Source: a virus | Length of the DNA: 64,000 nt | Direction: 5' to 3' (one strand) | Virus record (IMG/VR): IMGVR_UViG_3300034072_002256 | Coordinates: 11,274 to 75,273 of that record | Shown: piece by piece, positions 1 to 64,000 of the stretch | Numbering within the stretch: position 1 is the stretch's first letter | Layout: each line of letters opens with the position of its first letter | Translations under genes and position numbers: made by a program | The notes under the pieces: model-generated | The model's database searches: none | Seen by the model: the letters and a program-made list of their open reading frames with translations, nothing else | Told to the model about the DNA's origin: nothing

Positions 1-1
1 G

Positions 2-478
2 TTAGGCCGCTGCCCAGTTTGTCACAGTCACATTCAGCTGGACGCATTGATCCAGGATGAAGCTGGCCGTCAGCTACTTGGCCTGATGTCAAAGCTGGGT
101 TACCAGCTGGCACCGGCGCTGGTGAGTTATCTGGGCCTGTTCCGGCCCGCCAAACAAGACCTATCCAATGGCCGCGCTTTAAATCTGGCGCAAGAAACAC
201 TGGCACTGACATCTAACCAGCCGTTGTTGGCTGAGGCACTGCGCGAGACTGTGCAAAGCATTCACAACAAACGGCACCAGGGCGAAAACAAGCCGCTGGC
301 CAATCACAACTATCTAAGGCGGGTGATGGAAGCCAAGGCGCAAGCGCCGGTGGCCAATCGTTCGCCCAGTATTGAGCTGAAGCAACAGCACCAGCTGTCA
401 GCAGCGGAAGACCGCAGATTGTTTGAAGAGCGCATGCAGCAGTTAGGCGGCCGTGTATTTACCAAGGTGGAACCATGA
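2..478 (+). CDS. Mu-like early hypothetical protein with N-terminal CxxC (5'-truncated by window)
   Basis: Near-identical to 39302-39784 (MKLGRCPVCHSH...); window starts inside its first codons. Confidence 0.85.
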   Translation, partial: LGRCPVCHSHIQLDALIQDEAGRQLLGLMSKLGYQLAPALVSYLGLFRPAKQDLSNGRALNLAQETLALTSNQPLLAEALRETVQSIHNKRHQGENKPLANHNYLRRVMEAKAQAPVANRSPSIELKQQHQLSAAEDRRLFEERMQQLGGRVFTKVEP

Positions 479-897
479 GCGAACAGCAGTTAGACGCCTT
501 TTCGACGCCAGAAGAACTGCAGGATTTACTGCAGCAGTTGGAGAATTTGCCTGACGACCAGCGTCAGGATGTGGTGAAACGCATTCCGGCCATGCTCCAA
601 AGCCTGATGGCACTGTTCACCAGTGAGCTGCGCAGCAAAGGCGCCAAGGATCCAGAACGGCTGGCAGAACACCTGGTGATTTGCATGGCGAACTACTTTG
701 GCGGCATGCAGCTGTATTTACCACGCAACGATAAGCTGGCGCTGGAACTTCGCAACATCCGGATTTACCAGCAACACCGGGGCGGCAATACAGAACAGCT
801 GGCGCGCCAATACGGCCTGACGTCAATTCAGATTTATCATATCGTGCGGGAGCAGACTGTGGCTGAGCGGGCTAGACGGCAGATGGGGTTGTTTTAG
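475..897 (+). CDS. Mor/C-family transcription activator
   Basis: FGGMQLYLP...RNIRIY...LARQYGLT..QIYHIV motif typical of Mu Mor/C; position before late genes. Confidence 0.9.
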   Translation: MSEQQLDAFSTPEELQDLLQQLENLPDDQRQDVVKRIPAMLQSLMALFTSELRSKGAKDPERLAEHLVICMANYFGGMQLYLPRNDKLALELRNIRIYQQHRGGNTEQLARQYGLTSIQIYHIVREQTVAERARRQMGLF

Positions 898-910
898 AAA
901 CGCTAGGTTG

Positions 911-940
911 TTGAGTCTTTTAAATGTTTTCCGTTATAGT
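911..940 (+). promoter_or_regulatory. sigma70-like promoter for the ParB-like/methylase cassette
   Basis: TTGAGT-18bp-TATAGT upstream of ATG 970; conserved in P2 upstream of 40276. Confidence 0.55.
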
Positions 941-969
941 CACAAAATTGACCATGCAAAGGAAAGCCA

Positions 970-2418
970 ATGTACTCTTCTGAAACTCTCAACCTCGCAA
1001 AACTTGTTGTTAACCAAGACAATCCTCGATTTCCTGAACCTCAAGAAAATCAAAGAGCTGCAATAAACACAATGCTCAGGTTACAACAAGATAAGTTAAT
1101 ACAACTGGCAACTGATATTTGCGAAAGAGGATTAGATCCGACTGAAAGAGTTTTAGTGGTGCCATCGATTGAATATGAGGGGCGCTTTAAGGTCCTCGAG
1201 GGAAATCGTCGTATAACTGCGCTTAAAATTTTGCACGAAAATGGTTTGATAGATGATGAAAAGACAAAAGCTGTTATAAGCCGACTAGCAAAAACAGCTC
1301 AGTCACTACCTCAGACAATCGAATGTGCAGTTCTGGAGGATGAGGCAGACTCTGAGCACTGGGTTTCATTGAAACATACAGGACAGAATAGTGGAAAGGG
1401 TCGTGTTGAATGGCAAACTACTGAAAAAGAACGTTTTAAAGCTAGCCTAGGCAAAGAATCCTATACGAATCAATTTTATACATATCTTATGTCGGAAGAC
1501 ATGTTTGAAGATATGAGAGCTGATATCAAAAGGTTGGTCAAACCTACGAATATAGGTCGCTTGCTAGGCGATCCGCATGTTCGAAAATGTCTCAATTTGG
1601 AGCCAATAAACGGTTTTTTATTTTGCAAGATTTCTAAAGAACAATTCTTTGATAAGTGTTATGTGTTGGTCAATGAAATGCTTGGTAACGGTGCTATCGA
1701 AAACTTTCGAGTGCAGAACATTTTTTATAAAGAAGACCGCTCAGGTTTGATGTCAAAGCTCCGCATCAATGAGTTTTTCACTGGATTGAGAGACAAACCA
1801 TGGAAAATTAGTGAGCCTCAGAAATATCAGGAAGAAACACCGAATTCGCAAACTCAGGGAAGTGAGACTCAGCAAAGTGGTTCTGAAAAAAGCAGAAATG
1901 CCAATCAAGAAAGCACTTCCACTACTACTGATACGACTAAACCTGATAATAAAGAAACCGGCAGCAGGAAGCATCGACCTGAAAATTCAGATAGGAATAA
2001 ACTGATTAGTCAGTATTTTACGCTTAAAATTGAGTCTCAAAAGTGCAATGAGATATTTAAGGAGCTGAAAACGAAGTTAGTTCCTATTGAACCGTATAAA
2101 TACAGCATTAGTGTAATGATACGAATTTTTCTCGATTTATCAGTCTCATACTTCATCGAGCATAGAGTACCCAAGGCAAAGAGAGTAAAATGCCAAGGGC
2201 TACATGAAAAAATAGTTTTTGTTAGCAACTACTTGCGAGACAATGACGAATTGGCACCGAGTCAAGCGACCGCAGTACAGACATTTTCCAGCTCTGTTAC
2301 GGGGAGAACTGGTGATTTACAACAGTATGTACATAACGAAAGTTTCCAGCCCGAAAAATCCAAGCTTATTGCCGAGTGGGATAATTTTTCTCCCTTATTT
2401 CGCGCTATCTGGAAATAA
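970..2418 (+). CDS. ParB/Srx-like N-terminal domain protein with low-complexity linker and HEPN-like C-terminus (putative defence effector)
   Basis: NQDNPRF and VLEGNRRITALK motifs (ParB/Srx fold); S/T/Q-rich linker; C-terminal LQQYVHN motif; AT-rich relative to flanks. Confidence 0.7.
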   Translation: MYSSETLNLAKLVVNQDNPRFPEPQENQRAAINTMLRLQQDKLIQLATDICERGLDPTERVLVVPSIEYEGRFKVLEGNRRITALKILHENGLIDDEKTKAVISRLAKTAQSLPQTIECAVLEDEADSEHWVSLKHTGQNSGKGRVEWQTTEKERFKASLGKESYTNQFYTYLMSEDMFEDMRADIKRLVKPTNIGRLLGDPHVRKCLNLEPINGFLFCKISKEQFFDKCYVLVNEMLGNGAIENFRVQNIFYKEDRSGLMSKLRINEFFTGLRDKPWKISEPQKYQEETPNSQTQGSETQQSGSEKSRNANQESTSTTTDTTKPDNKETGSRKHRPENSDRNKLISQYFTLKIESQKCNEIFKELKTKLVPIEPYKYSISVMIRIFLDLSVSYFIEHRVPKAKRVKCQGLHEKIVFVSNYLRDNDELAPSQATAVQTFSSSVTGRTGDLQQYVHNESFQPEKSKLIAEWDNFSPLFRAIWK

Positions 2419-2433
2419 CAAGGTCAATTTGGA

Positions 2434-3288
2434 ATGAGATACTACACCCCGTTACGGTACCCAGGTGGAAAAGGCAAGCTTTCCTATTTCTTAAAAGCGT
2501 TGCTAGAAGATAATAATCTTGTTGGAGGCGCTTATGTAGAGCCATTTGCTGGTGGTGCAGGGATAGCCTTAGAATTGCTCCTTCAAGAATTTGTTAGCGA
2601 GATTTACATAAACGACATCGACTACGCTGTTTATTCTTTTTGGCGCTCTGTTATCGACCACACTGAAGATTTGTGTGCTGCTATTGAAAATACAGCAGTG
2701 ACAATCGATGAATGGCATAAGCAACGTGAAATACTGAAATCTTCAGATGACATTTTGGAATTAGGGTTTGCTGCGTTTTTTTTAAACAGAACAAATCGGT
2801 CAGGGATTCTCAATGCAGGTGTAATCGGAGGGAAAAAGCAAGACGGAAAGTGGAAACTTGATGTCAGATTTAACAAGGCGGAGCTAATCGAACGAATCCG
2901 AAAAATAGCAAGTCATAGAGAGCGTATTCATGTTACCAATATGGATGCTGTTCAATTCTTAAACACAATCACACATATTTTGCCGCGTCGTTCTTTAATT
3001 TATTTAGACCCGCCCTATTACGTAAAAGGGCAAGGTCTCTACAGGAACTTTTACGAACATCAAGATCATGTAGATATAAAAAATGTCGTCGCGAGTATTC
3101 CTGATATTCCTTGGATGGTTTCGTACGACAATTGCCCTGCGATTAGAGAAATTTATTCAGATTTTGAAATCTTTGAGTACGCACTCCAGTACACGGCGCA
3201 GGATAAGAAGGTTGGTTCGGAACTAATGGTTTTCTCCGACTCACTAGCACTGCCTGAAACAACGCTTGGCAAAAGTCTAGTAGCTTAG
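2434..3288 (+). CDS. DNA adenine methyltransferase, D12/Dam class
   Basis: PLRYPGGK, EPFAGGA (SAM-binding), YLDPPYY (catalytic), VSYD motifs. Confidence 0.93.
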   Translation: MRYYTPLRYPGGKGKLSYFLKALLEDNNLVGGAYVEPFAGGAGIALELLLQEFVSEIYINDIDYAVYSFWRSVIDHTEDLCAAIENTAVTIDEWHKQREILKSSDDILELGFAAFFLNRTNRSGILNAGVIGGKKQDGKWKLDVRFNKAELIERIRKIASHRERIHVTNMDAVQFLNTITHILPRRSLIYLDPPYYVKGQGLYRNFYEHQDHVDIKNVVASIPDIPWMVSYDNCPAIREIYSDFEIFEYALQYTAQDKKVGSELMVFSDSLALPETTLGKSLVA

Positions 3289-3360
3289 TTAAGTAGTTTA
3301 ATCTCAACAGTTTATCTAGAAAAACTAATCTGCGGTCACCAATGACCAACCGCAGATTAG
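3288..3360 (+). promoter_or_regulatory. Putative Mor/C-activated late promoter plus RBS-sequestering hairpin (lysis operon)
   Basis: GTTAAGTAGTTTAAT-N23-TAATCT; 12-bp stem CTAATCTGCGGT/ACCGCAGATTAG (3325-3360) ending 4 nt before ATG 3365. Confidence 0.65.
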
Positions 3361-3364
3361 GCCG

Positions 3365-3799
3365 ATGTCCCCCAAGCTTAAACTCCATTTAAAAACTCAT
3401 TCTTTTTCCCACGGCACCTATGGCGAACTGTTTGACGGTAATACCGGCGAACGGCTTTGCGTAACGGTCGAATGCCCCTGGTTAAACAACGAAGCGGGCC
3501 GCAGCTGTGTGCCGGCCGGCGACTATGTTGTTGAATTCCATGTCAGCCCACGCTTTGGCAAATCCCTGATTATTGCCGCACCAAGTCTTGGTGTTACCCA
3601 CGAAGGCCCGAGCCTTCGCACTCACTGTTTATTCCATGCCGCTAACCGGGCGTCAGAACTCAAAGGCTGTATTGCGCCAGGTGTGCGTTTTGGCTCTGTT
3701 GACGATGACTGGGCAGTGCTGGATTCGCGTAAAGCACTCGACAAGCTGCTGGTACTGGTTGGCAACGATAAAGTGCCACTGCGTATCGAGCGTGCGTGA
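3365..3799 (+). CDS. DUF5675-like protein, probable endolysin
   Basis: TVECPW..N...SCVPAG.Y, H.AN...L.GCI.PG motifs; first gene of late operon, upstream of holin. Confidence 0.7.
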   Translation: MSPKLKLHLKTHSFSHGTYGELFDGNTGERLCVTVECPWLNNEAGRSCVPAGDYVVEFHVSPRFGKSLIIAAPSLGVTHEGPSLRTHCLFHAANRASELKGCIAPGVRFGSVDDDWAVLDSRKALDKLLVLVGNDKVPLRIERA

Positions 3800-4056
3800 T
3801 GGGGCGCAACTGGGACTGGAGCTTTGACTGCGGGCGCGAAAAACGCCTGCAGGCAGAGCACGCAGCTGCCCACGGCGGCGCACCGGTGCCGGTTAAACCA
3901 CCTCTGCATAGCCATGACGGCACGATGCAATCTTTCTTCGAAAATGGCTGGGCCTCGCCAACACCGGTGGAGATCCAGCGTCATATCCACCCACCGCCGC
4001 CGATTGGTTTACAACTCAAAACCAACCAACGGCTGCGCGACCTGTTAGGAATTTGA
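3796..4056 (+). CDS. Hypothetical phage protein in lysis module
   Basis: Coupled to neighbours; conserved in P2 (43102-43362). Confidence 0.7.
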   Translation: MMGRNWDWSFDCGREKRLQAEHAAAHGGAPVPVKPPLHSHDGTMQSFFENGWASPTPVEIQRHIHPPPPIGLQLKTNQRLRDLLGI

Positions 4057-4058
4057 TT

Positions 4059-4637
4059 ATGTCCATTGCACTTGTGGCCAGCGTGGCCGCCATGGCTGTG
4101 CGCCAAGGTCCAAACGTGATCCGCGGTATTGCGTCTTTATTTGGCGGGAATGATACCGCTGACAAAGTGGCCAACATTGTGGAGCAAGTCGGCAGTATCG
4201 CCGGTATCAGTCCGGAGCAAAAAGTTGCGAAAGTCGCCGAGAAAATCGCAGCGCTGCCACCGGAAGTATTGCTGGGGTTAGAACAGCTCAAAGTGGAGCT
4301 GGAAAAAGAACAAACCCGGCGCCAGGAGCTGGCTTACAACGACCAGCAAACCACGCACCGCGAAACCCAAATGACGATCCGAAACGGCGATAACGCCACG
4401 GACGAATATGTCCGTCGAACCCGGCCGATGATGGCCCGGCAGTCGTTTTATCTCGGGTCGTTGTATGTGATTGCGATGGAGCTGTTGCTGGCGATTGGTA
4501 AAACAACCACTGGCGCCGATTGGGCACTGGCCATGGCGATTTATACCCCAGCGCTTAGCTACATGGGCCTGCGGACTCTGGATGGCTTTGCGCCTTTTGG
4601 TAAAAACAGCAGCCAAAAGCCAGGGAAGCCGGCATGA
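4059..4637 (+). CDS. Putative holin (3TM/GTA-holin-like)
   Basis: Coiled coil, then D.YVRRTRP and two hydrophobic helices ending Y.G.RT.D. Confidence 0.7.
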   Translation: MSIALVASVAAMAVRQGPNVIRGIASLFGGNDTADKVANIVEQVGSIAGISPEQKVAKVAEKIAALPPEVLLGLEQLKVELEKEQTRRQELAYNDQQTTHRETQMTIRNGDNATDEYVRRTRPMMARQSFYLGSLYVIAMELLLAIGKTTTGADWALAMAIYTPALSYMGLRTLDGFAPFGKNSSQKPGKPA

Positions 4638-4867
4638 CAGATGTAATCGACCAGGCTGCACTGCGGGAAGAGCAGATCCGACAACAGGCTATCAATGCTG
4701 TGCTTAGCAAACCGCTTGAATCTCAGGATATCGACGACGCGGGCAATCATTACTGCAATGACTGCGGCATTCAGATCCCGCCCAAACGCATTGCTGCAGT
4801 GCCCCATGCCGTGTGCTGTATCGACTGCCAAACCATCCGCGAACACAAGGGAAAGCACTTTGTTTGA
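4634..4867 (+). CDS. TraR/DksA C4-type zinc-finger protein
   Basis: D.IDQA N-terminus; C.DCG..IP..R...VP....CIDCQ. Confidence 0.9.
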   Translation: MTDVIDQAALREEQIRQQAINAVLSKPLESQDIDDAGNHYCNDCGIQIPPKRIAAVPHAVCCIDCQTIREHKGKHFV

Positions 4868-5198
4868 AGACATCAATTACACCGGGGCCAAGTTCTGGCT
4901 GGACTTTCTGCAAGTCGCTTTTACCGCGTTGATTGGCTTGTATGTCTGGCTCAGCAAGCCCACCAAGCAAAACAAAATCGCCACTGAACAGCTCAAGGAC
5001 ATTCTGGTGGCGCAGGACCGTCGACTGGGAGAACTGGAGTTAAAGCTGCAGTTCATTCCAGACCAGGACGAATTCCATGCCCTGGATAAAAAGGTGTCTG
5101 AGCTGGTCGGCAAGATGGACAACGTGCATGGCCGGATGCGCAGTGTCGACCAAAAACTGGATTTATTAATCGAAAACGAACTGCGAGGGAAATCCTGA
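4860..5198 (+). CDS. Mu gp25-like (DUF2730) membrane-anchored coiled-coil protein
   Basis: Likely TTG start at 4860; N-terminal TM helix, coiled coil ending LLIENEL; Mu gene order. Confidence 0.7.
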   Translation: MFEDINYTGAKFWLDFLQVAFTALIGLYVWLSKPTKQNKIATEQLKDILVAQDRRLGELELKLQFIPDQDEFHALDKKVSELVGKMDNVHGRMRSVDQKLDLLIENELRGKS

Positions 5199-5488
5199 TG
5201 TTGCAGGAATTGATGACCGAACATCAGCGGCTGGCCATTTTACGCCTGCTGGCTGAGGACTCAGGGTATGACCTGAACGAGTCCATTTTACATGATGGCG
5301 TGAATGCGCTGGGGCTGGATATCAGCCGGGACCAGCTGCGGACACAGTTAGCCTGGCTCAGTGAACAGGGCTGTGTGACGCTCGACAAAGTTGGCTCTGT
5401 GCAGGTCGCCAAATTGACCGGACGTGGCTTAGACGCCGCCACAGGCCGCGCTCGCATCCCAGGGATTAAACGCCCAACACCACAATAA
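5198..5488 (+). CDS. Mu gp26-like winged-helix protein
   Basis: RLAILRLL...N.SIL...SRDQLRTQLAWL.EQG...RG.D.A.G....PG..RP. Confidence 0.8.
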   Translation: MLQELMTEHQRLAILRLLAEDSGYDLNESILHDGVNALGLDISRDQLRTQLAWLSEQGCVTLDKVGSVQVAKLTGRGLDAATGRARIPGIKRPTPQ

Positions 5489-5500
5489 AAGGTGCCCCCG

Positions 5501-6082
5501 ATGAATGACAAAGTCACCAGGGGCCGTCGCAGCAAAATCCATCTGTTACCCGAAGAGATCCGGCGTGAGCTGGACGCCAAGCTGCGCGATGGCCGCCTGA
5601 CCCAGCAAGACGTGCTGGACTATATCAACGACCTTATCGAACAAAGCCAACTGCCTGAAGACGAAAAGTCAGAGCTGAAAATCAGCCGCTCTGGCCTGAA
5701 CCGTTATGCGACTCATCTTGAAACCATAGGCAAAGACATTCGCGAACTGCGGGAAGTTAGCAATGCATTGGTTGCACAGCTTGGCGACAAACCTACTGGT
5801 GATGTCAGCAAGATGATTTTGGAGATTGGCCGCACTCAGCTGTTCAAAGCCATGATGCAGCAGTCGTCAGCGGAAGAAATGGATATCGGCCTGATTAAGG
5901 ACGCCATGTTGGCTGCACAGCGCCTTGAAGCTGCAGCGATGCAAAGCCATAAGCGCGAAAAAGAGATCCGCCAGTTGTTTGCCGCTGAGGCTGCCGAAGC
6001 TGCTGAAAAAGTCGCGAAGCAAGCCGGTTTAACCGCCGAAGGTGTGGCCACGCTTAAACGTGAAATTCTGGGGATCGCCTGA
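5501..6082 (+). CDS. Terminase small subunit (Mu gp27/DUF3486-like)
   Basis: GRRSKI..LP, ISRSGLNRY motifs; immediately before terL. Confidence 0.85.
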   Translation: MNDKVTRGRRSKIHLLPEEIRRELDAKLRDGRLTQQDVLDYINDLIEQSQLPEDEKSELKISRSGLNRYATHLETIGKDIRELREVSNALVAQLGDKPTGDVSKMILEIGRTQLFKAMMQQSSAEEMDIGLIKDAMLAAQRLEAAAMQSHKREKEIRQLFAAEAAEAAEKVAKQAGLTAEGVATLKREILGIA

Positions 6083-7782
6083 TGAAGCTGCGTAAGGTCA
6101 TTCAGGCGTCTGTGCTGGCAAGCAGCCTGGTGCTATCGCCTTTGGCTCAGGCGATTCAGGTCAAAGCACCGGCCAGTCAATCAGCCATTGCAACCAATGC
6201 GCCTGTGCTGCAGGTGACAGCCGCGCAGAACGCGCAGGCAGTTGCTGATCACAACGCAGGCCAGCTCAGTCTGTTTGATCCTGGCGAAGTGTTGCTGGGT
6301 TACCAGAAACGCTGGATAGCGGACGAAAGTCCTTTAAAAATTGCTGAGAAAAGTCGGCGAACCGGCATTACCTGGGCAGAAGCATGTGATGCGGTGCTGT
6401 GTGCATCCACCCGGCGCCAGGATGGCGGCTGCAACCATTTCTATGTGGGCAGCAACAAAGAGATGGCCCGCGAGTTTATCGAAGCGGCGGCCATGTGGGC
6501 GCGGGTCTTTAATAAAGCCGGTTCAGAAATTCAGGAAGAGCTGTTTGTTGATGATGGCCAAGAAGGCAAAGAGATCCTGACCTTTGTCGTGCACTTTGCC
6601 AGCGGCTACAAGATTCAGGCGTTAAGCTCCAACCCGTCGAACCTTCGCGGTATGCAGGGTAATGTCACCATCGACGAAGCCGCATTCCACGAACGTCTGG
6701 CCGAAGTATTAAAGGCTGCCCTGGCATTGACCATGTGGGGCAGTAAAGTCCGTTTAATCAGCACCCATAACGGCATTGAAAACCTGTTCAACCAGCTGAT
6801 TCAAGACAGCCGCGCCGGCAAAAAACGCTACTCAATCCATACCATCACGCTGGATGATGCCTGCCGCGATGGTCTGTACCAGCGCATCTGCCAGACACGA
6901 AAGCTCAGCTGGAGCATGGAAAAAGAAATCGAGTGGAAGGAAGGTCTGCTTAAAGACACCGCCACCGAAGAAGACGCGCTGGAAGAATATTTCTGTGTGC
7001 CCAAGGCAGGCTCCGGGGTCTATCTCAAACGGACGCTGATTGACCGGGCTATGGTCAAAGAAGTGCCGATTGTGCGCTTTAAGCCCTCCAAAGATTTTGA
7101 ACTCTTGCCGGAATCCACCCGCGATAAGCTGGTGCTGGACTGGTGTAACGACGTTCTGAAACCATTGCTCGATGCGCTGCCGGATAACTGCCGCCATGTG
7201 TTTGGTGAAGACTTTGCGCGCCGGGGCGACTTGTCGGTTTTTGTCCCGCTGACCATCAAACCAGATCTCACCAAGCGGGTGCCGTTTGTGGTGGAGCTAT
7301 CAGGCACCACCTATGACGCCCAGCGCCAAATCATGTTTTACATCCTGCAGCGATTACCCCGGTTTACCAGCGCGGCTTTTGATGGCACCGGTAACGGCGG
7401 CTATCTGGCTGAGGCGGCCCGGCTTCGCTATGGCACTGAAGTGATTGACTGCGTGATGCTCAGCCAAGCCTGGTATCGCGAGTGGATGCCCAAGCTTAAA
7501 GCTGAGTTTGAAGACGGCAACATCGAGATCCCGCGCCACCAGGATATTCAGGATGACCTTTGCAAAATCCAGCTCAAGAACGGGATCCCGCAAATTGAGA
7601 AAGGTTCAGGCAGCGGCTCTGATGGCCAACAGCGTCACGGCGACTTTGCAGTAGCGCTGGCCATGGCCATTCGCGCCAGCTGGATGGAAGGCGGCAGTAT
7701 TGATTTTATTCCATTGCCCGGACGCACTGAAGCCGGCGATGACGACGATGACTTACCCAGCCATGACATTGGCTGCTTCTGA
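6082..7782 (+). CDS. Terminase large subunit (Mu gp28-like)
   Basis: EKSRRTGITW, IDEAAF (Walker B), ISTHNG, GEDFAR.GD and HGDFA nuclease motifs. Confidence 0.95.
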   Translation: MKLRKVIQASVLASSLVLSPLAQAIQVKAPASQSAIATNAPVLQVTAAQNAQAVADHNAGQLSLFDPGEVLLGYQKRWIADESPLKIAEKSRRTGITWAEACDAVLCASTRRQDGGCNHFYVGSNKEMAREFIEAAAMWARVFNKAGSEIQEELFVDDGQEGKEILTFVVHFASGYKIQALSSNPSNLRGMQGNVTIDEAAFHERLAEVLKAALALTMWGSKVRLISTHNGIENLFNQLIQDSRAGKKRYSIHTITLDDACRDGLYQRICQTRKLSWSMEKEIEWKEGLLKDTATEEDALEEYFCVPKAGSGVYLKRTLIDRAMVKEVPIVRFKPSKDFELLPESTRDKLVLDWCNDVLKPLLDALPDNCRHVFGEDFARRGDLSVFVPLTIKPDLTKRVPFVVELSGTTYDAQRQIMFYILQRLPRFTSAAFDGTGNGGYLAEAARLRYGTEVIDCVMLSQAWYREWMPKLKAEFEDGNIEIPRHQDIQDDLCKIQLKNGIPQIEKGSGSGSDGQQRHGDFAVALAMAIRASWMEGGSIDFIPLPGRTEAGDDDDDLPSHDIGCF

Positions 7783-7793
7783 CGGTACTCACC

Positions 7794-9362
7794 ATGAAAC
7801 GACAATCACCCATCCTCGACCGCTGGGGCAAACCCATCAATATTGACCTTGAAGTGCCGCAGACCAAAGATGAAGCCGCGCTGGCACACCTGCAAAGCCA
7901 CTACGGCGGGCACCCATCGTCTGGCCTGACTCCGGGCCGTATTGCAGCAATATTAAAAGATGCCGAACGCGGCAACCTGATTGCTCAGTGCGAACTGGCC
8001 GAGGATATGGAAGAGAAAGATGCTCATATCCAGTCTGAGTTGGGGAAACGCCGGCTGGCACTGATGTCTGTGCCCTGGAACATCACCGCGCCACCTGGTG
8101 CCAGCGCTGAAGAAAAGCGCGATGCAGAAATGATTGAATCACTGCTGCGCTCTGCGACCTGGCTTGATGATGCGATTTTTGATGCAGCAGATGCCATTCT
8201 AAAAGGCTTCAGCAATCAGGAACTGCATTGGGATTACATCGAGAACACGCATGTCATTGTGGGATGTGAGTGGACAGATCCAAGCTGGTTCCAGGTGCAT
8301 CCAAATGAACGCAACCAGCTGATGCTGCGCGATGGTAGTCATACCGGCATGGCCCTTCGCCAGTTCGGCTGGTTAAGCCATCGTGCGAAATCTAAAAGTG
8401 GCTACATTACCCGCACTGGTTTGGCCCGAGTTCTGGCATGGCCTTATCTGTTTAAAAACTACAGTGTGCGTGACTTGGCGGAATTTCTGGAGATTTACGG
8501 TTTGCCGCTTCGGATTGGTAAATATCCGGAAGGGGCCAGCCAGACAGAGAAAGCAACGTTACTTAGGGCCGTGATGTCGATTGGCCACAATGCCGGCGGC
8601 ATTATTCCCAAAGGTATGGAGATTGAGTTTGAGAAGGCCGCAGACGGGGCATCAGATCCGTTTATGGCGATGGTCGCCTGGGCGGAAAAGTCGCAGAGTA
8701 AAGCGATTCTGGGCGGAACGCTCACCAGCCAGGCTGACGGGAAAAGTTCGACTAATGCGCTTGGTAACGTGCATAACGATGTGCGTGAAGATATCCGTAA
8801 TGCCGATTTAAAAGCCCTTCAAAACAGCATTACACGGGACATTATTTATCCGTTGTATGCACTGAACTGTAAGAGTTACCAAAGCCCACACCGCCATCCG
8901 CGCTTTGAATTCGACACCTCAGAGGCTGAGGATTTATCTGCGCTGACATCACCGCTAAAAACTTTGGTGGAGTTGGGTATCCAAATCCCGCAAAGCTGGA
9001 TCCATGAAAAAGGGCGGATCCCGATGCCGGCCAACAATGAACCCGTGCTGACACTGCAGGCAGTAAAGACTGAGCCAGTCGAGCAGCTGCGAGGGGTTGC
9101 TGTATTAAAAGCGGACGTCAGTACCGATGACCAGACAGCAATTGAACATGCCCTGGATGCGCTATCGGCTGGTGAACTCAATACCGATATGGTGAGTGTA
9201 TTAAAGCCGCTGATGGCTTTGGCAGAGCAAGACCCGGATGGCCTTAGTGCCAAACTTGGCACTATCTGGCCTCAGATGGACGACCAGGCGCTGACAGAGC
9301 GGATTGCACAGGTCATGTTTGTGGCTGAATTGTGGGGGCAGGTGAATGCCGAAGCCATTTAG
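7794..9362 (+). CDS. Portal protein (Mu gp29/DUF935-like)
   Basis: EEKDAHI, FKNYSVRDLAEFLEIYGLP.RIGKYP, SKAILGGTLT, ALGNVHN motifs. Confidence 0.92.
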   Translation: MKRQSPILDRWGKPINIDLEVPQTKDEAALAHLQSHYGGHPSSGLTPGRIAAILKDAERGNLIAQCELAEDMEEKDAHIQSELGKRRLALMSVPWNITAPPGASAEEKRDAEMIESLLRSATWLDDAIFDAADAILKGFSNQELHWDYIENTHVIVGCEWTDPSWFQVHPNERNQLMLRDGSHTGMALRQFGWLSHRAKSKSGYITRTGLARVLAWPYLFKNYSVRDLAEFLEIYGLPLRIGKYPEGASQTEKATLLRAVMSIGHNAGGIIPKGMEIEFEKAADGASDPFMAMVAWAEKSQSKAILGGTLTSQADGKSSTNALGNVHNDVREDIRNADLKALQNSITRDIIYPLYALNCKSYQSPHRHPRFEFDTSEAEDLSALTSPLKTLVELGIQIPQSWIHEKGRIPMPANNEPVLTLQAVKTEPVEQLRGVAVLKADVSTDDQTAIEHALDALSAGELNTDMVSVLKPLMALAEQDPDGLSAKLGTIWPQMDDQALTERIAQVMFVAELWGQVNAEAI

Positions 9363-10671
9363 CCTGGCATCCGCTTTTGGTATGCCACCCAAAGATGCGG
9401 TGGCCTACTTTCGGGCCAAAGGCTATGCCGTCTCTGATAACTGGTGGGAAGTCTGGCAGGCGTCTCATGCCAGAGCATTTACCGTGGCCAAAGCCATGCG
9501 AATGGATGTGCTGACCACTATCCGGGCAGAGCTGGACAGAGCTATGTCTCAGGGCAGAACGGCAGACCAGTTCGCAAAAGACCTGGCGCCGACGTTAAAG
9601 AAGCTTGGTTGGTGGGGCAAGCAAATCTGGGCTGATGCAGCCGGTAATGCTCAGGAAGTGCAGCTTGGCAGCATGCACCGCCTACGCAACATCTACCGGG
9701 TCAATATGCAAACTGCGTACATGGCGGGCCGATATCGAGAGCAACTGGCCAATGTGGATGACCGGCCTTACTGGATGTATGTCGCTATTAAAGACAGCCA
9801 GACCCGGCCAAGTCATGCCAGGTTAAATGGTCGGATTTTTCGTTACGATGACCCTATCTGGAAACACATCTATCCACCAAACGGGTGGGGCTGTCGTTGC
9901 CGCGTTCGGGCATTGACCGAAGCCCAGGTGAAAAAGCTTGGCCGCTCTGTTGAAAACGGTGCTGGGTACATTGAAGAAATTAAGGCTGAAGCGGGCGTTG
10001 ATAAACGTACCGGCGAAGTGATCACCGTGGACCATGTTCGGATTAACTTACCGGGTGGAAAGAGTATGCAGCCGGATGTGGGCTGGGCCTATTCACCAGG
10101 GGAAGCCGGTTTCGGGACTGATGTGGCCATCGCACAAAAGCTGGCCCAAGCCAAAGACATCGACCTTCGCAGTCAGCTTATCCAATCTCTCAATAACAGC
10201 GAGCTTCGCCAGGCACAATTCGCCAACTGGGTGGACAAGGCGCTGGAGAATCGCCGGGCCGGGAATTCGGTGCAGACTCTGGGGTTCATGCAGGATTCTA
10301 TCCGCGATGTCGTCAACAACAAGCTCGGTATCGAGGCCAGTTATCTGATGGCCATCTCAGAAAAAGAGCTGCTGCATGCAGATAGCCCAAAACACCAGGC
10401 AAAAGGCGTCACGTTAAGTGCGACTGAGTATCAGCAATTACCAATGCTGCTGCAGCAGGCTGAAGCGGTGCTTTGGGATAAGGCGAATAATAATCTGATG
10501 TATGTGTTGCCATCGGTTGATGGTCAGGCCATTAAGATAATCGTCAACGCGAACTGGCAGATGAAGAAACAGCCACAGCTTTTAAACGCGGTGATCAATG
10601 TGTACAAAGTGCAGTGGGAAATGCTCGGTGGTGAGCAGTATGAAGCCATTCAGGGGAAATTGAGCAGGTAA
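9346..10671 (+). CDS. MuF (gpF) head morphogenesis protein with C-terminal BECR/PBECR-like extension
   Basis: AFTVAK, D..TRPSH..L.G, PPNGWGCRCRV MuF motifs; C-terminal ISEKELLH...KH...LP.LL.....VLWD pattern. Confidence 0.85.
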   Translation: MPKPFSLASAFGMPPKDAVAYFRAKGYAVSDNWWEVWQASHARAFTVAKAMRMDVLTTIRAELDRAMSQGRTADQFAKDLAPTLKKLGWWGKQIWADAAGNAQEVQLGSMHRLRNIYRVNMQTAYMAGRYREQLANVDDRPYWMYVAIKDSQTRPSHARLNGRIFRYDDPIWKHIYPPNGWGCRCRVRALTEAQVKKLGRSVENGAGYIEEIKAEAGVDKRTGEVITVDHVRINLPGGKSMQPDVGWAYSPGEAGFGTDVAIAQKLAQAKDIDLRSQLIQSLNNSELRQAQFANWVDKALENRRAGNSVQTLGFMQDSIRDVVNNKLGIEASYLMAISEKELLHADSPKHQAKGVTLSATEYQQLPMLLQQAEAVLWDKANNNLMYVLPSVDGQAIKIIVNANWQMKKQPQLLNAVINVYKVQWEMLGGEQYEAIQGKLSR

Positions 10672-10739
10672 CGGTGGGCCTCGAACCTCACACTCCCAAC
10701 GCATAGCGACGGCGATTTACCAATTAATCGTACGTTACC
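10667..10739 (-). ncRNA. tRNA-like (pseudo-tRNA) small RNA antisense to the MuF 3' end
   Basis: Minus strand: GGTAACG TAC GATT AATTGGTA AATC G CCGTC GCTATGC GTTGG GAGT GTG(A)GG TTCGAGG CCCAC CGTTACC. Perfect acceptor stem, D-loop GG, GTTCGA T-loop; imperfect anticodon arm; no encoded CCA. Confidence 0.75.
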
Positions 10740-10749
10740 TGTCCCCATC

Positions 10750-10778
10750 AGTATAAATCGAGGATAGAAAATGACCAA
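10750..10778 (-). promoter_or_regulatory. sigma70-like promoter for the tRNA-like RNA
   Basis: Minus strand TTGGTC-17bp-TATACT, with the -10 box ending 10 nt before the acceptor stem. Confidence 0.6.
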
Positions 10779-11229
10779 CCCCTTTGTGGTCGAACATAAC
10801 TTTGATGAGCTGTCGGCTGCATTAACTGGCCTGCAGCATCGTGCTGAAGATTTAACACCAGCCATGCGCAAGATTGGCGGCCTTTTGTCTGACATCACAG
10901 AAGAAGCTTTTGAAACGGAGTCTGATCCGGTAACCGGTGAATCCTGGCCGTGGCTGTCTGAAAACTACTTAAAGCGCCGACCAAACCGACGCAATGGCCA
11001 AATGCTACAGGCAAGTGCCGGCGGTCTGGCATCGAGCATCGCAGTCGATACAGGGGACATCTGGGCACAGATTGGCAGCAACAAACCTTATGCTGCTATA
11101 CACCAGTACGGCGGCACCGATGATATGGCGCCAGGACCAGCTGCTATTCCTGCCCGGCCTTATCTTGGCTTTGGAGAAAGCCACCATGATGAGATAGTCG
11201 GGATCATCAGAACTTATATTGAAGGGTGA
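10771..11229 (+). CDS. Mu gpG-like virion morphogenesis protein
   Basis: F..E.DP..G..W..LS, IGSNKPYAAIHQYGG, IPARPYLG motifs. Confidence 0.9.
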   Translation: MTNPFVVEHNFDELSAALTGLQHRAEDLTPAMRKIGGLLSDITEEAFETESDPVTGESWPWLSENYLKRRPNRRNGQMLQASAGGLASSIAVDTGDIWAQIGSNKPYAAIHQYGGTDDMAPGPAAIPARPYLGFGESHHDEIVGIIRTYIEG

Positions 11230-11350
11230 TTGTTACAGCGACGCACAGGAACGATTTTGGCGGCCTGTATTCGGATTTGGTGTCGTTGGGTTAAGTAGAC
11301 ATGCCTTGACTGTGTATGGCAGATTTAAAGGCCTATTAAACGGCATAAAA
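11230..11350. other. Candidate strong gyrase site (G-I intergenic, near genome centre)
   Basis: Position matches the Mu SGS; shares CGC..(N)GAA.CGATTT and TTTAAA-N5-TTAAACGG-like blocks with P2 51077-51175. Confidence 0.4.
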
Positions 11351-11372
11351 TTTGGGATGCAGGACGCGTTGC

Positions 11373-12101
11373 ATGAAAACTATAGAAATCGAATCGGTTG
11401 AACAATTTATAAAAGCAATTGGTAGTGATCACTTCTTTGTCCAGACAATCTATAGAGGACAATCATACAGGCAAGGTCTGTTGCCTGGAGTTTGTAGAGG
11501 AGATAATAAACGCAACACAACGAGTTCTGAAAAATTAATGTTGGAGCAATTGCGATTGCAAGCAGGCTCCTTAATATCGTCGAGCACGATGACAGATCTA
11601 GAGCTTATGATTTTTGCGCAGCATCACGGGTTAAAGACGAGACTGTTGGATTGGTCAACAAGTCCGCTGGTGGCTCTTTGGTTTGCATGTCAAGACGCAA
11701 ACCCAAATTCAGATAGTTATGTTTACAGCCTTGAATGCGATGACATAGTTGTCACTCAGAGATCTATTTCAGATCCTTTTGACCTAGAAAGAACGGTAGT
11801 TTTTCAGCCTGCGGTGAACAATAATCGGATGGCGGCACAGTCCGGATGGTTTTCACTGCACCACTTTTCTGAGAGTGATGGTCAGTTTGTCCCATTAGAA
11901 GCAAATAAGCGTATGCAAGGTGACTTATTAGTCGAGTATTACATTAGTAAAAAAGTTCGTGAGTTTCTAGTTCTACAACTTGATGCTCTCGGTGTTCATC
12001 ACAAAAGTATGTATCCTGATTTTTCTGGTCTATGTGAACATATAAACTATACCTACAAACACCTTTTAAAACCCGCAAAGACGAATAGTAAATTCCTTTA
12101 A
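11373..12101 (+). CDS. FRG-domain protein (moron)
   Basis: YRGQ, LLP...R, QHHGLKTRLLDWS.SPLVALWFA, N.R..AQ.G.F motifs; AT-rich; absent in P2. Confidence 0.9.
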   Translation: MKTIEIESVEQFIKAIGSDHFFVQTIYRGQSYRQGLLPGVCRGDNKRNTTSSEKLMLEQLRLQAGSLISSSTMTDLELMIFAQHHGLKTRLLDWSTSPLVALWFACQDANPNSDSYVYSLECDDIVVTQRSISDPFDLERTVVFQPAVNNNRMAAQSGWFSLHHFSESDGQFVPLEANKRMQGDLLVEYYISKKVREFLVLQLDALGVHHKSMYPDFSGLCEHINYTYKHLLKPAKTNSKFL

Positions 12102-12162
12102 TTTAGCCACTTAAACCTTCTCCCGCAAAATCAGCTCAGTGAATTTTTTGACCTGAGCTGAT
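12088..12162 (+). promoter_or_regulatory. Putative Mor/C-activated late promoter plus RBS hairpin (head operon)
   Basis: GTAAATTCCTTTAAT-N23-CAAAAT; stem ATCAGCTCAG/CTGAGCTGAT (12130-12162) abutting ATG 12163. Confidence 0.65.
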
Positions 12163-13266
12163 ATGTCCACCAAAACCGCCATCGCCCTTGCTGTTCTGAC
12201 CGCCACCACTGGCGGCATGGCTGTATTGACCAGTGTGCTTGATTTGTCTGTTGACGATGAATGGGCGCAGCTGACACCAGATGGTGAATTCTCTGCTGTC
12301 GACGGCCGGCCTTTTGATGTGCCTGGCCGCAAATGGTTGATGAATGCCGATATCGCCGCTCAGGTGATTGCCCGTGTGCAAAGCCGTGCAAATGACCTGG
12401 TCATTGACTACGAGCATCAGACTCTGGAAACAGAGAAAAACGGCAAGCCAGCCCCGGCTGCCGGTTGGTTCAAAGAAATTGAGTACCGCCCAGGGCTTGG
12501 TCTCTTTATCAAACCTGTCTGGACGGAAAACGCAGCGGAGTTCATCCGCAAAAAAGAATACCGCTATCTGTCCGCCGTTTTCCCATACGACAAATCCACT
12601 GGCGCCGTGCTCGATGTCCGCATGGCGGCAATCACCAATTTCCCTGGTCTTGATGGCATGCAGTCTCTTGCCGCATTGGCCGCCCGGAAGTTTCAAACCA
12701 ACCAACCTAACCACGGAGACGCCCACATGTGGAAACAACTTTTAGCCAAGCTGGGAATTACCCTGGCTGATGGCCAGGAGCCAACAGCTGAGCAAGTCGC
12801 TCTGGCTGAAACTGCATTGGCTGCCTTAAAGGCCAAAGCAGACCAGTCCGACAGCCTCAATGAACAAGTCGCAGCACTCAAAGCCAATCCTGGCAATGTC
12901 GACCTGCAGCAATATGTGCCGGTGACCACTTACAACGCTTTGTTGGGTGAAGTGGCTGCACTGCGTCAGAACGCTGAAACCGGCGATATCAATCAGCTGA
13001 TTGAGAAAGGCCATCAGGACGGCAAAGTGCTGGCCGCTGAAAAAGACTACCTGCAGCAGTTCGCGACTCAGCACGGCTTTGCTGCGCTCAAATCATTGAT
13101 TGCCGCCCGGCCAGTTTTGGCGGCGCTGAAGTCAACCCAAACCTCCCAAACCCAACAATCTGAATCCGGCAAAACGGAGCTGAGCGCCGAAGATCTGGCT
13201 GTGTGTAAAGCCTGCGGTATCAGCCCTGAAGACTTCCGGAAAACCAAAGAAGGAATGACCGCGTGA
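12163..13266 (+). CDS. Prohead protease/scaffold (Mu gpI-like)
   Basis: DGRP, IDYEHQT, APAAGW, EYRYLSAVF, AAITN.P.LDGM motifs. Confidence 0.93.
   Translation: MSTKTAIALAVLTATTGGMAVLTSVLDLSVDDEWAQLTPDGEFSAVDGRPFDVPGRKWLMNADIAAQVIARVQSRANDLVIDYEHQTLETEKNGKPAPAAGWFKEIEYRPGLGLFIKPVWTENAAEFIRKKEYRYLSAVFPYDKSTGAVLDVRMAAITNFPGLDGMQSLAALAARKFQTNQPNHGDAHMWKQLLAKLGITLADGQEPTAEQVALAETALAALKAKADQSDSLNEQVAALKANPGNVDLQQYVPVTTYNALLGEVAALRQNAETGDINQLIEKGHQDGKVLAAEKDYLQQFATQHGFAALKSLIAARPVLAALKSTQTSQTQQSESGKTELSAEDLAVCKACGISPEDFRKTKEGMTA
12727..13266 (+). CDS. Nested scaffold protein (Mu gpZ-like, internal in-frame start)
   Basis: GGAG RBS and in-frame ATG at 12727; same CACGGAGA..ATG arrangement at 51857 in P2. 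Confidence 0.65.
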   Translation: MWKQLLAKLGITLADGQEPTAEQVALAETALAALKAKADQSDSLNEQVAALKANPGNVDLQQYVPVTTYNALLGEVAALRQNAETGDINQLIEKGHQDGKVLAAEKDYLQQFATQHGFAALKSLIAARPVLAALKSTQTSQTQQSESGKTELSAEDLAVCKACGISPEDFRKTKEGMTA

Positions 13267-13637
13267 GCTTAGCAACCCGTGAAGGCTTAAAGCGTCGCTA
13301 CCCAGTGAAGGCTGCGACCAAGTTAACGGCTAATACCGCCATCTTACTGGTGGCCGGCCTTGCGACTCCCATCGCGATGGTCGCCGGCTTATCAGGTGGT
13401 GTCAGCACTTTTGAAGTGGATAACACGGCTGGCGCTGACGGTGCTGCATTTGTGGAAGTGATTGTTGGTGAGCACAAGTTTGTGAACTCCGGCGATATCA
13501 CCCGCGCTGAAGTCGGCACGACCGCTTATTTCGTCAATGCCCGTTCTCTGTCGAAGGTAAACACCGGTGGCCGTCCAGCTGCGGGGAAAATTACCCAGGT
13601 CGACGAAGACGGCGTGTGGGTTGTGCTCGGCGTTTAA
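13263..13637 (+). CDS. Putative head decoration/cement protein
   Basis: Small beta-rich protein between protease and capsid, DNT.GADG motif, ends GVWV; absent in P2. Confidence 0.6.
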   Translation: MSLATREGLKRRYPVKAATKLTANTAILLVAGLATPIAMVAGLSGGVSTFEVDNTAGADGAAFVEVIVGEHKFVNSGDITRAEVGTTAYFVNARSLSKVNTGGRPAAGKITQVDEDGVWVVLGV

Positions 13638-13675
13638 TGCCAGGCATCAGTTTTAACCGGTTTTAGGAAAACAAC

Positions 13676-14569
13676 ATGAAAATCACACAAGCTGCCTTAT
13701 CGGCACTTTTCACAGCGGTCAATGCCGCATTTAACCAAGGGCGCAACTCATACACGCCTTCCTGGAGTCGCATTGCCACATTGGTCACTTCGACCACGTC
13801 GCAGGAAAACTATGGCTGGCTGGGTGAGTTCAGCCGACTGCGCGAATGGATTGGCGACCGCCAGGTCAACAAAGCCAAAGTGTTCGATTACTCGATTAAA
13901 AACAAAAAGTTTGAAGCCACTGAAGGTATTCAACGCGAGTACATCGAAGATGACACCTATGGCGTGTTAATGCCGAAGTTCTCGGACATGGGCTATGCCG
14001 CCGCATCACACCCGGATGAACTGGTGTATGCGTTATTGGCCGCCGGCTTTACCAGCAACTGTTTTGATGGTCAGTTCTTCTTTGATACCGACCACCCGGT
14101 TGGTCTTGAAGGTCAGGAAACGTCTGTCAGCAATATGCAGGCTGGTGCTGGTTCGCCTTGGTTCCTGCTCGATACCAGTCGCCCGTTAAAGCCGCTGATT
14201 TTCCAAAAACGTCGTGAATACAACCTGGCAGCAAAAACCGATGCCGGCACGTCTGATCACGTGTTTATGAAAGATGAGTACCTGTACGGCGTGGATGCAC
14301 GGGTCAACGTTGGCTTTGGCTTCTGGCAGATGGCGTTTGGTTCAAAGGCCGCTCTGGATGAAACCAACTTCAACGCTGCTGTGGAAGCGATGATGAGCTT
14401 CAAGTCCGATCAGGGCCGTCCACTGGGTGTCAATCCGAACCTGCTGGTTACGGGGCCGAAAAACCGTGCTGCAGCCAAAGCACTGATTGAAGCCCAGCAA
14501 AAGGCCAATGGTGCCAGCAACCCGAACTACAAAGCTGTGGAAGTTCTGGTTGTCCCTTGGCTGCAATAA
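13676..14569 (+). CDS. Major capsid protein (Mu gpT-like)
   Basis: YGWLG...REWIGDR, FDGQ.FFDTDHPV, KPLIFQ.R, GFGFWQMA motifs. Confidence 0.95.
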   Translation: MKITQAALSALFTAVNAAFNQGRNSYTPSWSRIATLVTSTTSQENYGWLGEFSRLREWIGDRQVNKAKVFDYSIKNKKFEATEGIQREYIEDDTYGVLMPKFSDMGYAAASHPDELVYALLAAGFTSNCFDGQFFFDTDHPVGLEGQETSVSNMQAGAGSPWFLLDTSRPLKPLIFQKRREYNLAAKTDAGTSDHVFMKDEYLYGVDARVNVGFGFWQMAFGSKAALDETNFNAAVEAMMSFKSDQGRPLGVNPNLLVTGPKNRAAAKALIEAQQKANGASNPNYKAVEVLVVPWLQ

Positions 14570-14577
14570 GCCCTGGT

Positions 14578-14604
14578 GAGTGACGGCTTGCCGTCACTCC
14601 TTTC
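14578..14604 (+). terminator. Hairpin/weak terminator after capsid gene
   Basis: GAGTGACGGC-TT-GCCGTCACTC followed by CTTTC. Confidence 0.5.
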
Positions 14605-14634
14605 TCCTGTTCCTGACAAAGAGGACATCATGCG

Positions 14635-15018
14635 ATGGAAACAATCGTTGTTGTATCGGGTGCTCATAGCGGTTACCGCCGTGCTGGGCGCGCATTTGAA
14701 CCCGGTGAGAATATTGTGGAGCTTTCGACAGTTAGCGAAGAGCAGTTATTGCAGCTCAAAGCTGATCCGCGGCTGGTTGTATTACAAGCGCCATCTGATG
14801 GCGTATCTGCGACCGGCAATGCTTCGCAAAGCGTTCAAACCTTAGAGGAAGCCTTTGCACTGCTGGACCCGGCAAACACTGAGCACTTTACCGGCTCTGG
14901 CCTGCCGCAAACACAGGCGCTGACCAAGCTGGTGGGCCGCACAGTCAATGCAGCTGAGCGCGACAGTGCCTGGGCGGTATTCAAAGCCAAACAAACACCG
15001 GCTGACGGTCAGGGCTAA
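14635..15018 (+). CDS. Mu gp35/HI1506-like protein
   Basis: GYRRAGR.F, L..LKADPRL.V, HFT.SG.P motifs; follows capsid. Confidence 0.7.
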   Translation: METIVVVSGAHSGYRRAGRAFEPGENIVELSTVSEEQLLQLKADPRLVVLQAPSDGVSATGNASQSVQTLEEAFALLDPANTEHFTGSGLPQTQALTKLVGRTVNAAERDSAWAVFKAKQTPADGQG

Positions 15019-15020
15019 CC

Positions 15021-15440
15021 ATGTACGCCACAGTCTCTGATTTGCAGCAACGATTCTCCGACAGCGAACTGGTCTCACTGACCGACCGCATGCAGACAGG
15101 CTCCATTGATATGGACCTGCTGCAGGGGCGCATCACCAGCGCATCGGCCCGGATGGATAGTTATCTCGCTGGACGTTACAGCTTGCCACTGGCGCAAGTC
15201 CCAGTGGTGCTTGTTGATGTTTGTGCGGATTTGGTGCGCTACAGCCTGTATGACCAATCAGTGCCGGATGTGGTGAAAAGCCGCTTTGATGATGCCGTTC
15301 GCTTTTTAGAACAAGTCAGCAAAGGGGCTGTCCAGCTGCAAATTCAGGGGATTGGCCCTGCAGCACAACCAGAGAATCTGATTGTGATGGAGTCAGACGG
15401 CCATGTCTTTGGCCGGCGTACCAGCAAAGGATTCATCTGA
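15021..15440 (+). CDS. Head-tail adaptor (Mu gp36/DUF1320-like)
   Basis: MYAT..DL..RF, DSYLAGRY.LPL, D..RY.LY motifs. Confidence 0.88.
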   Translation: MYATVSDLQQRFSDSELVSLTDRMQTGSIDMDLLQGRITSASARMDSYLAGRYSLPLAQVPVVLVDVCADLVRYSLYDQSVPDVVKSRFDDAVRFLEQVSKGAVQLQIQGIGPAAQPENLIVMESDGHVFGRRTSKGFI

Positions 15441-15877
15441 TGCTCAAACAGGTCGTTGAAAAGCTTCGTCAGGCTTTGGACAACCATGGGGCGTCACGAT
15501 TCCCCGAGGTTGGCAGTGCCATGACTGTGGCCAATGCCTTTGATAACGGCTGCCGGAAACCGCTGGAACTCTACGTGGTGCCGCTCCCTGGGAGTTACCG
15601 CGCAGCCAGTCAGGATCTGGGGCCACTGGTTCAGGTCGGGGTTGAAGATGTCGGCGTTATCGTCGGGATGCGTTCTCCAAACGATGCCACCGGCACGAAA
15701 GTCGCGGCGGAGCTGGATGCGCTCAAATCTGACTTGCTGGAGTGCTTGCTGGGTTTTGCGCCCACACCAAATCACGAGCGGTTAACTCTCAAATCGTTCG
15801 ATCCGATAGGCCTTAAAAAAGACTGCTTTTGGGTCATATACCGCTTCAGTAGCGCTGTGTATATCCGGCAGAACTAA
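15440..15877 (+). CDS. Putative tail terminator/neck protein
   Basis: Position after adaptor; LLG..P motif; homolog at 54241-54678. Confidence 0.6.
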   Translation: MLKQVVEKLRQALDNHGASRFPEVGSAMTVANAFDNGCRKPLELYVVPLPGSYRAASQDLGPLVQVGVEDVGVIVGMRSPNDATGTKVAAELDALKSDLLECLLGFAPTPNHERLTLKSFDPIGLKKDCFWVIYRFSSAVYIRQN

Positions 15878-15887
15878 GGAAAGCCAG

Positions 15888-16028
15888 ATGGCAAAAAAAC
15901 AAGAGCAGCCGGCCGAACCGGCAGAGTTTACCCCGCCAGGTGGCGGTGGTCGTTATCAACTGATTGATGGTGTGCCAGAGCCAGTGACTGACGCTGAGCA
16001 GGCCAACGAACAACCAACCGGAGAGTAA
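15888..16028 (+). CDS. 46-aa hypothetical protein (not in ORF track)
   Basis: AAGGA RBS; MAKKQEQPAEPAEFTPPGGGGRYQLIDG...; clear homolog at 54682-54822. Confidence 0.75.
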   Translation: MAKKQEQPAEPAEFTPPGGGGRYQLIDGVPEPVTDAEQANEQPTGE

Positions 16029-16030
16029 GC

Positions 16031-16978
16031 ATGCCTGCATTACGTGCCGAAGAAGAATATATCCTGGTCAAAGTCAGCTCTGCTGCCTATGGCCTCGACC
16101 AGGCGCTGGTCGCTGCAGATGCAGTGCCGGTGTTTGATGTGCAGTACAGCCCTGAGTACAGCAAAACCACGATGAAAGAAGCCCGTGGCTTCCCAGGTGG
16201 CGCTGCTGACAAAGTCACAGGCGGCTATCAGAAGCTGACCTTTAAAGCCTACGTCCGTGGTTCATCTGCCAAGGATGTCCCAACCATCAACGGCAAGCTG
16301 CTGCGTTTATGTGGTAACAGCGAAACCATCACGGCGACGACCAGCGTGACCTATGCGCCGGCAACCGACAGTTTTGAGCACGGCATCATTTACTACTACG
16401 TCGGTGGTGCAAACGGCGTGCTGCATAAAATGGCGGGTGTCCGGGGTAGTGCGAAGCTGGTGAGCAAAGTTGGTGATTTGGACTATTACGAGTTCGAATT
16501 CATGGGCCTTGATACCGGTCCAGTTGCTGCGGGCGCGTTGCCGGCTGTGAGCTGGGTTGGCCTGTCGACGCCGATGCACACCGCGGCAGCGACGGTGGAA
16601 ACCATGACCCTGTTTGGTCAGGCGGTCGGGATGGCCAACATGACCATCACGTTTGGCAATAAGTTTTCGCACATGCATGTGACCGGTGAAGAAGAGATCG
16701 CCTTTGAAAGTCGCGAAGGCTCGGTGGATATCTCCATCGTGGAGCCGAACCCGGCCACCATCAACTGGTGGAACAAATCGCGGGCTGGCGACCAGGGCGC
16801 GTTGGTGTATCAGCGCGGTAAAACCGCCGATGCCACCAACATTCTGTTAGCCAACATTCCGAACCTGCAGCTTGGGGGTGTCACCCGCCGAAAAGAAGCC
16901 GGCAAGTTGTTCCTGGACATCAAGCTCAGCATCGTGCCTACGGCCAAAAACAGCGATTACACCATCGTTACCAAGTAA
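16031..16978 (+). CDS. Major tail (tube) protein, sipho-type
   Basis: 315 aa, beta-rich, precedes chaperones and TMP; no sheath gene present. Confidence 0.8.
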   Translation: MPALRAEEEYILVKVSSAAYGLDQALVAADAVPVFDVQYSPEYSKTTMKEARGFPGGAADKVTGGYQKLTFKAYVRGSSAKDVPTINGKLLRLCGNSETITATTSVTYAPATDSFEHGIIYYYVGGANGVLHKMAGVRGSAKLVSKVGDLDYYEFEFMGLDTGPVAAGALPAVSWVGLSTPMHTAAATVETMTLFGQAVGMANMTITFGNKFSHMHVTGEEEIAFESREGSVDISIVEPNPATINWWNKSRAGDQGALVYQRGKTADATNILLANIPNLQLGGVTRRKEAGKLFLDIKLSIVPTAKNSDYTIVTK

Positions 16979-17004
16979 ACCCGCTGCAGTCTCCCTGGAG
17001 TCGT

Positions 17005-17028
17005 GGGCACGGATGCCCCCTCTTTTTT
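17005..17028 (+). terminator. Hairpin plus U-tract after tail tube gene
   Basis: GGGCA-CGGA-TGCCC..TCTTTTTT; same hairpin at 55782-55804. Confidence 0.55.
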
Positions 17029-17056
17029 AAACCACCTTTTAATCGAGATTTAAACC

Positions 17057-17482
17057 ATGAAATTCCAACTGACCGCTTTAAAACAACAGCAATTCAAAGC
17101 CGCGATTTGTGCCCGTATTCCGACGGACAAGATTGATGACAAAGGCAACACCGTGTTTGGTGAGGCGCATTTCGTTGGTCTGTTTAAAACCCAGCCGATC
17201 TCCTTTGCTCGCGAGCAGTTCGAGCAGCTGGAAGTCCTTCGCGAAAGTGGCGATACCAAAGGCGCTTTATCACTGGCCGCCAAGCAGCTGGACGATGCTT
17301 TTATTGGTTTTGAAAAACACCCATCACACGATTTCCCGTTCTTAGACGGCGACGAGCCGATTGCCTGCACTCCGGACAGCATCAAAGCGCTGCTGGATAT
17401 CAAAGAAGTGCGCGAAGCCATTCAGGACGCATTTAACACAGCGCGCTCCGGAGATGTCCTCACAAAAAACTCGAAGAAGTAG
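17057..17482 (+). CDS. Tail assembly chaperone (G-like)
   Basis: Between tube and TMP; ends in slippery A AAA AAC. Confidence 0.8.
   Translation: MKFQLTALKQQQFKAAICARIPTDKIDDKGNTVFGEAHFVGLFKTQPISFAREQFEQLEVLRESGDTKGALSLAAKQLDDAFIGFEKHPSHDFPFLDGDEPIACTPDSIKALLDIKEVREAIQDAFNTARSGDVLTKNSKK
17464..17470 (+). other. -1 programmed frameshift site
   Basis: A AAA AAC; the -1 frame is open (LEEVATWWAGG...) into 17524-17835. Confidence 0.85.
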
Positions 17483-17523
17483 CGACCTGGTGGGCCGGTG
17501 GTGCAACCAGCAAGGCAAGCCTG

Positions 17524-17835
17524 GTGCGAGAGCGCATGGAAGCCATGGGAGCGCCGCCGGAAGCCATCGAGGCCGCTACGACCGGAATTGATACGACCCC
17601 GGATATCCAGCCGGGAAATCTGATGACCGTGCAGGTGTTTTTTGCGGTGTCGACCCAGTGGGTGCATGCCGGCATGTCCGGTGTCCGGGTCGGCCTGAAC
17701 TACCCGGCGGTTGAAGCCAGATGCCGCGTGATGCCCGATTACCAGGCATTAGAACTGGATGAGCAGAACCTGATTTGGTCAGGGCTGCAGCGGATGGAAA
17801 AAGCCGCGCTGGAAGTCTGGCGCAGTAAAGACTGA
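17524..17835 (+). CDS. Tail chaperone frameshift extension (GT-like, DUF1799-like)
   Basis: TQW...GM.G...GLNY, LQ.ME.AAL motifs. Confidence 0.8.
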   Translation: MRERMEAMGAPPEAIEAATTGIDTTPDIQPGNLMTVQVFFAVSTQWVHAGMSGVRVGLNYPAVEARCRVMPDYQALELDEQNLIWSGLQRMEKAALEVWRSKD

Positions 17836-17846
17836 TGTAAGGATGG

Positions 17847-20800
17847 ATGATGAGTGACTTAACCTTAGCGATCAAATTGACCACAACCGGTGGCCAGGTG
17901 GTGGTTAAGGATATTGCCTCAATCAACGCGGCGGCAAAGTCAGCAGCGGTCTCACTGGATGGCATTGGCGAGGCTGGCAGCGAAGCCGGCGAGGGCTTAG
18001 AGCAGACTGCCAAAAGCGGGAAAGCCGGCGCGCAGAGCCTCAAACAAACCGGTGAGGCGGCCGCTGCAGCCAAACGTGGTCTCTTACAAACCAGCGAAGG
18101 CGCGGACGCATTAAGCCGTCAGGCGAAACAAGCCGATGCGGATTTAAACAGTCTGCGCGGTCAAATGCTGGCCATGGTCGGCGTTGGTGCGGCGTTTTAT
18201 GGCGCACTGGCTGCAGGCTCTGGTCTGGTCGACTTTGCTTACCTGGCCGATGATTTCAATACGCTGCAGCAGCGCATCAAGACAGCCACCAAAGAGACCC
18301 ATGATTACAATCAGGTCTCCGCTGAGATGTATGCCATTGCCCAGCGAAACGGTGCAGAGCTTCAGTCGACCGTTGAGCTGTTTCAGCGCTTAAGCTCCAG
18401 CCGTAAAGACCTCAAAGCCACGAATGATCAGATGCTGCAGTTTACCGATGCCGTGCAAAAGCTGGGTGTCATTGGTGGCAGCAGTAATGATGCCATGGCC
18501 AATGGCCTGATGCAGTTAAGTCAGGGTTTATCGGGTGGCATTCTGCGGGCCGAAGAATTTAACTCAATCCTGGAGAACATCCCGGAGCTTGCTGTTCGCA
18601 TTGGTGCCGGTATGGATGACATCGGTAAAAGCAGCAAAGAGCTGGGCCTTGGCGACCTTCGCAAGCTGGTGCTGGCCGGCGAACTGCTGTCCAAAGATGT
18701 CTTAAACAGTATCCTGGTGCAGCTGCCACAAATCCGCGCTGAGTTCGAACAGATGCCGGTAAGCCTCAGCCGCGCCTCTCAGATGATGGAAAACAGCTGG
18801 TCAAAAGCTGCCGCACAGCTTGATTTAATGCTGGGCCTCTCCACTAGCATGGCCGGGCTTTTCCAGCAAATTTCCAAAGATTTAGACGCCTTTAGCACGG
18901 GCGACTTAGATAGTTTGTCCCCAACCATGCAGGCGACTATTGAGACCGCAGAGCTTCTGATTTACATCCTGGGCACAGCTGCAGTGGTGGCCATGGGGCG
19001 CTATGCAGCGTCAGTAATTGCCAGTGTGCAGGCTCAGCTGCTGGCCAATACCCAAGCCATCCGCACGGTCTCTGCGCTTGGTCTGGTAACCACAGTGACC
19101 GGCACCGCCACGGTCGCGACCAACGCTCTTGCGATGGCGCAGCGCCTGCTGCTTGGTCCGGTGGGGTTGGGGCTTACGGCCATCAGTGCGCTGGCGGTCG
19201 CCTTTGGGGTCTATAAAGACCGGGCGGCAGAAACTGCACAGAAAAATGCAGAGCTGACTGCCAGCTTTAAAACGCTTACTGCTGCCGCCCAGGAAAACAC
19301 GATTTCGCAATACAAGCAGCAGCTGCAGGACGTTCAGCAAGCGCTTGCCGAGGCGCAGAAAGAGCTGCAAAGCTCGATGAACAAAGCGCCCACCGGTCAG
19401 TTTGGTGGCTTTGGTGACCTCGCTGGTCATTCCGCCAAAGTGGCTGAGTTAAAGGCCAAGCAAGCGGAACTGAAAAGCACCATTGAAGCGCTGAGCACCG
19501 CGCAAAAGGCAGGAAAAGCCGATGCCGATGCGATGGCCGAAGCCACCGCCAATCTTGGCGCGCACTCAGCCTCCAGCGCCGACAATATGCTCAAACTCTA
19601 TAACGCACAGATGCTGTCCGCTCAGGCGGTGGATGCACAGGGCCGGGCACTGGCTGGCGTTGATTTAGAACTCTTTAAAGCGCAGTTCGTTGAAGCCAAA
19701 GAGCTGCCCAAAGAAGCGGCTGCTGCTATCCGTGAATTTGCTCAGACCGCCAAAAACGCGGCAACAGCGCTTGATTTGTCCAAAGCCCTCACCAGCCTTC
19801 GTACTGAAAACAGCCTACTTAAAATCAAAAACGCTGAGGGCGAGCGGGCCTATCAAATTGCAAAAGTCCTGAGTCAATACCAGGGCGCGCCAGAGAAGTT
19901 ATTGGCGGCCCTTCGCCAGGAACTGCAGCTGCAGATGTCGCTCAATCAACTGAAAGAGCAGCAGGACTATTTAAAGAATATCCAGCAAGAGAATGATTTG
20001 CTGGTGGTTCGCATTCAAAAGGGCGAGCAGGAATATCAACTCCAAAAAGCAATTCGCCAATTAAAGGCAGACGATCCGGCCTTTATTGCTGCGCTTGAAA
20101 AAGAAATCACCCGGCAAAAAGAGCTGAACGAACAATTAGAGCTGCAGAAGTATTTTAAAGATGGTGGCTTTGATGCGGCGTTAGATAGTTTGACCCAAAT
20201 GGGCCGGATTGGTGGCGAAGTCGGCAATGTGCTGATTGATTCCTTTGGTGACTTGGCCAATGTGTTGGAGCACATGACCGAGCAGCAGGATGATTTCACC
20301 AAAGCCTTTAAAAAGCTCAGCGAAGAGCGCGCTAAAGCCAGCAAACTGGACGACCCAGCCAAAAAAGAAGCGGCCCTTAAAAAAGTATCGGCCACTGAAC
20401 AAGATTTAATGCGCAAGCAAACCCAGGCGCAGCTTGGCAGTTATGCCAGCATCGCCGGCGCGGCCAGCAAGATGTTCAGTGAGAACAGCAAAGGCCGCGA
20501 AGCCTTGCACCGCATGGAAATGGTCTTTACTGCGGCTGAAATCGCTCTGGCTATTCAAAAGGCTGCAGCCAATGCGCTGGCAGCTATCACCAATCAAGGT
20601 AATGGCGATCCATACACGGCTTTTGCCCGCATTGCGGCAATGGCGGCGCTGATGGCAGGTCTTGGCGTCTTCAGTGGCTCCGCATCCGGCAGCGCGCCGA
20701 GTGCTGCCCAGCGCCAGGAAACGCAGAGCACCGGCACTGTGCTTGGTGATAGCAGCGCCAAATCTGAGTCTATCGCCAATGCGCTAGGCCGGATTGAAGA

Positions 20801-23702
20801 CTTAGAACTGGACCAATACGCCGAGCTGCGCTCGATTAACGGCAGCATCCGCGAACTCTCTGCCGGCATTAAAAACTTGGCCGTCAACCTGGTCGCCAGT
20901 TACGGCCGTTTCAATGAGTCTAATTACCCTGGGGAGCTGGGTAAAGACTACAACCTGCAGCTGGGGAGCGGCTTGGCTTCTGTGGTCGGCGGCGGTGTGA
21001 TTGGCCTGGTCGCAGATAAGCTACTGGGCGGTCTTGTCGGTGGCCTTACCAATAAACTGCTCGGCGGGCTGTTTGGCTCAACCAAAAAAGAGCTGGTCGA
21101 CAGTGGTCTCTCGTTTGGTGCTCAGGAACTCGGTGACATCATCAGCACGGGCCTGATGAATGCCACGGTTTATGACGTGATCAAAACCACGAAAAAGAAA
21201 CTGTTTGGCCTCAGTAAATCATCAAGCGAATCCACCGAATATCGCGCCATTGATAACGCGCTTCGAAGCGAGTTTGCCCGCATCTTTGCCCACATGGGCG
21301 AGTCTGTGACTGAAGCCGTCAGTCTCCTTGGTCTTGAGACCAACAAGACGTTGGAATCGTTTGTTATCAATCTGCCGGCGCTGTCGTTTAAAGATCTCAA
21401 AGGCGATGAAATCGAAAAAGAGCTGCAGGCGATGTTCAGCCAGCAGGGCGATTTGATGGTGCAGTACCTGGTGCCAGGCATCGCAGAGTTCCAGAAAATG
21501 GGTGAAGGCTTATATGACACCCTCATCCGGGTTGCCCAGGAACAAGCGGTGTTTAATGCGGCCATGAGCAATCTGGGCCTGCAGCTCAGCCGGTTCTCCG
21601 GCGTGACCAAAGCCGTGGAGCTTGAAGTTGCGCAGGCGCTGATTGAACTCATGGGCGGGATTGAGGAATTCCAGAGCGCGACCAGCACCTATTTCAGTGA
21701 GTTTTATAACGAGTCCGAGCAGCTGCAGGCCATCACCAAAAACCTGCAGGCACAGTTCACATCGCTCGGTGTGGCCATGCCGGCAAGCCGTGATGGCTTT
21801 AAAGACTTGATTGATGGTCTGGATCTGACCACCGACGCCGGCCAGGCAATGTTCGCGGCCCTGATGAAGCTGGTGCCAATGATGGATGAATTCTATGACG
21901 CGGCAGAGCGCGCCGCCGAGGAAGAAAAACAGCGCCTGCAGGATAAAGCCGCATTGGAGAAATCCTTTGCAGATCAGCTCGCCAAAATGGGCATGTCTGA
22001 TGTGCAAAAGTCATTGTTTGACCTCAATGCCTGGTTTGAAGAGCAGAAAAAGGCCGCTGAAGAAGTCGGCGCCGATACGGTTTTTCTGGAACGCCTGTAT
22101 GGCCGTAAACGCCAGGAGCTGTTTGACCAGCAACTGGCGGCCATCAACAGCAAGGCAGAGCAGGAACTGTCAGCCCTTAAAACCAAGTTTGAAAGCCTGT
22201 TTAACAGCTTAAAACAGCTCGGTGAAAGTCTGACAGGATCCATGCTGGAAGTTCGCCGGCAGATGTCCGGCTGGGATGAATCTGGTTATCAGCAGAGCCA
22301 AATTGCCGCCCTCAAAGCCGGCCTTGGCCAAGGCTCGATTGAAGAGCAGATGTCCCAGGTATCGCGGCTGCAATCGGCTGTGATGGCGCGCTACAACGCC
22401 GAAATGGCCGCTAACAACCAGCTGCTGCAAAGCCAGCTGCAGGCGATTGACTCGTTAAAATCCAACTACCAGGCATTTGTCAGCCAAATGCAGGCCGCAA
22501 AATCCGCCCTGGCTGATTCGATGTTATCCATTCGCCGGCAAATGCCTGGCTGGAATGAGGTCAGCTATCAACGCGGCAATATCAGCAGCCTTCGCGCCAA
22601 TGTGGGCAAGGGCAGCACGACTGAGCAGCTGACGAACCTGCAGCAGTTGCAGCAAGCCATCATGGACCGCTACAACGCGGAACTGTCCCAGCAGCAAGCC
22701 CTGCAATCTGCAGCGGAATCGCGCTACCAGACGGACATGGCTGCCTATGAGGCGGCACAAGCAGCGGCCCGGCAATTACTGGCTGCAGCGGATGCGCTGC
22801 TGTTAAGCGACTTGTCGCCGGCAAAAATGGGCGAACAGTTTGGTGAAGCCCAGAGCCAGTTTAATGCGCTGCTCTCCAAAGCCAAGTCTGGTGATACCGA
22901 TGCGATGTCCCAGCTCTCTCAGGTGGGAAATGACTACCTCAGTATTGCTCGCGATTACTACAGCAGCGGCAGCAGTGAGTATGCGTCCATCTTTAACCAG
23001 GTGCAGGCTGCCTATCGTAGTTTCGCCGGCACAGCCAACGGCACTGATAATTCAGTGCCGCGCCCGGTGCTGCAGTTCCAGGCGCAATCACTAGAGCTTC
23101 AGACCGGTACGCTCGCCGAACTCGAAGAGTTGCAAAAGCTGATGGACGAACTCGCCAAAAAGGCTGAGGAAGAACAAAAGGCAGAGCTGGAGAAAGCGGA
23201 AGCGCTACTGAAGGCTTACCAGGACAAAACGGTGGAACTGCAAAGCGGCGCGCTTGATGAACTCAAGGCACTGAAACTTGTGCAGGAAAAACTGGCTGAG
23301 CAGGCCCAGGCAGCCTATGCCGCAGAGCAGGCCAAGATCCTTGCAAAACAGGATGAGGAAATTGCCAACCTAAAAGCCTTATTTGACCAATCGGATGCGA
23401 CCATCGGCAACAAGCTCGATGGCATCGCTGCAGCGATTTTAGACCTCGATTTGGCGCCAGTGATTGTGATCCCGCCAGTGGTCGTGACGCCACCGGCAGC
23501 GACATCAGATGCAACAGATGGCCTGCAAAACGCAGGCGCGCCGGTGGTGCGTGATGGCACCAATCCGATTGTGGACGCGCTCGATACGCTGAATCAATCC
23601 CAGCAACAGCAGACCGATACGCTTCGCCGGGAGCTGGCTGATATGCGCCGTGAACTGGCCCGCACACAGGAAATGGCGATGAGTGCGCGGAGGCTGGCAT
23701 GA
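17847..23702 (+). CDS. Tape measure protein
   Basis: 1951 aa, Ala/Gln-rich helical; QLSQGLSGG.LRAEEFNS..EN.P tape-measure domain. Confidence 0.93.
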   Translation: MMSDLTLAIKLTTTGGQVVVKDIASINAAAKSAAVSLDGIGEAGSEAGEGLEQTAKSGKAGAQSLKQTGEAAAAAKRGLLQTSEGADALSRQAKQADADLNSLRGQMLAMVGVGAAFYGALAAGSGLVDFAYLADDFNTLQQRIKTATKETHDYNQVSAEMYAIAQRNGAELQSTVELFQRLSSSRKDLKATNDQMLQFTDAVQKLGVIGGSSNDAMANGLMQLSQGLSGGILRAEEFNSILENIPELAVRIGAGMDDIGKSSKELGLGDLRKLVLAGELLSKDVLNSILVQLPQIRAEFEQMPVSLSRASQMMENSWSKAAAQLDLMLGLSTSMAGLFQQISKDLDAFSTGDLDSLSPTMQATIETAELLIYILGTAAVVAMGRYAASVIASVQAQLLANTQAIRTVSALGLVTTVTGTATVATNALAMAQRLLLGPVGLGLTAISALAVAFGVYKDRAAETAQKNAELTASFKTLTAAAQENTISQYKQQLQDVQQALAEAQKELQSSMNKAPTGQFGGFGDLAGHSAKVAELKAKQAELKSTIEALSTAQKAGKADADAMAEATANLGAHSASSADNMLKLYNAQMLSAQAVDAQGRALAGVDLELFKAQFVEAKELPKEAAAAIREFAQTAKNAATALDLSKALTSLRTENSLLKIKNAEGERAYQIAKVLSQYQGAPEKLLAALRQELQLQMSLNQLKEQQDYLKNIQQENDLLVVRIQKGEQEYQLQKAIRQLKADDPAFIAALEKEITRQKELNEQLELQKYFKDGGFDAALDSLTQMGRIGGEVGNVLIDSFGDLANVLEHMTEQQDDFTKAFKKLSEERAKASKLDDPAKKEAALKKVSATEQDLMRKQTQAQLGSYASIAGAASKMFSENSKGREALHRMEMVFTAAEIALAIQKAAANALAAITNQGNGDPYTAFARIAAMAALMAGLGVFSGSASGSAPSAAQRQETQSTGTVLGDSSAKSESIANALGRIEDLELDQYAELRSINGSIRELSAGIKNLAVNLVASYGRFNESNYPGELGKDYNLQLGSGLASVVGGGVIGLVADKLLGGLVGGLTNKLLGGLFGSTKKELVDSGLSFGAQELGDIISTGLMNATVYDVIKTTKKKLFGLSKSSSESTEYRAIDNALRSEFARIFAHMGESVTEAVSLLGLETNKTLESFVINLPALSFKDLKGDEIEKELQAMFSQQGDLMVQYLVPGIAEFQKMGEGLYDTLIRVAQEQAVFNAAMSNLGLQLSRFSGVTKAVELEVAQALIELMGGIEEFQSATSTYFSEFYNESEQLQAITKNLQAQFTSLGVAMPASRDGFKDLIDGLDLTTDAGQAMFAALMKLVPMMDEFYDAAERAAEEEKQRLQDKAALEKSFADQLAKMGMSDVQKSLFDLNAWFEEQKKAAEEVGADTVFLERLYGRKRQELFDQQLAAINSKAEQELSALKTKFESLFNSLKQLGESLTGSMLEVRRQMSGWDESGYQQSQIAALKAGLGQGSIEEQMSQVSRLQSAVMARYNAEMAANNQLLQSQLQAIDSLKSNYQAFVSQMQAAKSALADSMLSIRRQMPGWNEVSYQRGNISSLRANVGKGSTTEQLTNLQQLQQAIMDRYNAELSQQQALQSAAESRYQTDMAAYEAAQAAARQLLAAADALLLSDLSPAKMGEQFGEAQSQFNALLSKAKSGDTDAMSQLSQVGNDYLSIARDYYSSGSSEYASIFNQVQAAYRSFAGTANGTDNSVPRPVLQFQAQSLELQTGTLAELEELQKLMDELAKKAEEEQKAELEKAEALLKAYQDKTVELQSGALDELKALKLVQEKLAEQAQAAYAAEQAKILAKQDEEIANLKALFDQSDATIGNKLDGIAAAILDLDLAPVIVIPPVVVTPPAATSDATDGLQNAGAPVVRDGTNPIVDALDTLNQSQQQQTDTLRRELADMRRELARTQEMAMSARRLA

Positions 23703-25126
23703 GTTTCGCGCAGTGGATAAAGCTACCGGCCCTCGACCGTTGTTACCTGCTGGAAGTGTCTTATCGCCTTGCTGGCCAGTTGTATGTGCTGCGCCGTTCG
23801 ACGCATCCGTATCGGACGCACCCTGGCGATACGCCGGCACTCACGCCATACCCGGACACTATTTTGCAGTTGCCGGAATTTGAACGTGACATGACCGAAG
23901 TCTTTGCCGGCTTTAGTCGCACCGGGTTTGGTGATCTGCAGCTTTTCCTCGATGACGATATCCAGATGCTGATTGACTCCGCCAACGTGGCCGGCATGAG
24001 TGTGACGCTGCGCTGTGGTGACATGAGCTGGCCATTATCAGACTTTGGGGTGGTGCTTTCAGGTGCTCGGGTGGAACAGCTCGATGCAGTCAGTAGTGAT
24101 ACAGCGCGCCTTAGCTTCAAAGACGCGGCAGCGCTTTTCGATACGCCGGTCCCAAGGGCCACCATCAGCACCGGGCCAAATGCCGGCAAGCCAGTGCCCC
24201 TGACATACGGCCGCTGCTTTAACGTGAGTCCTGAGCTGATTAACGAAGCGACGCGCACTTACCAGGTCCATGATGGCGCGGTACAGGCCATCACTTCGGT
24301 GCGGGAAAATGGCCTCGCCATTCCTTACACCGCGAACCTCGCCGCCGGCACTTTTACTCTGACGAACAATGCCAAAGGTCGCATTACAGCAGACGTTGAT
24401 GGCGCGGTGGTGAGCAGTACCTGGTTGCAGTCAGCCAAACAAATTATTGATGCCCTGATTAGCCGGATAGGCATTGCGCCTTCAACCGGCACACTGCCGG
24501 GTTATGCACTGGGCCTTTTTATCGGCCGGGACCAAACCCTGAAATCTGCACTGGATGATTTGGTGTCATCGGTGGGCGGTTCCTGGGCATTTAACCGGGC
24601 AGGCCAACTTGTTTTAACGACTTTTAATGCCCCGTTAAACCCAACTGCGATGCTTACGGCAGACGATATCGCTGACGCAAGTCTGTTACCGCGCCGCCGC
24701 TTAGCACCTGCCAAAAGTGTGAAGCTTGGGTATCGGCGCAACTGGACACCGCAGGCTGATGGCCTTGCCGGCAGTGTGCGCGAAACGATGCCGGGACAAG
24801 CTGCGCTTTATGAGGCTCAGGAGAGCCTGGTCACTGCCATTAATCCTGATAACCCGGACTATCCGGATGCGGCGGTTATTAGTCACAGCACCCTGATTGC
24901 GAGCCAGGCGGATGCACAGACTGAAGCAAGCCGGCGGGCAGTTTTAGGTGCAGTTCCCCGGACGGTCTTTGAACTCAGTGCCTTTACCGCACCGCTTGCG
25001 ATGGAGCTTGGCCAAGTCGTGCAGGTGACATATCCGCAGTATTTCGAGGCAGGCGCGCCTGCAGTCATTACCCGCATTGTTGATGTGCTTTCTGACAATA
25101 CCTGCAAGCTGGAGATTTACCGATGA
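23699..25126 (+). CDS. Tail tip/hub-like structural protein
   Basis: Follows TMP; P..YG.CFNV.P, YQVHDG motifs; homolog at 62379-63815. Confidence 0.7.
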   Translation: MSFAQWIKLPALDRCYLLEVSYRLAGQLYVLRRSTHPYRTHPGDTPALTPYPDTILQLPEFERDMTEVFAGFSRTGFGDLQLFLDDDIQMLIDSANVAGMSVTLRCGDMSWPLSDFGVVLSGARVEQLDAVSSDTARLSFKDAAALFDTPVPRATISTGPNAGKPVPLTYGRCFNVSPELINEATRTYQVHDGAVQAITSVRENGLAIPYTANLAAGTFTLTNNAKGRITADVDGAVVSSTWLQSAKQIIDALISRIGIAPSTGTLPGYALGLFIGRDQTLKSALDDLVSSVGGSWAFNRAGQLVLTTFNAPLNPTAMLTADDIADASLLPRRRLAPAKSVKLGYRRNWTPQADGLAGSVRETMPGQAALYEAQESLVTAINPDNPDYPDAAVISHSTLIASQADAQTEASRRAVLGAVPRTVFELSAFTAPLAMELGQVVQVTYPQYFEAGAPAVITRIVDVLSDNTCKLEIYR

Positions 25127-25965
25127 ACCGCATCCGGATGCTGGTCAAAAACTTATGGGATATGGCCGCGCTGACGTTGGAGCAGGGCGGTGCTGTCGGG
25201 ACTTTACCGCTCTCGAATAGCCAGCGTTATGGCAAATCATTAACTGCAGCAATCACCCCTGTTGCCGGCAATTCAGCGGTAGTTTTCACGTTACCGGAAA
25301 TGTCTCTGGCCAGTGGCCTGGTGATTTACCGGCACTGGCTAAGTAACGCCGGCAAGTGGCGCGTGGAGCTGTTTGATGGCCCGAACGCCACTGGCACGAA
25401 GGTCTATGACTCTGCACTTTTGGACGCTGTGGCGACTAAATCACTTGGTGAGCTGGACTGGCTGGTCGACCCGCTCATAGCAAGTCCCTTTGATGCCTGG
25501 CCGTTTAAATTCAGCCAGCATTGGTTCTCACCGCAGTTTTTTCGCTCTGGGCGTCTCTCGATTTCAGATGCGGATGGCCGGGACGGGTTACATGAGTTTG
25601 ACCGGATTTACTTAGGTCAGGTGTTTGAGCCATCGGTCAATTTCAGCTGGGGTGCTGGCCATCAGTGGCAAAGCACAGAGCGTCAGTATGTGACGGCTGC
25701 CGGCAGTGTGTTTGCCAATGAGCGCATCAAAACCCGCGAAATTAAATTCACGTTGGACCATTTATCAGAGTTGGAGCGGCCGCACTTGTCGGCAGCTATT
25801 CGCACGGTGGGGATCTCAAAGGATTGGTTTATCAGCCTGTATCCGGAAGCCGCCACGGTGAAAGAAATCGAGTACGCCATGAGCTGCAAGTTCACAGCGC
25901 TACCCGGCCTTACCAACACTCACTTTAACAACTACGCCGCGCCATTCGCGGTACGGGAGGCATGA
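25123..25965 (+). CDS. Tail tip structural protein
   Basis: Coupled; beta-rich; homolog begins at 63812. Confidence 0.65.
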   Translation: MNRIRMLVKNLWDMAALTLEQGGAVGTLPLSNSQRYGKSLTAAITPVAGNSAVVFTLPEMSLASGLVIYRHWLSNAGKWRVELFDGPNATGTKVYDSALLDAVATKSLGELDWLVDPLIASPFDAWPFKFSQHWFSPQFFRSGRLSISDADGRDGLHEFDRIYLGQVFEPSVNFSWGAGHQWQSTERQYVTAAGSVFANERIKTREIKFTLDHLSELERPHLSAAIRTVGISKDWFISLYPEAATVKEIEYAMSCKFTALPGLTNTHFNNYAAPFAVREA

Positions 25966-26882
25966 TGACGGCTTTAGTAAAACCCGCCGTTGTTTTTGAA
26001 CTAACAGACCGGGGCGGAGATTACTTCGCTAAGCTCCAGGCATTAGCTACCGGTGTGGATACCGCCTTTGAAGCATACAACCAGCAGCTGGCTGCAGCAC
26101 AAACCGCTGAACAAATTAGCCAGGCGACCGCGCAACTGTATCAACAAACGTCTGATTTGGTTGAAGAGGCCCAAGGTTATGTTACTCAGGTTTACAACGC
26201 TATTGGTACTGCAGGGAATTCCGCTCAATATGCAGCTCAGCTGCTGACTGCCCGGCTTATTGCGGGGGTGCCTTTTAATGGTACGCAAAACATCGTTCTG
26301 ACAGCTGACAATGTCGGCGCAATGTCGAAAACTGCCACTGCAGTCACTGATTGGAATAACGCCCTGACAAATGGGGCCTTTTATTCTTTGAGTGGTGCTG
26401 CCAACGTGCCCAAAGCTGCGGCAGGCTGGCAAGGATTTGTTTCAGTGCTAAACGCTGAAAACGTCCGCCAAATCGTCTGGTCAGCTGATGGTCCTGCTGT
26501 TGAGATATATAGCCGCTGCGGTGACGGCACCACACTGGTTTGGGGAGCTTGGGTTTCGCTACGTCATTCTGCGGACCAACTGGATAATACTGACTACATC
26601 ACAGCCGCATCGTCAATTGCGCGAAAGGGTGTTGTAACCCGCGCAGCAATTGTTCCTGCTACTGCCTCGGTGACAATCACCATTCCTTCCGGCTACCAGA
26701 ATAAAGATCGCATCGAATTAGACGTCATGGTCCCTGCAGGCCGTCAGATAACTCTGTCGTGTGCACTCAGTATGGATGTTGCAAACGGCACCAATGGCAC
26801 CAGTCATACCCTGACGGGGCCTGTATCAGCAACTATTTCCCTCATCAATCGCAGCACATTATGGCAGCTGTTTATTGCCTGA
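25962..26882 (+). CDS. Tail fibre/receptor-binding protein
   Basis: Coiled coil, R.IAGVPFNGTQNI.LTA..VGA fibre motif, DWN.A..NG.Y....AN.P knob-like motif. Confidence 0.7.
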   Translation: MMTALVKPAVVFELTDRGGDYFAKLQALATGVDTAFEAYNQQLAAAQTAEQISQATAQLYQQTSDLVEEAQGYVTQVYNAIGTAGNSAQYAAQLLTARLIAGVPFNGTQNIVLTADNVGAMSKTATAVTDWNNALTNGAFYSLSGAANVPKAAAGWQGFVSVLNAENVRQIVWSADGPAVEIYSRCGDGTTLVWGAWVSLRHSADQLDNTDYITAASSIARKGVVTRAAIVPATASVTITIPSGYQNKDRIELDVMVPAGRQITLSCALSMDVANGTNGTSHTLTGPVSATISLINRSTLWQLFIA

Positions 26883-26899
26883 TGGCATAGGAGAACGCA

Positions 26900-27304
26900 A
26901 TGGAACTTTCAATGTTGCTGGGTGGTGGAATTAAGAGTAACCAAACAGGTTTCGTCTCAATTTCAAACCCACTATACGGCACCGTAAACGGCGAGGACGG
27001 CATCTATATCGATGTAACAATTTCTGCTGTGGATGTGACCAAATCAATCGCCAATTTTGATGGCAATGTGTTTCTGCGAACGTTAGGAACAAGTAACAGC
27101 TCCCTGGGTTTTGGAGTGGATTACATTCGTGCTCAGACAATTGACAGCAATAATGGCGTCTATCAAGCGCTGCAAAGAGTGCGTGCACGACTTATCAACT
27201 CCACCACATTGCGCCTATCAACCATCACAAATTTAGCGGCAAGCGAATATACGTTAGGCGACTGCAAATTCATTGGCCGCTGGCAAGTCGTGGAGACCAA
27301 ATAA
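26900..27304 (+). CDS. Hypothetical tail-associated protein
   Basis: AGGAG RBS; GGIKS.Q.G, VTISAVD..K, WQVVE motifs of fibre-associated proteins. Confidence 0.6.
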   Translation: MELSMLLGGGIKSNQTGFVSISNPLYGTVNGEDGIYIDVTISAVDVTKSIANFDGNVFLRTLGTSNSSLGFGVDYIRAQTIDSNNGVYQALQRVRARLINSTTLRLSTITNLAASEYTLGDCKFIGRWQVVETK

Positions 27305-27305
27305 C

Positions 27306-27821
27306 ATGTTCAGATACGCCATTTTAGACGCTAGTGGTTCGGTGATTAGTATCGCTGACTTATCAGGCCCGGTAGACCTTCCAGACTACATCATGCTGAG
27401 CGCTGATTCGGATGTGCAGACTGGGGACTACTACAACAGGGGCACGGCAGAGTTTAGCCGGCCAGTTCCAATGTTGCCGACGCCGGCACCAAAAATCAGC
27501 GAAACCAATCTTGGCCGCAAAATTACCGCTAATGCATTTCGTGCTCGGTTTGACTGGGATGAGTCTGTGGACTTTGAAAACGCTTTGGCATCAAGTGCAG
27601 AGCTTCGGGTTCTGGATAAGCGCCTGCAGGCCGTTGTTGCCACACATGTTGATTTGGACGACCCGACCTACTCAGCAGTCGCGATGCCGGCATTGGTGAC
27701 GGCGGGGATCCTAACCTCCGCCAGATCAGCAGCAATCCTTGCGGCACCCGTGCAGTGGAAAGAATTACCGCCTTCAATCCAGCAGCAGTTCATTGCTGCC
27801 GGCTATCAAATCGACGTTTAA
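27306..27821 (+). CDS. Putative tail fibre assembly/chaperone-like protein
   Basis: Likely ATG at 27306; IT..AF..RF...E, VDLDDP, GILT..R...IL motifs. Confidence 0.55.
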   Translation: MFRYAILDASGSVISIADLSGPVDLPDYIMLSADSDVQTGDYYNRGTAEFSRPVPMLPTPAPKISETNLGRKITANAFRARFDWDESVDFENALASSAELRVLDKRLQAVVATHVDLDDPTYSAVAMPALVTAGILTSARSAAILAAPVQWKELPPSIQQQFIAAGYQIDV

Positions 27822-27832
27822 ACAGGGTTTAA

Positions 27833-28294
27833 ATGATGGATGAATTACAAAAAGTACAGTTAATTTTTGCGCGGGGTCACTCTGTTGGCAGTTATGCGAT
27901 CCGCGTACGCTACCAGTCGCGCTGGTCCCACGTAGCCATCATTATTGGCGATGTGGTGCACGAGGCCATCTATCCGGATGGCGTGGTGAAAACACCGCTG
28001 CAGGAATTTAAAGACCGTTATGGTGCTGGCAACTGGGAGATTGCAACCGCATACGCCGCGCCTGGCTGGCAAACTCGGGCCAATAGCTTGCTTGGCCTTG
28101 AGTACGATTTCTGGGGCGCCGTTGGCATTGGGTTTGGCACTCGCAAACTGGATAACCCGTTTGCGCTTTGGTGTAGCCACCATACGGCCATCATCCTTGG
28201 CACTTTACGCCAGGAACGTCTGAACCGTCTGGCGCCGGAGCATTTGTGGATTGTTACACAGCCGGCAAATGATGCCGCAGGAGTTGCAGCATGA
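27833..28294 (+). CDS. Permuted NlpC/P60 (papain-like) amidase-family protein
   Basis: WSHVAI...EA..P.GV, G..YDF, WCS: His before Cys (permuted order). Confidence 0.75.
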   Translation: MMDELQKVQLIFARGHSVGSYAIRVRYQSRWSHVAIIIGDVVHEAIYPDGVVKTPLQEFKDRYGAGNWEIATAYAAPGWQTRANSLLGLEYDFWGAVGIGFGTRKLDNPFALWCSHHTAIILGTLRQERLNRLAPEHLWIVTQPANDAAGVAA

Positions 28295-28980
28295 GCTTAC
28301 ATTCAGTATTGGAGGCCATGCGTGGCCAGCCATATCCAGTGATCCTCGAAACGTTACGCCAGCAATCAGCACCTGCCATTGGCAAAATCCAAGGCAGCCA
28401 GCTGAAACTCCTGCAGTCGTTTATCGGTGCCACCGGGTTACGTAATCGGTTGGCGAATGCGACTCCGGAACAAGCAGCCGCTGCGGCATCAGTCACAGAA
28501 GCCATTCAACCAGCTTATCTGGCGCGGGAAGACTCATACAGCATCAATCTGGCCGACCCACAGGTTGCGCAGCTACTGATCGATGCCGTAAGTGCTGGCG
28601 TTTTGACTGCAGACGAAAAAGCTTACCTGATCCAACTAGCGACCTATTCAAAGCCACTCTGGCCAAACGTGACACTGCGTGACGTTGTGGCTTATTTCGA
28701 ACCGAGCCTGGTTGATGTGGGGGATTGGGTCGAAGTGGAACCGGGCGAGTCTCAGCGGTTACGTTTGAAGTTGGCCGCAGTCACGCCAGAATCCACATAT
28801 ATAGTGGTGCAGATGCAGGAAAACGACGGCGAGTGGTCGGAATGGTTCCATGCGACAGCACACCATGGCATCCAGCAGCTGCGCTCATACACCTTTGCGG
28901 TGCCTCATAACGGTTTACCGCGCCGGATGCGCTGGCGTGGTGGCGAATACCGCATTGACGGCACTGTGACGGCGGTCTGA
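28291..28980 (+). CDS. Hypothetical protein
   Basis: 229-aa ORF coupled to neighbours, GGAG RBS. Confidence 0.7.
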   Translation: MSLHSVLEAMRGQPYPVILETLRQQSAPAIGKIQGSQLKLLQSFIGATGLRNRLANATPEQAAAAASVTEAIQPAYLAREDSYSINLADPQVAQLLIDAVSAGVLTADEKAYLIQLATYSKPLWPNVTLRDVVAYFEPSLVDVGDWVEVEPGESQRLRLKLAAVTPESTYIVVQMQENDGEWSEWFHATAHHGIQQLRSYTFAVPHNGLPRRMRWRGGEYRIDGTVTAV

Positions 28981-28981
28981 T

Positions 28982-30256
28982 ATGCCTAATGCAGTAACTA
29001 CTCAAGGCCAAGGCGCAGATGCTTTTATTTCAATGCCCAGCTGCACAATCAATGCCGGCACAAACACTGGCATCAGCGGTATTGAGATTGATGTAAAACC
29101 TTTAACAGGCAGCGCTGCAGGATTCATCAACCTGTTTGGCGTTTCGTCTACCAATGTGACAGCGTTGCGGATAAATACTGCGACACAAACCCTTCAATGG
29201 CGATACAGCAGTACGGTTTATCTTGAGTCTGCTGCGGGTACAGCTCCACTTAATGAGCGTCACAAGTATGGTGCTGAGTGGGAAGAGTCTACTTTATCGC
29301 TGTATTTAACTAAAAATGGTGTCCGAATTGCTGGGCCATACGTTGCCCCATCTGCAGGCTCTTTGATTACCAATGTTCCGTGGAATCAAATTGGTAAGGT
29401 TGGCTCGACTGCACCTGGTGGTGCGATGGCATTCGAGCTTTATGGCGTTCGGACCTACGGCAATAACTGCAGCTATCAATCGCAATGGGATGAAACTGGC
29501 GCGAGTGGTGCCGGTACTGCTTGGGCAAATGACTCAGTTGACAGAAATCTAAACCTAACAAGTTTTGCTGGCACATCCAACAGTTGGTGGGTGTTTTACA
29601 GCAACCTCTATATCGGTGAAGGCACTTTCAACGCTATCGCAACAGCGAGCGTTGCACTGACAGGTTCTAAAATTGGCAATGGAAGCATCCCGGCAGTAGT
29701 TGCCGCAGCTGTTGCAGGCAACGGCTGCAAAATTGGTACCGCGCAGCTCAGCACGCCAATTGCTGCCGGCATTGAAATGTCCGCGGTAAAAGTTGGCGTG
29801 GCTGAAATGCCAATCGAGGCAAATGCTGAGGTCGATCTTTACTCCGGCAATCTGTACATCGGAACGGGCACTTTTTCCGTGTCCGCTGACGCGAACGTGA
29901 CTCTGGTGGGTTCAAAAGTCGGCTGCAGTGCGGTTGAGTTTGTTGCCGTGGCCACTAGCTATCTGAATGCGACCAAGACAGCAAATAGTATCGCGCCAGT
30001 TCCAGCGACATCTGCATTGGCGTTTGATGGCTATAAGATTGGATATGCACCAGCTGTTGTACATGCATCTGTCGCCATGACGTTATCAGGTGGTCGCGTA
30101 ACAAATGAATCCGCGCCTGTAACTGTCGTATTCATTCGAACATCCAGCAAGTTGTCATACAACGTCAAAACATCAAGTCGCACCATCCACAGCGTCAAAA
30201 CGACCAGCCGTTACCAATATCACTTGAAGACTTTTAGCGGAGGCGACCATGCCTGA
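28982..30256 (+). CDS. Putative accessory virion protein (beta-sandwich/LamG-like N-terminus, repetitive C-terminus)
   Basis: Beta-rich N-half; C-half has periodic K(I/V)G repeats and two LYIG.GTF motifs. Confidence 0.6.
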   Translation: MPNAVTTQGQGADAFISMPSCTINAGTNTGISGIEIDVKPLTGSAAGFINLFGVSSTNVTALRINTATQTLQWRYSSTVYLESAAGTAPLNERHKYGAEWEESTLSLYLTKNGVRIAGPYVAPSAGSLITNVPWNQIGKVGSTAPGGAMAFELYGVRTYGNNCSYQSQWDETGASGAGTAWANDSVDRNLNLTSFAGTSNSWWVFYSNLYIGEGTFNAIATASVALTGSKIGNGSIPAVVAAAVAGNGCKIGTAQLSTPIAAGIEMSAVKVGVAEMPIEANAEVDLYSGNLYIGTGTFSVSADANVTLVGSKVGCSAVEFVAVATSYLNATKTANSIAPVPATSALAFDGYKIGYAPAVVHASVAMTLSGGRVTNESAPVTVVFIRTSSKLSYNVKTSSRTIHSVKTTSRYQYHLKTFSGGDHA

Positions 30257-30578
30257 TCCATTAGTGCAGCTCAGACAGGGTACTGGCGGTGTCATTAACA
30301 TTGAACACGATATCGATGGCCAACCAATTGACGGTATAACAGCCGCTAAATATGAGCTTAGAGACCGAGGCGGCAACGTCTTGCTGACCTTAACAGAAGG
30401 TGCAGGCATCACCTGGAAAGATGGGTATATCGTCATTTCTATCACAAAAGACCAGTGCAAAACGCTTGCTGGCAATTACGAACATGAATGCGCTGCAGTT
30501 GACTTGGCTGGGCGCGATTTAACGGTCCTTGAAGGCCCCATTAACTTTAAACCACGTAAGACTTGGAGCGAATTATGA
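30249..30578 (+). CDS. Small beta-rich virion protein (BppU-N-like)
   Basis: L.QG..., I.I.IT..Q...L.G.Y.HE, TVL.G pattern. Confidence 0.55.
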   Translation: MPDPLVQLRQGTGGVINIEHDIDGQPIDGITAAKYELRDRGGNVLLTLTEGAGITWKDGYIVISITKDQCKTLAGNYEHECAAVDLAGRDLTVLEGPINFKPRKTWSEL

Positions 30579-30928
30579 GCATGTCTGATAAAGCAAAAAA
30601 CAGGGCGGCGAACGCGATCATTGCAGTACAGGCGTCATTGCATAGCGGTGACCCAGGCGCTGATGGCGCAGCCAATGAGCTACCGACAGCAGGTGGCATC
30701 TATTCCCGCAAGCCAACTAACTACGGAGCTGCGGTGGCGGGGAAGCGCAGCCTGCCTGCTGATATTCTTTTTGACACACCACCGGGTTCATCGGTGTCAC
30801 ACTATGTGATTTGGGATGAAGACGGTGACGTAGTTAAAATTGGGCAGTTCGCTAAGACAGAAACTTACTCTGGCCAAGGCCAGCACAAGATAAAGGCTAT
30901 TGGAAGTGAGCTGACTGTCAACGGTTAA
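30575..30928 (+). CDS. Tail-fibre-associated small protein
   Basis: SLH..DPG..G.ANE...Y.R motif, VSH..IWD. Confidence 0.6.
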   Translation: MSMSDKAKNRAANAIIAVQASLHSGDPGADGAANELPTAGGIYSRKPTNYGAAVAGKRSLPADILFDTPPGSSVSHYVIWDEDGDVVKIGQFAKTETYSGQGQHKIKAIGSELTVNG

Positions 30929-30959
30929 GCCAAACAGTCATACCTGTTTCAGATGAATG

Positions 30960-30982
30960 AAAGCCCCGTTTAAGGGGCTTTT
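30960..30982 (+). terminator. Rho-independent terminator ending the P1 late operon
   Basis: AAAGCCCC-GTTTAA-GGGGCTTTT. Confidence 0.85.
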
Positions 30983-31014
30983 AACTATCTCAAAATAAAT
31001 AAACCGATTCGTTT

Positions 31015-31096
31015 GGTTTGATAAATTTGTATCGTTGAGTTTGATAATTTATCAAACCGTGCGGCGCAAATTTATCAAACCGTGCGGCGCGCTACA
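31015..31096. repeat. P1 right end with transposase-binding sites
   Basis: AATTTATCAAACCGTGCGGCGC at 31046-31067 and 31069-31090; inverted GGTTTGATAAATTT at 31015-31028; terminal TACA. Confidence 0.88.
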
Positions 31097-31101
31097 GGAT
31101 G
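31097..31101. other. 5-bp inter-prophage spacer GGATG (probable shared target-site duplication)
   Basis: Exactly 5 bp between terminal CA and TG; Mu makes 5-bp duplications. Confidence 0.75.
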
Positions 31102-31127
31102 TGTAACCCGTCATAGAGTTTGAAAAA
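31102..31127. repeat. P2 left end (L1-type site)
   Basis: TGTAACCCGTCATAGAGTTTGAAAAA aligns with the right-end reverse complement TGTAGCGCGCCGCACGGTTTGATAAA (TGTA and GTTTGA in register). Confidence 0.82.
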
Positions 31128-31230
31128 GGATAAGGGAAAAGTGGGATTTGCCGGGAATAGCCGAAAACACGTGGGAGCCTTGGAAAATAAGGCTTTGCGG
31201 GTTTTGAAGAAAACTTTTCAGGAATGATGA

Positions 31231-31440
31231 GATCGGACGTAAAAAGCGTTAAAGATGAAAAATACTTTCGGACGCTAGAGAATAACCCACATAGTATGAA
31301 AAAACGTCCGATTTAAGAAATCGATGCCTAGCGCGGCTTACAGAACAATACTTATCAAATTATCATAATAAAGTGGTGATCGGACACCAGGATAGATCGG
31401 ACGTGGGATAACGGAAGGATCGGACCTGGTATGTCCGATC
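31231..31440. repeat. Cluster of 7 (GA)TCGGAC motifs
   Basis: GATCGGAC at 31231, 31378, 31395, 31418; TTCGGAC at 31267; inverted copies at about 31304-31312 and 31433-31440. Confidence 0.8.
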
Positions 31441-31453
31441 CTCAGCTTAAAAA

Positions 31454-32284
31454 CTACTCTTTTGACTTATTTCTGGATCTTGCAGATGACAATGAACGGT
31501 AGACTTTATCTAATGATTCATCAGTAAGTTCAGTCAAGCTCTGCACACCAAATTCACTTAGTTTCGAAACTAGCCAACGCTTCCCGAACTCTGAGTTCGT
31601 ATTCACTTTGATGTATGCATACTTTCGATTTCGCCAAGAAGAATTGTCCGATTTTTCAGCTGCTGTGGTTGAATTCAATCGGCCAATCCACTTCAAGAGA
31701 TAAGTTTCAGCAGTGGAAAACTTTTCAAGGGGCAGCAATCGATAAGATGCAACCTTGCAATGAGAATTGAGCGAAGACCAAATAGACCGATATCCCTTCG
31801 GCGCTTTCTTCGTGATCTCTTCTAAACGAACGACTTCAGCGACTAATTCAGTCAATCTGGAGGCTTGAGATTCGCTAATGTGCTCAATCCCTGGTGAAGT
31901 TTTCGCGATTGTGACTTTTTTTAGATTGTTTGTGACGATGTTATTCACAGTTGATCCGGCTTCTGCCTTCATCAGCAAATTCCCAGAATTCTGTTTTACC
32001 ACTAATTTAGATTCATTCACCCTGGGGGGGACTGCAGGCGCATTTGCATCTTCAGCGTCCTGCAGATTAGCGGATTTTATTCCCGTCAGTACGTATTGAA
32101 CGTCAATTCCATATCCAGCTGATTTAGCTAGGAGTTCGGCGTCTAAACGACTTTGCCCGATTTCATATCGGCGCAAAGTTTCCGCACTAATTCCAAGTTT
32201 GTCAGCAAAATCGCGTTGTGAATATCCTATCCGGCTCCGTTCTTCAACGAGACGAAGCGCAATATCAGCTCTGTCAAAACTCAT
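31454..32284 (-). CDS. Prophage repressor (XRE HTH) with C-terminal ORF6C-like region
   Basis: RL.EER.R.GYSQ.DFA..LGIS..T..RYE.G; divergent from ner at the left end; likely ATG at 32284. Confidence 0.85.
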   Translation of the reverse strand: MSFDRADIALRLVEERSRIGYSQRDFADKLGISAETLRRYEIGQSRLDAELLAKSAGYGIDVQYVLTGIKSANLQDAEDANAPAVPPRVNESKLVVKQNSGNLLMKAEAGSTVNNIVTNNLKKVTIAKTSPGIEHISESQASRLTELVAEVVRLEEITKKAPKGYRSIWSSLNSHCKVASYRLLPLEKFSTAETYLLKWIGRLNSTTAAEKSDNSSWRNRKYAYIKVNTNSEFGKRWLVSKLSEFGVQSLTELTDESLDKVYRSLSSARSRNKSKE

Positions 32285-32294
32285 AAAAATCCGT

Positions 32295-32323
32295 TTGACT
32301 ACCACAATATTGTGGTATATCTT
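32295..32323 (+). promoter_or_regulatory. Early promoter with perfect 18-bp palindromic operator
   Basis: TTGACT-17-TATCTT; TACCACAATATTGTGGTA at 32300-32317 fills the spacer. Confidence 0.8.
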
Positions 32324-32389
32324 TTAATTGAAATCGAAACAAACCTTCATTGCAATTGCAGTGCAATGACATCAAAACGGGTAATTATC

Positions 32390-32662
32390 ATGGACAAAGA
32401 CGCTATTAAGCAAGCGCTTCATGCCAAAGGGTTTTCCTTCACCATGATCGCTGAAGCTTTAGGAGTTGGACCGAACGCGGTGTCTGCTATCGCCTCACGA
32501 AGAGGCCAATCTAAACGAGTTGCTGATGCTATAGCAAAGGCGCTCGAAATGCCGGTTGAGGAAATATTCCCAGATATCGAAAGTTACAAACGTGACAGGC
32601 TGCCATGTGGCAAAGAAAAGGATGCCAAGCGAGCTGAACTAGCCAAGTTATTGGCGAGCTGA
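32390..32662 (+). CDS. ner: Ner-like HTH regulator
   Basis: IK.AL..KG.S...IA, IA.AL......IFP motifs; between repressor and transposase. Confidence 0.8.
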   Translation: MDKDAIKQALHAKGFSFTMIAEALGVGPNAVSAIASRRGQSKRVADAIAKALEMPVEEIFPDIESYKRDRLPCGKEKDAKRAELAKLLAS

Positions 32663-32669
32663 GGTCTAT

Positions 32670-34931
32670 ATGCAGGAATGGTTTGTTGCAAACGAAATTG
32701 CAGGTCTGCCTGGGTTACCAACTACAGAGCGGCGTACCCGTGATTCACTCGAAAAGCTTGTTGAAGGCAAGCCTGGGCTAAAGCGAAATCGTGAAGGTAC
32801 TCGTGGTTTTGAGTACCACTACACCTGTCTTTCAGTCGAAGCTCAATCCGTATTGCTTGAACGCTCTTTACTGGCAGGCAATTCAGAGAAAACAGTAATT
32901 GAAGAAAAATCAGTAACACGCAAGGAGTGCTCTGATTCAAGGACGCGTGCTGAAGACAAAATTAGCAAGGGTTTGGCCGCTCTTGGTCAGATCGTTGCGC
33001 TTGAACCTAAAAAACGAGAGTTAGTTGAAGCAAAAATTGCTCTTGTTCGTGCTTATGACGACTACCTTGAACAATTTGAAGTCACCCGCAGCAAATGCGC
33101 GGGAGAGCGTGCATTCATAGAAAACTATGATTTGCTAGTTCCAGACTGGATTCGTAAATCAATTCCTAGCGTCAGCATTAGTACTATTAAACGAGCAAAA
33201 AAGGGTATTGAAAGCCACAAAATTGCAGAGCTGGCCGGAAACTACAAATCTGACAAGAAGTCAGTTTTCGATCTCAATACAGAAATGGCGAATTTTGTTC
33301 TGGCTTTGATTACAGCCAAACCGCATTTCATCAGCAAGCCGAAAACTGTTAAAAACGCGATACAAGTCAAGATTAATGAAGGCTACAACTGGCCAAACGT
33401 CTCTAATAGTTCGGTTAGCAGGCATCTTTCAAAATTAACGAAAACTTTGTCGGCAGAGCTTGCATATGCAACTAACCCTAAGGAGTACAACAACAGCCAT
33501 CGCCCAATTTTTGCTGAGATGTATAGCTGGATCACTGGACCAAACCAAGTTTGGGAACTTGATTCCACGCCAACAGATGTTCAGCTCAACGTCGCCGGAA
33601 AAGCTCGTAGATATAGTGTCATTGGCGCAATTGACGTTTTTACGCGGCGAATGAAAGTAGTTTTAATGCCGTCAAGTTCCAGTGAGGGCATTTGTCTGTT
33701 ACTTCGAAAATGCTTGCTGGAATGGGGTATCCCCCAGGAAGGCGCTGTAATAAGGACAGACAACGGATCGGACTATGTAAGCAAAACAACTACCGGGCTT
33801 TTCAGCATGCTGGGCCTCTCTCAAAGCAGAGCCAAGGCATTCAGCGGTTGGGAAAAACCATTTATTGAGCGTGCATTCAAAACTATGTCGCACTCATTAA
33901 TGGAGAAATTACCAGCATATGTGGGGCACGATGTTGCCGACAAAAAGCGACTGCAAGAAATGCTCAGCTTCGCAGAAAGTATCGGCGCAAAACGCAAAGA
34001 GCGAGATCGCCAACTTCTTGAAATCAGTCTAACGCCTGAAAGGCTTCAGGCAGCACTCGATGATTGGTTGGAATTTGATTACCACCACCAACCGCACGAA
34101 GGCCTTAACAAAAGAACTCCGTTTGAGGTTTATTCGGAGAGCGGCTATCGACCGCAGTTGCCAGAAAATTCTCATAGTTTGGACATCCTTTTAAATTATG
34201 TCGGGACTGCCACAGTGGTTCGCGGCGGCGTGTCCGCCATGAACGTCAAATTTACATCACCGGAGCTGATGGAACCGATTTGGGACCGAAGAAAAGTACG
34301 TGTTTTTCTTGATCCATCAGATGTTGGTCGAGCAACTTTGTACCCACTTGATAGTTGGGATATGCACGTCGAGGCCGTGAATATCGACCTTATTGGGCGC
34401 GACATAGATCCCGCAATGTTCAGGGAAAGTCGCCGAGAAGCAGCTAAAACTTTGCGCAAGTTCAAACAATCAGCAGCTGCGCTTCAAAAGGATTTTGGTA
34501 TTGATGATCTTGCAGCATTAGAGCTGGCACAAAAGAAATTGGCCAATAGCAGTCTAGTTGCATTTAACAAAACTGAAGTGGACATAAACAATCCAGCCAT
34601 TTCTGCATTGAGCAAAACGGCGACCGTTTTGATGGATGGTAAGAAAGAACGTACATGGTCTGAAGCAGAGCTAAAAGCCATTGAAGCTAGGAGGCAATCA
34701 TTAGAGCAACAGAGAGCGGCGCAGGCCCGCAGGGAAGAAAACCTTTCTGAGCAATCACGTGTAGTACTTCGCACTGAACACGAACAAGCAGAGTGGCTTA
34801 CCCGCGAAAGCTTGGTTCGGGATCTTAGCGAGGTCGAAAAAACTTGGCTAATTAAATTCCGCAATACACACGTGATGACGAGAAAACGGCTGGACAGAAT
34901 TCTAGAAGAAAGCAAGCGCGGAGTCGGTTAG
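32670..34931 (+). CDS. Mu-type DDE transposase (A protein)
   Basis: N-terminal Mu HTH (EIAGLPGLP..., EYH); WELDSTPTD / RTDNGSDY / KPFIERAF catalytic triad. Confidence 0.95.
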   Translation: MQEWFVANEIAGLPGLPTTERRTRDSLEKLVEGKPGLKRNREGTRGFEYHYTCLSVEAQSVLLERSLLAGNSEKTVIEEKSVTRKECSDSRTRAEDKISKGLAALGQIVALEPKKRELVEAKIALVRAYDDYLEQFEVTRSKCAGERAFIENYDLLVPDWIRKSIPSVSISTIKRAKKGIESHKIAELAGNYKSDKKSVFDLNTEMANFVLALITAKPHFISKPKTVKNAIQVKINEGYNWPNVSNSSVSRHLSKLTKTLSAELAYATNPKEYNNSHRPIFAEMYSWITGPNQVWELDSTPTDVQLNVAGKARRYSVIGAIDVFTRRMKVVLMPSSSSEGICLLLRKCLLEWGIPQEGAVIRTDNGSDYVSKTTTGLFSMLGLSQSRAKAFSGWEKPFIERAFKTMSHSLMEKLPAYVGHDVADKKRLQEMLSFAESIGAKRKERDRQLLEISLTPERLQAALDDWLEFDYHHQPHEGLNKRTPFEVYSESGYRPQLPENSHSLDILLNYVGTATVVRGGVSAMNVKFTSPELMEPIWDRRKVRVFLDPSDVGRATLYPLDSWDMHVEAVNIDLIGRDIDPAMFRESRREAAKTLRKFKQSAAALQKDFGIDDLAALELAQKKLANSSLVAFNKTEVDINNPAISALSKTATVLMDGKKERTWSEAELKAIEARRQSLEQQRAAQARREENLSEQSRVVLRTEHEQAEWLTRESLVRDLSEVEKTWLIKFRNTHVMTRKRLDRILEESKRGVG

Positions 34932-34999
34932 CGGCCACACCCGCGCTTGCCAAGCAAACCTGTGGTGGTCCCACAGAATTTACATAACGGAGTATATCG

Positions 35000-35725
35000 A
35001 TGAAAAACAAAACAGTCGAAGTCAAAAATGTGACCCGGACGCAGGAAATGTTCGAGAACCTGAGTTCGCGCAGCATGATCACACCAGGCATAGGTCTTAT
35101 TCATGGCCCGAGCGGCTTTGGAAAAACAACCACAGTCACATATATGTTCAACGAGCTGACGGTGTCGGGCCAGCAACCTTTATATGTGCGCTGTTATGCG
35201 ACAGATACACCCAGTTCATTTTTAGCAAGGGTTATGGGGGAACTTGGTGCACAACCAATGTTTCCGCTTCGCAAGATGGTTGATTACGTGGTGCAGGCCA
35301 TGAACGAACGCAGCCTGGCGCTATTTGTTGACGAAGCTGATCACATCGTCAGCCAGGCAAAGACGATGGAAACCATCCGCGATTTATACGACAGCACCGA
35401 GCAGCCTGTGGTTCTGATTGGCATGGAAGAAATTGCCCGCCGCATCTCACACCGTAAGCAGCTGTTTAACCGGATCTCTGAATGGGTCGAATTTGCGCCG
35501 GCAGACATTGAGGACGTGCATTTGTTTGCTACTGATTTGATGGATGACCGGGTTCAGGTCGGTGAAGATCTGCTCGACTTTATCCGGCAAAAGTCAGGCG
35601 GTGAGGTACGCCGGATTTTGATCGCATTAGAAAAAATCGAACGTGCGGCCCTTGCCAGCGGTGAAACCTTTGTCGATTTGCACAGCTGGGGCAACCGCCC
35701 ACTGTTCCTGAACCATCGTCGTTAA
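35000..35725 (+). CDS. Transposition AAA+ ATPase (B protein), lacking N-terminal HTH
   Basis: Walker A GPSGFGKT, Walker B LFVDEAD, IRDLYD, VVLIGM; 241 aa. Confidence 0.92.
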   Translation: MKNKTVEVKNVTRTQEMFENLSSRSMITPGIGLIHGPSGFGKTTTVTYMFNELTVSGQQPLYVRCYATDTPSSFLARVMGELGAQPMFPLRKMVDYVVQAMNERSLALFVDEADHIVSQAKTMETIRDLYDSTEQPVVLIGMEEIARRISHRKQLFNRISEWVEFAPADIEDVHLFATDLMDDRVQVGEDLLDFIRQKSGGEVRRILIALEKIERAALASGETFVDLHSWGNRPLFLNHRR

Positions 35726-35740
35726 TTGCGGAGCTGGTCA

Positions 35741-36337
35741 ATGACTAAACACGAATTAGCTTGGGACAAGATGAAGCAAATGGATCGCTTCACTGTTACC
35801 GACGTGGCTAATGCGGTTGAGATGGACCTCGAAGAATGTCGCAAATCAATAAAACGCCTTGAAAAATCAGGCTATCTGGAAATCGTTTCGGGAATTGGTG
35901 TGGCTGGAAGGCCGTATTTTTATCGGGTGAAACCTGAGGTTACCACCACACCACAGTTTGGCCGTGGCGGCACAAGTGGACTGAAAAAAGTCCGCTCAGG
36001 CATGAATGGACAGCAGCTGATTTGGAACGCATTGCGGATAAACAGAAAGTTGACTGTTGGGACTGCAGAGGCAGTTACAAAACTAAATTCAAGAACGATT
36101 TATCGCTACCTGAATGACCTCGAAAAAGCTGGTTATGTGAAGTGTCAGCGGCATGACAGGGTTGGTTCGAACTTCGACCGGACTGGTGTGCAGAACATTT
36201 GGAAACTGATCCGTGAGACAGGTCCCAAAGCGCCAATTTTGCGCAGAGGCAAAGGGTTTTGGGACCAGAACGAAGATAAGTTTTATTCCTTAGATGGTGG
36301 AAAAACTGTTGGAGGCCGCACGGATGAAGTGGCTTGA
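35741..36337 (+). CDS. Tandem winged-helix DNA-binding protein
   Basis: Two W..M/L...FT...A.....Y/I..LEK.GY repeats; ETGPKAP motif. Confidence 0.75.
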   Translation: MTKHELAWDKMKQMDRFTVTDVANAVEMDLEECRKSIKRLEKSGYLEIVSGIGVAGRPYFYRVKPEVTTTPQFGRGGTSGLKKVRSGMNGQQLIWNALRINRKLTVGTAEAVTKLNSRTIYRYLNDLEKAGYVKCQRHDRVGSNFDRTGVQNIWKLIRETGPKAPILRRGKGFWDQNEDKFYSLDGGKTVGGRTDEVA

Positions 36338-36821
36338 AGTATTGAGGGACCAGGTCGGATTGAACGGTCAACGGCCTGTCGCTGAAAAGCTGGGTGTCAG
36401 TAACACAGTGATCAGCCAGGTCGTCAATGAAAAATACCCTGGCGATATGGGCCGAATTCAGGCTCTGGTGGAAAGCGTGTACATGAGCAAATCAGTGTTG
36501 TGTCCGGTGCTTGGTGAAATCGCCTGGCATACCTGCCAGATGCACCAGAAAAACACTCACACCGGCAATCCGACCAAGCTGCGCTTGTATCGGGCCTGCC
36601 GCAGTGGCTGTGAAAACTCGGATTTGCCAGTGACGCAAAACATCCAGTTAAACCCGAGCGCAACGCTTAATCGCAGCCTGAAGGTTTACGACGCAGATGC
36701 AGTGATCGCCCGGTTAAAGCGCCAGGTGGAATCCGATGGCGGCGGGCCGGCTCAATTAGCTGAGTTGCTGCAATCAGAACTGAAGAATCTGGCGACCAAA
36801 CTGAACAGAACGGACAAATGA
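36324..36821 (+). CDS. HTH plus Cys-rich (Zn-binding?) protein resembling the MuB N-terminal domain
   Basis: QRPVAEKLGVS..VISQV...KYPGD; CPVLG....C...C..GC; GGAGG RBS before ATG 36324. Confidence 0.7.
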   Translation: MKWLEVLRDQVGLNGQRPVAEKLGVSNTVISQVVNEKYPGDMGRIQALVESVYMSKSVLCPVLGEIAWHTCQMHQKNTHTGNPTKLRLYRACRSGCENSDLPVTQNIQLNPSATLNRSLKVYDADAVIARLKRQVESDGGGPAQLAELLQSELKNLATKLNRTDK

Positions 36822-37093
36822 CCATGAAAAATACTAACGCTATCAAGCTGGCGCTCCGCGACGCCACCAACGCCGTGAACCTGTTGGATAAACGCGGCTA
36901 CAAAGTGATTGGGCTGAGCATGAATCAAGCGCAACCAATCATCACCATCAGCACTCCACCGGCCAGCAAAACGCCAAAGGGTACAGAGATCCGCTGTATC
37001 CGTGAGCGTGGCGCTGCGCCAGAAAGAATTATGGCCGCGCCGTTTAACGGGTGTTTAGTCACCTGGAATGCCGACGATTCGGCCATGCAGTAA
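36818..37093 (+). CDS. Hypothetical early protein
   Basis: Coupled; ends A...GC.V.W as in many Mu-like early genes. Confidence 0.7.
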   Translation: MTMKNTNAIKLALRDATNAVNLLDKRGYKVIGLSMNQAQPIITISTPPASKTPKGTEIRCIRERGAAPERIMAAPFNGCLVTWNADDSAMQ

Positions 37094-37124
37094 CCCGCCA
37101 ACAACCATCGCTATTGGAGACCCC

Positions 37125-37754
37125 ATGGATACTTCTACACATGCAATTCCTGCCGGCTACTGGCAGAACGCTCAGGGTGCGTTAATCCCTGTGGAAATGG
37201 TGAAGCCGATTGACCGGGCACGGAATGATTTAGTGCATGAACTGGTGCAAAAGGCCAATGAATTGAGCCAGTTAATGGCCAAGTTTAAGACTTCAGCTTT
37301 TGCCGATATCGCTGCTTTTGTTGACCTGTCGCTGGAGCAGTACGACACCAACGTTGGCGGTAAAAAGGGCAACCTGACGCTGTACAGCTTTGATGGCCGC
37401 TACAAAGTGCAGCGCGCTATTCAGGAACACCTGCAATTTGATGAACGGCTGCAGGCGGCGCGGGCACTGATTGACGAATGCCTGGCTGACTGGACGGCCG
37501 GCGCTGCACCGGAATTAAAAGCCATCGTGGCCAACGCCTTTAACACTGACAAGGCCGGCAACATCAGCACCAGCCGCGTGTTAGGCCTGCGTCGCCTCGA
37601 TATCAAAGACGAGCGCTGGCTTAAAGCTATGACCGCCATTGGTGAAGCGGTGCAGGTTGTCGGCAGTAAGGCTTATATCCGGGTGTATGAACGCATCGGC
37701 GATTCAGAAATGTACCGGCCTATTCCTCTGGATATCGCGGCGGTGCAGTTATGA
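37125..37754 (+). CDS. DUF3164-family Mu-like early protein
   Basis: IPAGYW.NA.G.L.P, GGKKGN.TL.SFDG, FDERLQAA..LIDEC, SK.Y.R.YER. Confidence 0.85.
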   Translation: MDTSTHAIPAGYWQNAQGALIPVEMVKPIDRARNDLVHELVQKANELSQLMAKFKTSAFADIAAFVDLSLEQYDTNVGGKKGNLTLYSFDGRYKVQRAIQEHLQFDERLQAARALIDECLADWTAGAAPELKAIVANAFNTDKAGNISTSRVLGLRRLDIKDERWLKAMTAIGEAVQVVGSKAYIRVYERIGDSEMYRPIPLDIAAVQL

Positions 37755-37954
37755 CAGCACCAGCACGTAAGCCAGCCCCACGGCCTGACGATGAAGCCAT
37801 CCAGCGTGAAATTGCGGTGTCATTGGCCATCAGGGAACAGTACGTCACTAATCATCCAGGTGACACTTTTGAGCAAGGTGTTGCAGCCGCATTGCTCTGG
37901 GTACTCGGCAATGGCGAACTGCCAAACGGGGAGGCCAAGGGATGGATGAACTGA
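37751..37954 (+). CDS. Small hypothetical early protein
   Basis: Coupled; T(F/Y)EQGV.AAL.WVLG motif. Confidence 0.65.
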   Translation: MTAPARKPAPRPDDEAIQREIAVSLAIREQYVTNHPGDTFEQGVAAALLWVLGNGELPNGEAKGWMN

Positions 37955-38169
37955 CCAAAGCCTTATGGGAAATGCGCCAGCACATGATTTCACTCTGTGT
38001 GCTTTACAAGCTGGACGTATGGCCGCAAGTGCCCGGCTATGAATGCCTGATGAAAGGCATCGCCAGTACAGCCGGTATCGACGAAGACACACTCTGGAAC
38101 TGGTTCGAAAACACTTGCGAGAGCGTTGAACAGCTGCAGGAGTTTGTCGAATTTCATAAAGCAGCATGA
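37942..38169 (+). CDS. Small hypothetical early protein
   Basis: GGAGG RBS; stop immediately before hammerhead 1. Confidence 0.6.
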   Translation: MDELTKALWEMRQHMISLCVLYKLDVWPQVPGYECLMKGIASTAGIDEDTLWNWFENTCESVEQLQEFVEFHKAA

Positions 38170-38170
38170 A

Positions 38171-38239
38171 GCGAAACAGTCCGGTATTGATGACCGGGCT
38201 GTCTATCCAGCGTCGTGGCTGGGTACTGATGAGCAGCGG
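38171..38239 (+). ncRNA. Type II hammerhead ribozyme 1
   Basis: GC-GAAAC-stemIII(AGTCCGGT/ACCGGGCT)-GTC^-stemI(TATCCAGC/GCTGGGTA)-CTGATGA-GC; predicted cleavage after 38203. Confidence 0.9.
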
Positions 38240-38248
38240 GAGCATTCA

Positions 38249-38668
38249 ATGATTAGCAAAGAGCAGTGGGCGACAATCGAAAAACATTTCAGTGAGCGAG
38301 TGTTTCACACTGAAAAATTCCAGTTGGGCGAAACTTTATTATCCGTCAGCAAGACATTTGTCGAAAAAAACAAACTCGGCTTAGTGGTTTACATAGACGG
38401 GGTTATTCAACCGTCCCAAGGAATTCAATCCAGCAGTTTATTTAACCCGCTCACAAGTCAGGTGTGGTGCAAACGCACAAAGCATCTTTACTCACCGGCA
38501 AAGAAACAGAAGCTCATCAACGAGTATGGCAAGCGTCGGATCAAACAGTATTTTCCGGATTTGGATAAAACCTATTCATATTTCTCTCCACTGTTTACCA
38601 GTGAAAAAACGCTCATTCGGCAGTTTAAAAAATTGGATGGGTTAAGTGTTGTCGCCGAGAGCGAATAA
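38249..38668 (+). CDS. Hypothetical 139-aa basic protein flanked by hammerheads
   Basis: GGGAG RBS, ATG at 38249 (MISKEQW...). Confidence 0.75.
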   Translation: MISKEQWATIEKHFSERVFHTEKFQLGETLLSVSKTFVEKNKLGLVVYIDGVIQPSQGIQSSSLFNPLTSQVWCKRTKHLYSPAKKQKLINEYGKRRIKQYFPDLDKTYSYFSPLFTSEKTLIRQFKKLDGLSVVAESE

Positions 38669-38724
38669 GCGAAACGCCAATTGGCGTCTATCCAGCGTCG
38701 TGGCTGGGTACTGATGAGCAGCGA
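38669..38724 (+). ncRNA. Type II hammerhead ribozyme 2
   Basis: GC-GAAAC-GCC AATT GGC-GTC^-TATCCAGC GTCGTG GCTGGGTA-CTGATGA-GC; predicted cleavage after 38688. Confidence 0.9.
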
Positions 38725-38738
38725 AGAGGTAAGCAGTT

Positions 38739-39305
38739 TTGCAGACGAAAACATCAAAGCAGCATTTGATAAAGATGCTCCACATTGGCAAAAGCCAACT
38801 GCACATGGCCGACGAAAGCTATCGGGCGCTATTGGCCCACCACGGTAAAGGCAAAACAAGTAGCACTCAGCTGACCATTGCAGAACTGCAGGCTGTGCTG
38901 GATGCCATGGTTAATTTGGGTTTTAAGGTCGTTAAAAAGCCGGTTAAACCGGGGCAAAAACGCTTAAGCCCAACCAGTAGCGATGGCCCGCAAGATATCC
39001 GCGCAGTGATCCGCGCTGTTTGGGTGTTTATGGCTAAGGCCAAATTTCTGAACGACGGCAGTGAAACCGCTTTGAATAGCTGGGTGCAACGCATGACCTC
39101 TGAAATGAATGGCGGCATGGGTGTGGCTGAAGTTCAGTGGCTCCATGATGGCATGGCTGTGAAGGTGCTGGAGTCCTTAAAGCGCTGGTGTCGGCGTGAG
39201 ATGTTCGACGCTTTGCGTTCTGACGGTCATGAAATCCACCCGCAAGCCAGTTACAGCCAGGTGCTGTCGAAATGGCAACGAATTTATGAAGGGCAGAGTG
39301 CATGA
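38739..39305 (+). CDS. gemA: GemA (Mu gp16/DUF1018-like)
   Basis: LI..LHI.K.QL.M.DE.YR.LL....GK.S...L...EL..V...M...GF; IRA.W; E.LK.W..R. Confidence 0.88.
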   Translation: MQTKTSKQHLIKMLHIGKSQLHMADESYRALLAHHGKGKTSSTQLTIAELQAVLDAMVNLGFKVVKKPVKPGQKRLSPTSSDGPQDIRAVIRAVWVFMAKAKFLNDGSETALNSWVQRMTSEMNGGMGVAEVQWLHDGMAVKVLESLKRWCRREMFDALRSDGHEIHPQASYSQVLSKWQRIYEGQSA

Positions 39306-39784
39306 AGTTAGGCCGCTGTCCCGTTTGTCACAGTCACATTCAGCTGGATGCATTGATCCAGGATGAAGCCGGCCGGCAGTTGCTTGGCCTGATGTCAAAG
39401 CTGGGTTATCAGCTGGCGCCAGCCCTTGTGAGTTATCTGGGCCTGTTCAGGCCAACGAAGCAAGACTTATCCAATGGCCGTGCCTTAAATCTGGCGCAGG
39501 AAACACTGGCCCTGACATCTAACCAGCCGTTACTGGCCGAAGCACTGCGCGAAACCGTGCAAAGCATTCACAACAAACGGCACCAGGGCGAAAACAAGCC
39601 GCTGGCCAATCACAACTATTTAAAGCGGGTGATGGAAGCCAAAGCGCAAGTGCCGGTAGCCAACCGTTCGCCCAGTATCGAACTGAAACAACAGCACCAG
39701 CTGTCACCGGCGGAAGACCGCAGATTATATGAAGAGCGCATGCTGCAGTTAGGCGGCCGTATATTTACCAAGGTGGAACCATGA
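39302..39784 (+). CDS. Hypothetical protein with N-terminal CPVC
   Basis: Between gemA and mor; Y..LFRP.K..L, PL.NHNYL motifs. Confidence 0.8.
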   Translation: MKLGRCPVCHSHIQLDALIQDEAGRQLLGLMSKLGYQLAPALVSYLGLFRPTKQDLSNGRALNLAQETLALTSNQPLLAEALRETVQSIHNKRHQGENKPLANHNYLKRVMEAKAQVPVANRSPSIELKQQHQLSPAEDRRLYEERMLQLGGRIFTKVEP

Positions 39785-40203
39785 GCGAACAGCAGTTAGA
39801 CGCCTTTTCGACACCAGAAGAGCTGCAGGATTTACTGCAGCAACTGGAGAACTTGCCGGACGACCAGCGCCAGGATGTGGTGAAACGTATTCCGGCAATG
39901 CTGCAAAGTCTGATGGCTCTGTTTACCAGCGAACTGCGCAGCAAGGGAGCTAAGGATCCAGAGCGACTGGCAGAACACCTGGTGATTTGTATGGCGAACT
40001 ACTTTGGTGGGATGCAGCTGTATTTACCGCGCAACGACAAGCTGGCGCTGGAGCTTCGCAACATCCGGATTTATCAGCAACACCGGGGCGGTAACACAGA
40101 ACAGCTGGCCCGCCAGTACGGCCTGACGGCAATTCAGATTTATCACATTGTTCGGGAACAGACTGTCGCTGAGCGGGCGAGGCGGCAGATGGGACTATTT
40201 TAG
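39781..40203 (+). CDS. Mor/C-family transcription activator
   Basis: One residue different from 475-897. Confidence 0.9.
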   Translation: MSEQQLDAFSTPEELQDLLQQLENLPDDQRQDVVKRIPAMLQSLMALFTSELRSKGAKDPERLAEHLVICMANYFGGMQLYLPRNDKLALELRNIRIYQQHRGGNTEQLARQYGLTAIQIYHIVREQTVAERARRQMGLF

Positions 40204-40275
40204 AGACGCGATGTGGTTGAGTCTTTTAAATGTTTTCCGTTATAGTCACAAAATTGACCATGCAAAGGAAAGCTA

Positions 40276-41724
40276 ATGTACTCTTCTGAAACTCTCAACC
40301 TCTCAAAACTTGTTGTTAACCAAGATAATCCTCGATTTCCTGAACCTCAAGAAAATCAAAGAGCTGCAATAAACACAATGCTAAGGTTACAACAAGACAA
40401 GTTAATACAACTGGCAACTGACATTTGCGAAAGAGGATTAGATCCCACTGAAAGAGTACTAGTGGTGCCATCTATTGAATATGACGGACGCTTCAAGGTC
40501 CTCGAGGGGAATCGTCGTATAACCGCGCTTAAAATTTTGCACGAAAATGGTTTGATTGATGATGAAAAGACAAAAGCGGTCATCAGCCGACTAGCAAAAA
40601 CAGCTCAGTCACTGCCTCAGACAATTGAATGTGCAGTTCTGGAGGATGAGTCAGACTCTGAGCACTGGGTTTCATTGAAACATACAGGGCAGAATAGCGG
40701 AAAGGGTCGTGTTGAATGGCAAACCACTGAAAAAGAACGTTTTAAAGCTAGCCTAGGCAATGAGTCCTATACGAATCAATTTTATACATATCTTATGTCG
40801 GAAGACATGTTTGAGGATTTGAGAGCTGATATCAAAAAGTTGGTCAAACCTACGAATATTGGTCGTTTGTTAGGCGATCCTTATGTTCGGAAATGCCTTA
40901 ATTTGGAGCCAATAAACGGTTTTTTATTTTGCAAGATTTCTAAAGAACAATTCTTTGACAAGTGCTATGTGTTAATTAATGAAATGCTTGGTAACGGTAC
41001 TATCGAAAACTTTCGAGTGCAGAACATTTTTTATAAAGAAGACCGCTTAGGCCTAATGTCAAAGCTCCGGATCAATGAATTTTTCACTGGATTAAGAGAC
41101 AAGCCTTGGAAAATTAGTGAACCTCAGAAATATCAAGAAGAAACACCGAATTCGCAAACTGAGGGAAGTGCGACTCAGCAAAGTGGCTCTGAAAAAAGCA
41201 GAAATGCCAATCAAGATAGCTCTTCCACTACTACTGATGCGACTAAACAAGATAATTCAGAAACCGGCAGCAGGAAGCATCGTCCTGAAAATTCAGACAG
41301 GAACAAACTGATCAGTCAGTATTTTACGCTTAAAATTGAGTCCCAAAAGTGCAATGAGATATTTAAGGAGCTAAAAACGAAGTTAGTTCCTATTGAACCG
41401 TATAAATACAGCATTAGTGTAATGATAAGAATTTTTCTTGATTTATCAGTCTCATACTTCATCGAGCATAGAGTACCGAAGGCTAAGAGAGTAAAATGCC
41501 AAGGGCTACATGAAAAAATAGTTTTTGTTAGCAACTACTTGCGAGACAATGACGAATTGGCACCGAGTCAAGCGACCGCAGTACAGACATTTTCCAGCTC
41601 TGTTACGGGAAGAACTGGTGATTTGCAACAGTATGTACACAACGAAAGTTTCCAGCCAGAAAAGTCCAAGCTTATTGCCGAGTGGGATAATTTTTCTCCC
41701 CTATTTCGTGCTATCTGGAAATAA
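40276..41724 (+). CDS. ParB/Srx-like plus HEPN-like protein (copy 2)
   Basis: Close homolog of 970-2418. Confidence 0.7.
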   Translation: MYSSETLNLSKLVVNQDNPRFPEPQENQRAAINTMLRLQQDKLIQLATDICERGLDPTERVLVVPSIEYDGRFKVLEGNRRITALKILHENGLIDDEKTKAVISRLAKTAQSLPQTIECAVLEDESDSEHWVSLKHTGQNSGKGRVEWQTTEKERFKASLGNESYTNQFYTYLMSEDMFEDLRADIKKLVKPTNIGRLLGDPYVRKCLNLEPINGFLFCKISKEQFFDKCYVLINEMLGNGTIENFRVQNIFYKEDRLGLMSKLRINEFFTGLRDKPWKISEPQKYQEETPNSQTEGSATQQSGSEKSRNANQDSSSTTTDATKQDNSETGSRKHRPENSDRNKLISQYFTLKIESQKCNEIFKELKTKLVPIEPYKYSISVMIRIFLDLSVSYFIEHRVPKAKRVKCQGLHEKIVFVSNYLRDNDELAPSQATAVQTFSSSVTGRTGDLQQYVHNESFQPEKSKLIAEWDNFSPLFRAIWK

Positions 41725-41739
41725 CAAGGTCAATTTAAA

Positions 41740-42594
41740 ATGAGATACTACACCCCGTTACGGTACCCAGGTGGAAAAGGCAAGCTCTCCTACTTTATAA
41801 AAGCGTTGCTAGAAGATAATAATCTTGTTGGAGGCGCTTATGTAGAGCCATTCGCCGGTGGTGCAGGGATAGCCTTAGAATTGCTCCTTCAAGAATTTGT
41901 TAGCGAGATTTACATAAACGACATCGACTATGCTGTTTATTCTTTTTGGCGTTCTGTTATCGACCATACTGAAGACCTGTGTGCGGCTATTGAAAATACA
42001 GCTGTGACAATCGATGAATGGCATAAGCAACGTGAAATACTGAAATCTTCAGATAACATTTTAGAATTAGGGTTTGCAGCATTTTTTTTAAACAGAACAA
42101 ATCGGTCTGGGATTCTTAATGCAGGTGTAATCGGTGGGAAGAAGCAAGACGGAAAGTGGAAACTTGATGTCAGATTTAACAAGTCAGAGTTAATCGAACG
42201 AATCCGAAAAATTGCAAGTCATAGAGAACGTATTCATGTTTCCAATCTGGATGCTGTTCAATTCTTGAACACAATCACGCATATTTTGCCGCGTCGTTCT
42301 CTAATTTATTTAGACCCTCCGTATTATGTAAAAGGACAAGGTCTCTACAGGAACTTTTACGAACATCAAGATCATGTAGATATAAAAAATGTTGTAGCGA
42401 GTATTCTTGATATACCTTGGATGGTTTCGTACGACAATTGTCCTGCGATTAGAGAAATTTATTCAGATTTTGAAATCTTTGAGTATGCACTCCAGTACAC
42501 TGCGCAGGATAAGAAAGTTGGTTCGGAATTGATGGTTTTCTCTGACTCACTCGTACTGCCTGAAGCAACACTTGGTAAAAGTCTAGTAGCTTAG
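41740..42594 (+). CDS. DNA adenine methyltransferase, D12 class (copy 2)
   Basis: DPPY motif; close homolog of 2434-3288. Confidence 0.93.
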   Translation: MRYYTPLRYPGGKGKLSYFIKALLEDNNLVGGAYVEPFAGGAGIALELLLQEFVSEIYINDIDYAVYSFWRSVIDHTEDLCAAIENTAVTIDEWHKQREILKSSDNILELGFAAFFLNRTNRSGILNAGVIGGKKQDGKWKLDVRFNKSELIERIRKIASHRERIHVSNLDAVQFLNTITHILPRRSLIYLDPPYYVKGQGLYRNFYEHQDHVDIKNVVASILDIPWMVSYDNCPAIREIYSDFEIFEYALQYTAQDKKVGSELMVFSDSLVLPEATLGKSLVA

Positions 42595-42666
42595 TTAAGT
42601 AGTTTAATATCAACAGTTTATCTAGAAAAACTAATCTGCGGTCACCAATGACCAACCGCAGATTAG
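42594..42666 (+). promoter_or_regulatory. Late promoter plus RBS hairpin (P2 lysis operon)
   Basis: TTTAAT(42603)-N23-TAATCT(42632); same 12-bp stem as in P1. Confidence 0.65.
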
Positions 42667-42670
42667 GCAG

Positions 42671-43105
42671 ATGTCCCCCAAGCTTAAACTTCATTTAAAA
42701 ACTCATTCTTTTTCTCACGGCACGTACGGCGAACTGTTTGACGGCAATACCGGTGAACGGCTTTGCGTTACTGTCGAGTGCCCCTGGCTAAACAACGAAG
42801 CTGGACGCAGCTGTGTACCAGCCGGCGACTATGTTGTTGAATTGCATGTCAGCCCACGCTTTGGCAAATCTCTGATTATTGCTGCACCAAACCTTGGTGT
42901 TACGCATGAAGGCCCGAGCCTTCGCACTCACTGTTTATTCCATTCTGCGAACCGCGCGTCTGAACTCAAAGGCTGCATTGCACCAGGTGTGCGTTTTGGC
43001 TCTGTTGACGATGACTGGGCGGTGCTGGATTCGCGTAAAGCGCTGGATAAGCTGCTGGTGCTAGTTGGCAACGATAAAGTGCCACTACGTATCGAGCGTG
43101 CGTGA
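42671..43105 (+). CDS. DUF5675-like probable endolysin
   Basis: Homolog of 3365-3799. Confidence 0.7.
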   Translation: MSPKLKLHLKTHSFSHGTYGELFDGNTGERLCVTVECPWLNNEAGRSCVPAGDYVVELHVSPRFGKSLIIAAPNLGVTHEGPSLRTHCLFHSANRASELKGCIAPGVRFGSVDDDWAVLDSRKALDKLLVLVGNDKVPLRIERA

Positions 43106-43362
43106 TGGGGCGCAACTGGGACTGGAGCTTTGACTGCGGGCGCGAAAAACGCATGCAGGCAGAGCACGCAGCTGCCCACGGCGGCTCGCCAGTGCCAGGC
43201 AAACCACCTCTGCATAGCCACGACAGCACCATGCAATCTTTCTTCGAAAAAGGCTGGGCCTCGCCAACACCGGTAGAGATCCAGCGTTACATCAACCCTC
43301 CGCCGCCGATTGGTTTACAACTCAAAGCCAACCATCGTCTGCGCGACCTGTTAGGAATTTGA
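43102..43362 (+). CDS. Hypothetical protein
   Basis: Homolog of 3796-4056. Confidence 0.7.
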   Translation: MMGRNWDWSFDCGREKRMQAEHAAAHGGSPVPGKPPLHSHDSTMQSFFEKGWASPTPVEIQRYINPPPPIGLQLKANHRLRDLLGI

Positions 43363-43364
43363 TT

Positions 43365-43943
43365 ATGTCTATTGCACTTGTAGCCAGTGTGGCCGCCATG
43401 GCTGTGCGCCAAGGCCCGAACGTGATCCGCGGTATCGCTTCTTTATTTGGTGGCAATGACACCGCAGATAAAGTGGCCAACATTGTGGAGCAGGTCGGCA
43501 GTATCGCCGGTATCAGTCCGGAGCAAAAAGTTGCGAAAGTCGCCGAGAAAATCGCAGCGCTGCCACCGGAAGTATTGCTGGGGTTAGAACAGCTCAAAGT
43601 GGAGCTGGAAAAAGAACAAACCCGGCGCCAGGAGCTGGCTTATAACGACCAGCAAACTACGCACCGCGAAACCCAAATGACGATCCGAAACGGCGATAAC
43701 GTCACGGACGAATATGTCCGCCGCACCCGGCCGATGATGGCCCGGCAGTCATTTTATCTTGGGTCGCTATATGTGATTGCGATGGAACTGCTGATGGCCA
43801 TAGGTAAAACCACAAGTGGCGCTGATTGGGCACTGGCCATGGCGATTTATACCCCAGCGCTTAGCTACATGGGCCTGCGGACTCTGGATGGCTTTGCTCC
43901 CTTTGGTAAAAACAGCAGCCAAAAGCCAGGAAAGCCGGCATGA
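43365..43943 (+). CDS. Putative holin (3TM-like)
   Basis: Homolog of 4059-4637. Confidence 0.7.
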   Translation: MSIALVASVAAMAVRQGPNVIRGIASLFGGNDTADKVANIVEQVGSIAGISPEQKVAKVAEKIAALPPEVLLGLEQLKVELEKEQTRRQELAYNDQQTTHRETQMTIRNGDNVTDEYVRRTRPMMARQSFYLGSLYVIAMELLMAIGKTTSGADWALAMAIYTPALSYMGLRTLDGFAPFGKNSSQKPGKPA

Positions 43944-44173
43944 CAGATGTAATCGACCAGGCAGCACTGCGGGAAGAACAGATCCGGCAACAGGCAATTA
44001 ATGCTGCGCTTAGCAAACCGCTTGAATCTCAGGATATCGACGAGTCGGGTAATTATTACTGCAATGACTGCGGCATTCAGATCCCGTTCAAACGCATTGC
44101 TGCAGTGCCCCATGCCGTGTGCTGCATCGACTGTCAAACCATCCGCGAACACAAAGGAAAGCACTTTGTTTGA
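43940..44173 (+). CDS. TraR/DksA C4 zinc-finger protein
   Basis: Homolog of 4634-4867. Confidence 0.9.
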   Translation: MTDVIDQAALREEQIRQQAINAALSKPLESQDIDESGNYYCNDCGIQIPFKRIAAVPHAVCCIDCQTIREHKGKHFV

Positions 44174-44504
44174 AGACATCAATTACACCGGGGCCAAGTT
44201 CTGGCTGGACTTTCTGCAAGTCGCTTTTACCGCGTTGATTGGCTTGTATGTCTGGCTTAGTAAGCCAACCAAGCAAAACAAAATCGCCACGGAACAGCTC
44301 CGGGAAATTCTGCTGGCACAAGACCGTCGACTGGGAGAACTGGAGTTAAAGCTGCAGTTCATCCCGGATCAAGACGAATTCCATGCCCTGGACAAAAAGG
44401 TTTCTGAGCTGGTCGGCAAGATGGACAACGTGCATGGCCGGATGCGCTCGGTGGATCAGAAACTCGATTTACTCATTGAAAACGAACTGCGAGGGAAATC
44501 CTGA
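44166..44504 (+). CDS. Mu gp25-like (DUF2730) protein
   Basis: Homolog of 4860-5198. Confidence 0.7.
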   Translation: MFEDINYTGAKFWLDFLQVAFTALIGLYVWLSKPTKQNKIATEQLREILLAQDRRLGELELKLQFIPDQDEFHALDKKVSELVGKMDNVHGRMRSVDQKLDLLIENELRGKS

Positions 44505-44794
44505 TGTTGCAGGAATTGATGACCGAACATCAGCGGCTGGCCATTTTACGCCTGCTGGCTGAGGATTCCGGGTATGACCTGAACGAATCCATTTTGCATG
44601 ATGGCGTGAACGCACTGGGGCTGGATATCAGCCGGGACCAGCTGCGGACGCAATTAGCCTGGCTCAGCGAGCAGGGCTGTGTGCAGCTCGACAAAGTAGG
44701 CTCAGTGCAGGTCGCCAAACTGTCCGAACGTGGCTTAGATGCTGCCAATGGCCGTGCCCGCATCCCTGGGATTAAACGCCCAACACCAAAATAA
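44504..44794 (+). CDS. Mu gp26-like protein
   Basis: Homolog of 5198-5488. Confidence 0.8.
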   Translation: MLQELMTEHQRLAILRLLAEDSGYDLNESILHDGVNALGLDISRDQLRTQLAWLSEQGCVQLDKVGSVQVAKLSERGLDAANGRARIPGIKRPTPK

Positions 44795-44805
44795 AAGGTG
44801 CCCCG

Positions 44806-45387
44806 ATGAATGACAAAGTCACCAGGGGCCGTCGCAGCAAAATCCATCTGTTACCCGAAGAGATCCGGCGTGAGCTGGACGCCAAGCTGCGCGATGGCCG
44901 CCTGACCCAGCAAGACGTGCTGGACTATATCAACGACCTTATCGAACAAAGCCAACTGCCTGAAGACGAAAAGTCAGAGCTGAAAATCAGCCGCTCTGGC
45001 CTCAATCGCTACGCGACCCATCTTGAAACTATCGGTAAGGACATCCGCGAACTGCGGGAAGTCAGCAATGCCTTGGTGGCACAGCTTGGCGACAAACCTA
45101 CTGGTGATGTCAGCAAGATGATTTTGGAGATTGGCCGCACTCAGCTGTTCAAAGCCATGATGCAGCAGTCTTCAGCGGAAGAAATGGATATCGGCCTGAT
45201 AAAGGACGCCATGCTGGCTGCACAGCGCCTTGAAGCTGCGGCGATGCAAAGCCATAAACGCGAAAAAGAGATCCGCCAGTTGTTCGCTGCAGAGGCCGTA
45301 GAAGCTGCGGAAAAAGTAGCGAAGCAAGCCGGCTTAACTGCCGAAGGCGTGGCCACTCTTAAGCGCGAAATTCTGGGGATCGCCTGA
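44806..45387 (+). CDS. Terminase small subunit
   Basis: Homolog of 5501-6082. Confidence 0.85.
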   Translation: MNDKVTRGRRSKIHLLPEEIRRELDAKLRDGRLTQQDVLDYINDLIEQSQLPEDEKSELKISRSGLNRYATHLETIGKDIRELREVSNALVAQLGDKPTGDVSKMILEIGRTQLFKAMMQQSSAEEMDIGLIKDAMLAAQRLEAAAMQSHKREKEIRQLFAAEAVEAAEKVAKQAGLTAEGVATLKREILGIA

Positions 45388-45662
45388 TGAACTTATTTTC
45401 AGAACGAGTCGCAAATTTGCTGGGGTTCATCACGAAAGCGCAGGCGAAAAGCGAAGGGTATTCCCATCACGCGAGCTACTACGGAATTCCGCTTTGGATG
45501 GGTGACATTGAAAGTGATGGTCCAATTGTCTCCGTAAAATGGCGACCGCTGGACTGTGTAATGGATTTGTTCATGTACATCGAGGCGTTCATGTTTCCGC
45601 TAGTCCATGGCGCAGATACCGAACCCATGTTCATGTTTAAAATCCATGGGGAATTGAAGTGA
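45387..45662 (+). CDS. 91-aa hypothetical protein inserted between terS and terL (P2 only)
   Basis: Overlaps both neighbours (TGATG, GTGA); absent in P1. Confidence 0.7.
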   Translation: MNLFSERVANLLGFITKAQAKSEGYSHHASYYGIPLWMGDIESDGPIVSVKWRPLDCVMDLFMYIEAFMFPLVHGADTEPMFMFKIHGELK

Positions 45663-47362
45663 AAGTGCGCAAAATCATTCAGGCGTCCGTGCTGGCCAGC
45701 AGCCTGGTGCTTTCACCATTGGCTCAGGCCATTCAGGCCAAAGCACCTGCCAGCCAATCAGCGATCGCTACCAATGCGCCAGTGTTGCAGGTGACTGCAG
45801 CGCAGAACGCGCAGGCAGTTGCTGATCACAACGCCGGCCAGCTCAGTCTGTTCGACCCTGGCGAAGTCTTGCTGGGTTATCAGAAACGCTGGATAGCCGA
45901 CGAAAGCCCTTTAAAAATTGCCGAGAAAAGCCGGCGAACTGGCATTACCTGGGCAGAAGCTTGTGATGCGGTGCTATGTGCATCCACCCGGCGCCAGGAT
46001 GGCGGCTGCAACCATTTCTATGTGGGCAGCAACAAAGAGATGGCCCGCGAGTTTATCGAAGCGGCGGCCATGTGGGCGCGGGTCTTTAACAAGGCCGGCT
46101 CAGAAATTCAGGAAGAGCTGTTTGTTGATGACGGCCAGGAAGGCAAAGAGATCCTAACCTTTGTCGTGCATTTTGCCAGTGGCTATAAAATCCAGGCGCT
46201 TAGCTCCAACCCGTCGAACCTTCGCGGTATGCAGGGTAATGTCACCATCGACGAAGCCGCATTCCACGAACGTCTGGCCGAAGTATTAAAAGCCGCCCTG
46301 GCACTGACCATGTGGGGCAGCAAAGTCCGTTTAATCAGTACTCATAACGGCATTGAAAACCTGTTTAACCAGCTAGTTCAAGACAGCCGCGCCGGCAAAA
46401 AACGCTACTCAATCCATACCATCACGCTTGATGATGCCTGCCGCGATGGCTTGTATCAGCGCATCTGCCAGACACGAAAGCTCAGCTGGAGCATGGAAAA
46501 GGAAATCGAGTGGAAGGAAGGTCTGCTTAAAGACACCGCCACCGAAGAAGATGCGCTGGAAGAATATTTCTGTGTGCCAAAGGCTGGCGCTGGCATCTAT
46601 TTGAAACGCACGCTCATTGAGCGCGCCATGGTCAAAGACCACAGTATTCCGATTGTTCGTTTTACGGCGCCCAAAGACTTTGAGCTGTTATCCGATGCAG
46701 ACCGGCAGCGCATTGTCAGTGAATGGCTGGAAAACAATGTGCAGTTTTTGCTGGAGCAGCTGCCGGCGAACTGCCGGCATGTATTCGGCGAGGACTTTGC
46801 CCGCAAAGGTGACTTGTCAGTATTTGTACCATTAACCATCCGGCCGAACCTGACCAAACGGGTGCCATTTGTCGTTGAGATCTCCAACGGCACTTATGAA
46901 GCTCAACGCCAAATCCTGATGTACATCATGGAGCGCCTGCCGCGCTTTACTGGGGCAGCATTTGATAGCACCGGTAACGGCGGGTATTTGGCTGAAACGG
47001 CTAGGCTGAAGTTTGGCACTGAAATGGTCGATTGCGTGATGCTAAGCCAAGCCTGGTATCGGGAGTGGATGCCCAAGCTTAAAGCCGAGTTTGACGATGG
47101 CTTTATCGAGATCCCGCGTCACCAGGACATCCTTGACGACCTTTGCAAAATCCAGCTGAAAAACGGCGTGCCACAAATTGAGAAAGGCTCCGGCAAAGGC
47201 ACGGATGGCCAGCAGCGCCACGGTGACTTTGCAGTTGCGCTGGCCATGGCCGTTCGCGCCAGTTGGATGGAAGGTGGCGAAATCGACTTCACCTCAATCA
47301 CAGCACTAACACAAAACAAAGACTCCCCCTCAGAAATGCAATCCTCATCAGGATGTTGGTAA
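45659..47362 (+). CDS. Terminase large subunit
   Basis: ATPase half near-identical to P1; nuclease half diverged. Confidence 0.95.
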   Translation: MKVRKIIQASVLASSLVLSPLAQAIQAKAPASQSAIATNAPVLQVTAAQNAQAVADHNAGQLSLFDPGEVLLGYQKRWIADESPLKIAEKSRRTGITWAEACDAVLCASTRRQDGGCNHFYVGSNKEMAREFIEAAAMWARVFNKAGSEIQEELFVDDGQEGKEILTFVVHFASGYKIQALSSNPSNLRGMQGNVTIDEAAFHERLAEVLKAALALTMWGSKVRLISTHNGIENLFNQLVQDSRAGKKRYSIHTITLDDACRDGLYQRICQTRKLSWSMEKEIEWKEGLLKDTATEEDALEEYFCVPKAGAGIYLKRTLIERAMVKDHSIPIVRFTAPKDFELLSDADRQRIVSEWLENNVQFLLEQLPANCRHVFGEDFARKGDLSVFVPLTIRPNLTKRVPFVVEISNGTYEAQRQILMYIMERLPRFTGAAFDSTGNGGYLAETARLKFGTEMVDCVMLSQAWYREWMPKLKAEFDDGFIEIPRHQDILDDLCKIQLKNGVPQIEKGSGKGTDGQQRHGDFAVALAMAVRASWMEGGEIDFTSITALTQNKDSPSEMQSSSGCW

Positions 47363-48927
47363 TGCAAACAGATAAAAATGGCACCATGTTCCGGGTGCGA
47401 GAGAAACAAAAACAGACCGATAACAGCCCGCGCATTCTGCAGCTGCGCCGGGAGTTCGCCGAACATCCAAGCCGTGGTTTAACGCCGATGACTCTGGCGG
47501 CCATTATGACGGATGCAGAGCAGGGCAACTTACTGGCGCAGTGTTACCTGGCTGAAGACGTTGAAGAAAAAGACGGCCATATCTATGCCGAGCTGTTCAA
47601 ACGCCGGATGGCGCTGACCAGTGTGCCGTATCGTATTGAACCACCACGCAACGCCAGTGCCCAGGAAAAGAAAGACGCCGCCACCTACAACGATGTGTTG
47701 TCCGATATCCCCAACTTTGAAGATGTGATCTTCAATATGGCCGACGGTATTTTAAAGGGCTTCAGCAATCTGGAGTTTCACTGGGAGCGCTATAACGACT
47801 TTCGCTTGCCGGCGGATTTTCAGCACCGGCCGGCTACATGGTTCCAGTTATCTCCGCATAATCAGGACCAGTTGGTGCTGCGTAACGGCACTTCTGAAGG
47901 CGAAGCGCTGGCGCAGTTCGGCTGGATCCAGCATCGCCACGCTGCCAAAAGTGGTTACGTCGCCCGCACAGGTTTGATTCGCCAATTAGCCTGGCCATTT
48001 ATCTTTAAGAACTATTCGGTACGAGACCTTGCCGAGTTCTTGGAGATCTATGGCATCCCGATCCGGATTGGTAAATATCCGGCCGGCGCCAGTGATGATG
48101 AAAAGAACCGGCTGCTGCAGGCCGTCTGGAGTGTTGGCCACAACAGTGCCGGCATTATGCCAAAGGGCATGGAAATGGATTTTGTCGAAGCGGCCAAAGG
48201 CGGCGGCGATCCGTTTTTGAGCATGATGTCCTGGTGTGAGCGCGTCCAATCCAAGGTTATTTTGGGCCAGACATTAACAGCACAGGTTGACAGTACCGGC
48301 AGCCAGGCGCTGGGGAATGTACACAATGAAGTCCGGCTTGATATCCGAAATCATGACTTGCGCCAACTGGCCAGCACGCTAAATCGCGATTTACTGTGGC
48401 CAATGCATATGCTGAACGGCAAATCGTACACCGGCGACCCGCGCCGGATGCCGCAGCTGAAATTTGATATCGAGGAAGCCGAAGATATCAAGCTGTTCAG
48501 TGAAGCGTTGCCAGCTTTGGCCAATGCCGGTATGAGGATCCCAACAGCCTGGGCACATCAAAAATTATCAATCCCGTTACCGGAGAACGACGAACCGGTG
48601 CTGGGAGCACAAGCACCAGTTGTACCAGCAAAAGAGAAAGCGGCAGCGCTGACAAGGGCCATAGCCAGCCTGAAAGCCGAATTGCCTGAACAAGACATTG
48701 CTGACCAGCTTGCGGCACAGCTGCGAGCAAAAGCAGCGCCAGTGATGGGCAAGTTGTTAAAGCCAATTGAAGAATTGGTCGCGAACGCCACCAGCCTGGA
48801 AGACTTGCTGCAGCAACTGCTGACACTTGAAGGCAAGCTGGATGAATCAGAACTGGCCGAAGTGATGCAGCTGGCGCTGAGTGCGGCAGAAATGGGTGGC
48901 CGGTTTGATGTTGCTGTGGGGAACTGA
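47362..48927 (+). CDS. Portal protein (DUF935-like)
   Basis: Likely start at the TAATG overlap 47362; FKNYSVRDLAEFLEIYG motif. Confidence 0.92.
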   Translation: MQTDKNGTMFRVREKQKQTDNSPRILQLRREFAEHPSRGLTPMTLAAIMTDAEQGNLLAQCYLAEDVEEKDGHIYAELFKRRMALTSVPYRIEPPRNASAQEKKDAATYNDVLSDIPNFEDVIFNMADGILKGFSNLEFHWERYNDFRLPADFQHRPATWFQLSPHNQDQLVLRNGTSEGEALAQFGWIQHRHAAKSGYVARTGLIRQLAWPFIFKNYSVRDLAEFLEIYGIPIRIGKYPAGASDDEKNRLLQAVWSVGHNSAGIMPKGMEMDFVEAAKGGGDPFLSMMSWCERVQSKVILGQTLTAQVDSTGSQALGNVHNEVRLDIRNHDLRQLASTLNRDLLWPMHMLNGKSYTGDPRRMPQLKFDIEEAEDIKLFSEALPALANAGMRIPTAWAHQKLSIPLPENDEPVLGAQAPVVPAKEKAAALTRAIASLKAELPEQDIADQLAAQLRAKAAPVMGKLLKPIEELVANATSLEDLLQQLLTLEGKLDESELAEVMQLALSAAEMGGRFDVAVGN

Positions 48928-50366
48928 TGCCAACACCACCCCCAAATACCGCTCAGTACGGCAGCTTGCCATTTAAAGAAGCCATCGCGTTTTTCCGGGC
49001 CAAAACCAATCTGCCCAGTGAGCGCTGGGCAGATATCTGGCGCGAGCAGCACAACGTCGGTTTTATGGTTGCCGGTGCGATGAAGACCGATTTACTGGCT
49101 GATTTACGCCAGGCGGTGGATGCAGCTATCGCCGAAGGGCGCAGTTTAAAGTGGTTTCAACGCGAGTTTAAAAACATTGTGAAACGCACCGGTTGGGAAC
49201 ATACCGGCGATGCCGCCTGGCGGGCGCGGACCATTTACGACACCAATATGCGCCAGGCTTATAACGCAGGTCGTTATCAGCAACTGCAGCAGTTTGAATT
49301 CTGGCGTTATGTGCATGGTGATAGCCGATATCCGCGCCCAGCACACCAGGCTAAACACGGCTTGGTTTTACCTAAGACTGCAGCCTTTTGGCAGGTATGG
49401 TTTCCGCAGAACGGCTGGGGCTGTAAGTGCAAAGTTATTGGCGAGACTAAACAAAGTCTGGAGCGAAAAGGCCTGAAGGTTTCCGACGAACCAGAAATCG
49501 AGCGCCGTGAATGGGTCGATAAAAAGACCGGCGAAGTGCACCTGGTACCAAAAGGCATTGATCCAGGGTTTGACTATGCACCCGGCGCAAGCAAACCCAG
49601 TGAGCAAGTAAAACAGCAACTGGATGACAAGTTACCTCTGGCAGAGCGTTTACCAGACCGGTTAGTTCCTTCAGCTTTTAGCACGGTGCCAGGTGTAAAT
49701 ATCCATCGGCTGAATGAGAAACTGACAGAACTCGCAGCAACCTCTGCTGGCCCACAAGTGCAGCTGTTGTCGCAGTTCCTGCAAAAGCATGACATCAAAA
49801 CGATGTTCATTACCCAAGCTCAGATGAACCCCAAGGCGATTGCGGCAGCCAAGCTACGTGGAGATATACAGGATTATCTCTCCAGCGAGTTGGGTTATCA
49901 CCCGATGAATCTGTATACACTCAGAGAGTTTGAGCAGGCTGCTGGGTTCACCGCGCCAGATTTTAATCACGTAGTGATTAAGGCCGGCGTAAGCTCGATG
50001 TTAAGTCGAACTGTTGTCAGTGAGTTGCAGCAAGCAGTAAATGCTGTGATAAGACTAAAAGCTGCGGAACGGCCGGCGTTTACGTTGTCAAATATTATTA
50101 GTAAGTACGCCACGAATGGCGAAGACGCAGTGTTGCTGACCAATTGGTTACATGAGATTGGCCACCAGTTGCATTATAAAACAGGTGGCGGCATACCAAA
50201 GTCTTTGAGCAAATATTGGCTAACCGAATATCAGCTGACCGATTATAAAGAATGGCACGCAGAATTGTTCACACTCTGGGTATTAGACCGGGCCGCGCTC
50301 GACGCATGGAATAAGGATGTTGCTGTATACTTCGATGCGCTGATGCGTCAAGTAATGGGAGGCTGA
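48927..50366 (+). CDS. MuF protein with C-terminal HExxH metallopeptidase-like toxin domain
   Basis: P.NGWGCKC MuF motif; HEIGHQ at about 50151 plus downstream EWHAE. Confidence 0.8.
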   Translation: MPTPPPNTAQYGSLPFKEAIAFFRAKTNLPSERWADIWREQHNVGFMVAGAMKTDLLADLRQAVDAAIAEGRSLKWFQREFKNIVKRTGWEHTGDAAWRARTIYDTNMRQAYNAGRYQQLQQFEFWRYVHGDSRYPRPAHQAKHGLVLPKTAAFWQVWFPQNGWGCKCKVIGETKQSLERKGLKVSDEPEIERREWVDKKTGEVHLVPKGIDPGFDYAPGASKPSEQVKQQLDDKLPLAERLPDRLVPSAFSTVPGVNIHRLNEKLTELAATSAGPQVQLLSQFLQKHDIKTMFITQAQMNPKAIAAAKLRGDIQDYLSSELGYHPMNLYTLREFEQAAGFTAPDFNHVVIKAGVSSMLSRTVVSELQQAVNAVIRLKAAERPAFTLSNIISKYATNGEDAVLLTNWLHEIGHQLHYKTGGGIPKSLSKYWLTEYQLTDYKEWHAELFTLWVLDRAALDAWNKDVAVYFDALMRQVMGG

Positions 50367-50369
50367 TAA

Positions 50370-50630
50370 ATGGCAATCGAAGACATTTTCACGATGCTGG
50401 AAAATGGCACCTATCCACCGGCGGAGCTAACGCCTTTGAGTGACCAGGCGTTTGCATTGTTAAAAACCGATCTGCCATTTAGGGAAAAGTGGATGCAGAT
50501 CCAAATATTGTCAAAGCAAGTACGCCGAGCAGGTGGTGAAGATGCAGACCGCTTTAAGTGGGTGATTGAATCGATTTATGCCGGTGCAACTGCAGAGGAA
50601 ATCAGCCTTATGCATGAGGACATAGTCTGA
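50370..50630 (+). CDS. Small acidic protein, putative MuF-toxin immunity protein
   Basis: GGAGG RBS; directly after MuF-CT; absent in P1. Confidence 0.6.
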   Translation: MAIEDIFTMLENGTYPPAELTPLSDQAFALLKTDLPFREKWMQIQILSKQVRRAGGEDADRFKWVIESIYAGATAEEISLMHEDIV

Positions 50631-51076
50631 TGGCCGGCGTACGACTCAATGCTCAACTGACCGGTGTGGCTGATTTGGTGGATACCCTCAATCAGCTGAT
50701 GAATAAAACCCGGGATCTACAGCCAGCACTTTCTCAAGTCGGCGAATATCTGCTGGAGTCGCACCAATCTCGCTTTCAACTGGAAGTTGCCCCAGACGGC
50801 ACCCCTTGGGCACCGTTGGCTGCGGAAACCCTTGCCCGTAAAAAAGGTGAAGATCGCATCCTGCAGGACCAAGGTACTTTGCGTGACACTTTGAGCTATG
50901 AAGCTACCGCCTCTGAACTGCTGTTCGGTTCAAATCTGGAATATGCCGCAACGCATCAGTTTGGCCGCGAAGAGGATGGGATTGAGGGCCGCCCATTTAT
51001 CGGCATCACCGATGGCCCCTGGCAGGATAGTGTGGAAATTTTGGGGATTTTGCGAGACCATCTGAATACGCCTTAA
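50630..51076 (+). CDS. Mu gpG-like virion morphogenesis protein
   Basis: PDG.PWAPL, GSNL.YAA.HQFG, RPF.GI motifs. Confidence 0.9.
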   Translation: MAGVRLNAQLTGVADLVDTLNQLMNKTRDLQPALSQVGEYLLESHQSRFQLEVAPDGTPWAPLAAETLARKKGEDRILQDQGTLRDTLSYEATASELLFGSNLEYAATHQFGREEDGIEGRPFIGITDGPWQDSVEILGILRDHLNTP

Positions 51077-51175
51077 AAACGCCTGAGAAGCGATTTGAGG
51101 CAAGAGGCGCAATCACGCTATCAAAAGTAGGGTTGGCAGCGCTCAAAATCAGTTTTAAACACCATTTAAACGGTT
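51077..51175. other. Candidate strong gyrase site (P2)
   Basis: G-I intergenic, about 20 kb from the left end; motif blocks shared with 11230-11350. Confidence 0.4.
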
Positions 51176-51223
51176 TGGTTGTGGCAGCTCTCGAAGAAAT
51201 TCCGGGAGAACCTTCCAAAATTC

Positions 51224-51295
51224 GCAAATTGCTTTAATTCAGTCCAGCACTCAGACCATATCAAAATCAGCCCAGTGAGTTTTTAACCCTGGGCT
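51224..51295 (+). promoter_or_regulatory. Late promoter plus RBS hairpin (P2 head operon)
   Basis: GCAAATTGCTTTAAT-N23-CAAAAT; stem AGCCCAG/CTGGGCT before ATG 51299. Confidence 0.65.
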
Positions 51296-51298
51296 TTT

Positions 51299-52411
51299 AT
51301 GTTTTCCAAATCTGCTTTGTCCATCGCCGTTCTCTCTGCTGCCAGTGCTGGCCAGCTGGGTTATGCCGTTCTGACGGCAGAACTGAGCGAAGGCGATGAC
51401 TGGAAAATGTTGCTGCCTGATGGCGAGTTCTCTGCTGTTGATGGCCGGCCGCATGATGTGCCAGGTGGCAAATGGCGGATGAATGCCGAAGTTGCCGCAC
51501 GACTGATTGCTAAAGCGGCACTTCGCCAAAATGACCTGGTGATTGATTACGAACACCAAACCTTAAACGCGGCCACTACTGGCATTGCTGCACCTGCTGC
51601 GGGCTTCTTTCGCGAATTTCAATATCAGCCAGGCAAGGGGCTTTACGTCAAACCTTTATGGACTACACGTGCTCAGGGCTTTGTTGATGCCAAAGAGTAC
51701 CGTTACCTGTCTGCCGTTTTCCCTTATGACACCACTACCGGCGAGCCAACAGAAATTCTGATGGCGGCGCTGACTAACAATCCCGGCGCCATCGGTATGG
51801 AGGCGCTTGCGTCTCTGGTGGCTCGGTTTGAACAACCCACCCACGGAGATAAACCCATGTCTGATTTGCTGATCCAGTTGATGGCAAAGCTCGGCATTAC
51901 TCTGAAGCCAGGCGACACCCTGACTGACGAGCAAGCCCAGGCCGCGCTGACCGCTGTGACCCACTTACAAGGCAGTGCCGGCAGTGTTGCCGCTTTAACT
52001 GCAAAAATCGAAACCCTTGAATCCGCCGGCGCCGGCAATGTTGACCTGTCGCAGTACGTGCCCATCGCGCAGTACAACGCCGCGTTGACACAGGTGGCCG
52101 CCCTAACGGCAACCACAGCCAGCCTGACTGTGGAGCAAGTGATTGCCCAGGCAGAGCAGGACGGCAAGCTGATCCTGGCGTCGGAAAAAGACTACCTGGT
52201 GAGCCTCGGCAAGCAAAACATGGCTGCACTGACAGCACAGCTTGCTGCCCGTCCGGTCGTTGCCGCTTTAACGGCAAAGCAGACCGAACAGCGCAAAGCG
52301 CCGGATACGCAAGACAAATCATCGGTCGCTGCGTTAACGGCTGACCAGAAATCAATCGCTGACCAAATCGGCATTTCCCACGCTGAGTTGGCTCAGGGCT
52401 TAGGAGTTTAA
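51299..52411 (+). CDS. Prohead protease/scaffold (gpI-like; internal scaffold start at 51857)
   Basis: IDYEHQT, EYRYLSAVF, AALTN.P motifs. Confidence 0.93.
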   Translation: MFSKSALSIAVLSAASAGQLGYAVLTAELSEGDDWKMLLPDGEFSAVDGRPHDVPGGKWRMNAEVAARLIAKAALRQNDLVIDYEHQTLNAATTGIAAPAAGFFREFQYQPGKGLYVKPLWTTRAQGFVDAKEYRYLSAVFPYDTTTGEPTEILMAALTNNPGAIGMEALASLVARFEQPTHGDKPMSDLLIQLMAKLGITLKPGDTLTDEQAQAALTAVTHLQGSAGSVAALTAKIETLESAGAGNVDLSQYVPIAQYNAALTQVAALTATTASLTVEQVIAQAEQDGKLILASEKDYLVSLGKQNMAALTAQLAARPVVAALTAKQTEQRKAPDTQDKSSVAALTADQKSIADQIGISHAELAQGLGV

Positions 52412-52415
52412 GCAC

Positions 52416-53342
52416 ATGGCACTTGTTACCAATGCAACCTTAAACGCGATGCGCGTTGGCTTTAATAAAGTTTTTGAACAGGGCAAAGCTCGGGCAAAGC
52501 CGCAGTATATGCAGGTGGCCACAGTGGTTCCCAGCACCACCAAAAGCAACACCTATGGCTGGTTAGGTCAGTGGCCGGGCTTTCGGGAGTGGGTGGGCGA
52601 TCGCGTCATCAATTCGATGAAAGAGCACGCCTATTCCATCCAGAACAAAGACTTTGAAAGCAGCGTCGGTGTGGACCGCAACGATATCGCGGACGACAAC
52701 CTGGGCGTCTATAACCCGATGTTCGATGAAATGGGTTATGCCTCGGAAGTGTTCCCGGATGAACTGGTGTTCCCACTACTCAAGGCGGGCTTCACCACAC
52801 TCTGTTATGACGGCCAGTATTTCCTCGATACCGACCATCCGGTCAATACCAAAGTCGACGGCTCAGGCACCAACAATTCAGTGTCCAACGTCATTATCGA
52901 TGGCGCTTATGTCGGCGAGCCGTGGTTCCTGCTCGATGTCAGCCGCTCTCTGAAACCGCTGATTTACCAGGAACGCAGCAAGCCGCAGTTTACGGCGATG
53001 GATAACCCGAACGACGAGCAGGTCTTTACCAAAAAACTGTTCCGTTACGGTGTCGACCTGCGGTCCAACGTTGGTTTCGGTTTCTGGCAGATGGCGATTG
53101 GCGTCAAGAAAGAACTGACTTACGCCACGCTGTGGCAGGCCATTGAAATGATGAGTGGCTTTAAAGCGGATGGCGGTCGGCCGCTTGGTCTTGGCAAAAA
53201 CAAACTGTTGCTGGTGGTCCCGAACAGTAAACAGAAAATCGCCAACCAGATTAAGGCTCGCGATCTGATTGATGATGGCGGTGTTTCAGTCAGCAATGAC
53301 CTCAAAGACAAGTTCGACGTTCTGGTCGCCGACTTCCTGTAA
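52416..53342 (+). CDS. Major capsid protein (gpT-like)
   Basis: YGWLG..P.FREWVGDR, YDGQYF.DTDHPV, GFGFWQMA motifs. Confidence 0.95.
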   Translation: MALVTNATLNAMRVGFNKVFEQGKARAKPQYMQVATVVPSTTKSNTYGWLGQWPGFREWVGDRVINSMKEHAYSIQNKDFESSVGVDRNDIADDNLGVYNPMFDEMGYASEVFPDELVFPLLKAGFTTLCYDGQYFLDTDHPVNTKVDGSGTNNSVSNVIIDGAYVGEPWFLLDVSRSLKPLIYQERSKPQFTAMDNPNDEQVFTKKLFRYGVDLRSNVGFGFWQMAIGVKKELTYATLWQAIEMMSGFKADGGRPLGLGKNKLLLVVPNSKQKIANQIKARDLIDDGGVSVSNDLKDKFDVLVADFL

Positions 53343-53384
53343 CCCCTGGCATAGCCCCGGCGATTGCCGGGGCTGGAGAACCTT

Positions 53385-53825
53385 ATGACATTGCAAACGA
53401 AAATTCTGTTGGTGACAGCTTTGGCAGGTAGCTTTCGACGGGCCGGAATTGGCTTTACCGACAAAGGCACCGCGTTACTGCCCGAACAACTTACTGATGA
53501 CCAGTACCAACAAATCATTGGTGAAAAACGTCTGTCCGTACGTGAAGTTACTCCGGACCAGATACCAGATGGCGTCGACACAAGCGCGATCCAGTCGTTG
53601 CTGGCTGGCAACGGTCAAGGCGCAACAACAGACGGCACGCAAAGTACGGTGACAGTGAACACGCTGGCAGAAGCCTTTGCGCTGCTCGACCCGTCAAACC
53701 CGGACCACTTCACTCAGGGCGGCAAACCACAGCTGGATCCCTTAAGCAAAATGCTGGGCCGTTCAGTCAGTGGCGGTGAGCGTGACAGCGCCTGGAATGC
53801 CTTCACAGCGGCAGGTAGCGTCTGA
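53385..53825 (+). CDS. Mu gp35/HI1506-like protein
   Basis: FRRAG..F, HFT.GGKP motifs; GGAG RBS before ATG 53385, preceded by hairpin 53353-53374. Confidence 0.7.
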   Translation: MTLQTKILLVTALAGSFRRAGIGFTDKGTALLPEQLTDDQYQQIIGEKRLSVREVTPDQIPDGVDTSAIQSLLAGNGQGATTDGTQSTVTVNTLAEAFALLDPSNPDHFTQGGKPQLDPLSKMLGRSVSGGERDSAWNAFTAAGSV

Positions 53826-54241
53826 TGTACTGCGACCTGACGGAACTGCGCATTCGCTTTGGCCTGGACGAGATTAATCAGCTGATTGATCCGGACGGAA
53901 CCGGACCGGATGAGTCGATAGCCCAGGCAGAACTGGCAACCGCCAGTGCTTCCATCGACAGCTATCTGGCAGGTCGCTACACACTGCCGCTGACTGTTGC
54001 ACCGGTGATCCTGACGGGCATTTGTGCCGACCTGACCCGTTACGCACTGTATCGCAACGCGGTACCGGAGCTGGTCAAAGAGCGCTACCTCGCCGCCGTT
54101 CGTTGGTTGCGTGACGTGGCTGACGGCAAAGCATCGCTGGGGTTAAGCACCAGCCAGGCGACGCCGGCCACCGATGCAGCCATTGAAATTAAAAGTGGTG
54201 GCAACGTCTGGCACCGCGACGCCAGCAAAGGGTTTATCTGA
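53825..54241 (+). CDS. Head-tail adaptor (gp36/DUF1320-like)
   Basis: IDSYLAGRY.LPL motif. Confidence 0.88.
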   Translation: MYCDLTELRIRFGLDEINQLIDPDGTGPDESIAQAELATASASIDSYLAGRYTLPLTVAPVILTGICADLTRYALYRNAVPELVKERYLAAVRWLRDVADGKASLGLSTSQATPATDAAIEIKSGGNVWHRDASKGFI

Positions 54242-54678
54242 TGTTACTTGCCAGTATTGCTGCGTTGTTAAGCGCCTACCAGGTGGACGGCAAAGCGGCA
54301 TTTGGGGTGGTAGGCAGTGCGTTTAGCGTGGCCGGTGCCATGAAAGATGGCATCAAGCGTCCCACTGAAGCTTATGTGATCCCGCTGCCATCTGGCTTTG
54401 GGCAAGCCACACAAGACCTTGGCCCGCTGCTGCAACAATGCCGGTATGAGTTTGGCGTGGTGGTCGGGCTTCGCCTGGTCGACGACCCCAAGGGTGAAAA
54501 AGGCCCGGCGCTGATGGACCAAACAACAAAAGCAATCACGGCATGCCTGCTTGGCAGATGTCCCGCGCCTGGTGCGGACCGGATTGAAATTACCAGGGCA
54601 GAACCCATCGGCATCAAAGAAAACACGCTTTGGATGCTGTACCGATTCAAAACCATGGTGTCAGTGCACCAGGAGTAA
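54241..54678 (+). CDS. Putative tail terminator/neck protein
   Basis: Homolog of 15440-15877 (QDLGPL motif). Confidence 0.6.
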   Translation: MLLASIAALLSAYQVDGKAAFGVVGSAFSVAGAMKDGIKRPTEAYVIPLPSGFGQATQDLGPLLQQCRYEFGVVVGLRLVDDPKGEKGPALMDQTTKAITACLLGRCPAPGADRIEITRAEPIGIKENTLWMLYRFKTMVSVHQE

Positions 54679-54681
54679 AAC

Positions 54682-54822
54682 ATGGCTAAATCAAAAGACC
54701 AGCCGGCCGAGCCGGCACCGTTTACCCCGCCTTCAGGTGGTGGTCGTTATCAACTGATTAATGGTGTACCGGTGCCTGTCACAGAAGATGAAGTGACAGA
54801 TCCAGAACCAAGCGGAGAGTAA
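54682..54822 (+). CDS. 46-aa hypothetical protein
   Basis: AGGAG RBS; homolog of 15888-16028. Confidence 0.75.
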   Translation: MAKSKDQPAEPAPFTPPSGGGRYQLINGVPVPVTEDEVTDPEPSGE

Positions 54823-54824
54823 AA

Positions 54825-55772
54825 ATGCCTGCATTACGTGCTGAAGAAGAATACGTTTTAGTAAAGGTCAGTTCCGGTGCTTATGGTGCCGATGTCGCGT
54901 TACTTGCCGCAGATGCTGTTGCTGTATTTGACGTGAATTACAGCACTGAATACACCAAAGAAACGATGAACGAAGCGCTGGGTTTCCCAGGTGGCCAGTC
55001 GGAAAAAACAACGGGTGGTTATCAGAAAATCAGCTTCAAAGCCTATGTCCGCGGCTCGTCGGGTAAAGATGTCCCAACACCAAACGGCAAGTTGCTGCGC
55101 CTGTGTGGCAATAGTGAAACCGTGACTGCGACCACTAGTGTGACTTATGCGCCGGCTACGGACAGTCACGAACATGGCACTATTTATTACTACATCGGCG
55201 GTACCGCTGGTGTGTTGCATAAGCTGACCGGCGTGCGCGGATCGGTCAAATTCGTCAGTAAAGTCGGTTCTTTAGACTATTACGAATTTGAATTCATGGG
55301 GCTGGATAACGGGCCAGTGACGGCAGGTACTCTGCCTGTTGTGGATTGGTCTGGTTTAACGACGCCAATGCATACCGCTGCGAACACAGTGGAAACGATG
55401 ACGCTGTTTGGACAGGCCGTGGGTATGGCAAACATGACGATCAGTTTCGGCAACGTCTTCAGCCACATGCATGTGACCAACCAGGAAGAAATTGCTTTTG
55501 ACTCTCGTAAAGGCACTGTCGATATCTCAATTGTCGAGCCGCCAATCGCGACCATCAACTGGTGGACCAAAGCGAAGAACGGCGATCAGGGCGCATTGAC
55601 CTATCAGCGCGGCAAGGTTGCTGATGTTGCCAATATTCTGCTGCTGAACTTCCCAAATCTGCAGCTTGGCAGCGTCAGTCGACGCAAGGATGCCGGCAAG
55701 CTCTATCTCGATATCAAGCTCAGTATCCGTCCGTTGACGAAAAACAGCGATTACACCCTCGTGACCAAGTAA
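54825..55772 (+). CDS. Major tail (tube) protein
   Basis: Same length and clear homology to 16031-16978. Confidence 0.8.
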   Translation: MPALRAEEEYVLVKVSSGAYGADVALLAADAVAVFDVNYSTEYTKETMNEALGFPGGQSEKTTGGYQKISFKAYVRGSSGKDVPTPNGKLLRLCGNSETVTATTSVTYAPATDSHEHGTIYYYIGGTAGVLHKLTGVRGSVKFVSKVGSLDYYEFEFMGLDNGPVTAGTLPVVDWSGLTTPMHTAANTVETMTLFGQAVGMANMTISFGNVFSHMHVTNQEEIAFDSRKGTVDISIVEPPIATINWWTKAKNGDQGALTYQRGKVADVANILLLNFPNLQLGSVSRRKDAGKLYLDIKLSIRPLTKNSDYTLVTK

Positions 55773-55841
55773 CTCTTAAGTCTGGGCAAGGATGCCCGGC
55801 TTTTAAAAGACATTTCAGCATTTAAAAAAACAGAGGTTCCC

Positions 55842-56297
55842 ATGACAACTCCACTACCACAAAAACGTTTTCAAGTCGCAGCCCTGCAGCAACGCCAGTT
55901 TAAAGCCCCAGTCGAAGTGAAATTGCCAAGTGACAGTGTCGATACTAAGGGCGCGATGCAATACGACACGCTGCATTTTATTGCCCGCTTTCGTTCTATC
56001 CCTGCAGACGAAGCTCGGCAGAACTTACAACGAGTACAGCAGCTGCGCACCGAAGATGCGCCGCTGGATGAACTACTGAATGAAAGCCTGGCGCAGACCA
56101 AAAGTTATGTGCTGGGTATCGAAAAACACCCTGAGCATCCGTTTCCGTTTGTCGCCGCTGATGGCCAGACAGATGCAGAAATCACACCTGATGTGATTGC
56201 AGAGCTTTTGAATGTGCGTGAGATCCGCGACGCAATTGAAGACACATACAACAAAGCCCGCACTGGAGATCTACTGGTAAAAAACTCCAGGAAGTAG
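55842..56297 (+). CDS. Tail assembly chaperone (G-like)
   Basis: Ends in A AAA AAC (56279-56285). Confidence 0.8.
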   Translation: MTTPLPQKRFQVAALQQRQFKAPVEVKLPSDSVDTKGAMQYDTLHFIARFRSIPADEARQNLQRVQQLRTEDAPLDELLNESLAQTKSYVLGIEKHPEHPFPFVAADGQTDAEITPDVIAELLNVREIRDAIEDTYNKARTGDLLVKNSRK

Positions 56298-56320
56298 CGC
56301 AGTGGTGGGCGGCCGGGGCG

Positions 56321-56650
56321 GTGAATAAAACAGACGAAGTGACCAAGCGCATGCAGGAAGCAGGCGCTCCCCAGGAGTTGATTGATCAGGTTGTGGCTAA
56401 AGACACCGGCATGCCCGATGTGCAGCCCGCCAACTTTATCACCACTCGGCTTTTCTTTACCTGCACTACTCAGTGGAACTATGCCGGAATGACCGGCATC
56501 CGTACCGGACTTAATTACCAGTCGGTTGATGTCCGGTCAGCAAAAATGCCTGATTTTCAGGCGCTGGACTTAGATGAACAGAACTGGGTTTGGGAGGGGC
56601 TGCAAGTGATGGAGGCCGCCGCGCTTAGAGTCTGGCAGGACAACGCTTAA
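56321..56650 (+). CDS. Tail chaperone -1 frameshift extension (DUF1799-like)
   Basis: The -1 frame LQEVAQWWAAG is open into this ORF. Confidence 0.8.
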   Translation: MNKTDEVTKRMQEAGAPQELIDQVVAKDTGMPDVQPANFITTRLFFTCTTQWNYAGMTGIRTGLNYQSVDVRSAKMPDFQALDLDEQNWVWEGLQVMEAAALRVWQDNA

Positions 56651-56730
56651 CGCGGTGACTTGAAGATAAATGCCCACAGGGCAAGCACCACCAAAACAAT
56701 CACCATACCCACAGCAATTAAGAAACTCAT
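56647..56730 (-). CDS. 27-aa single-TM membrane peptide (moron)
   Basis: MSFLIAVGMVIVLVVLALWAFIFKSPR; TAAGG RBS; upstream TTGAGT-17-CATACT on the minus strand (56789-56761). Confidence 0.65.
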   Translation of the reverse strand: MSFLIAVGMVIVLVVLALWAFIFKSPR

Positions 56731-56763
56731 GTCGTTAACCTTATCCGGGAAAGTAGCAGCAGT

Positions 56764-59700
56764 ATGAATGACTTAGTACTTGCACTCAAGTTGACTACCC
56801 AAGGCGGCCAACTGGTGGTCAAAGACTTGTCTGCGGTGACTCAGGCCAGTCGAAATGCCGGGCAGGCAGTTGGCCAGTTGGGTCAAGCTGGTGGTCAGGC
56901 TGCTGCTGGAATTGGGAAAACTGCGCAGGAAGCAAATGAGCTGAGCCAGGAAGCAAAACAGGCCAAGACTGAGCTGGATTCTATGCATGGCCGGATGTTG
57001 GCGCTGGCAGGCGTCAGTGCCGTACTTTTTGCCGCATTGCAGTCTTTTGCCGGCGTCAAAGCCCTGATTGAACGGGCCGATGATTTTAATGTCCTGCAGC
57101 AACGCATCCGTACAGCAACGACCGAGACCAACGATTACAACACAGTCAGTGCTGAGATGTATGCCATTGCGCAGCGCAATGGTGCCGCTCTTGCCCCAAC
57201 GGTAGAGCTGTTTCAGCGCTTATCTACCAGCCGTAAAGACCTTAAAGCTACTAATGCCCAAATGCTGGATTTTACCGATGCCGTGCAAAAGCTGGGCGTG
57301 ATTGGTGGATCCAGTACCACGGCTTTAGAAGCGGGCCTGATGCAATTAAGTCAGGGTTTGTCGGGTGGCGTACTGCGGGCCGAGGAATTCAATTCACTAC
57401 TGGAAAATATCCCTGAAGTGGCCAGCCGCATTGGCAAGGGGATGGATGATATCGGCAAATCTGAAAATGAGCTGGGCCTTGGCGATCTGCGCAAGCTGGT
57501 GCTGGAAGGCAAGCTGTTATCGGATGATGTGCTCAAATCCATCCTGGTGCAGTTGCCAGAAATTGAAAAGCAGTTTGGCAAAATGCCGGTCAGTGTTGGC
57601 CGCGCCGGTACCATGCTCGACAACAGCTTCAGTGCTGCCCTAAGCCGGGTTGATGAGGTCACTGGTGCGACCCAGGCATGGGCAGATGTGTTGGTGTCGA
57701 TATCCAAAACACTGGACGGCATGAGTGCGTCTGAGCTGCAGAACGCGTCTGCTACTTTGCTGGCCATCGCCGGCGGAGCGAGCGCGCTGCTCTTTTTGTC
57801 ACGCTACAACATTGGTCTTAAAGCGATCGGTGCAACTTCTGCGGGCCTTACTTTAACTTTGTTGCAAAAAACTGCAGCACTTATGGGGGTCTCAGCGGCT
57901 GCGGGTGTCGCCACTGGAAAAATTACGGCGCTTGGTATCGCCAGTGCTGCCGCAAGCAGAGCGATGGCCTTGCTGGGTGGTCCCGTTGGCCTCGCGGTAC
58001 TGGCTGGATTTGCCATTTATGAATTTGCCAAAAATAGTGATTTAGGCACTGAAAAAGCAGATTTGCTGACTGAGCGCTTAAACAAACTGTCTGGCGCTTA
58101 TGGTGAAGTTTCAAAAACGGATCTCCAGAAAGCGGTTGCCAGCAATACCAAAGAGCTGGCCACGAATGCAGATCGCATTGCCGAAATCACTAAAAAGATG
58201 GCTGAGAACCGCAAGGTTATCGACGGCGCACCAGGTAGCAATAAAGCCCAAAAAGCATATCGGGAAATGGGCGACCTGAAGCGCGAGCTGGCCGAATTAT
58301 CAGCCACACAAAAAGTGCTGATGGATGACAGTGAAAAACTGGCTCAGTTGTTCTTTGACTTCTCCGGCGCCACAGATCCATTTGCCGAAAGTGCCGCCAA
58401 AGCCTCAGACGAGCTGCTCAAACTCTATAACGCCCAAATGCTCAATGCGCAGGCTGTAGATGCCAGTGGACGTGCTTTGTCCGGTATTGATTTAGAGCTG
58501 TTTAAAACCCAGTTTAAAGAAGCGACAACGCTGCCAAAAGACGCTGAAACAGCCATTAAACAGTTCTTCAAAACGGCGGAAGCATCGCAGCAATTAGCCG
58601 CCAACGACAAGTACCTGACCGGCCTCAAAGAAGAAGTGCGGCTGCAGCAGGTTCGCCTGTCCCAGGGCGAAGCCGAATATGAGCTGCAAAAAGCAATTAG
58701 CGGCCAGAAAGTCACAGATCCAAAGCAGCTGAAACTGCTACAGGACACTCTGGCACTGCAGCGGCAGATCAATCAGACCAAAACCCAGGGCGATGCCCTT
58801 AAAGCACTGAAGGCCGAAAACGACCTGCTGCAAATTCGCCTGACCAAAGGCGAAAAAGAGTACCAGCTGCAGAAGATGATCCGCGATTTGAAAGTTACGG
58901 ATCCGGCTGTCATCAAACAACTGGATACTGAAATTGAACGTCAGCGCCTGTTGAATGAACAGCTGGATGTGCGCAAGTATTTGACCGATGGCAGTTATGA
59001 CGAACTGCTTGATGGCCTCACCAAAATCGGTGATGCCGGCAGCAGCGTAGGCAATGCCCTAGTCGATAGCTTTGGCTCAGTCGCCGACCAGTTCGCCCGC
59101 ATGGCTGAGCAACAAGACGAGTTCACCAAAAAATTTATAACGCTGAGCGAAGCCCGTAAAAAGGCCGAAAAAGAAGTTGATCCGGCGAAGCGCACCAAAG
59201 CCCTGGAGAAAGCCGACAGCACTGAGCGCAAGCTTTTGGAAGACCAAGCCCGGCTGCAAATGGGTAACTATGCCACCTTAGCCGGCGCGGCCAGCAAGAT
59301 GTTTTCGGAGCAAAGTAAAGGCCGCCAGGTCATGCACAATCTGGAAGTGACTTTTGCTGCGATTGAAACGGCGTTGGCCCTCAAAAAAGCGGCGGCCAAT
59401 GCGCTGTCGGCTATATCCAATCAGGGTAACGGCGACCCATATAGTGCCTTTACCCGTATCGCGGCGATGGCCGCCATTATGGCCGGTCTCGGGATTTTCA
59501 GCGGCAGCGCTGGTGGTGGCGTGAGCGCAGAAGACCGTCAGAAGACCCAAGGCACTGGCACAGTGCTTGGTGATGACAGCGCCAAATCTGGATCCATCGC
59601 CAATGCCCTTGGTCGCATCGAAGACTTAGAGCTGGACCAGTACGCTGAGCTGCGCTCAATCAACGGCAGCATCCGGGAACTCTCTGCCGGCATCAAAAAT

Positions 59701-62382
59701 CTGGCAGTGAATCTGGTGGCCAGTTACGGCAAATTCAACGAATCAAATTACCCTGGCGAACTGGGCAAAGAATACAACCTGCAGCTCGGCAGCGGCCTTG
59801 CTTCCATGGTCGGTGGTGGTGTCATTGGCCTAGTGGTGGACAAGTTACTCGGCGGCTTGGTCGGTGGCCTCACTAATAAACTGCTCGGCGGCTTATTCGG
59901 CAGCAAAAAGACTGAATTGGTTGACAGTGGCCTGAGCTTTGCGGCACAGGAACTGGGCGACATCATCAGCTCTGGCCTGATGAACGCCACGGTTTACGAC
60001 GTCATTAAAACGACTAAGAAAAAGCTGTTTGGCCTGAGTAAATCCAGCTCGGAAAGCACCGAATATCGCGCCATCGACAATGCGCTGCGCACAGAGTTTG
60101 CCCGCATTTTTGCCCACATGGGTAAATCTGTCACTGAGGCGGTGAACCTGCTCGGTCTGCAAACCAGCAAAACGCTGGAAGGCTTTGTGATTAATCTGCC
60201 GGCGCTGTCGTTTAAAGACCTCAAGGGCGATGAAATCGAAAAAGAGCTGCAGGCCATGTTCAGCCAGCAGGGCGACCTGATGGTGCAGTACCTGGTGCCA
60301 GGCATTGCTGAATTTCAAAAAATCGGCGAAGGGCTTTATGACACCCTCATTCGCGTTGCCCAGGAACAGGCTGTATTCAACGCCAGTCTGGACAGTCTGG
60401 GCCTGCAGCTGAGCCGATTTGCCGGTGTCACCAAAGCCATTGAGCTGGAAGTGGCCCAATCCATCATTGAACTGATGGGCGGCATTGAACAGTTCCAATC
60501 AGCAACAGCGGAATACTTTGCCGAGTTTTACTCCGAGCAGGAGCAGCTTGCTGCCATCACCAAATCTGCAGCGGCACAGTTTGCAAGCCTCGGCATTGCA
60601 ATGCCTACCAGTCGCGATGGTTTTAAAGACTTGGTCGATAGTTTGGATTTAACGACCGAAGCCGGGCAGCGTATGTTTGCTGCGCTGATGGCGTTGGTAC
60701 CGGCGATGGACCAGTACTATGACCAGCAAGAGCGCCAGGCGCGGGAGCTGGCCAGTTTCAGCAAATCCGTCGGTGACGAGTTGGCCAAACTCGATATGAC
60801 CGACCTTGAAAAAAATCTGTTTGATTTAAAAGCCTGGTACGACGCGCAAATCAAAGAAGCCGCAGAACTCGGTGCAGACACCGGCCTGCTGGAAATTCTC
60901 TATGACCGAAAACGGGCGGCACTCATTGCCGCAGAGCTGGAAAAAGCAACGGCAGACATCAACAACACCTTTAAACAGCTGGTGGATAGTATCCAGGCTG
61001 CCAGTGCCGGCATTGGCAATGCGATTTTGGACATTCGCCGCCAGGGCGCGGGCTGGGATGAATCGGCCTATCAAAGTGGCCAGGTCAAACAGCTGCGCGG
61101 TCAGCTTGGTATCGGCGACATCACCGCCCAAATCAAAGCCATTCAGAACCTGCAGGGAGCCATTGTCAGCCGCTACCAAGCAGACATCAGTGCCAATAAC
61201 CTGCTGATGCAGCAAGCGCAAACGGCACTCGATAGCCTGAACGCCAGCTGGGGCGAACTGACATCATCACTGGCCAGTGTGCGCAGCTCAATATCCGCCG
61301 CGATTTTAGATATTCGCCGCCAGGGCAGCGGCTGGAATGAAGTCAGTTATCAAAAAGGTAACATCAGCGACCTTCGCGCCAAGCTGGGCGTGGGCAGCGT
61401 GCTGGAACAAATCAATGTCGTTGGTGCTCTGCAACAGGCCATTGTCGACCGTTATAACGCAGAACTGGCGGCCAATCAGCAGCTGCAACAGGCCGCAGAG
61501 TCCCGGTATGAAGCGGATTTAGCCGCATACAACGCCCTGCGTGATGCAGCGCGCCAGCTGCTCTCTGCGGCCGATGCATTGCTGCTCTCTGACTACTCAC
61601 CAGCACTGATGGGCGAGCAATTTAGCCAGGCACAGAAACAATTTACACAGCTCTTGGTCCGCGCCAAAAGTGGCGATATGGACGCCATGCGCGACCTGCA
61701 ATCTGCCGGCTCCAGCTATCTCGATGTAGCTAAAAACTACTATGCCAGCGGCAGCTCGGAATACTCGGCAATTTTCAAAGAAGTGCAGGCCGCATATCGC
61801 AGCTTTAGTGGCATGGCCAACGGCAGCGACAACTCGGTACCGCGCCCGACTCAGCAGTACTACAGCGCATCGATCAGCATGCAGTCGGACACCATTGCGG
61901 AGTTGGAAGCCTTACAAAAAACGCTGACTGAGCTTGAGAAAAAAGCGGCAGAAGAGAAAGCCAAAGCAGAAGAAAAGGCCAAGGCGGAACTGGCAGCTTA
62001 CCAGGCGAAACAGTTGGAGCTGCAACAAGGCGCTATCACTGAGCTAACTGATCTGCAGACTGCCCTGGCCACACTCGAAGCCGCCGCCGCCGTCCAGCGC
62101 GATAATCAATTGGCCACGCTGCAAAATGGGTTTGCGTCAGTTGTTGATGCGATCGGCAAAATCGAGCCGCCAATCATCATCATTAACCCGCCGGCACCGC
62201 CACCTGCAGCCACCAGCAATGCCGGAAGTGACGAAACCAATCGCGCAGTGGTTGAGCTGTTGCAGCAGCAGCTGGACGAACAGCGCGCAGCGAACACAGC
62301 ACTGCAACGCCAAATGGCTGCGATACAAGATGACCAGCAGCGCACCCAGGACATGATCTTTGCACAGCGGAGGCAGGCATGA
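56764..62382 (+). CDS. Tape measure protein
   Basis: 1872 aa; homolog of 17847-23702. Confidence 0.93.
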   Translation: MNDLVLALKLTTQGGQLVVKDLSAVTQASRNAGQAVGQLGQAGGQAAAGIGKTAQEANELSQEAKQAKTELDSMHGRMLALAGVSAVLFAALQSFAGVKALIERADDFNVLQQRIRTATTETNDYNTVSAEMYAIAQRNGAALAPTVELFQRLSTSRKDLKATNAQMLDFTDAVQKLGVIGGSSTTALEAGLMQLSQGLSGGVLRAEEFNSLLENIPEVASRIGKGMDDIGKSENELGLGDLRKLVLEGKLLSDDVLKSILVQLPEIEKQFGKMPVSVGRAGTMLDNSFSAALSRVDEVTGATQAWADVLVSISKTLDGMSASELQNASATLLAIAGGASALLFLSRYNIGLKAIGATSAGLTLTLLQKTAALMGVSAAAGVATGKITALGIASAAASRAMALLGGPVGLAVLAGFAIYEFAKNSDLGTEKADLLTERLNKLSGAYGEVSKTDLQKAVASNTKELATNADRIAEITKKMAENRKVIDGAPGSNKAQKAYREMGDLKRELAELSATQKVLMDDSEKLAQLFFDFSGATDPFAESAAKASDELLKLYNAQMLNAQAVDASGRALSGIDLELFKTQFKEATTLPKDAETAIKQFFKTAEASQQLAANDKYLTGLKEEVRLQQVRLSQGEAEYELQKAISGQKVTDPKQLKLLQDTLALQRQINQTKTQGDALKALKAENDLLQIRLTKGEKEYQLQKMIRDLKVTDPAVIKQLDTEIERQRLLNEQLDVRKYLTDGSYDELLDGLTKIGDAGSSVGNALVDSFGSVADQFARMAEQQDEFTKKFITLSEARKKAEKEVDPAKRTKALEKADSTERKLLEDQARLQMGNYATLAGAASKMFSEQSKGRQVMHNLEVTFAAIETALALKKAAANALSAISNQGNGDPYSAFTRIAAMAAIMAGLGIFSGSAGGGVSAEDRQKTQGTGTVLGDDSAKSGSIANALGRIEDLELDQYAELRSINGSIRELSAGIKNLAVNLVASYGKFNESNYPGELGKEYNLQLGSGLASMVGGGVIGLVVDKLLGGLVGGLTNKLLGGLFGSKKTELVDSGLSFAAQELGDIISSGLMNATVYDVIKTTKKKLFGLSKSSSESTEYRAIDNALRTEFARIFAHMGKSVTEAVNLLGLQTSKTLEGFVINLPALSFKDLKGDEIEKELQAMFSQQGDLMVQYLVPGIAEFQKIGEGLYDTLIRVAQEQAVFNASLDSLGLQLSRFAGVTKAIELEVAQSIIELMGGIEQFQSATAEYFAEFYSEQEQLAAITKSAAAQFASLGIAMPTSRDGFKDLVDSLDLTTEAGQRMFAALMALVPAMDQYYDQQERQARELASFSKSVGDELAKLDMTDLEKNLFDLKAWYDAQIKEAAELGADTGLLEILYDRKRAALIAAELEKATADINNTFKQLVDSIQAASAGIGNAILDIRRQGAGWDESAYQSGQVKQLRGQLGIGDITAQIKAIQNLQGAIVSRYQADISANNLLMQQAQTALDSLNASWGELTSSLASVRSSISAAILDIRRQGSGWNEVSYQKGNISDLRAKLGVGSVLEQINVVGALQQAIVDRYNAELAANQQLQQAAESRYEADLAAYNALRDAARQLLSAADALLLSDYSPALMGEQFSQAQKQFTQLLVRAKSGDMDAMRDLQSAGSSYLDVAKNYYASGSSEYSAIFKEVQAAYRSFSGMANGSDNSVPRPTQQYYSASISMQSDTIAELEALQKTLTELEKKAAEEKAKAEEKAKAELAAYQAKQLELQQGAITELTDLQTALATLEAAAAVQRDNQLATLQNGFASVVDAIGKIEPPIIIINPPAPPPAATSNAGSDETNRAVVELLQQQLDEQRAANTALQRQMAAIQDDQQRTQDMIFAQRRQA

Positions 62383-63815
62383 TGTCGTTTGCTGACTGGA
62401 TTAAAACGCCAGGTGTCGACCGCTGCTATCTAGTGGAATTTCAGGCGCGGGTGGCCGGCCAATTGCAGACTGTTCGCCGTGCAACACACCCGTACCGCTC
62501 TGGCCCGAATGACTCGCCAGCCTTTACACCCTATCCGGACACGGTTTTGTCTGTGGGTAGCTGGGGTCGCGAACTGACCGAGCTGTTTACCGGCTACAGC
62601 ACCACGGCCAGTGTCAGCATCGAGCTGTTCTTGGACGACGAACTGCTGAGTCTGCTGGAAACAGCTAATGTCGGCGGCCTGCCGGTCACTATCCGTTGTG
62701 GCGATGCGAGCTGGCCGTTGGTGCAATTTGGCATTGTGATCTCCGCCACCGCTGATGCCTTGAAAGCAACGAGTTATGACACTGCCCAGCTGACATTGCG
62801 CGACAGCAGCGAACTGCTGCGCCGGCAGCTGCAGAGCACATTGATTGCCTCTGGTCCTAACGCTGGCCAGCCAGCACCTATCTGCCTCGGTAGATGTTTT
62901 AACGTGTCGCCAGTCCTGCTGAACGACGCCACCAAAACTTACCAGGTGCATGACGGCGCTATTCAAGCCATTACCGCTGTGCGTGAAAACGGCGTGGCCA
63001 TTCCATACACCCCCAACCTGGCTGCCGGCACCTTTACGCTGACCAATAATGCCAAGGGCCGCGTGACCGCCGACGTCGACGGCGCCAAACCAGCTGGCGT
63101 CTGGCTGCAGAGCGCAGCTCAGATGATCACTCATTTGTTAAGTCGCTTTGGGATTGGCGCGCCGGCGGGCCTAGCAACGCTTCCAGCTTATCAGCTGGGT
63201 CTTTACATCACCGGTGATAAAACCCTGGCGTCGGTCTTGGATGACATCAGTGCCAGTGTGGGCGCTGCCTGGTATTACAGCCGGCTCGGCCAGCTGCAGT
63301 GGCTGCACTTTAATGGCCCCACAGCATCGGTAGCCACCATCAGCGCTGACGGCATTGAAGACAACAGCCTCTGGCCACGCCGGCGCATCACCCCGGCCAA
63401 GACCGTCAAAATCGGGTACCGGCGCAACTGGACGCCGCAAGCTGATGGCCTGGCAGGCTCTGTGCGTGAGACGACGCCTGCGCTGGCAACGACCTATGAG
63501 CTGCCTGAATCAACCGTACCAGTCAATAACGCCGGTGTGGCCGCCGCATATCCAGACGCAACAGATGTGTCTGTCAGCACGTTAATTGTCGGTGCGGCGG
63601 ATGCGGCTACTGAGGCGAACCGCCGGGCAACGTGGGCTGCTGTGCCGCGCACCGTCTTTGAATTTTCGGCATTTGCCGCTCCGTTTAACCTCGATTTGGG
63701 CCAGACCGTGACCATTCAATATCCGCAATATTTTGTCGCCGGCAGCACGGCCGTTATTACCCGGCTGCGTGATGATCTGCTTTCCGACACCTGCACGCTG
63801 GAGGTGATCCGTTGA
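62379..63815 (+). CDS. Tail tip/hub-like protein
   Basis: Homolog of 23699-25126. Confidence 0.7.
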   Translation: MMSFADWIKTPGVDRCYLVEFQARVAGQLQTVRRATHPYRSGPNDSPAFTPYPDTVLSVGSWGRELTELFTGYSTTASVSIELFLDDELLSLLETANVGGLPVTIRCGDASWPLVQFGIVISATADALKATSYDTAQLTLRDSSELLRRQLQSTLIASGPNAGQPAPICLGRCFNVSPVLLNDATKTYQVHDGAIQAITAVRENGVAIPYTPNLAAGTFTLTNNAKGRVTADVDGAKPAGVWLQSAAQMITHLLSRFGIGAPAGLATLPAYQLGLYITGDKTLASVLDDISASVGAAWYYSRLGQLQWLHFNGPTASVATISADGIEDNSLWPRRRITPAKTVKIGYRRNWTPQADGLAGSVRETTPALATTYELPESTVPVNNAGVAAAYPDATDVSVSTLIVGAADAATEANRRATWAAVPRTVFEFSAFAAPFNLDLGQTVTIQYPQYFVAGSTAVITRLRDDLLSDTCTLEVIR

Positions 63816-64000
63816 GCAACATCCGCATGCTGATGAAAAACCTGTGGGATGACGCCGCCGTGTCGGTAACGACAGGCACGCTCATTCCGACATTGCCGCT
63901 GACCAGCAGCCAGGTCTATGGCCGCAGTCTCACTGCCGGCATTACGCCGGACGGCACCGGCAAGTCCGCGGTGCAGTTTAATTTGGATGGGTTTTTCCTG
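63812..64000 (+). CDS. Tail tip protein (3'-truncated by window)
   Basis: TTG start; SNIRMLMKNLWD matches MNRIRMLVKNLWD of 25123-25965. Confidence 0.75.
   Translation, partial: MSNIRMLMKNLWDDAAVSVTTGTLIPTLPLTSSQVYGRSLTAGITPDGTGKSAVQFNLDGFFL

Follow-up and report, generated by a model that had tools for sequence, protein, structure and literature searches.

A tRNA-shaped RNA as probable partner of the predicted RNase tail of a Mu-like phage MuF protein, and its candidacy as an RNA antidote

Type III toxin-antitoxin systems such as ToxIN, CptIN and TenpIN combine a protein endoribonuclease with an adjacent small structured RNA that neutralises it by direct binding, and the loss of one partner is accompanied by the loss of the other. 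Their antitoxins are tandem short repeats, encoded upstream within the toxin's own operon, and the toxin processes them. Other non-decoding RNAs, such as the tRNA-like domain of tmRNA, the Y RNA YrlA and the tRNA-Other of B. cereus, keep elbow and acceptor features of tRNA for tRNA-binding proteins; YrlA has a permuted structure and Rsr as its binding partner, and an mRNA module is part of tmRNA. To our knowledge, none of the three has been linked to a phage head protein or to a BECR domain, and BECR and polymorphic-toxin domains have so far been known only with protein immunity. ImmD, the partner of colicin D, is described as a tRNA-mimicking protein, and proteins of the MuF family are located inside the phage head and leave the virion with the DNA. 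Colicin D is a BECR-fold anticodon nuclease whose partner covers the tRNA-binding site (PDB 1tfk). MuF polymorphic toxins and polyvalent proteins with protein immunity have been described (Jamet 2017, PMC5576092; Iyer 2017, PMC5512222); in them an N-terminal MuF head domain is joined to a variable C-terminal effector domain and the partner gene follows immediately downstream, and text searches of the two papers show no RNA partner.

Here, we analyse a stretch of 64,000 nt of viral DNA (hereafter the window; IMG/VR record IMGVR_UViG_3300034072_002256, positions 11,274 to 75,273), in which the MuF gene (head gene F) of a Mu-like prophage is followed by a gene for a tRNA-shaped RNA. As in type III systems, a predicted endoribonuclease stands beside a small structured RNA, the loss of one partner goes with that of the other, and neutralisation by direct RNA binding is proposed. 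The locus differs from those systems in that the RNA is a single cloverleaf that lies downstream, is read from the opposite strand and has a -10 box of its own, and in that the "toxin" is the BECR-type tail of a virion protein rather than a stand-alone ToxN-type protein. It departs from the MuF toxin-immunity pattern in having an RNA gene, and no immunity ORF, in the slot behind the tail of P1, and from colicin D in that the partner would be an actual tRNA-like RNA and not a protein. With canonical and phage tRNAs (RF00005) the RNA shares a 7-bp acceptor, U8-A9, a D loop with G18G19 and a T loop UUCGA, its acceptor, D arm and T arm being conserved with covariation, whereas it has no 5-bp/7-nt anticodon stem-loop, no U33 and no CCA, and carries an extra nucleotide after A9. 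It cannot decode.

The RNA gene and its relatives

A preliminary description of this DNA had reported a 73-nt minus-strand cloverleaf that overlaps the MuF stop codon, and the acceptor, D-arm, T-arm and extra-nucleotide details it listed, as well as the overlap, are all present in the sequence (Table 1). The acceptor helix, GGTAACG/CGTTACC, comprises 7 bp, or 9 bp when extended; one extra C comes after U8-A9; the loop of the D arm is AAUUGGUA; the T arm has the loop UUCGAGG and one bulged A in its stem; and no CCA is encoded in the gene. The anticodon arm had been called degenerate, but its equivalent here, CCG-U-CGC UAU GCG-U-UGG, is a closed 7-bp hairpin with one U-U mismatch and a UAU triloop, and is itself supported by covariation. 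The gap between MuF and G (100 nt; 10672-10770) contains no plus-strand ORF of at least 40 aa and is occupied by the RNA gene.

Table 1. Features of the MuF locus and of the corresponding slot in P2, in window coordinates.
Feature	Position	Strand	Basis or remark
Mu portal gene	7794-9362		flanks MuF, with G on the other side
MuF (gp30-like minor head protein), 441 aa	9346..10671	+	ORF; Pfam Phage_Mu_F 7.7e-29, residues 58-187; MuF_C 348-421
MuF_C/PBECR-type predicted RNase domain, about residues 325-441	10318..10668	+	Pfam MuF_C; fold support weak
Codons of motif H344-A-D-S-P-K-H350, predicted active-site histidines	10375..10395	+	H344 in 34/34 RNA carriers
Codons of Y420-K421, N-x-[YF]-[KRQ] motif	10603..10608	+	Y or F in all carriers
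RNA gene helix, extended form	10665-10741	-
Gene for 73-nt tRNA-shaped RNA with closed anticodon-arm hairpin	10667..10739	-	model R1 76.8 bits, E 5e-16; covariation
MuF stop codon TAA	10669..10671	+	inside 3' acceptor strand of RNA gene
-10 box TATACT	10750..10755	-	10 nt upstream of RNA 5' end
G (virion morphogenesis) gene	10771..11229	+	Pfam Phage_tail_S 5.2e-34
P2 small ORF, 86 aa	50370-50630		behind the different MuF tail of P2

Single-copy tests cannot detect this RNA family: in the window ARAGORN returned no tRNA and Rfam nothing relevant at an E value of at most 10, where a pseudo-tRNA had been expected, and the folding-energy z-score of the window copy (-0.34) is no better than that of shuffles. 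Comparison of relatives gives a different picture. At the same spot they carry 37 distinct copies of the RNA; over about 60 loci the minus strand directly 3' of MuF is the sole site of covariance-model matches, and a search of about 120 loci plus 75 kb of the window's own genome with model R1 placed copies only at the MuF/G junction. Hosts of these loci include Alishewanella, Alkalimonas, Catenovulum, Edwardsiella, Photorhabdus, Pasteurella and E. coli, and a metagenome scan contributed only 2 further loci. Three tRNA-shaped RNAs are present in Catenovulum, as against the single one of the window.

Across the 37 distinct sequences 94.2% of the cells are paired, as against 31-49% in slid controls, and compensatory double changes affect 20 of the 22 base pairs. 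The covariation score is 0.645, compared with 0.217 for shuffles (reached by 0/500) and 0.07-0.15 for slid controls, and the compensatory changes extend over all four helices and over MuF lineages 36-98% identical to that of the window. The minus strand is the RNA, because G:U pairs outnumber A:C pairs 70 to 9. An antisense cloverleaf with covariation beside homologous MuF genes, for which the preliminary description had proposed to look, is thus found, and its further point that the element might be a decayed tRNA fragment gives way to that of a real, conserved minus-strand tRNA mimic. Within the family the acceptor helix measures 8-10 bp. The anticodon-arm equivalent is 14-34 nt long across the 37 copies, with predicted terminal loops of 3-4 nt in 29 of 36 (UUCG, UCCG, CUUG, GAAA and GCAA among them), a variation in length that shows only the loss of the anticodon loop and is no proof of cleavage avoidance. 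Judged from sequence comparison, it is very probable that the minus-strand tRNA-shaped RNA gene is real and separately transcribed, and these non-decoding tRNA-like RNAs make up a well-supported new family, whatever the mechanism.

A minus-strand match of at least 5/6 to TATAAT, at most 22 nt upstream of the RNA, occurs in 20 of 26 relatives, while the same search on the plus strand finds one in 5 of 26 (background 2.2%); the boxes lie 6-12 nt upstream of the RNA. The promoter originally proposed, TTGGTC-17-TATACT, therefore stands in its -10 half only: the TTGGTC "-35" is simply the G start (ATGACCAA) read as its reverse complement, and relatives do not retain it at this spacing. A minus-strand terminator hairpin with a U-run directly follows the RNA in Photorhabdus, where it separates the RNA from MuF. 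Overlap with the MuF stop occurs in the window and some relatives and is absent in two others (L010 and L016), in the first of which the stop lies about 20 nt earlier; since the antisense overlap is not conserved, action in trans is indicated. The E. coli element is covered by contigs assembled from RNA libraries (runs from three studies), which are unstranded and may include DNA; the same contigs extend into MuF by some 270-350 nt, and their breaks fall between 2603 and 2679, close to the 5' side of the RNA. From the conserved -10 box, with the unstranded contigs as a weak hint, the RNA is predicted to be transcribed and may be made in the lysogen.

Copies are also found apart from MuF. A P4-like island of E. 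coli without MuF bears two tandem copies of the RNA, in 14 E. coli genomes, and PGAP labels the E. coli copies "tRNA-OTHER" (once tRNA-Tyr), an annotation that about 4% of the complete genomes of this species contain. Such orphan RNA copies parallel orphan immunity genes. Some relatives pass the Rfam tRNA threshold (L006, 36.7 bits). A search of E. coli genomes for a host tRNA resembling the RNA, with the RNA as query, yielded only other copies of the element, and model R1 scored tRNA-Trp, tRNA-Arg and tRNA-Gly at 42-45 bits, none of them a clear parent.

The MuF tail and its coupling to the RNA

The MuF proteins of P1 and P2 have a common N-terminal MuF domain and unrelated tails, and the slot behind them is filled as the preliminary description had it, by a small ORF in P2 and by the RNA only in P1. 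The protein of the window scores 23.2-25 bits against Pfam MuF_C (PF18819), below the cut-off of 27.6; MuF_C is matched by 25 of 37 aligned relatives (best 5.7e-10), and a precomputed PF18819 assignment exists on database relatives. The earlier assignment of the C-terminus as PBECR/BECR-like agrees with these matches, MuF_C being classed as a PBECR/BECR RNase domain by Iyer et al. 2017 (PMC5512222). In an AlphaFold model of the tail (pLDDT 83.6), H344 and H350 are located in helix 40-46/49-54 and Y420-K421 on a C-terminal strand. The best structural neighbour by VIA-align is the RelE-like RNase toxin BrnT, a weak match (Z 5.1, 75 residues aligned), followed at Z 3.3-4.0 by colicin D, RelE, HigB, MafB and CdiA-CT; the match to colicin D (Z 4.0 and 3.4) is likewise weak. 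Foldseek, which had been expected to show a PBECR/BECR fold, found no match to the tail model in the PDB. An NHL-repeat match, the sole result of a profile search of PDB sequences, was dismissed as spurious. The tail is predicted to be a BECR-fold RNase with H344, H350 and Y420 as its active site, and we infer for it RNase activity and tRNA targeting.

The presence of the RNA was compared with this motif in 50 MuF relatives, 34 carriers and 16 non-carriers. H344, H350 and Y/F420 are intact in every one of the 34 carriers, and H344 has been lost from each of the 16 non-carriers; residue 420 is replaced in most non-carriers and kept in two (F in L044, Y in L045). On a tree built from only the N-terminal 260 columns of MuF, RNA presence changes 8-11 times, and 8 of 8 independent carrier/non-carrier contrasts go in the same direction (p = 0.0078), although in 5 of the 9 pairs compared tail identity is no more than 33-45%, which fits allele replacement, so that truly independent events may number 3-4 and not 8. 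One recombination could swap both elements, because the RNA gene abuts the tail. In two close pairs, DNA that is colinear in other respects bears two distinct lesions some 270 nt from each other: L045, colinear with L041 through the tail, has a scrambled motif and a clean deletion of about 130 nt that removes the RNA gene, and between L043 and L044 CAC is changed to GAT. Where the RNA is missing, the tail diverges faster than the N-terminal domain (87% versus 44% identity in one example).

A supposed exception with the histidine and without the RNA, L108, is uninformative, since its contig sequence diverges inside MuF. The distant phages Pasteurella AFS-2018a and Campylobacter CAM-P21 keep the first histidine and have divergent cloverleaf RNAs at the same spot. 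Mu has neither the RNA gene nor the tail residues, and its tail is called inactive by Iyer 2017 (PMC5512222). The pairing of RNA and MuF tail that had been suggested from the window is strengthened by these comparisons, in which the RNA gene and the predicted catalytic histidine are gained and lost together (50/50 concordant), as a toxin-immunity or enzyme-partner pair predicts. As far as sequences can tell, there is good support both for the RNA gene and for its coupling to the RNase motif; it is likely that the RNA and the catalysis by MuF-C are functionally dependent, and the RNA is probably the partner of the predicted RNase tail.

Possible roles of the RNA

We tentatively favour a two-part module of RNA-based immunity in which the tRNA-shaped RNA neutralises the MuF-C RNase. 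MuF would leave the virion with the DNA, carrying its predicted C-terminal MuF_C/PBECR RNase, and the RNA would be made from the opposite strand behind MuF, from its own sigma-70 -10 box. The RNA, which retains the acceptor helix, both the D and the T arm and the elbow but has its anticodon stem-loop replaced by a capped hairpin, would occupy the tRNA-binding surface of MuF-C as a non-cleavable pseudo-substrate. It would thereby keep the RNase harmless in the virion-making cell, in the new lysogen and in those lysogens that related phages infect, whereas in a naive cell nothing would restrain the injected RNase from cutting its target, which is probably tRNA. Such a module would resemble a type III toxin-antitoxin pair, with tRNA mimicry as its basis. 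Under a more general rule, each different histidine-bearing MuF tail would have its own backward-facing structured RNA (as may be the case in L143 and L140), and the orphan island copies would confer immunity against foreign phages. That the RNA is specifically the inhibitor or antidote of MuF-C is possible, and we advance it with some reserve; also possible, though somewhat less probable, is the general rule for histidine-bearing MuF tails, by which a sealed-anticodon tRNA-shaped RNA would shield Mu-like phages, new lysogens and satellites from a virion-injected BECR tRNase.

The co-loss of RNA and histidine fits any obligate partnership equally well, in either direction, since neither the histidine without the RNA nor the RNA without the histidine is seen. 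The RNA could thus be an obligate partner of MuF-C and no inhibitor, namely a substrate matured by MuF-C, a cofactor or specificity subunit, or virion cargo; some BECR toxins need tRNA-containing complexes, and a CdiA-CT/EF-Tu entry figures in the fold list. We regard this as unlikely, since protection in trans accounts better than a cofactor role for an orphan RNA on a MuF-less island, a consistently closed anticodon loop suits a non-cleavable mimic, and the RNA sits directly behind a toxin-type tail in the classic immunity slot that a small ORF fills in P2. An independent accessory gene ("moron"), linked to MuF physically only and serving either as a tRNA decoy for host defences or toxins that act on tRNA or as a lysogen regulator, would explain the RNA's own promoter and its orientation opposite to the late operon, its patchy presence among relatives, its copies on another mobile element, and the strongly different tails of several carrier/non-carrier pairs, as with cassette exchange. 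Yet a decoy unrelated to MuF-C should persist after the tail is inactivated and turn up at times in other places of Mu-like genomes, and what we find is full concordance in 50 relatives, including close pairs with separate lesions, and R1 copies confined to the MuF/G junction in all loci and genomic sequence searched; such a gene is quite improbable. The decoy for host anticodon nucleases that the preliminary description had offered as its alternative likewise leaves the co-loss with the MuF histidine unexplained.

Two further readings would deny the RNA an action on the protein. Overlap with the MuF stop in the window and some relatives, and the weak hint of unstranded E. coli contigs reaching into MuF, could reflect a type I-like cis-antisense regulator, whose minus-strand transcript into the MuF 3' end controls MuF mRNA and whose tRNA shape is a stabilising or processing module. 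This is very improbable: L010 and Photorhabdus have no overlap, the orphan copies lack any MuF as a pairing partner, and antisense pairing needs no conserved D-loop GG or T-loop UUCGA. Least credible of all is an element with no RNA function of its own, whether a decaying captured tRNA gene or a plus-strand processing or attenuation structure in the F-G mRNA. The window copy's failure in ARAGORN and Rfam and its ordinary folding energy would agree with this, as would the PGAP label "tRNA-OTHER" on E. coli copies, but compensatory changes in all four helices and a conserved minus-strand -10 box speak against either; the excess of G:U over A:C pairs favours the minus strand, and the capped hairpins are maintained and not decaying.

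If the antidote reading is true, the RNA would be an antidote of new design, a whole-tRNA mimic as opposed to repeats or antisense, directed against BECR/polymorphic-toxin domains and against a protein carried inside the phage head. It would also give a function to the "tRNA-OTHER" annotation, which about 4% of complete E. coli genomes and many other Gammaproteobacteria carry, and would suggest that the long-mysterious MuF tail acts on tRNA and that phage satellites bear orphan RNA immunity.

MuF is present in few copies per virion, which speaks against the need for an antidote. We found no description of this RNA in the literature; the sole lead, of possible relevance, is the unnamed candidate HMP2_10280, which a 2021 supplement lists close to Phage_Mu_F genes in Capnocytophaga.

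A tRNA-shaped RNA gene behind MuF

The window is drawn from a 75-kb provirus record with two tandem Mu-like prophages, which lie head to tail and possess largely similar early and late modules with different MuF tails. The region under study comprises the MuF tail of prophage 1 and the 100-nt gap between MuF (F) and the next late gene, G. The RNA gene, a tRNA-shaped cloverleaf of 73 nt, is present in prophage 1 only, as indicated by the single match of its covariance model, R1, and is not found in prophage 2. The slot that it holds is occupied in prophage 2 by an 86-aa acidic ORF, behind a MuF whose unrelated tail bears a HEIGH (HExxH-type) motif.

Coordinates of features in the window and in loci from relatives
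Feature	Location	Strand	Context
Two Mu-like prophages	window 1-64000		
Portal	window 7794-9362		late operon, prophage 1
MuF (F)	window 9346-10671		late operon, prophage 1
RNA gene	window 10667-10739	minus	F-G gap, prophage 1
G	window 10771-11229		late operon, prophage 1
MuF and the ORF behind it	window 48927-50630		prophage 2
86-aa ORF	window 50370-50630		prophage 2
Three tandem tRNA-like genes	L014:3861-4165		Catenovulum agarivorans prophage
Hairpin and U-run	L016:3824-3854		Photorhabdus tasmaniensis prophage
Divergent cloverleaf	L160:1952-2030	minus	Pasteurella AFS-2018a
Divergent cloverleaf	L161:1678-1766	minus	Campylobacter CAM-P21
Multi-hairpin structure	L143:2467-2599	minus	gap behind histidine-bearing tail
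Multi-hairpin structure	L140:2392-2572	minus	gap behind histidine-bearing tail
8.5-kb island	L158:5986-14334 (NZ_CP166879.1 705985-714333)		tRNA-Ile, E. coli strain 48

Every cloverleaf detail listed in the preliminary description is present in the window sequence. Neither ARAGORN nor Rfam reported a cloverleaf in the window copy, whose folding energy is ordinary (z = -0.34). This copy by itself is no proof of an RNA gene; the relatives decide. MuF homologues at 98-36% identity were taken from viral contigs, genomes, metagenomes and deposited phages, and R1 was built from nine copies. All R1 matches are on the minus strand, immediately 3' of MuF, and nothing comparable turned up elsewhere in ~780 kb of related loci or in the remainder of the record that contains the window. 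Thirty-seven distinct copies of the cloverleaf were aligned. In their alignment, which was fitted to the model and thus favours the structure, 94.2% of cells are paired, both-sided changes occur in 20 of 22 pairs, and covariation scores 0.645; shuffles score 0.217 (0/500 reach 0.645) and slid partners 0.07-0.15. Compensatory changes are plain already in the raw sequence, as in GGTAACG/CGTTACC versus GCTAATG/CATTAGC. Since G:U pairs outnumber A:C pairs 70 to 9, the minus strand is the RNA. Comparison of sequences thus shows that the RNA gene is real and is read from the minus strand.

The conserved parts are an acceptor helix of 7-10 bp, U8-A9 with an extra C, a D loop containing GG, and a T loop UUCGA. 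The place of the anticodon arm is taken by a hairpin of 14-34 nt with predicted terminal loops mostly of 3-4 nt (UUCG, UCCG, CUUG, GAAA, GCAA; UAU in the window), and CCA is not encoded in the gene. The product is a tRNA-shaped RNA that is unable to decode.

A -10 box (TATACT, TATAAT, TAAAAT or TATAGT) lies 6-12 nt upstream of the RNA on the minus strand in 20 of 26 copies; reading the same DNA in the forward direction gives 5 of 26 (background, 2.2%). The -35 element named in the preliminary description is simply the G start codon read on the other strand. Between the RNA 3' end and the MuF stop, the Photorhabdus tasmaniensis prophage has a hairpin and U-run that would act as a terminator for minus-strand transcripts alone. 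The E. coli element is covered by RNA-library contigs, which are unstranded. Among Catenovulum phages the RNA occurs as one copy or as three in tandem; the three in the C. agarivorans prophage share one F-G gap, and its sister phage L015 carries a single copy.

Coupling to the predicted active site of the MuF tail

The MuF tail matches Pfam MuF_C, weakly in the window protein and clearly in relatives. Iyer et al. (2017, PMC5512222), in their account of this domain, assign MuF_C to the phage BECR RNases (PBECR), place a catalytic histidine in its first helix, and call Mu's own copy inactive. The structure model of the tail is confident (pLDDT 83.6); its best structural neighbour is the RelE-like RNase toxin BrnT (Z 5.1), followed at lower rank by colicin D, RelE, HigB and CdiA-CT toxins. 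At such low Z values the model is no more than compatible with a BECR RNase assignment. A Foldseek search against PDB gave no match.

The RNA gene is patchily distributed, and many relatives have the F stop directly next to the G start. Among 50 MuF sequences, H344, H350 and Y/F420 are kept in all 34 carriers of the RNA gene, within the motif L-x-H-A-D-S-x-K-H ... N-x-Y-K/R, and H344 is lost in all 16 non-carriers. Pasteurella Pmp9 and E. coli Mu-like prophages have both RNA and motif; both are missing from phage Mu, a Yersinia Mu-type phage and Shewanella MuM16-1. A tree limited to the N-terminal 260 columns implies 8-11 changes in RNA presence, and independent contrasts are concordant in 8 of 8 cases (sign test, p = 0.0078). 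In two close pairs the DNA is colinear apart from separate lesions: L045 differs from L041 by a scrambled motif and by a clean deletion of ~130 nt that removes the RNA gene, and L044 differs from L043 by CAC -> GAT. RNA-less tails have diverged at a much higher rate than the N-terminal domain. Motif and RNA gene are adjacent; in about half the compared pairs the tails share only 33-45% identity, and there a single allele swap could have altered both together. These comparisons show evolutionary coupling of the RNA gene to the predicted active site.

Proposed role of the RNA

We propose that the MuF tail would be an RNase that acts on tRNA, with the RNA blocking it as an uncleavable pseudo-substrate. 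A putative promoter facing against the late operon could allow the RNA to be made in lysogens and soon after infection. The RNA might instead serve the tail as a cofactor, act as an antisense regulator, or be an unrelated decoy. We tentatively favour a trans-acting antidote over these readings because the RNA gene has its own putative promoter facing against the late operon, holds the usual immunity slot, and exists as orphan copies on a putative satellite.

The proposed working of such an antidote resembles that of type III toxin-antitoxin pairs and of colicin D/ImmD, but the MuF tail and RNA do not share the defining layout of either. MuF polymorphic toxins have an immunity protein, whereas the prophage 1 pair has none. 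We found no published description of the RNA in the literature; the closest is a candidate RNA, left unnamed in a 2021 supplement, that lies near Capnocytophaga MuF genes.

Distant relatives and orphan copies

Pasteurella AFS-2018a and Campylobacter CAM-P21 each carry at the F-G junction a divergent cloverleaf with a closed middle hairpin that R1 missed, and both keep the first histidine. In CAM-P21, part of this stretch carries the annotation of a 30-aa hypothetical protein. Behind other histidine-bearing tails, at L143 and L140, the gap holds different multi-hairpin structures with a terminal U-run; L143 has a promoter-like TTGACT-17-TATATT ahead of a 10-bp closing helix, and L140 a terminator hairpin. 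RNA genes that face backward behind MuF tails may therefore be more general.

Of 5426 complete E. coli genomes, about 230 contain the element, which PGAP labels "tRNA-OTHER". An island in E. coli strain 48, found in 14 of these genomes, is closed by two tandem orphan RNA copies, one of which PGAP calls tRNA-Tyr. It looks like a candidate satellite of Mu-like helper phages, and its cargo comprises an integrase, Ash, three Icd-like genes, a RepA-type helicase, SSB, PerC and a Mor-family activator.

Follow-up and report, generated by a model that had tools for sequence, protein, structure and literature searches.

Gene content of two abutting Mu-like prophages

The window (the whole 64,000-nt stretch of DNA that was analysed) corresponded to bases 11274 to 75273 of a single 75,273-bp metagenome-derived virus record (contig L001), and it contained two Mu-like prophages, phage 1 and phage 2, lying head-to-tail (Table 1). 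Phage 1 was colinear with phage 2, and its repressor, Ner, MuA, and MuB were encoded upstream of the window. Both phages displayed the gene order of a leftward repressor, a Ner-like gene, MuA, and a 241-aa MuB, followed by DUF3164, GemA, Mor, and the virion genes. Features by which Mu-like phages are recognized were present: (i) MuA plus MuB, identified by Pfam in both phages and by PHROG as transposase and DNA transposition protein; (ii) TG...CA ends, imperfectly inverted and with repeated sub-terminal sites; and (iii) the Mu-type early/middle gene set of a divergent repressor/Ner pair, GemA, and Mor. A search of the phage collection returned no match.

Table 1. Features of the two prophages and their junction, in window positions
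Feature	Position	Strand	Remarks
Mu-like prophage 1	1..31096	+	right 31.1 kb in window; 38,577 bp overall; starts 7,480 bases before window
Right end of phage 1	31009..31096	+	ends ...GCGCGCTACA; four GTTTGATAA core copies; repeat families D1, D2, D4, I1-I6
22-nt direct repeats, exact	31046..31067 and 31069..31090	+	family D2; 100% identical; spacing 23
GGATG spacer	31097..31101	.	middle one of three target-duplication copies
Mu-like prophage 2	31102..64000	+	cut by contig end; about 6 kb missing if colinear with phage 1
Left end of phage 2	31102..31450	+	TGTAACCCGTC...; sub-terminal repeats
Repressor, phage 2	31454..32305	-	HTH_3 domain; no S24 peptidase domain
Ner-like regulator, phage 2	32312..32662	+	Pfam HTH_35
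MuA-type DDE transposase, phage 2	32670..34931	+	HTH_Tnp_Mu_1, rve, Mu-transpos_C
MuB-type AAA+ ATPase, phage 2	35000..35725	+	241 aa; AAA_22, TniB; phrog_296
Tandem winged-helix (wHTH) protein, phage 2	35726..36337	+	directly after MuB

The two phages were related in a markedly uneven way along their lengths. Their first 2.3 kb, comprising the repressor, Ner, and the start of the transposase gene, shared no DNA similarity; the repressor of phage 1 was S24-type and unrelated to that of phage 2, and the latter had a single relative in IMG/VR. The MuA proteins were 33% identical over the first 200 aa and 78% in the core. Only 2 of 241 residues differed in MuB and 1 of 203 in the wHTH protein (window 34999-36337 compared with L001 7656-8993). 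Identity was 83-93% in the early region and 64-77% in the virion genes. A sharp mosaic boundary was located inside the transposase gene near window position 33456. The near-identical MuB and wHTH proteins, combined with unrelated repressor regions, fit a pair of phages that choose the same target and can coexist as a double lysogen.

The 241-aa ATPase matched only positions 295-522 of phrog_296, and a 175-aa protein encoded after the wHTH gene at window 36294-36821 gave a weak PHROG match to the MuB-type N-terminal part (phrog_296 positions 232-282). On these profile matches, B may be split into two genes in these phages.

The junction, the outer flanks, and the empty site

The two phages abutted across exactly 5 bp, as the sequence-only reading had held: the junction read ...GCGCGCTACA GGATG TGTAACCCG..., with the last base of phage 1 at 31096 and the first base of phage 2 at 31102. 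The imperfect inverted termini that had also been proposed were borne out, since the reverse complement of the phage 1 right end and the phage 2 left end matched at 18 of 28 ungapped positions (binomial p ~1e-5), including TGTA at 1-4 and GTTTGA at 17-22. The right end further carried two inverted copies of the GTTTGATAA core besides the 22-nt direct repeats. These repeats had been called tandem transposase-binding sites: the repeats themselves were exact, while binding is inferred only, and they are presumed to be terminal transposase-binding sites like R1 and R2 of Mu.

Both termini were independently confirmed in other DNA. The right terminus was that at which IMG/VR contig L002 (IMGVR_UViG_3300034682_000235) stopped exactly (...CTACA), and a phage 1-type right end recurred beside other DNA in metagenome contig L010. 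The phage 2 left end, TGTAACCC..., had the same first base but different flanks in L003 (IMGVR_UViG_3300035670_009754) and in isolate run X5. L002 thus broke off at the right end itself, and L003 began 125 nt before the left end; such breaks are expected where flanks are heterogeneous, whether from many-site transposition or from virion DNA, and they hint that lytic replication is not limited to a single address.

The GGATG pentamer recurred in the outer flanks, to the left of phage 1 and, in a read-derived contig, beyond a right-type end, where its absence would have counted against repeated use of one target. The left end of phage 1, TGTAACCCACC..., lay at L001 3793 (window position -7480), and GGATG occupied L001 3788-3792 directly before it, 7.5 kb ahead of the window, the left junction reading ...TTTTTTCA GGATG TGTAACCCACC.... 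L001 2545-3793 was 80% identical to Rheinheimera genome G028, up to exactly GGATG. A left end of phage 1 at L001 ~3929 (flank TCGAA or ATGCG) was considered and rejected, this being an inner binding site according to the colinearity with G028. On the right, one Logan contig of run X1 was composed of a right-type end, GGATG, and host DNA TCGCGGCTGG...; the right end of phage 2 was not on L001, and the X1 contig could come from cells with phage 1 only. The uninterrupted locus of G028, ...TTTTTTGA GGATG TCGCGGCTGA..., held a single GGATG, and the L001 left flank joined to the X1 flank aligned base for base with seven uninterrupted Rheinheimera genomes. A search of IMG/VR gave no match for the host flank or for a generic pattern of right end, 5 bp, and left end.

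The outer copies and the empty site thus supported the claim that two different phages had used the very same 5-bp target in the same orientation, two separate transpositions into one pentamer being the most economical history. The TG...CA ends and the 5-bp duplication identified the integration as ordinary Mu-type transposition. Movement of the whole composite as one unit would require that an unrelated inner pentamer match the outer pair by coincidence (1 in 1024).

An artefactual or non-transpositional origin, either a chimeric assembly or a tandem prophage duplication across 5-bp repeats followed by module exchange, had to be weighed, given that the record is a single metagenome-derived contig, that stretches of 83-93% identity could mislead an assembler, and that related variants co-occurred in run X1. 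A genuine junction needs reads spanning right end, GGATG, and left end, and read-derived Logan contigs from two samples carried precisely this join (X3 covering window 31067-32000 and X1 covering 31073-32000), which met the demand for read support; a k=31 graph cannot produce the join from a shared 6-mer. Only assembled contigs of one study were compared with the window, without raw reads, and both junction samples belonged to that study. Two insertions would be expected to leave three GGATG copies and flanks exactly colinear with the empty site, as was seen. A recent duplication is excluded by the lack of relatedness between the repressor regions and by virion genes only 64-77% identical. An origin of this kind is accordingly regarded as scarcely credible.

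Measured from the 3' end of ssrA, the tmRNA gene, the target was 199 nt downstream; it fell near codons 11-12 of a P2 GPA-like replication gene. This gene belongs to an island of ~6-8 kb, integrated at the ssrA 3' end, that contained an integrase, small ORFs, and the P2 GPA-like nicking/replication gene, that had a 26-nt repeat of the 3' end of ssrA at its boundaries, and that was present in ~9 of 43 Rheinheimera genomes; it was located at L001 1-3792 (upstream of the window), at L114 2655-8583, and in L123. Upstream of the island replication gene there were conserved direct repeats with the core GACAAAAGTTGGC in 2-3 copies, and a palindrome CCAGACGTGTCTGG. The phages showed no enrichment of the iteron-like motif found in the target region, and the P2 GPA-like relatives in IMG/VR were too distant (38%) to locate the break in the interrupted gene. 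The island may be a phage satellite. Its replication gene was cut by both window phages and was separated from ssrA by the phage of Rheinheimera sp. 4Y26 (see below), and cutting it may be relevant to conflict between phage and island.

Insertion sites of related prophages

A transposase profile built from both phages, run against 401 family genomes, hit 13 of them once each; four of these hits (G105, G131, G138, and G415) were cut by contig ends and remained unresolved, and G026 was added from a genus-level search. The only close relative in species-representative genomes was a 36,994-bp prophage of Rheinheimera sp. 4Y26 (MuA 58% and MuB 85% identical). tRNA and tmRNA genes were called by ARAGORN, and distances were taken from the phage right end to the gene 3' end (Table 2).

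Table 2. Insertion sites of relatives of the window phages
Genome or contig	5-bp duplication	Neighbouring RNA gene	Distance (nt)	Remarks
Rheinheimera sp. 4Y26	ATTGG	ssrA	80	window locus, 124 bp nearer ssrA, same orientation
G242	ATGAA	tRNA-Ser(GGA)	43	
G279	GCATT	tRNA-Ser(GGA)	51	
G172	AATGT	tRNA-Ser(GGA)	51	
G399	TCAGT	tRNA-Ser(GGA)	63	
G381	CGAAT	tRNA-Ser(GGA)	71	
G261	CCAAA	28-nt partial copy of tRNA-Ser(GGA)	72	
G171	GTTCC	tRNA-Ser(GGA)	115	
G026 (Rheinheimera)	CGAAC	tRNA-Ser(GGA)	248	
G155	TTAAA	tRNA-Leu(GAG)	54	
Metagenome contig L019		tRNA-Pro(GGG)	129	
Metagenome contig L010		tRNA-Gly(CCC)	122	insertion upstream of gene; right end faces gene 5' end

The prophages of 4Y26 and of nine family genomes each had a matched pair of 5-bp duplications (10 pairs), with the right end facing the gene 3' end; in the nine, the gene was on the opposite strand. 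The duplications and positions differed, so these insertions were independent. One orientation relative to the RNA gene was shared by 12 of 13 insertions, L010 being the exception. Scattered, unrelated loci would have refuted a preferred address; instead, every resolvable homologous prophage adjoined a tRNA or tmRNA gene, all but one on its 3' side. The close relatives used different RNA genes (ssrA, tRNA-Pro, and tRNA-Gly). Under the assumption of ~80 tRNA/tmRNA genes per 4-Mb genome, the stretches within 250 nt of their 3' ends make up ~0.5% of a genome, and a dozen independent insertions falling there rule out chance.

The metagenomes were scanned by pattern, which gave 29 hits that were mostly chance; three (L009, L010, and L019) were taken as real ends. 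Three close-relative insertions (L003, X5, and X10) could not be placed, their flanks being only 26-146 nt long and matching none of the sequences compared. A family-wide scan for the right-end motif recovered the known ends, one solitary end in G219, and five chance-like hits, and as an internal control none of these five had a tRNA within 1.5 kb. The solitary right-type end (G219:C11:111026-111049; L157) lay 200 nt from tRNA-Ser(GGA), in a genome without a transposase hit at E<=1e-30, and it is probably the remnant of an earlier visit to the tRNA-Ser(GGA) address.

No DNA rule common to the sites emerged: a shared palindrome or a fixed distance was looked for across them, and neither was found. 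The pentamers, counting duplications and single flanks alike, had A or T as the middle base in 18 of 19 cases, the exception being ATGAA of G242, whereas the target consensus of Mu, CYSRG, has G or C at the centre.

Several family genomes contained a conserved unit of ~100 nt downstream of tRNA-Ser(GGA), which started like the tRNA 3' part (GAGAGGGATT), formed three hairpins, ended in a T-arm-like sequence (GGTTCGAACC), and had its own terminator copy; it was tandem in G026 and G279. Copies were positioned at L118 1531-1660, at L126 6030-6130, in L125 (reverse strand), and in the flanks of G171, G242, and G261. ARAGORN made no call on this unit; a decayed att remnant and an unknown small RNA are both possible identities.

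The association with RNA genes might in principle reflect a structural hot spot with no dedicated selector, insertions being drawn by terminator or REP-type hairpins or by the heavy transcription of stable RNA genes. There is a precedent in the D3112-group phages Ab30/2P1 of Pseudomonas aeruginosa, which have leaky self-immunity and a few base-precise insertion sites by palindromic (BIME-linked) repeats, 55-61 bp beside a palindromic motif and in 300- to 3000-fold excess (PMC5977238). Terminator hairpins or palindromes likewise lay between insertion point and gene at most sites of the present lineage, and the targets in G026 and G279 were within repeated hairpin-bearing units. The Ab30 sites, however, show no orientation bias (PMC5977238), whereas 12 of 13 insertions here had one orientation. 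Moreover, a genome has hundreds of terminators, yet nine events (eight prophages plus the G219 end) were at tRNA-Ser(GGA). A mere structural hot spot is therefore considered quite unlikely.

Remnants of other phage ends accompanied three of the intact prophages: (i) a 1.4-kb remnant with a right-type end, 130 nt to the left of the prophage, in G026; (ii) a right-end copy, 180 nt to the left, in G279; and (iii) in G399, a 0.94-kb remnant that lay 144 nt to the left and matched the right end of that prophage at 98% identity. All three were on the side away from the tRNA gene and were taken as traces of older phages. In isolate run X10, a prophage combined a left end of the phage 2 type with a right end of the phage 1 type and had the duplication CGTAG; its flank (~30 nt visible) had a Mu-type binding motif, GGGTTTGATAAAAAC, and this prophage may have inserted into the terminal region of another Mu-like element.

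Stacking of this sort raised the possibility that the right tip of a resident Mu-like element attracts incoming phages, the opposite of target immunity, with the tRNA association being secondary. The zero spacing in the window array, the right-end remnants 130-240 nt to the left of the prophages in G026, G279, and G399, and the binding motif in the X10 flank would all agree with such attraction. It does not account for at least seven prophages that lay beside an RNA gene without a resident end in the examined flank (4Y26, G242, G172, G381, G155, G261, and G171), and within the window array itself one of the two phages must have come first, to an empty site. The spacing between stacked elements also varied, which is better matched by repeated use of one locus. 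Attraction by resident ends is on balance judged unlikely.

Proposed homing and its possible basis

The reading that we favour, with a probability of roughly 0.75, is that a lineage of Mu-like phages homes to the stretch just downstream of tRNA/tmRNA genes, with the right end towards the gene, and that the window array arose from two insertions there. Under this proposal, a lineage of Rheinheimera and same-family hosts would target the stretch just 3' of a tRNA or tmRNA gene, and in the window host the preferred pentamer would be GGATG, ~200 nt past the 3' end of ssrA. A first phage would insert at GGATG and duplicate it; a second phage, with another repressor, would enter either of these, and three copies and a head-to-tail array would result. 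The GGATG copy that was still next to the directing feature would stay a target. The positions of the remnants suggest that this feature is on the RNA-gene side, in which case the gene-side copy would remain the target, newcomers would land nearest the gene, and older phages would be pushed outwards and decay. If newcomers do land on the gene side, phage 2 is the later arrival; this order, like the side of the directing feature and the identity of what reads it, is inferred. A resident end 0 bp from the target was no bar to the second insertion. Part of the pattern could also stem from selection for harmless sites.

The sequence-only reading had gone further and suggested a Tn7-like dedicated attachment site at which prophages accumulate as an array. 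Homing, orientation, and array formation stood. A single att sequence did not, given distances of 43-248 nt and different RNA genes, and no TniQ/TnsD-like selector was identified, no Pfam family of that kind, nor of TnsE or Cas, being found in the genes after MuB. TnsA gave no Pfam match among the genes scanned, which did not include every ORF.

The wHTH protein was kept directly after MuB in all relatives checked, with 26-31% identity to distant members, and its structural model (pLDDT 73.5) had two wHTH domains and only generic matches to tandem winged-helix folds. A likeness to TFIIIC tauB was the top fold match, but with a TM score of 0.28 it was not accepted as evidence. As a hypothesis only, and with no data on binding between MuB and the wHTH protein, the latter is a candidate target selector. 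One could imagine that a phage protein, for which the wHTH protein is the best candidate, reads the DNA of the tRNA/tmRNA 3' end and places MuB there with an oriented docking like that of TnsD, lytic replication still using many sites; this remains speculative and is more likely wrong than right. If it were true, these phages would link Mu naturally to homing of the Tn7 type, and they would lack target immunity towards their relatives.

Relation to known systems and significance

Mu inserts nearly at random and shows target immunity near its own ends, an immunity that is slightly leaky (PMC5977238). The window lineage shares with Mu, D3112, and B3 a MuA-type transposase, a MuB-type ATPase, the repressor/Ner pair, GemA, Mor, TG...CA ends, a 5-bp duplication, and a size of ~36-40 kb. 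It differs from Mu in being confined to tRNA/tmRNA flanks, in being oriented, and in tolerating a resident end 0-240 nt away; near-random targeting and flank immunity, which are properties of Mu rather than a criterion for the group, were therefore not observed.

In Tn7, the right end is the one nearest the target gene. Tn7-like elements and the window phages have in common a 5-bp duplication, oriented homing downstream of a conserved gene, and arrays of different elements, the last being represented here by the three GGATG copies and by the remnants beside intact phages in G026, G279, and G399. The window phages differ in having no TnsA or TniQ/TnsD detected among the genes scanned, in their variable distance, and in being complete phages; measured against the fixed distance of Tn7-like homing, their orientation was consistent (12 of 13) and the class of gene constant, but the distance and the particular RNA gene varied. 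MuA and MuB are homologous to the transposase and ATPase of Tn7-like elements, and some CASTs home ~30 nt downstream of a tRNA gene (PMC10293859).

Ab30/2P1 resemble the window lineage in being Mu-like phages whose insertions coincide to the base. They differ in that the insertions recorded are replicative events of lytic growth without orientation bias, and in that their hot spots take up ~5% of events and have no link to tRNA genes (PMC5977238). Palindromes were near most sites of the window lineage, but its orientation was biased and there was no common motif or distance.

Prophages and islands with tyrosine integrases use the same class of chromosomal address, and the window target itself was inside such an ssrA island. 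Recombination of these elements takes place at a fixed core within the gene 3' end and leaves no 5-bp duplication, whereas the window lineage had transposon ends and insertion points outside the gene. In the full-text literature, the coverage of which was incomplete, no description was found of tRNA/tmRNA-directed Mu-like phages or of arrays sharing one duplication.

Homing by a Mu-like lineage would account for the pile-up of such prophages at loci usually credited to integrases, and it is a warning for tools that set prophage boundaries, as a tRNA-adjacent prophage need not use an integrase. The phage and its culturable aquatic host would make a tractable system for studying what guides a target-capture protein of the AAA+ class. 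Mu is the standard example of near-random insertion with target immunity, and a homing lineage would show that MuA/MuB can be aimed, like their Tn7 relatives.
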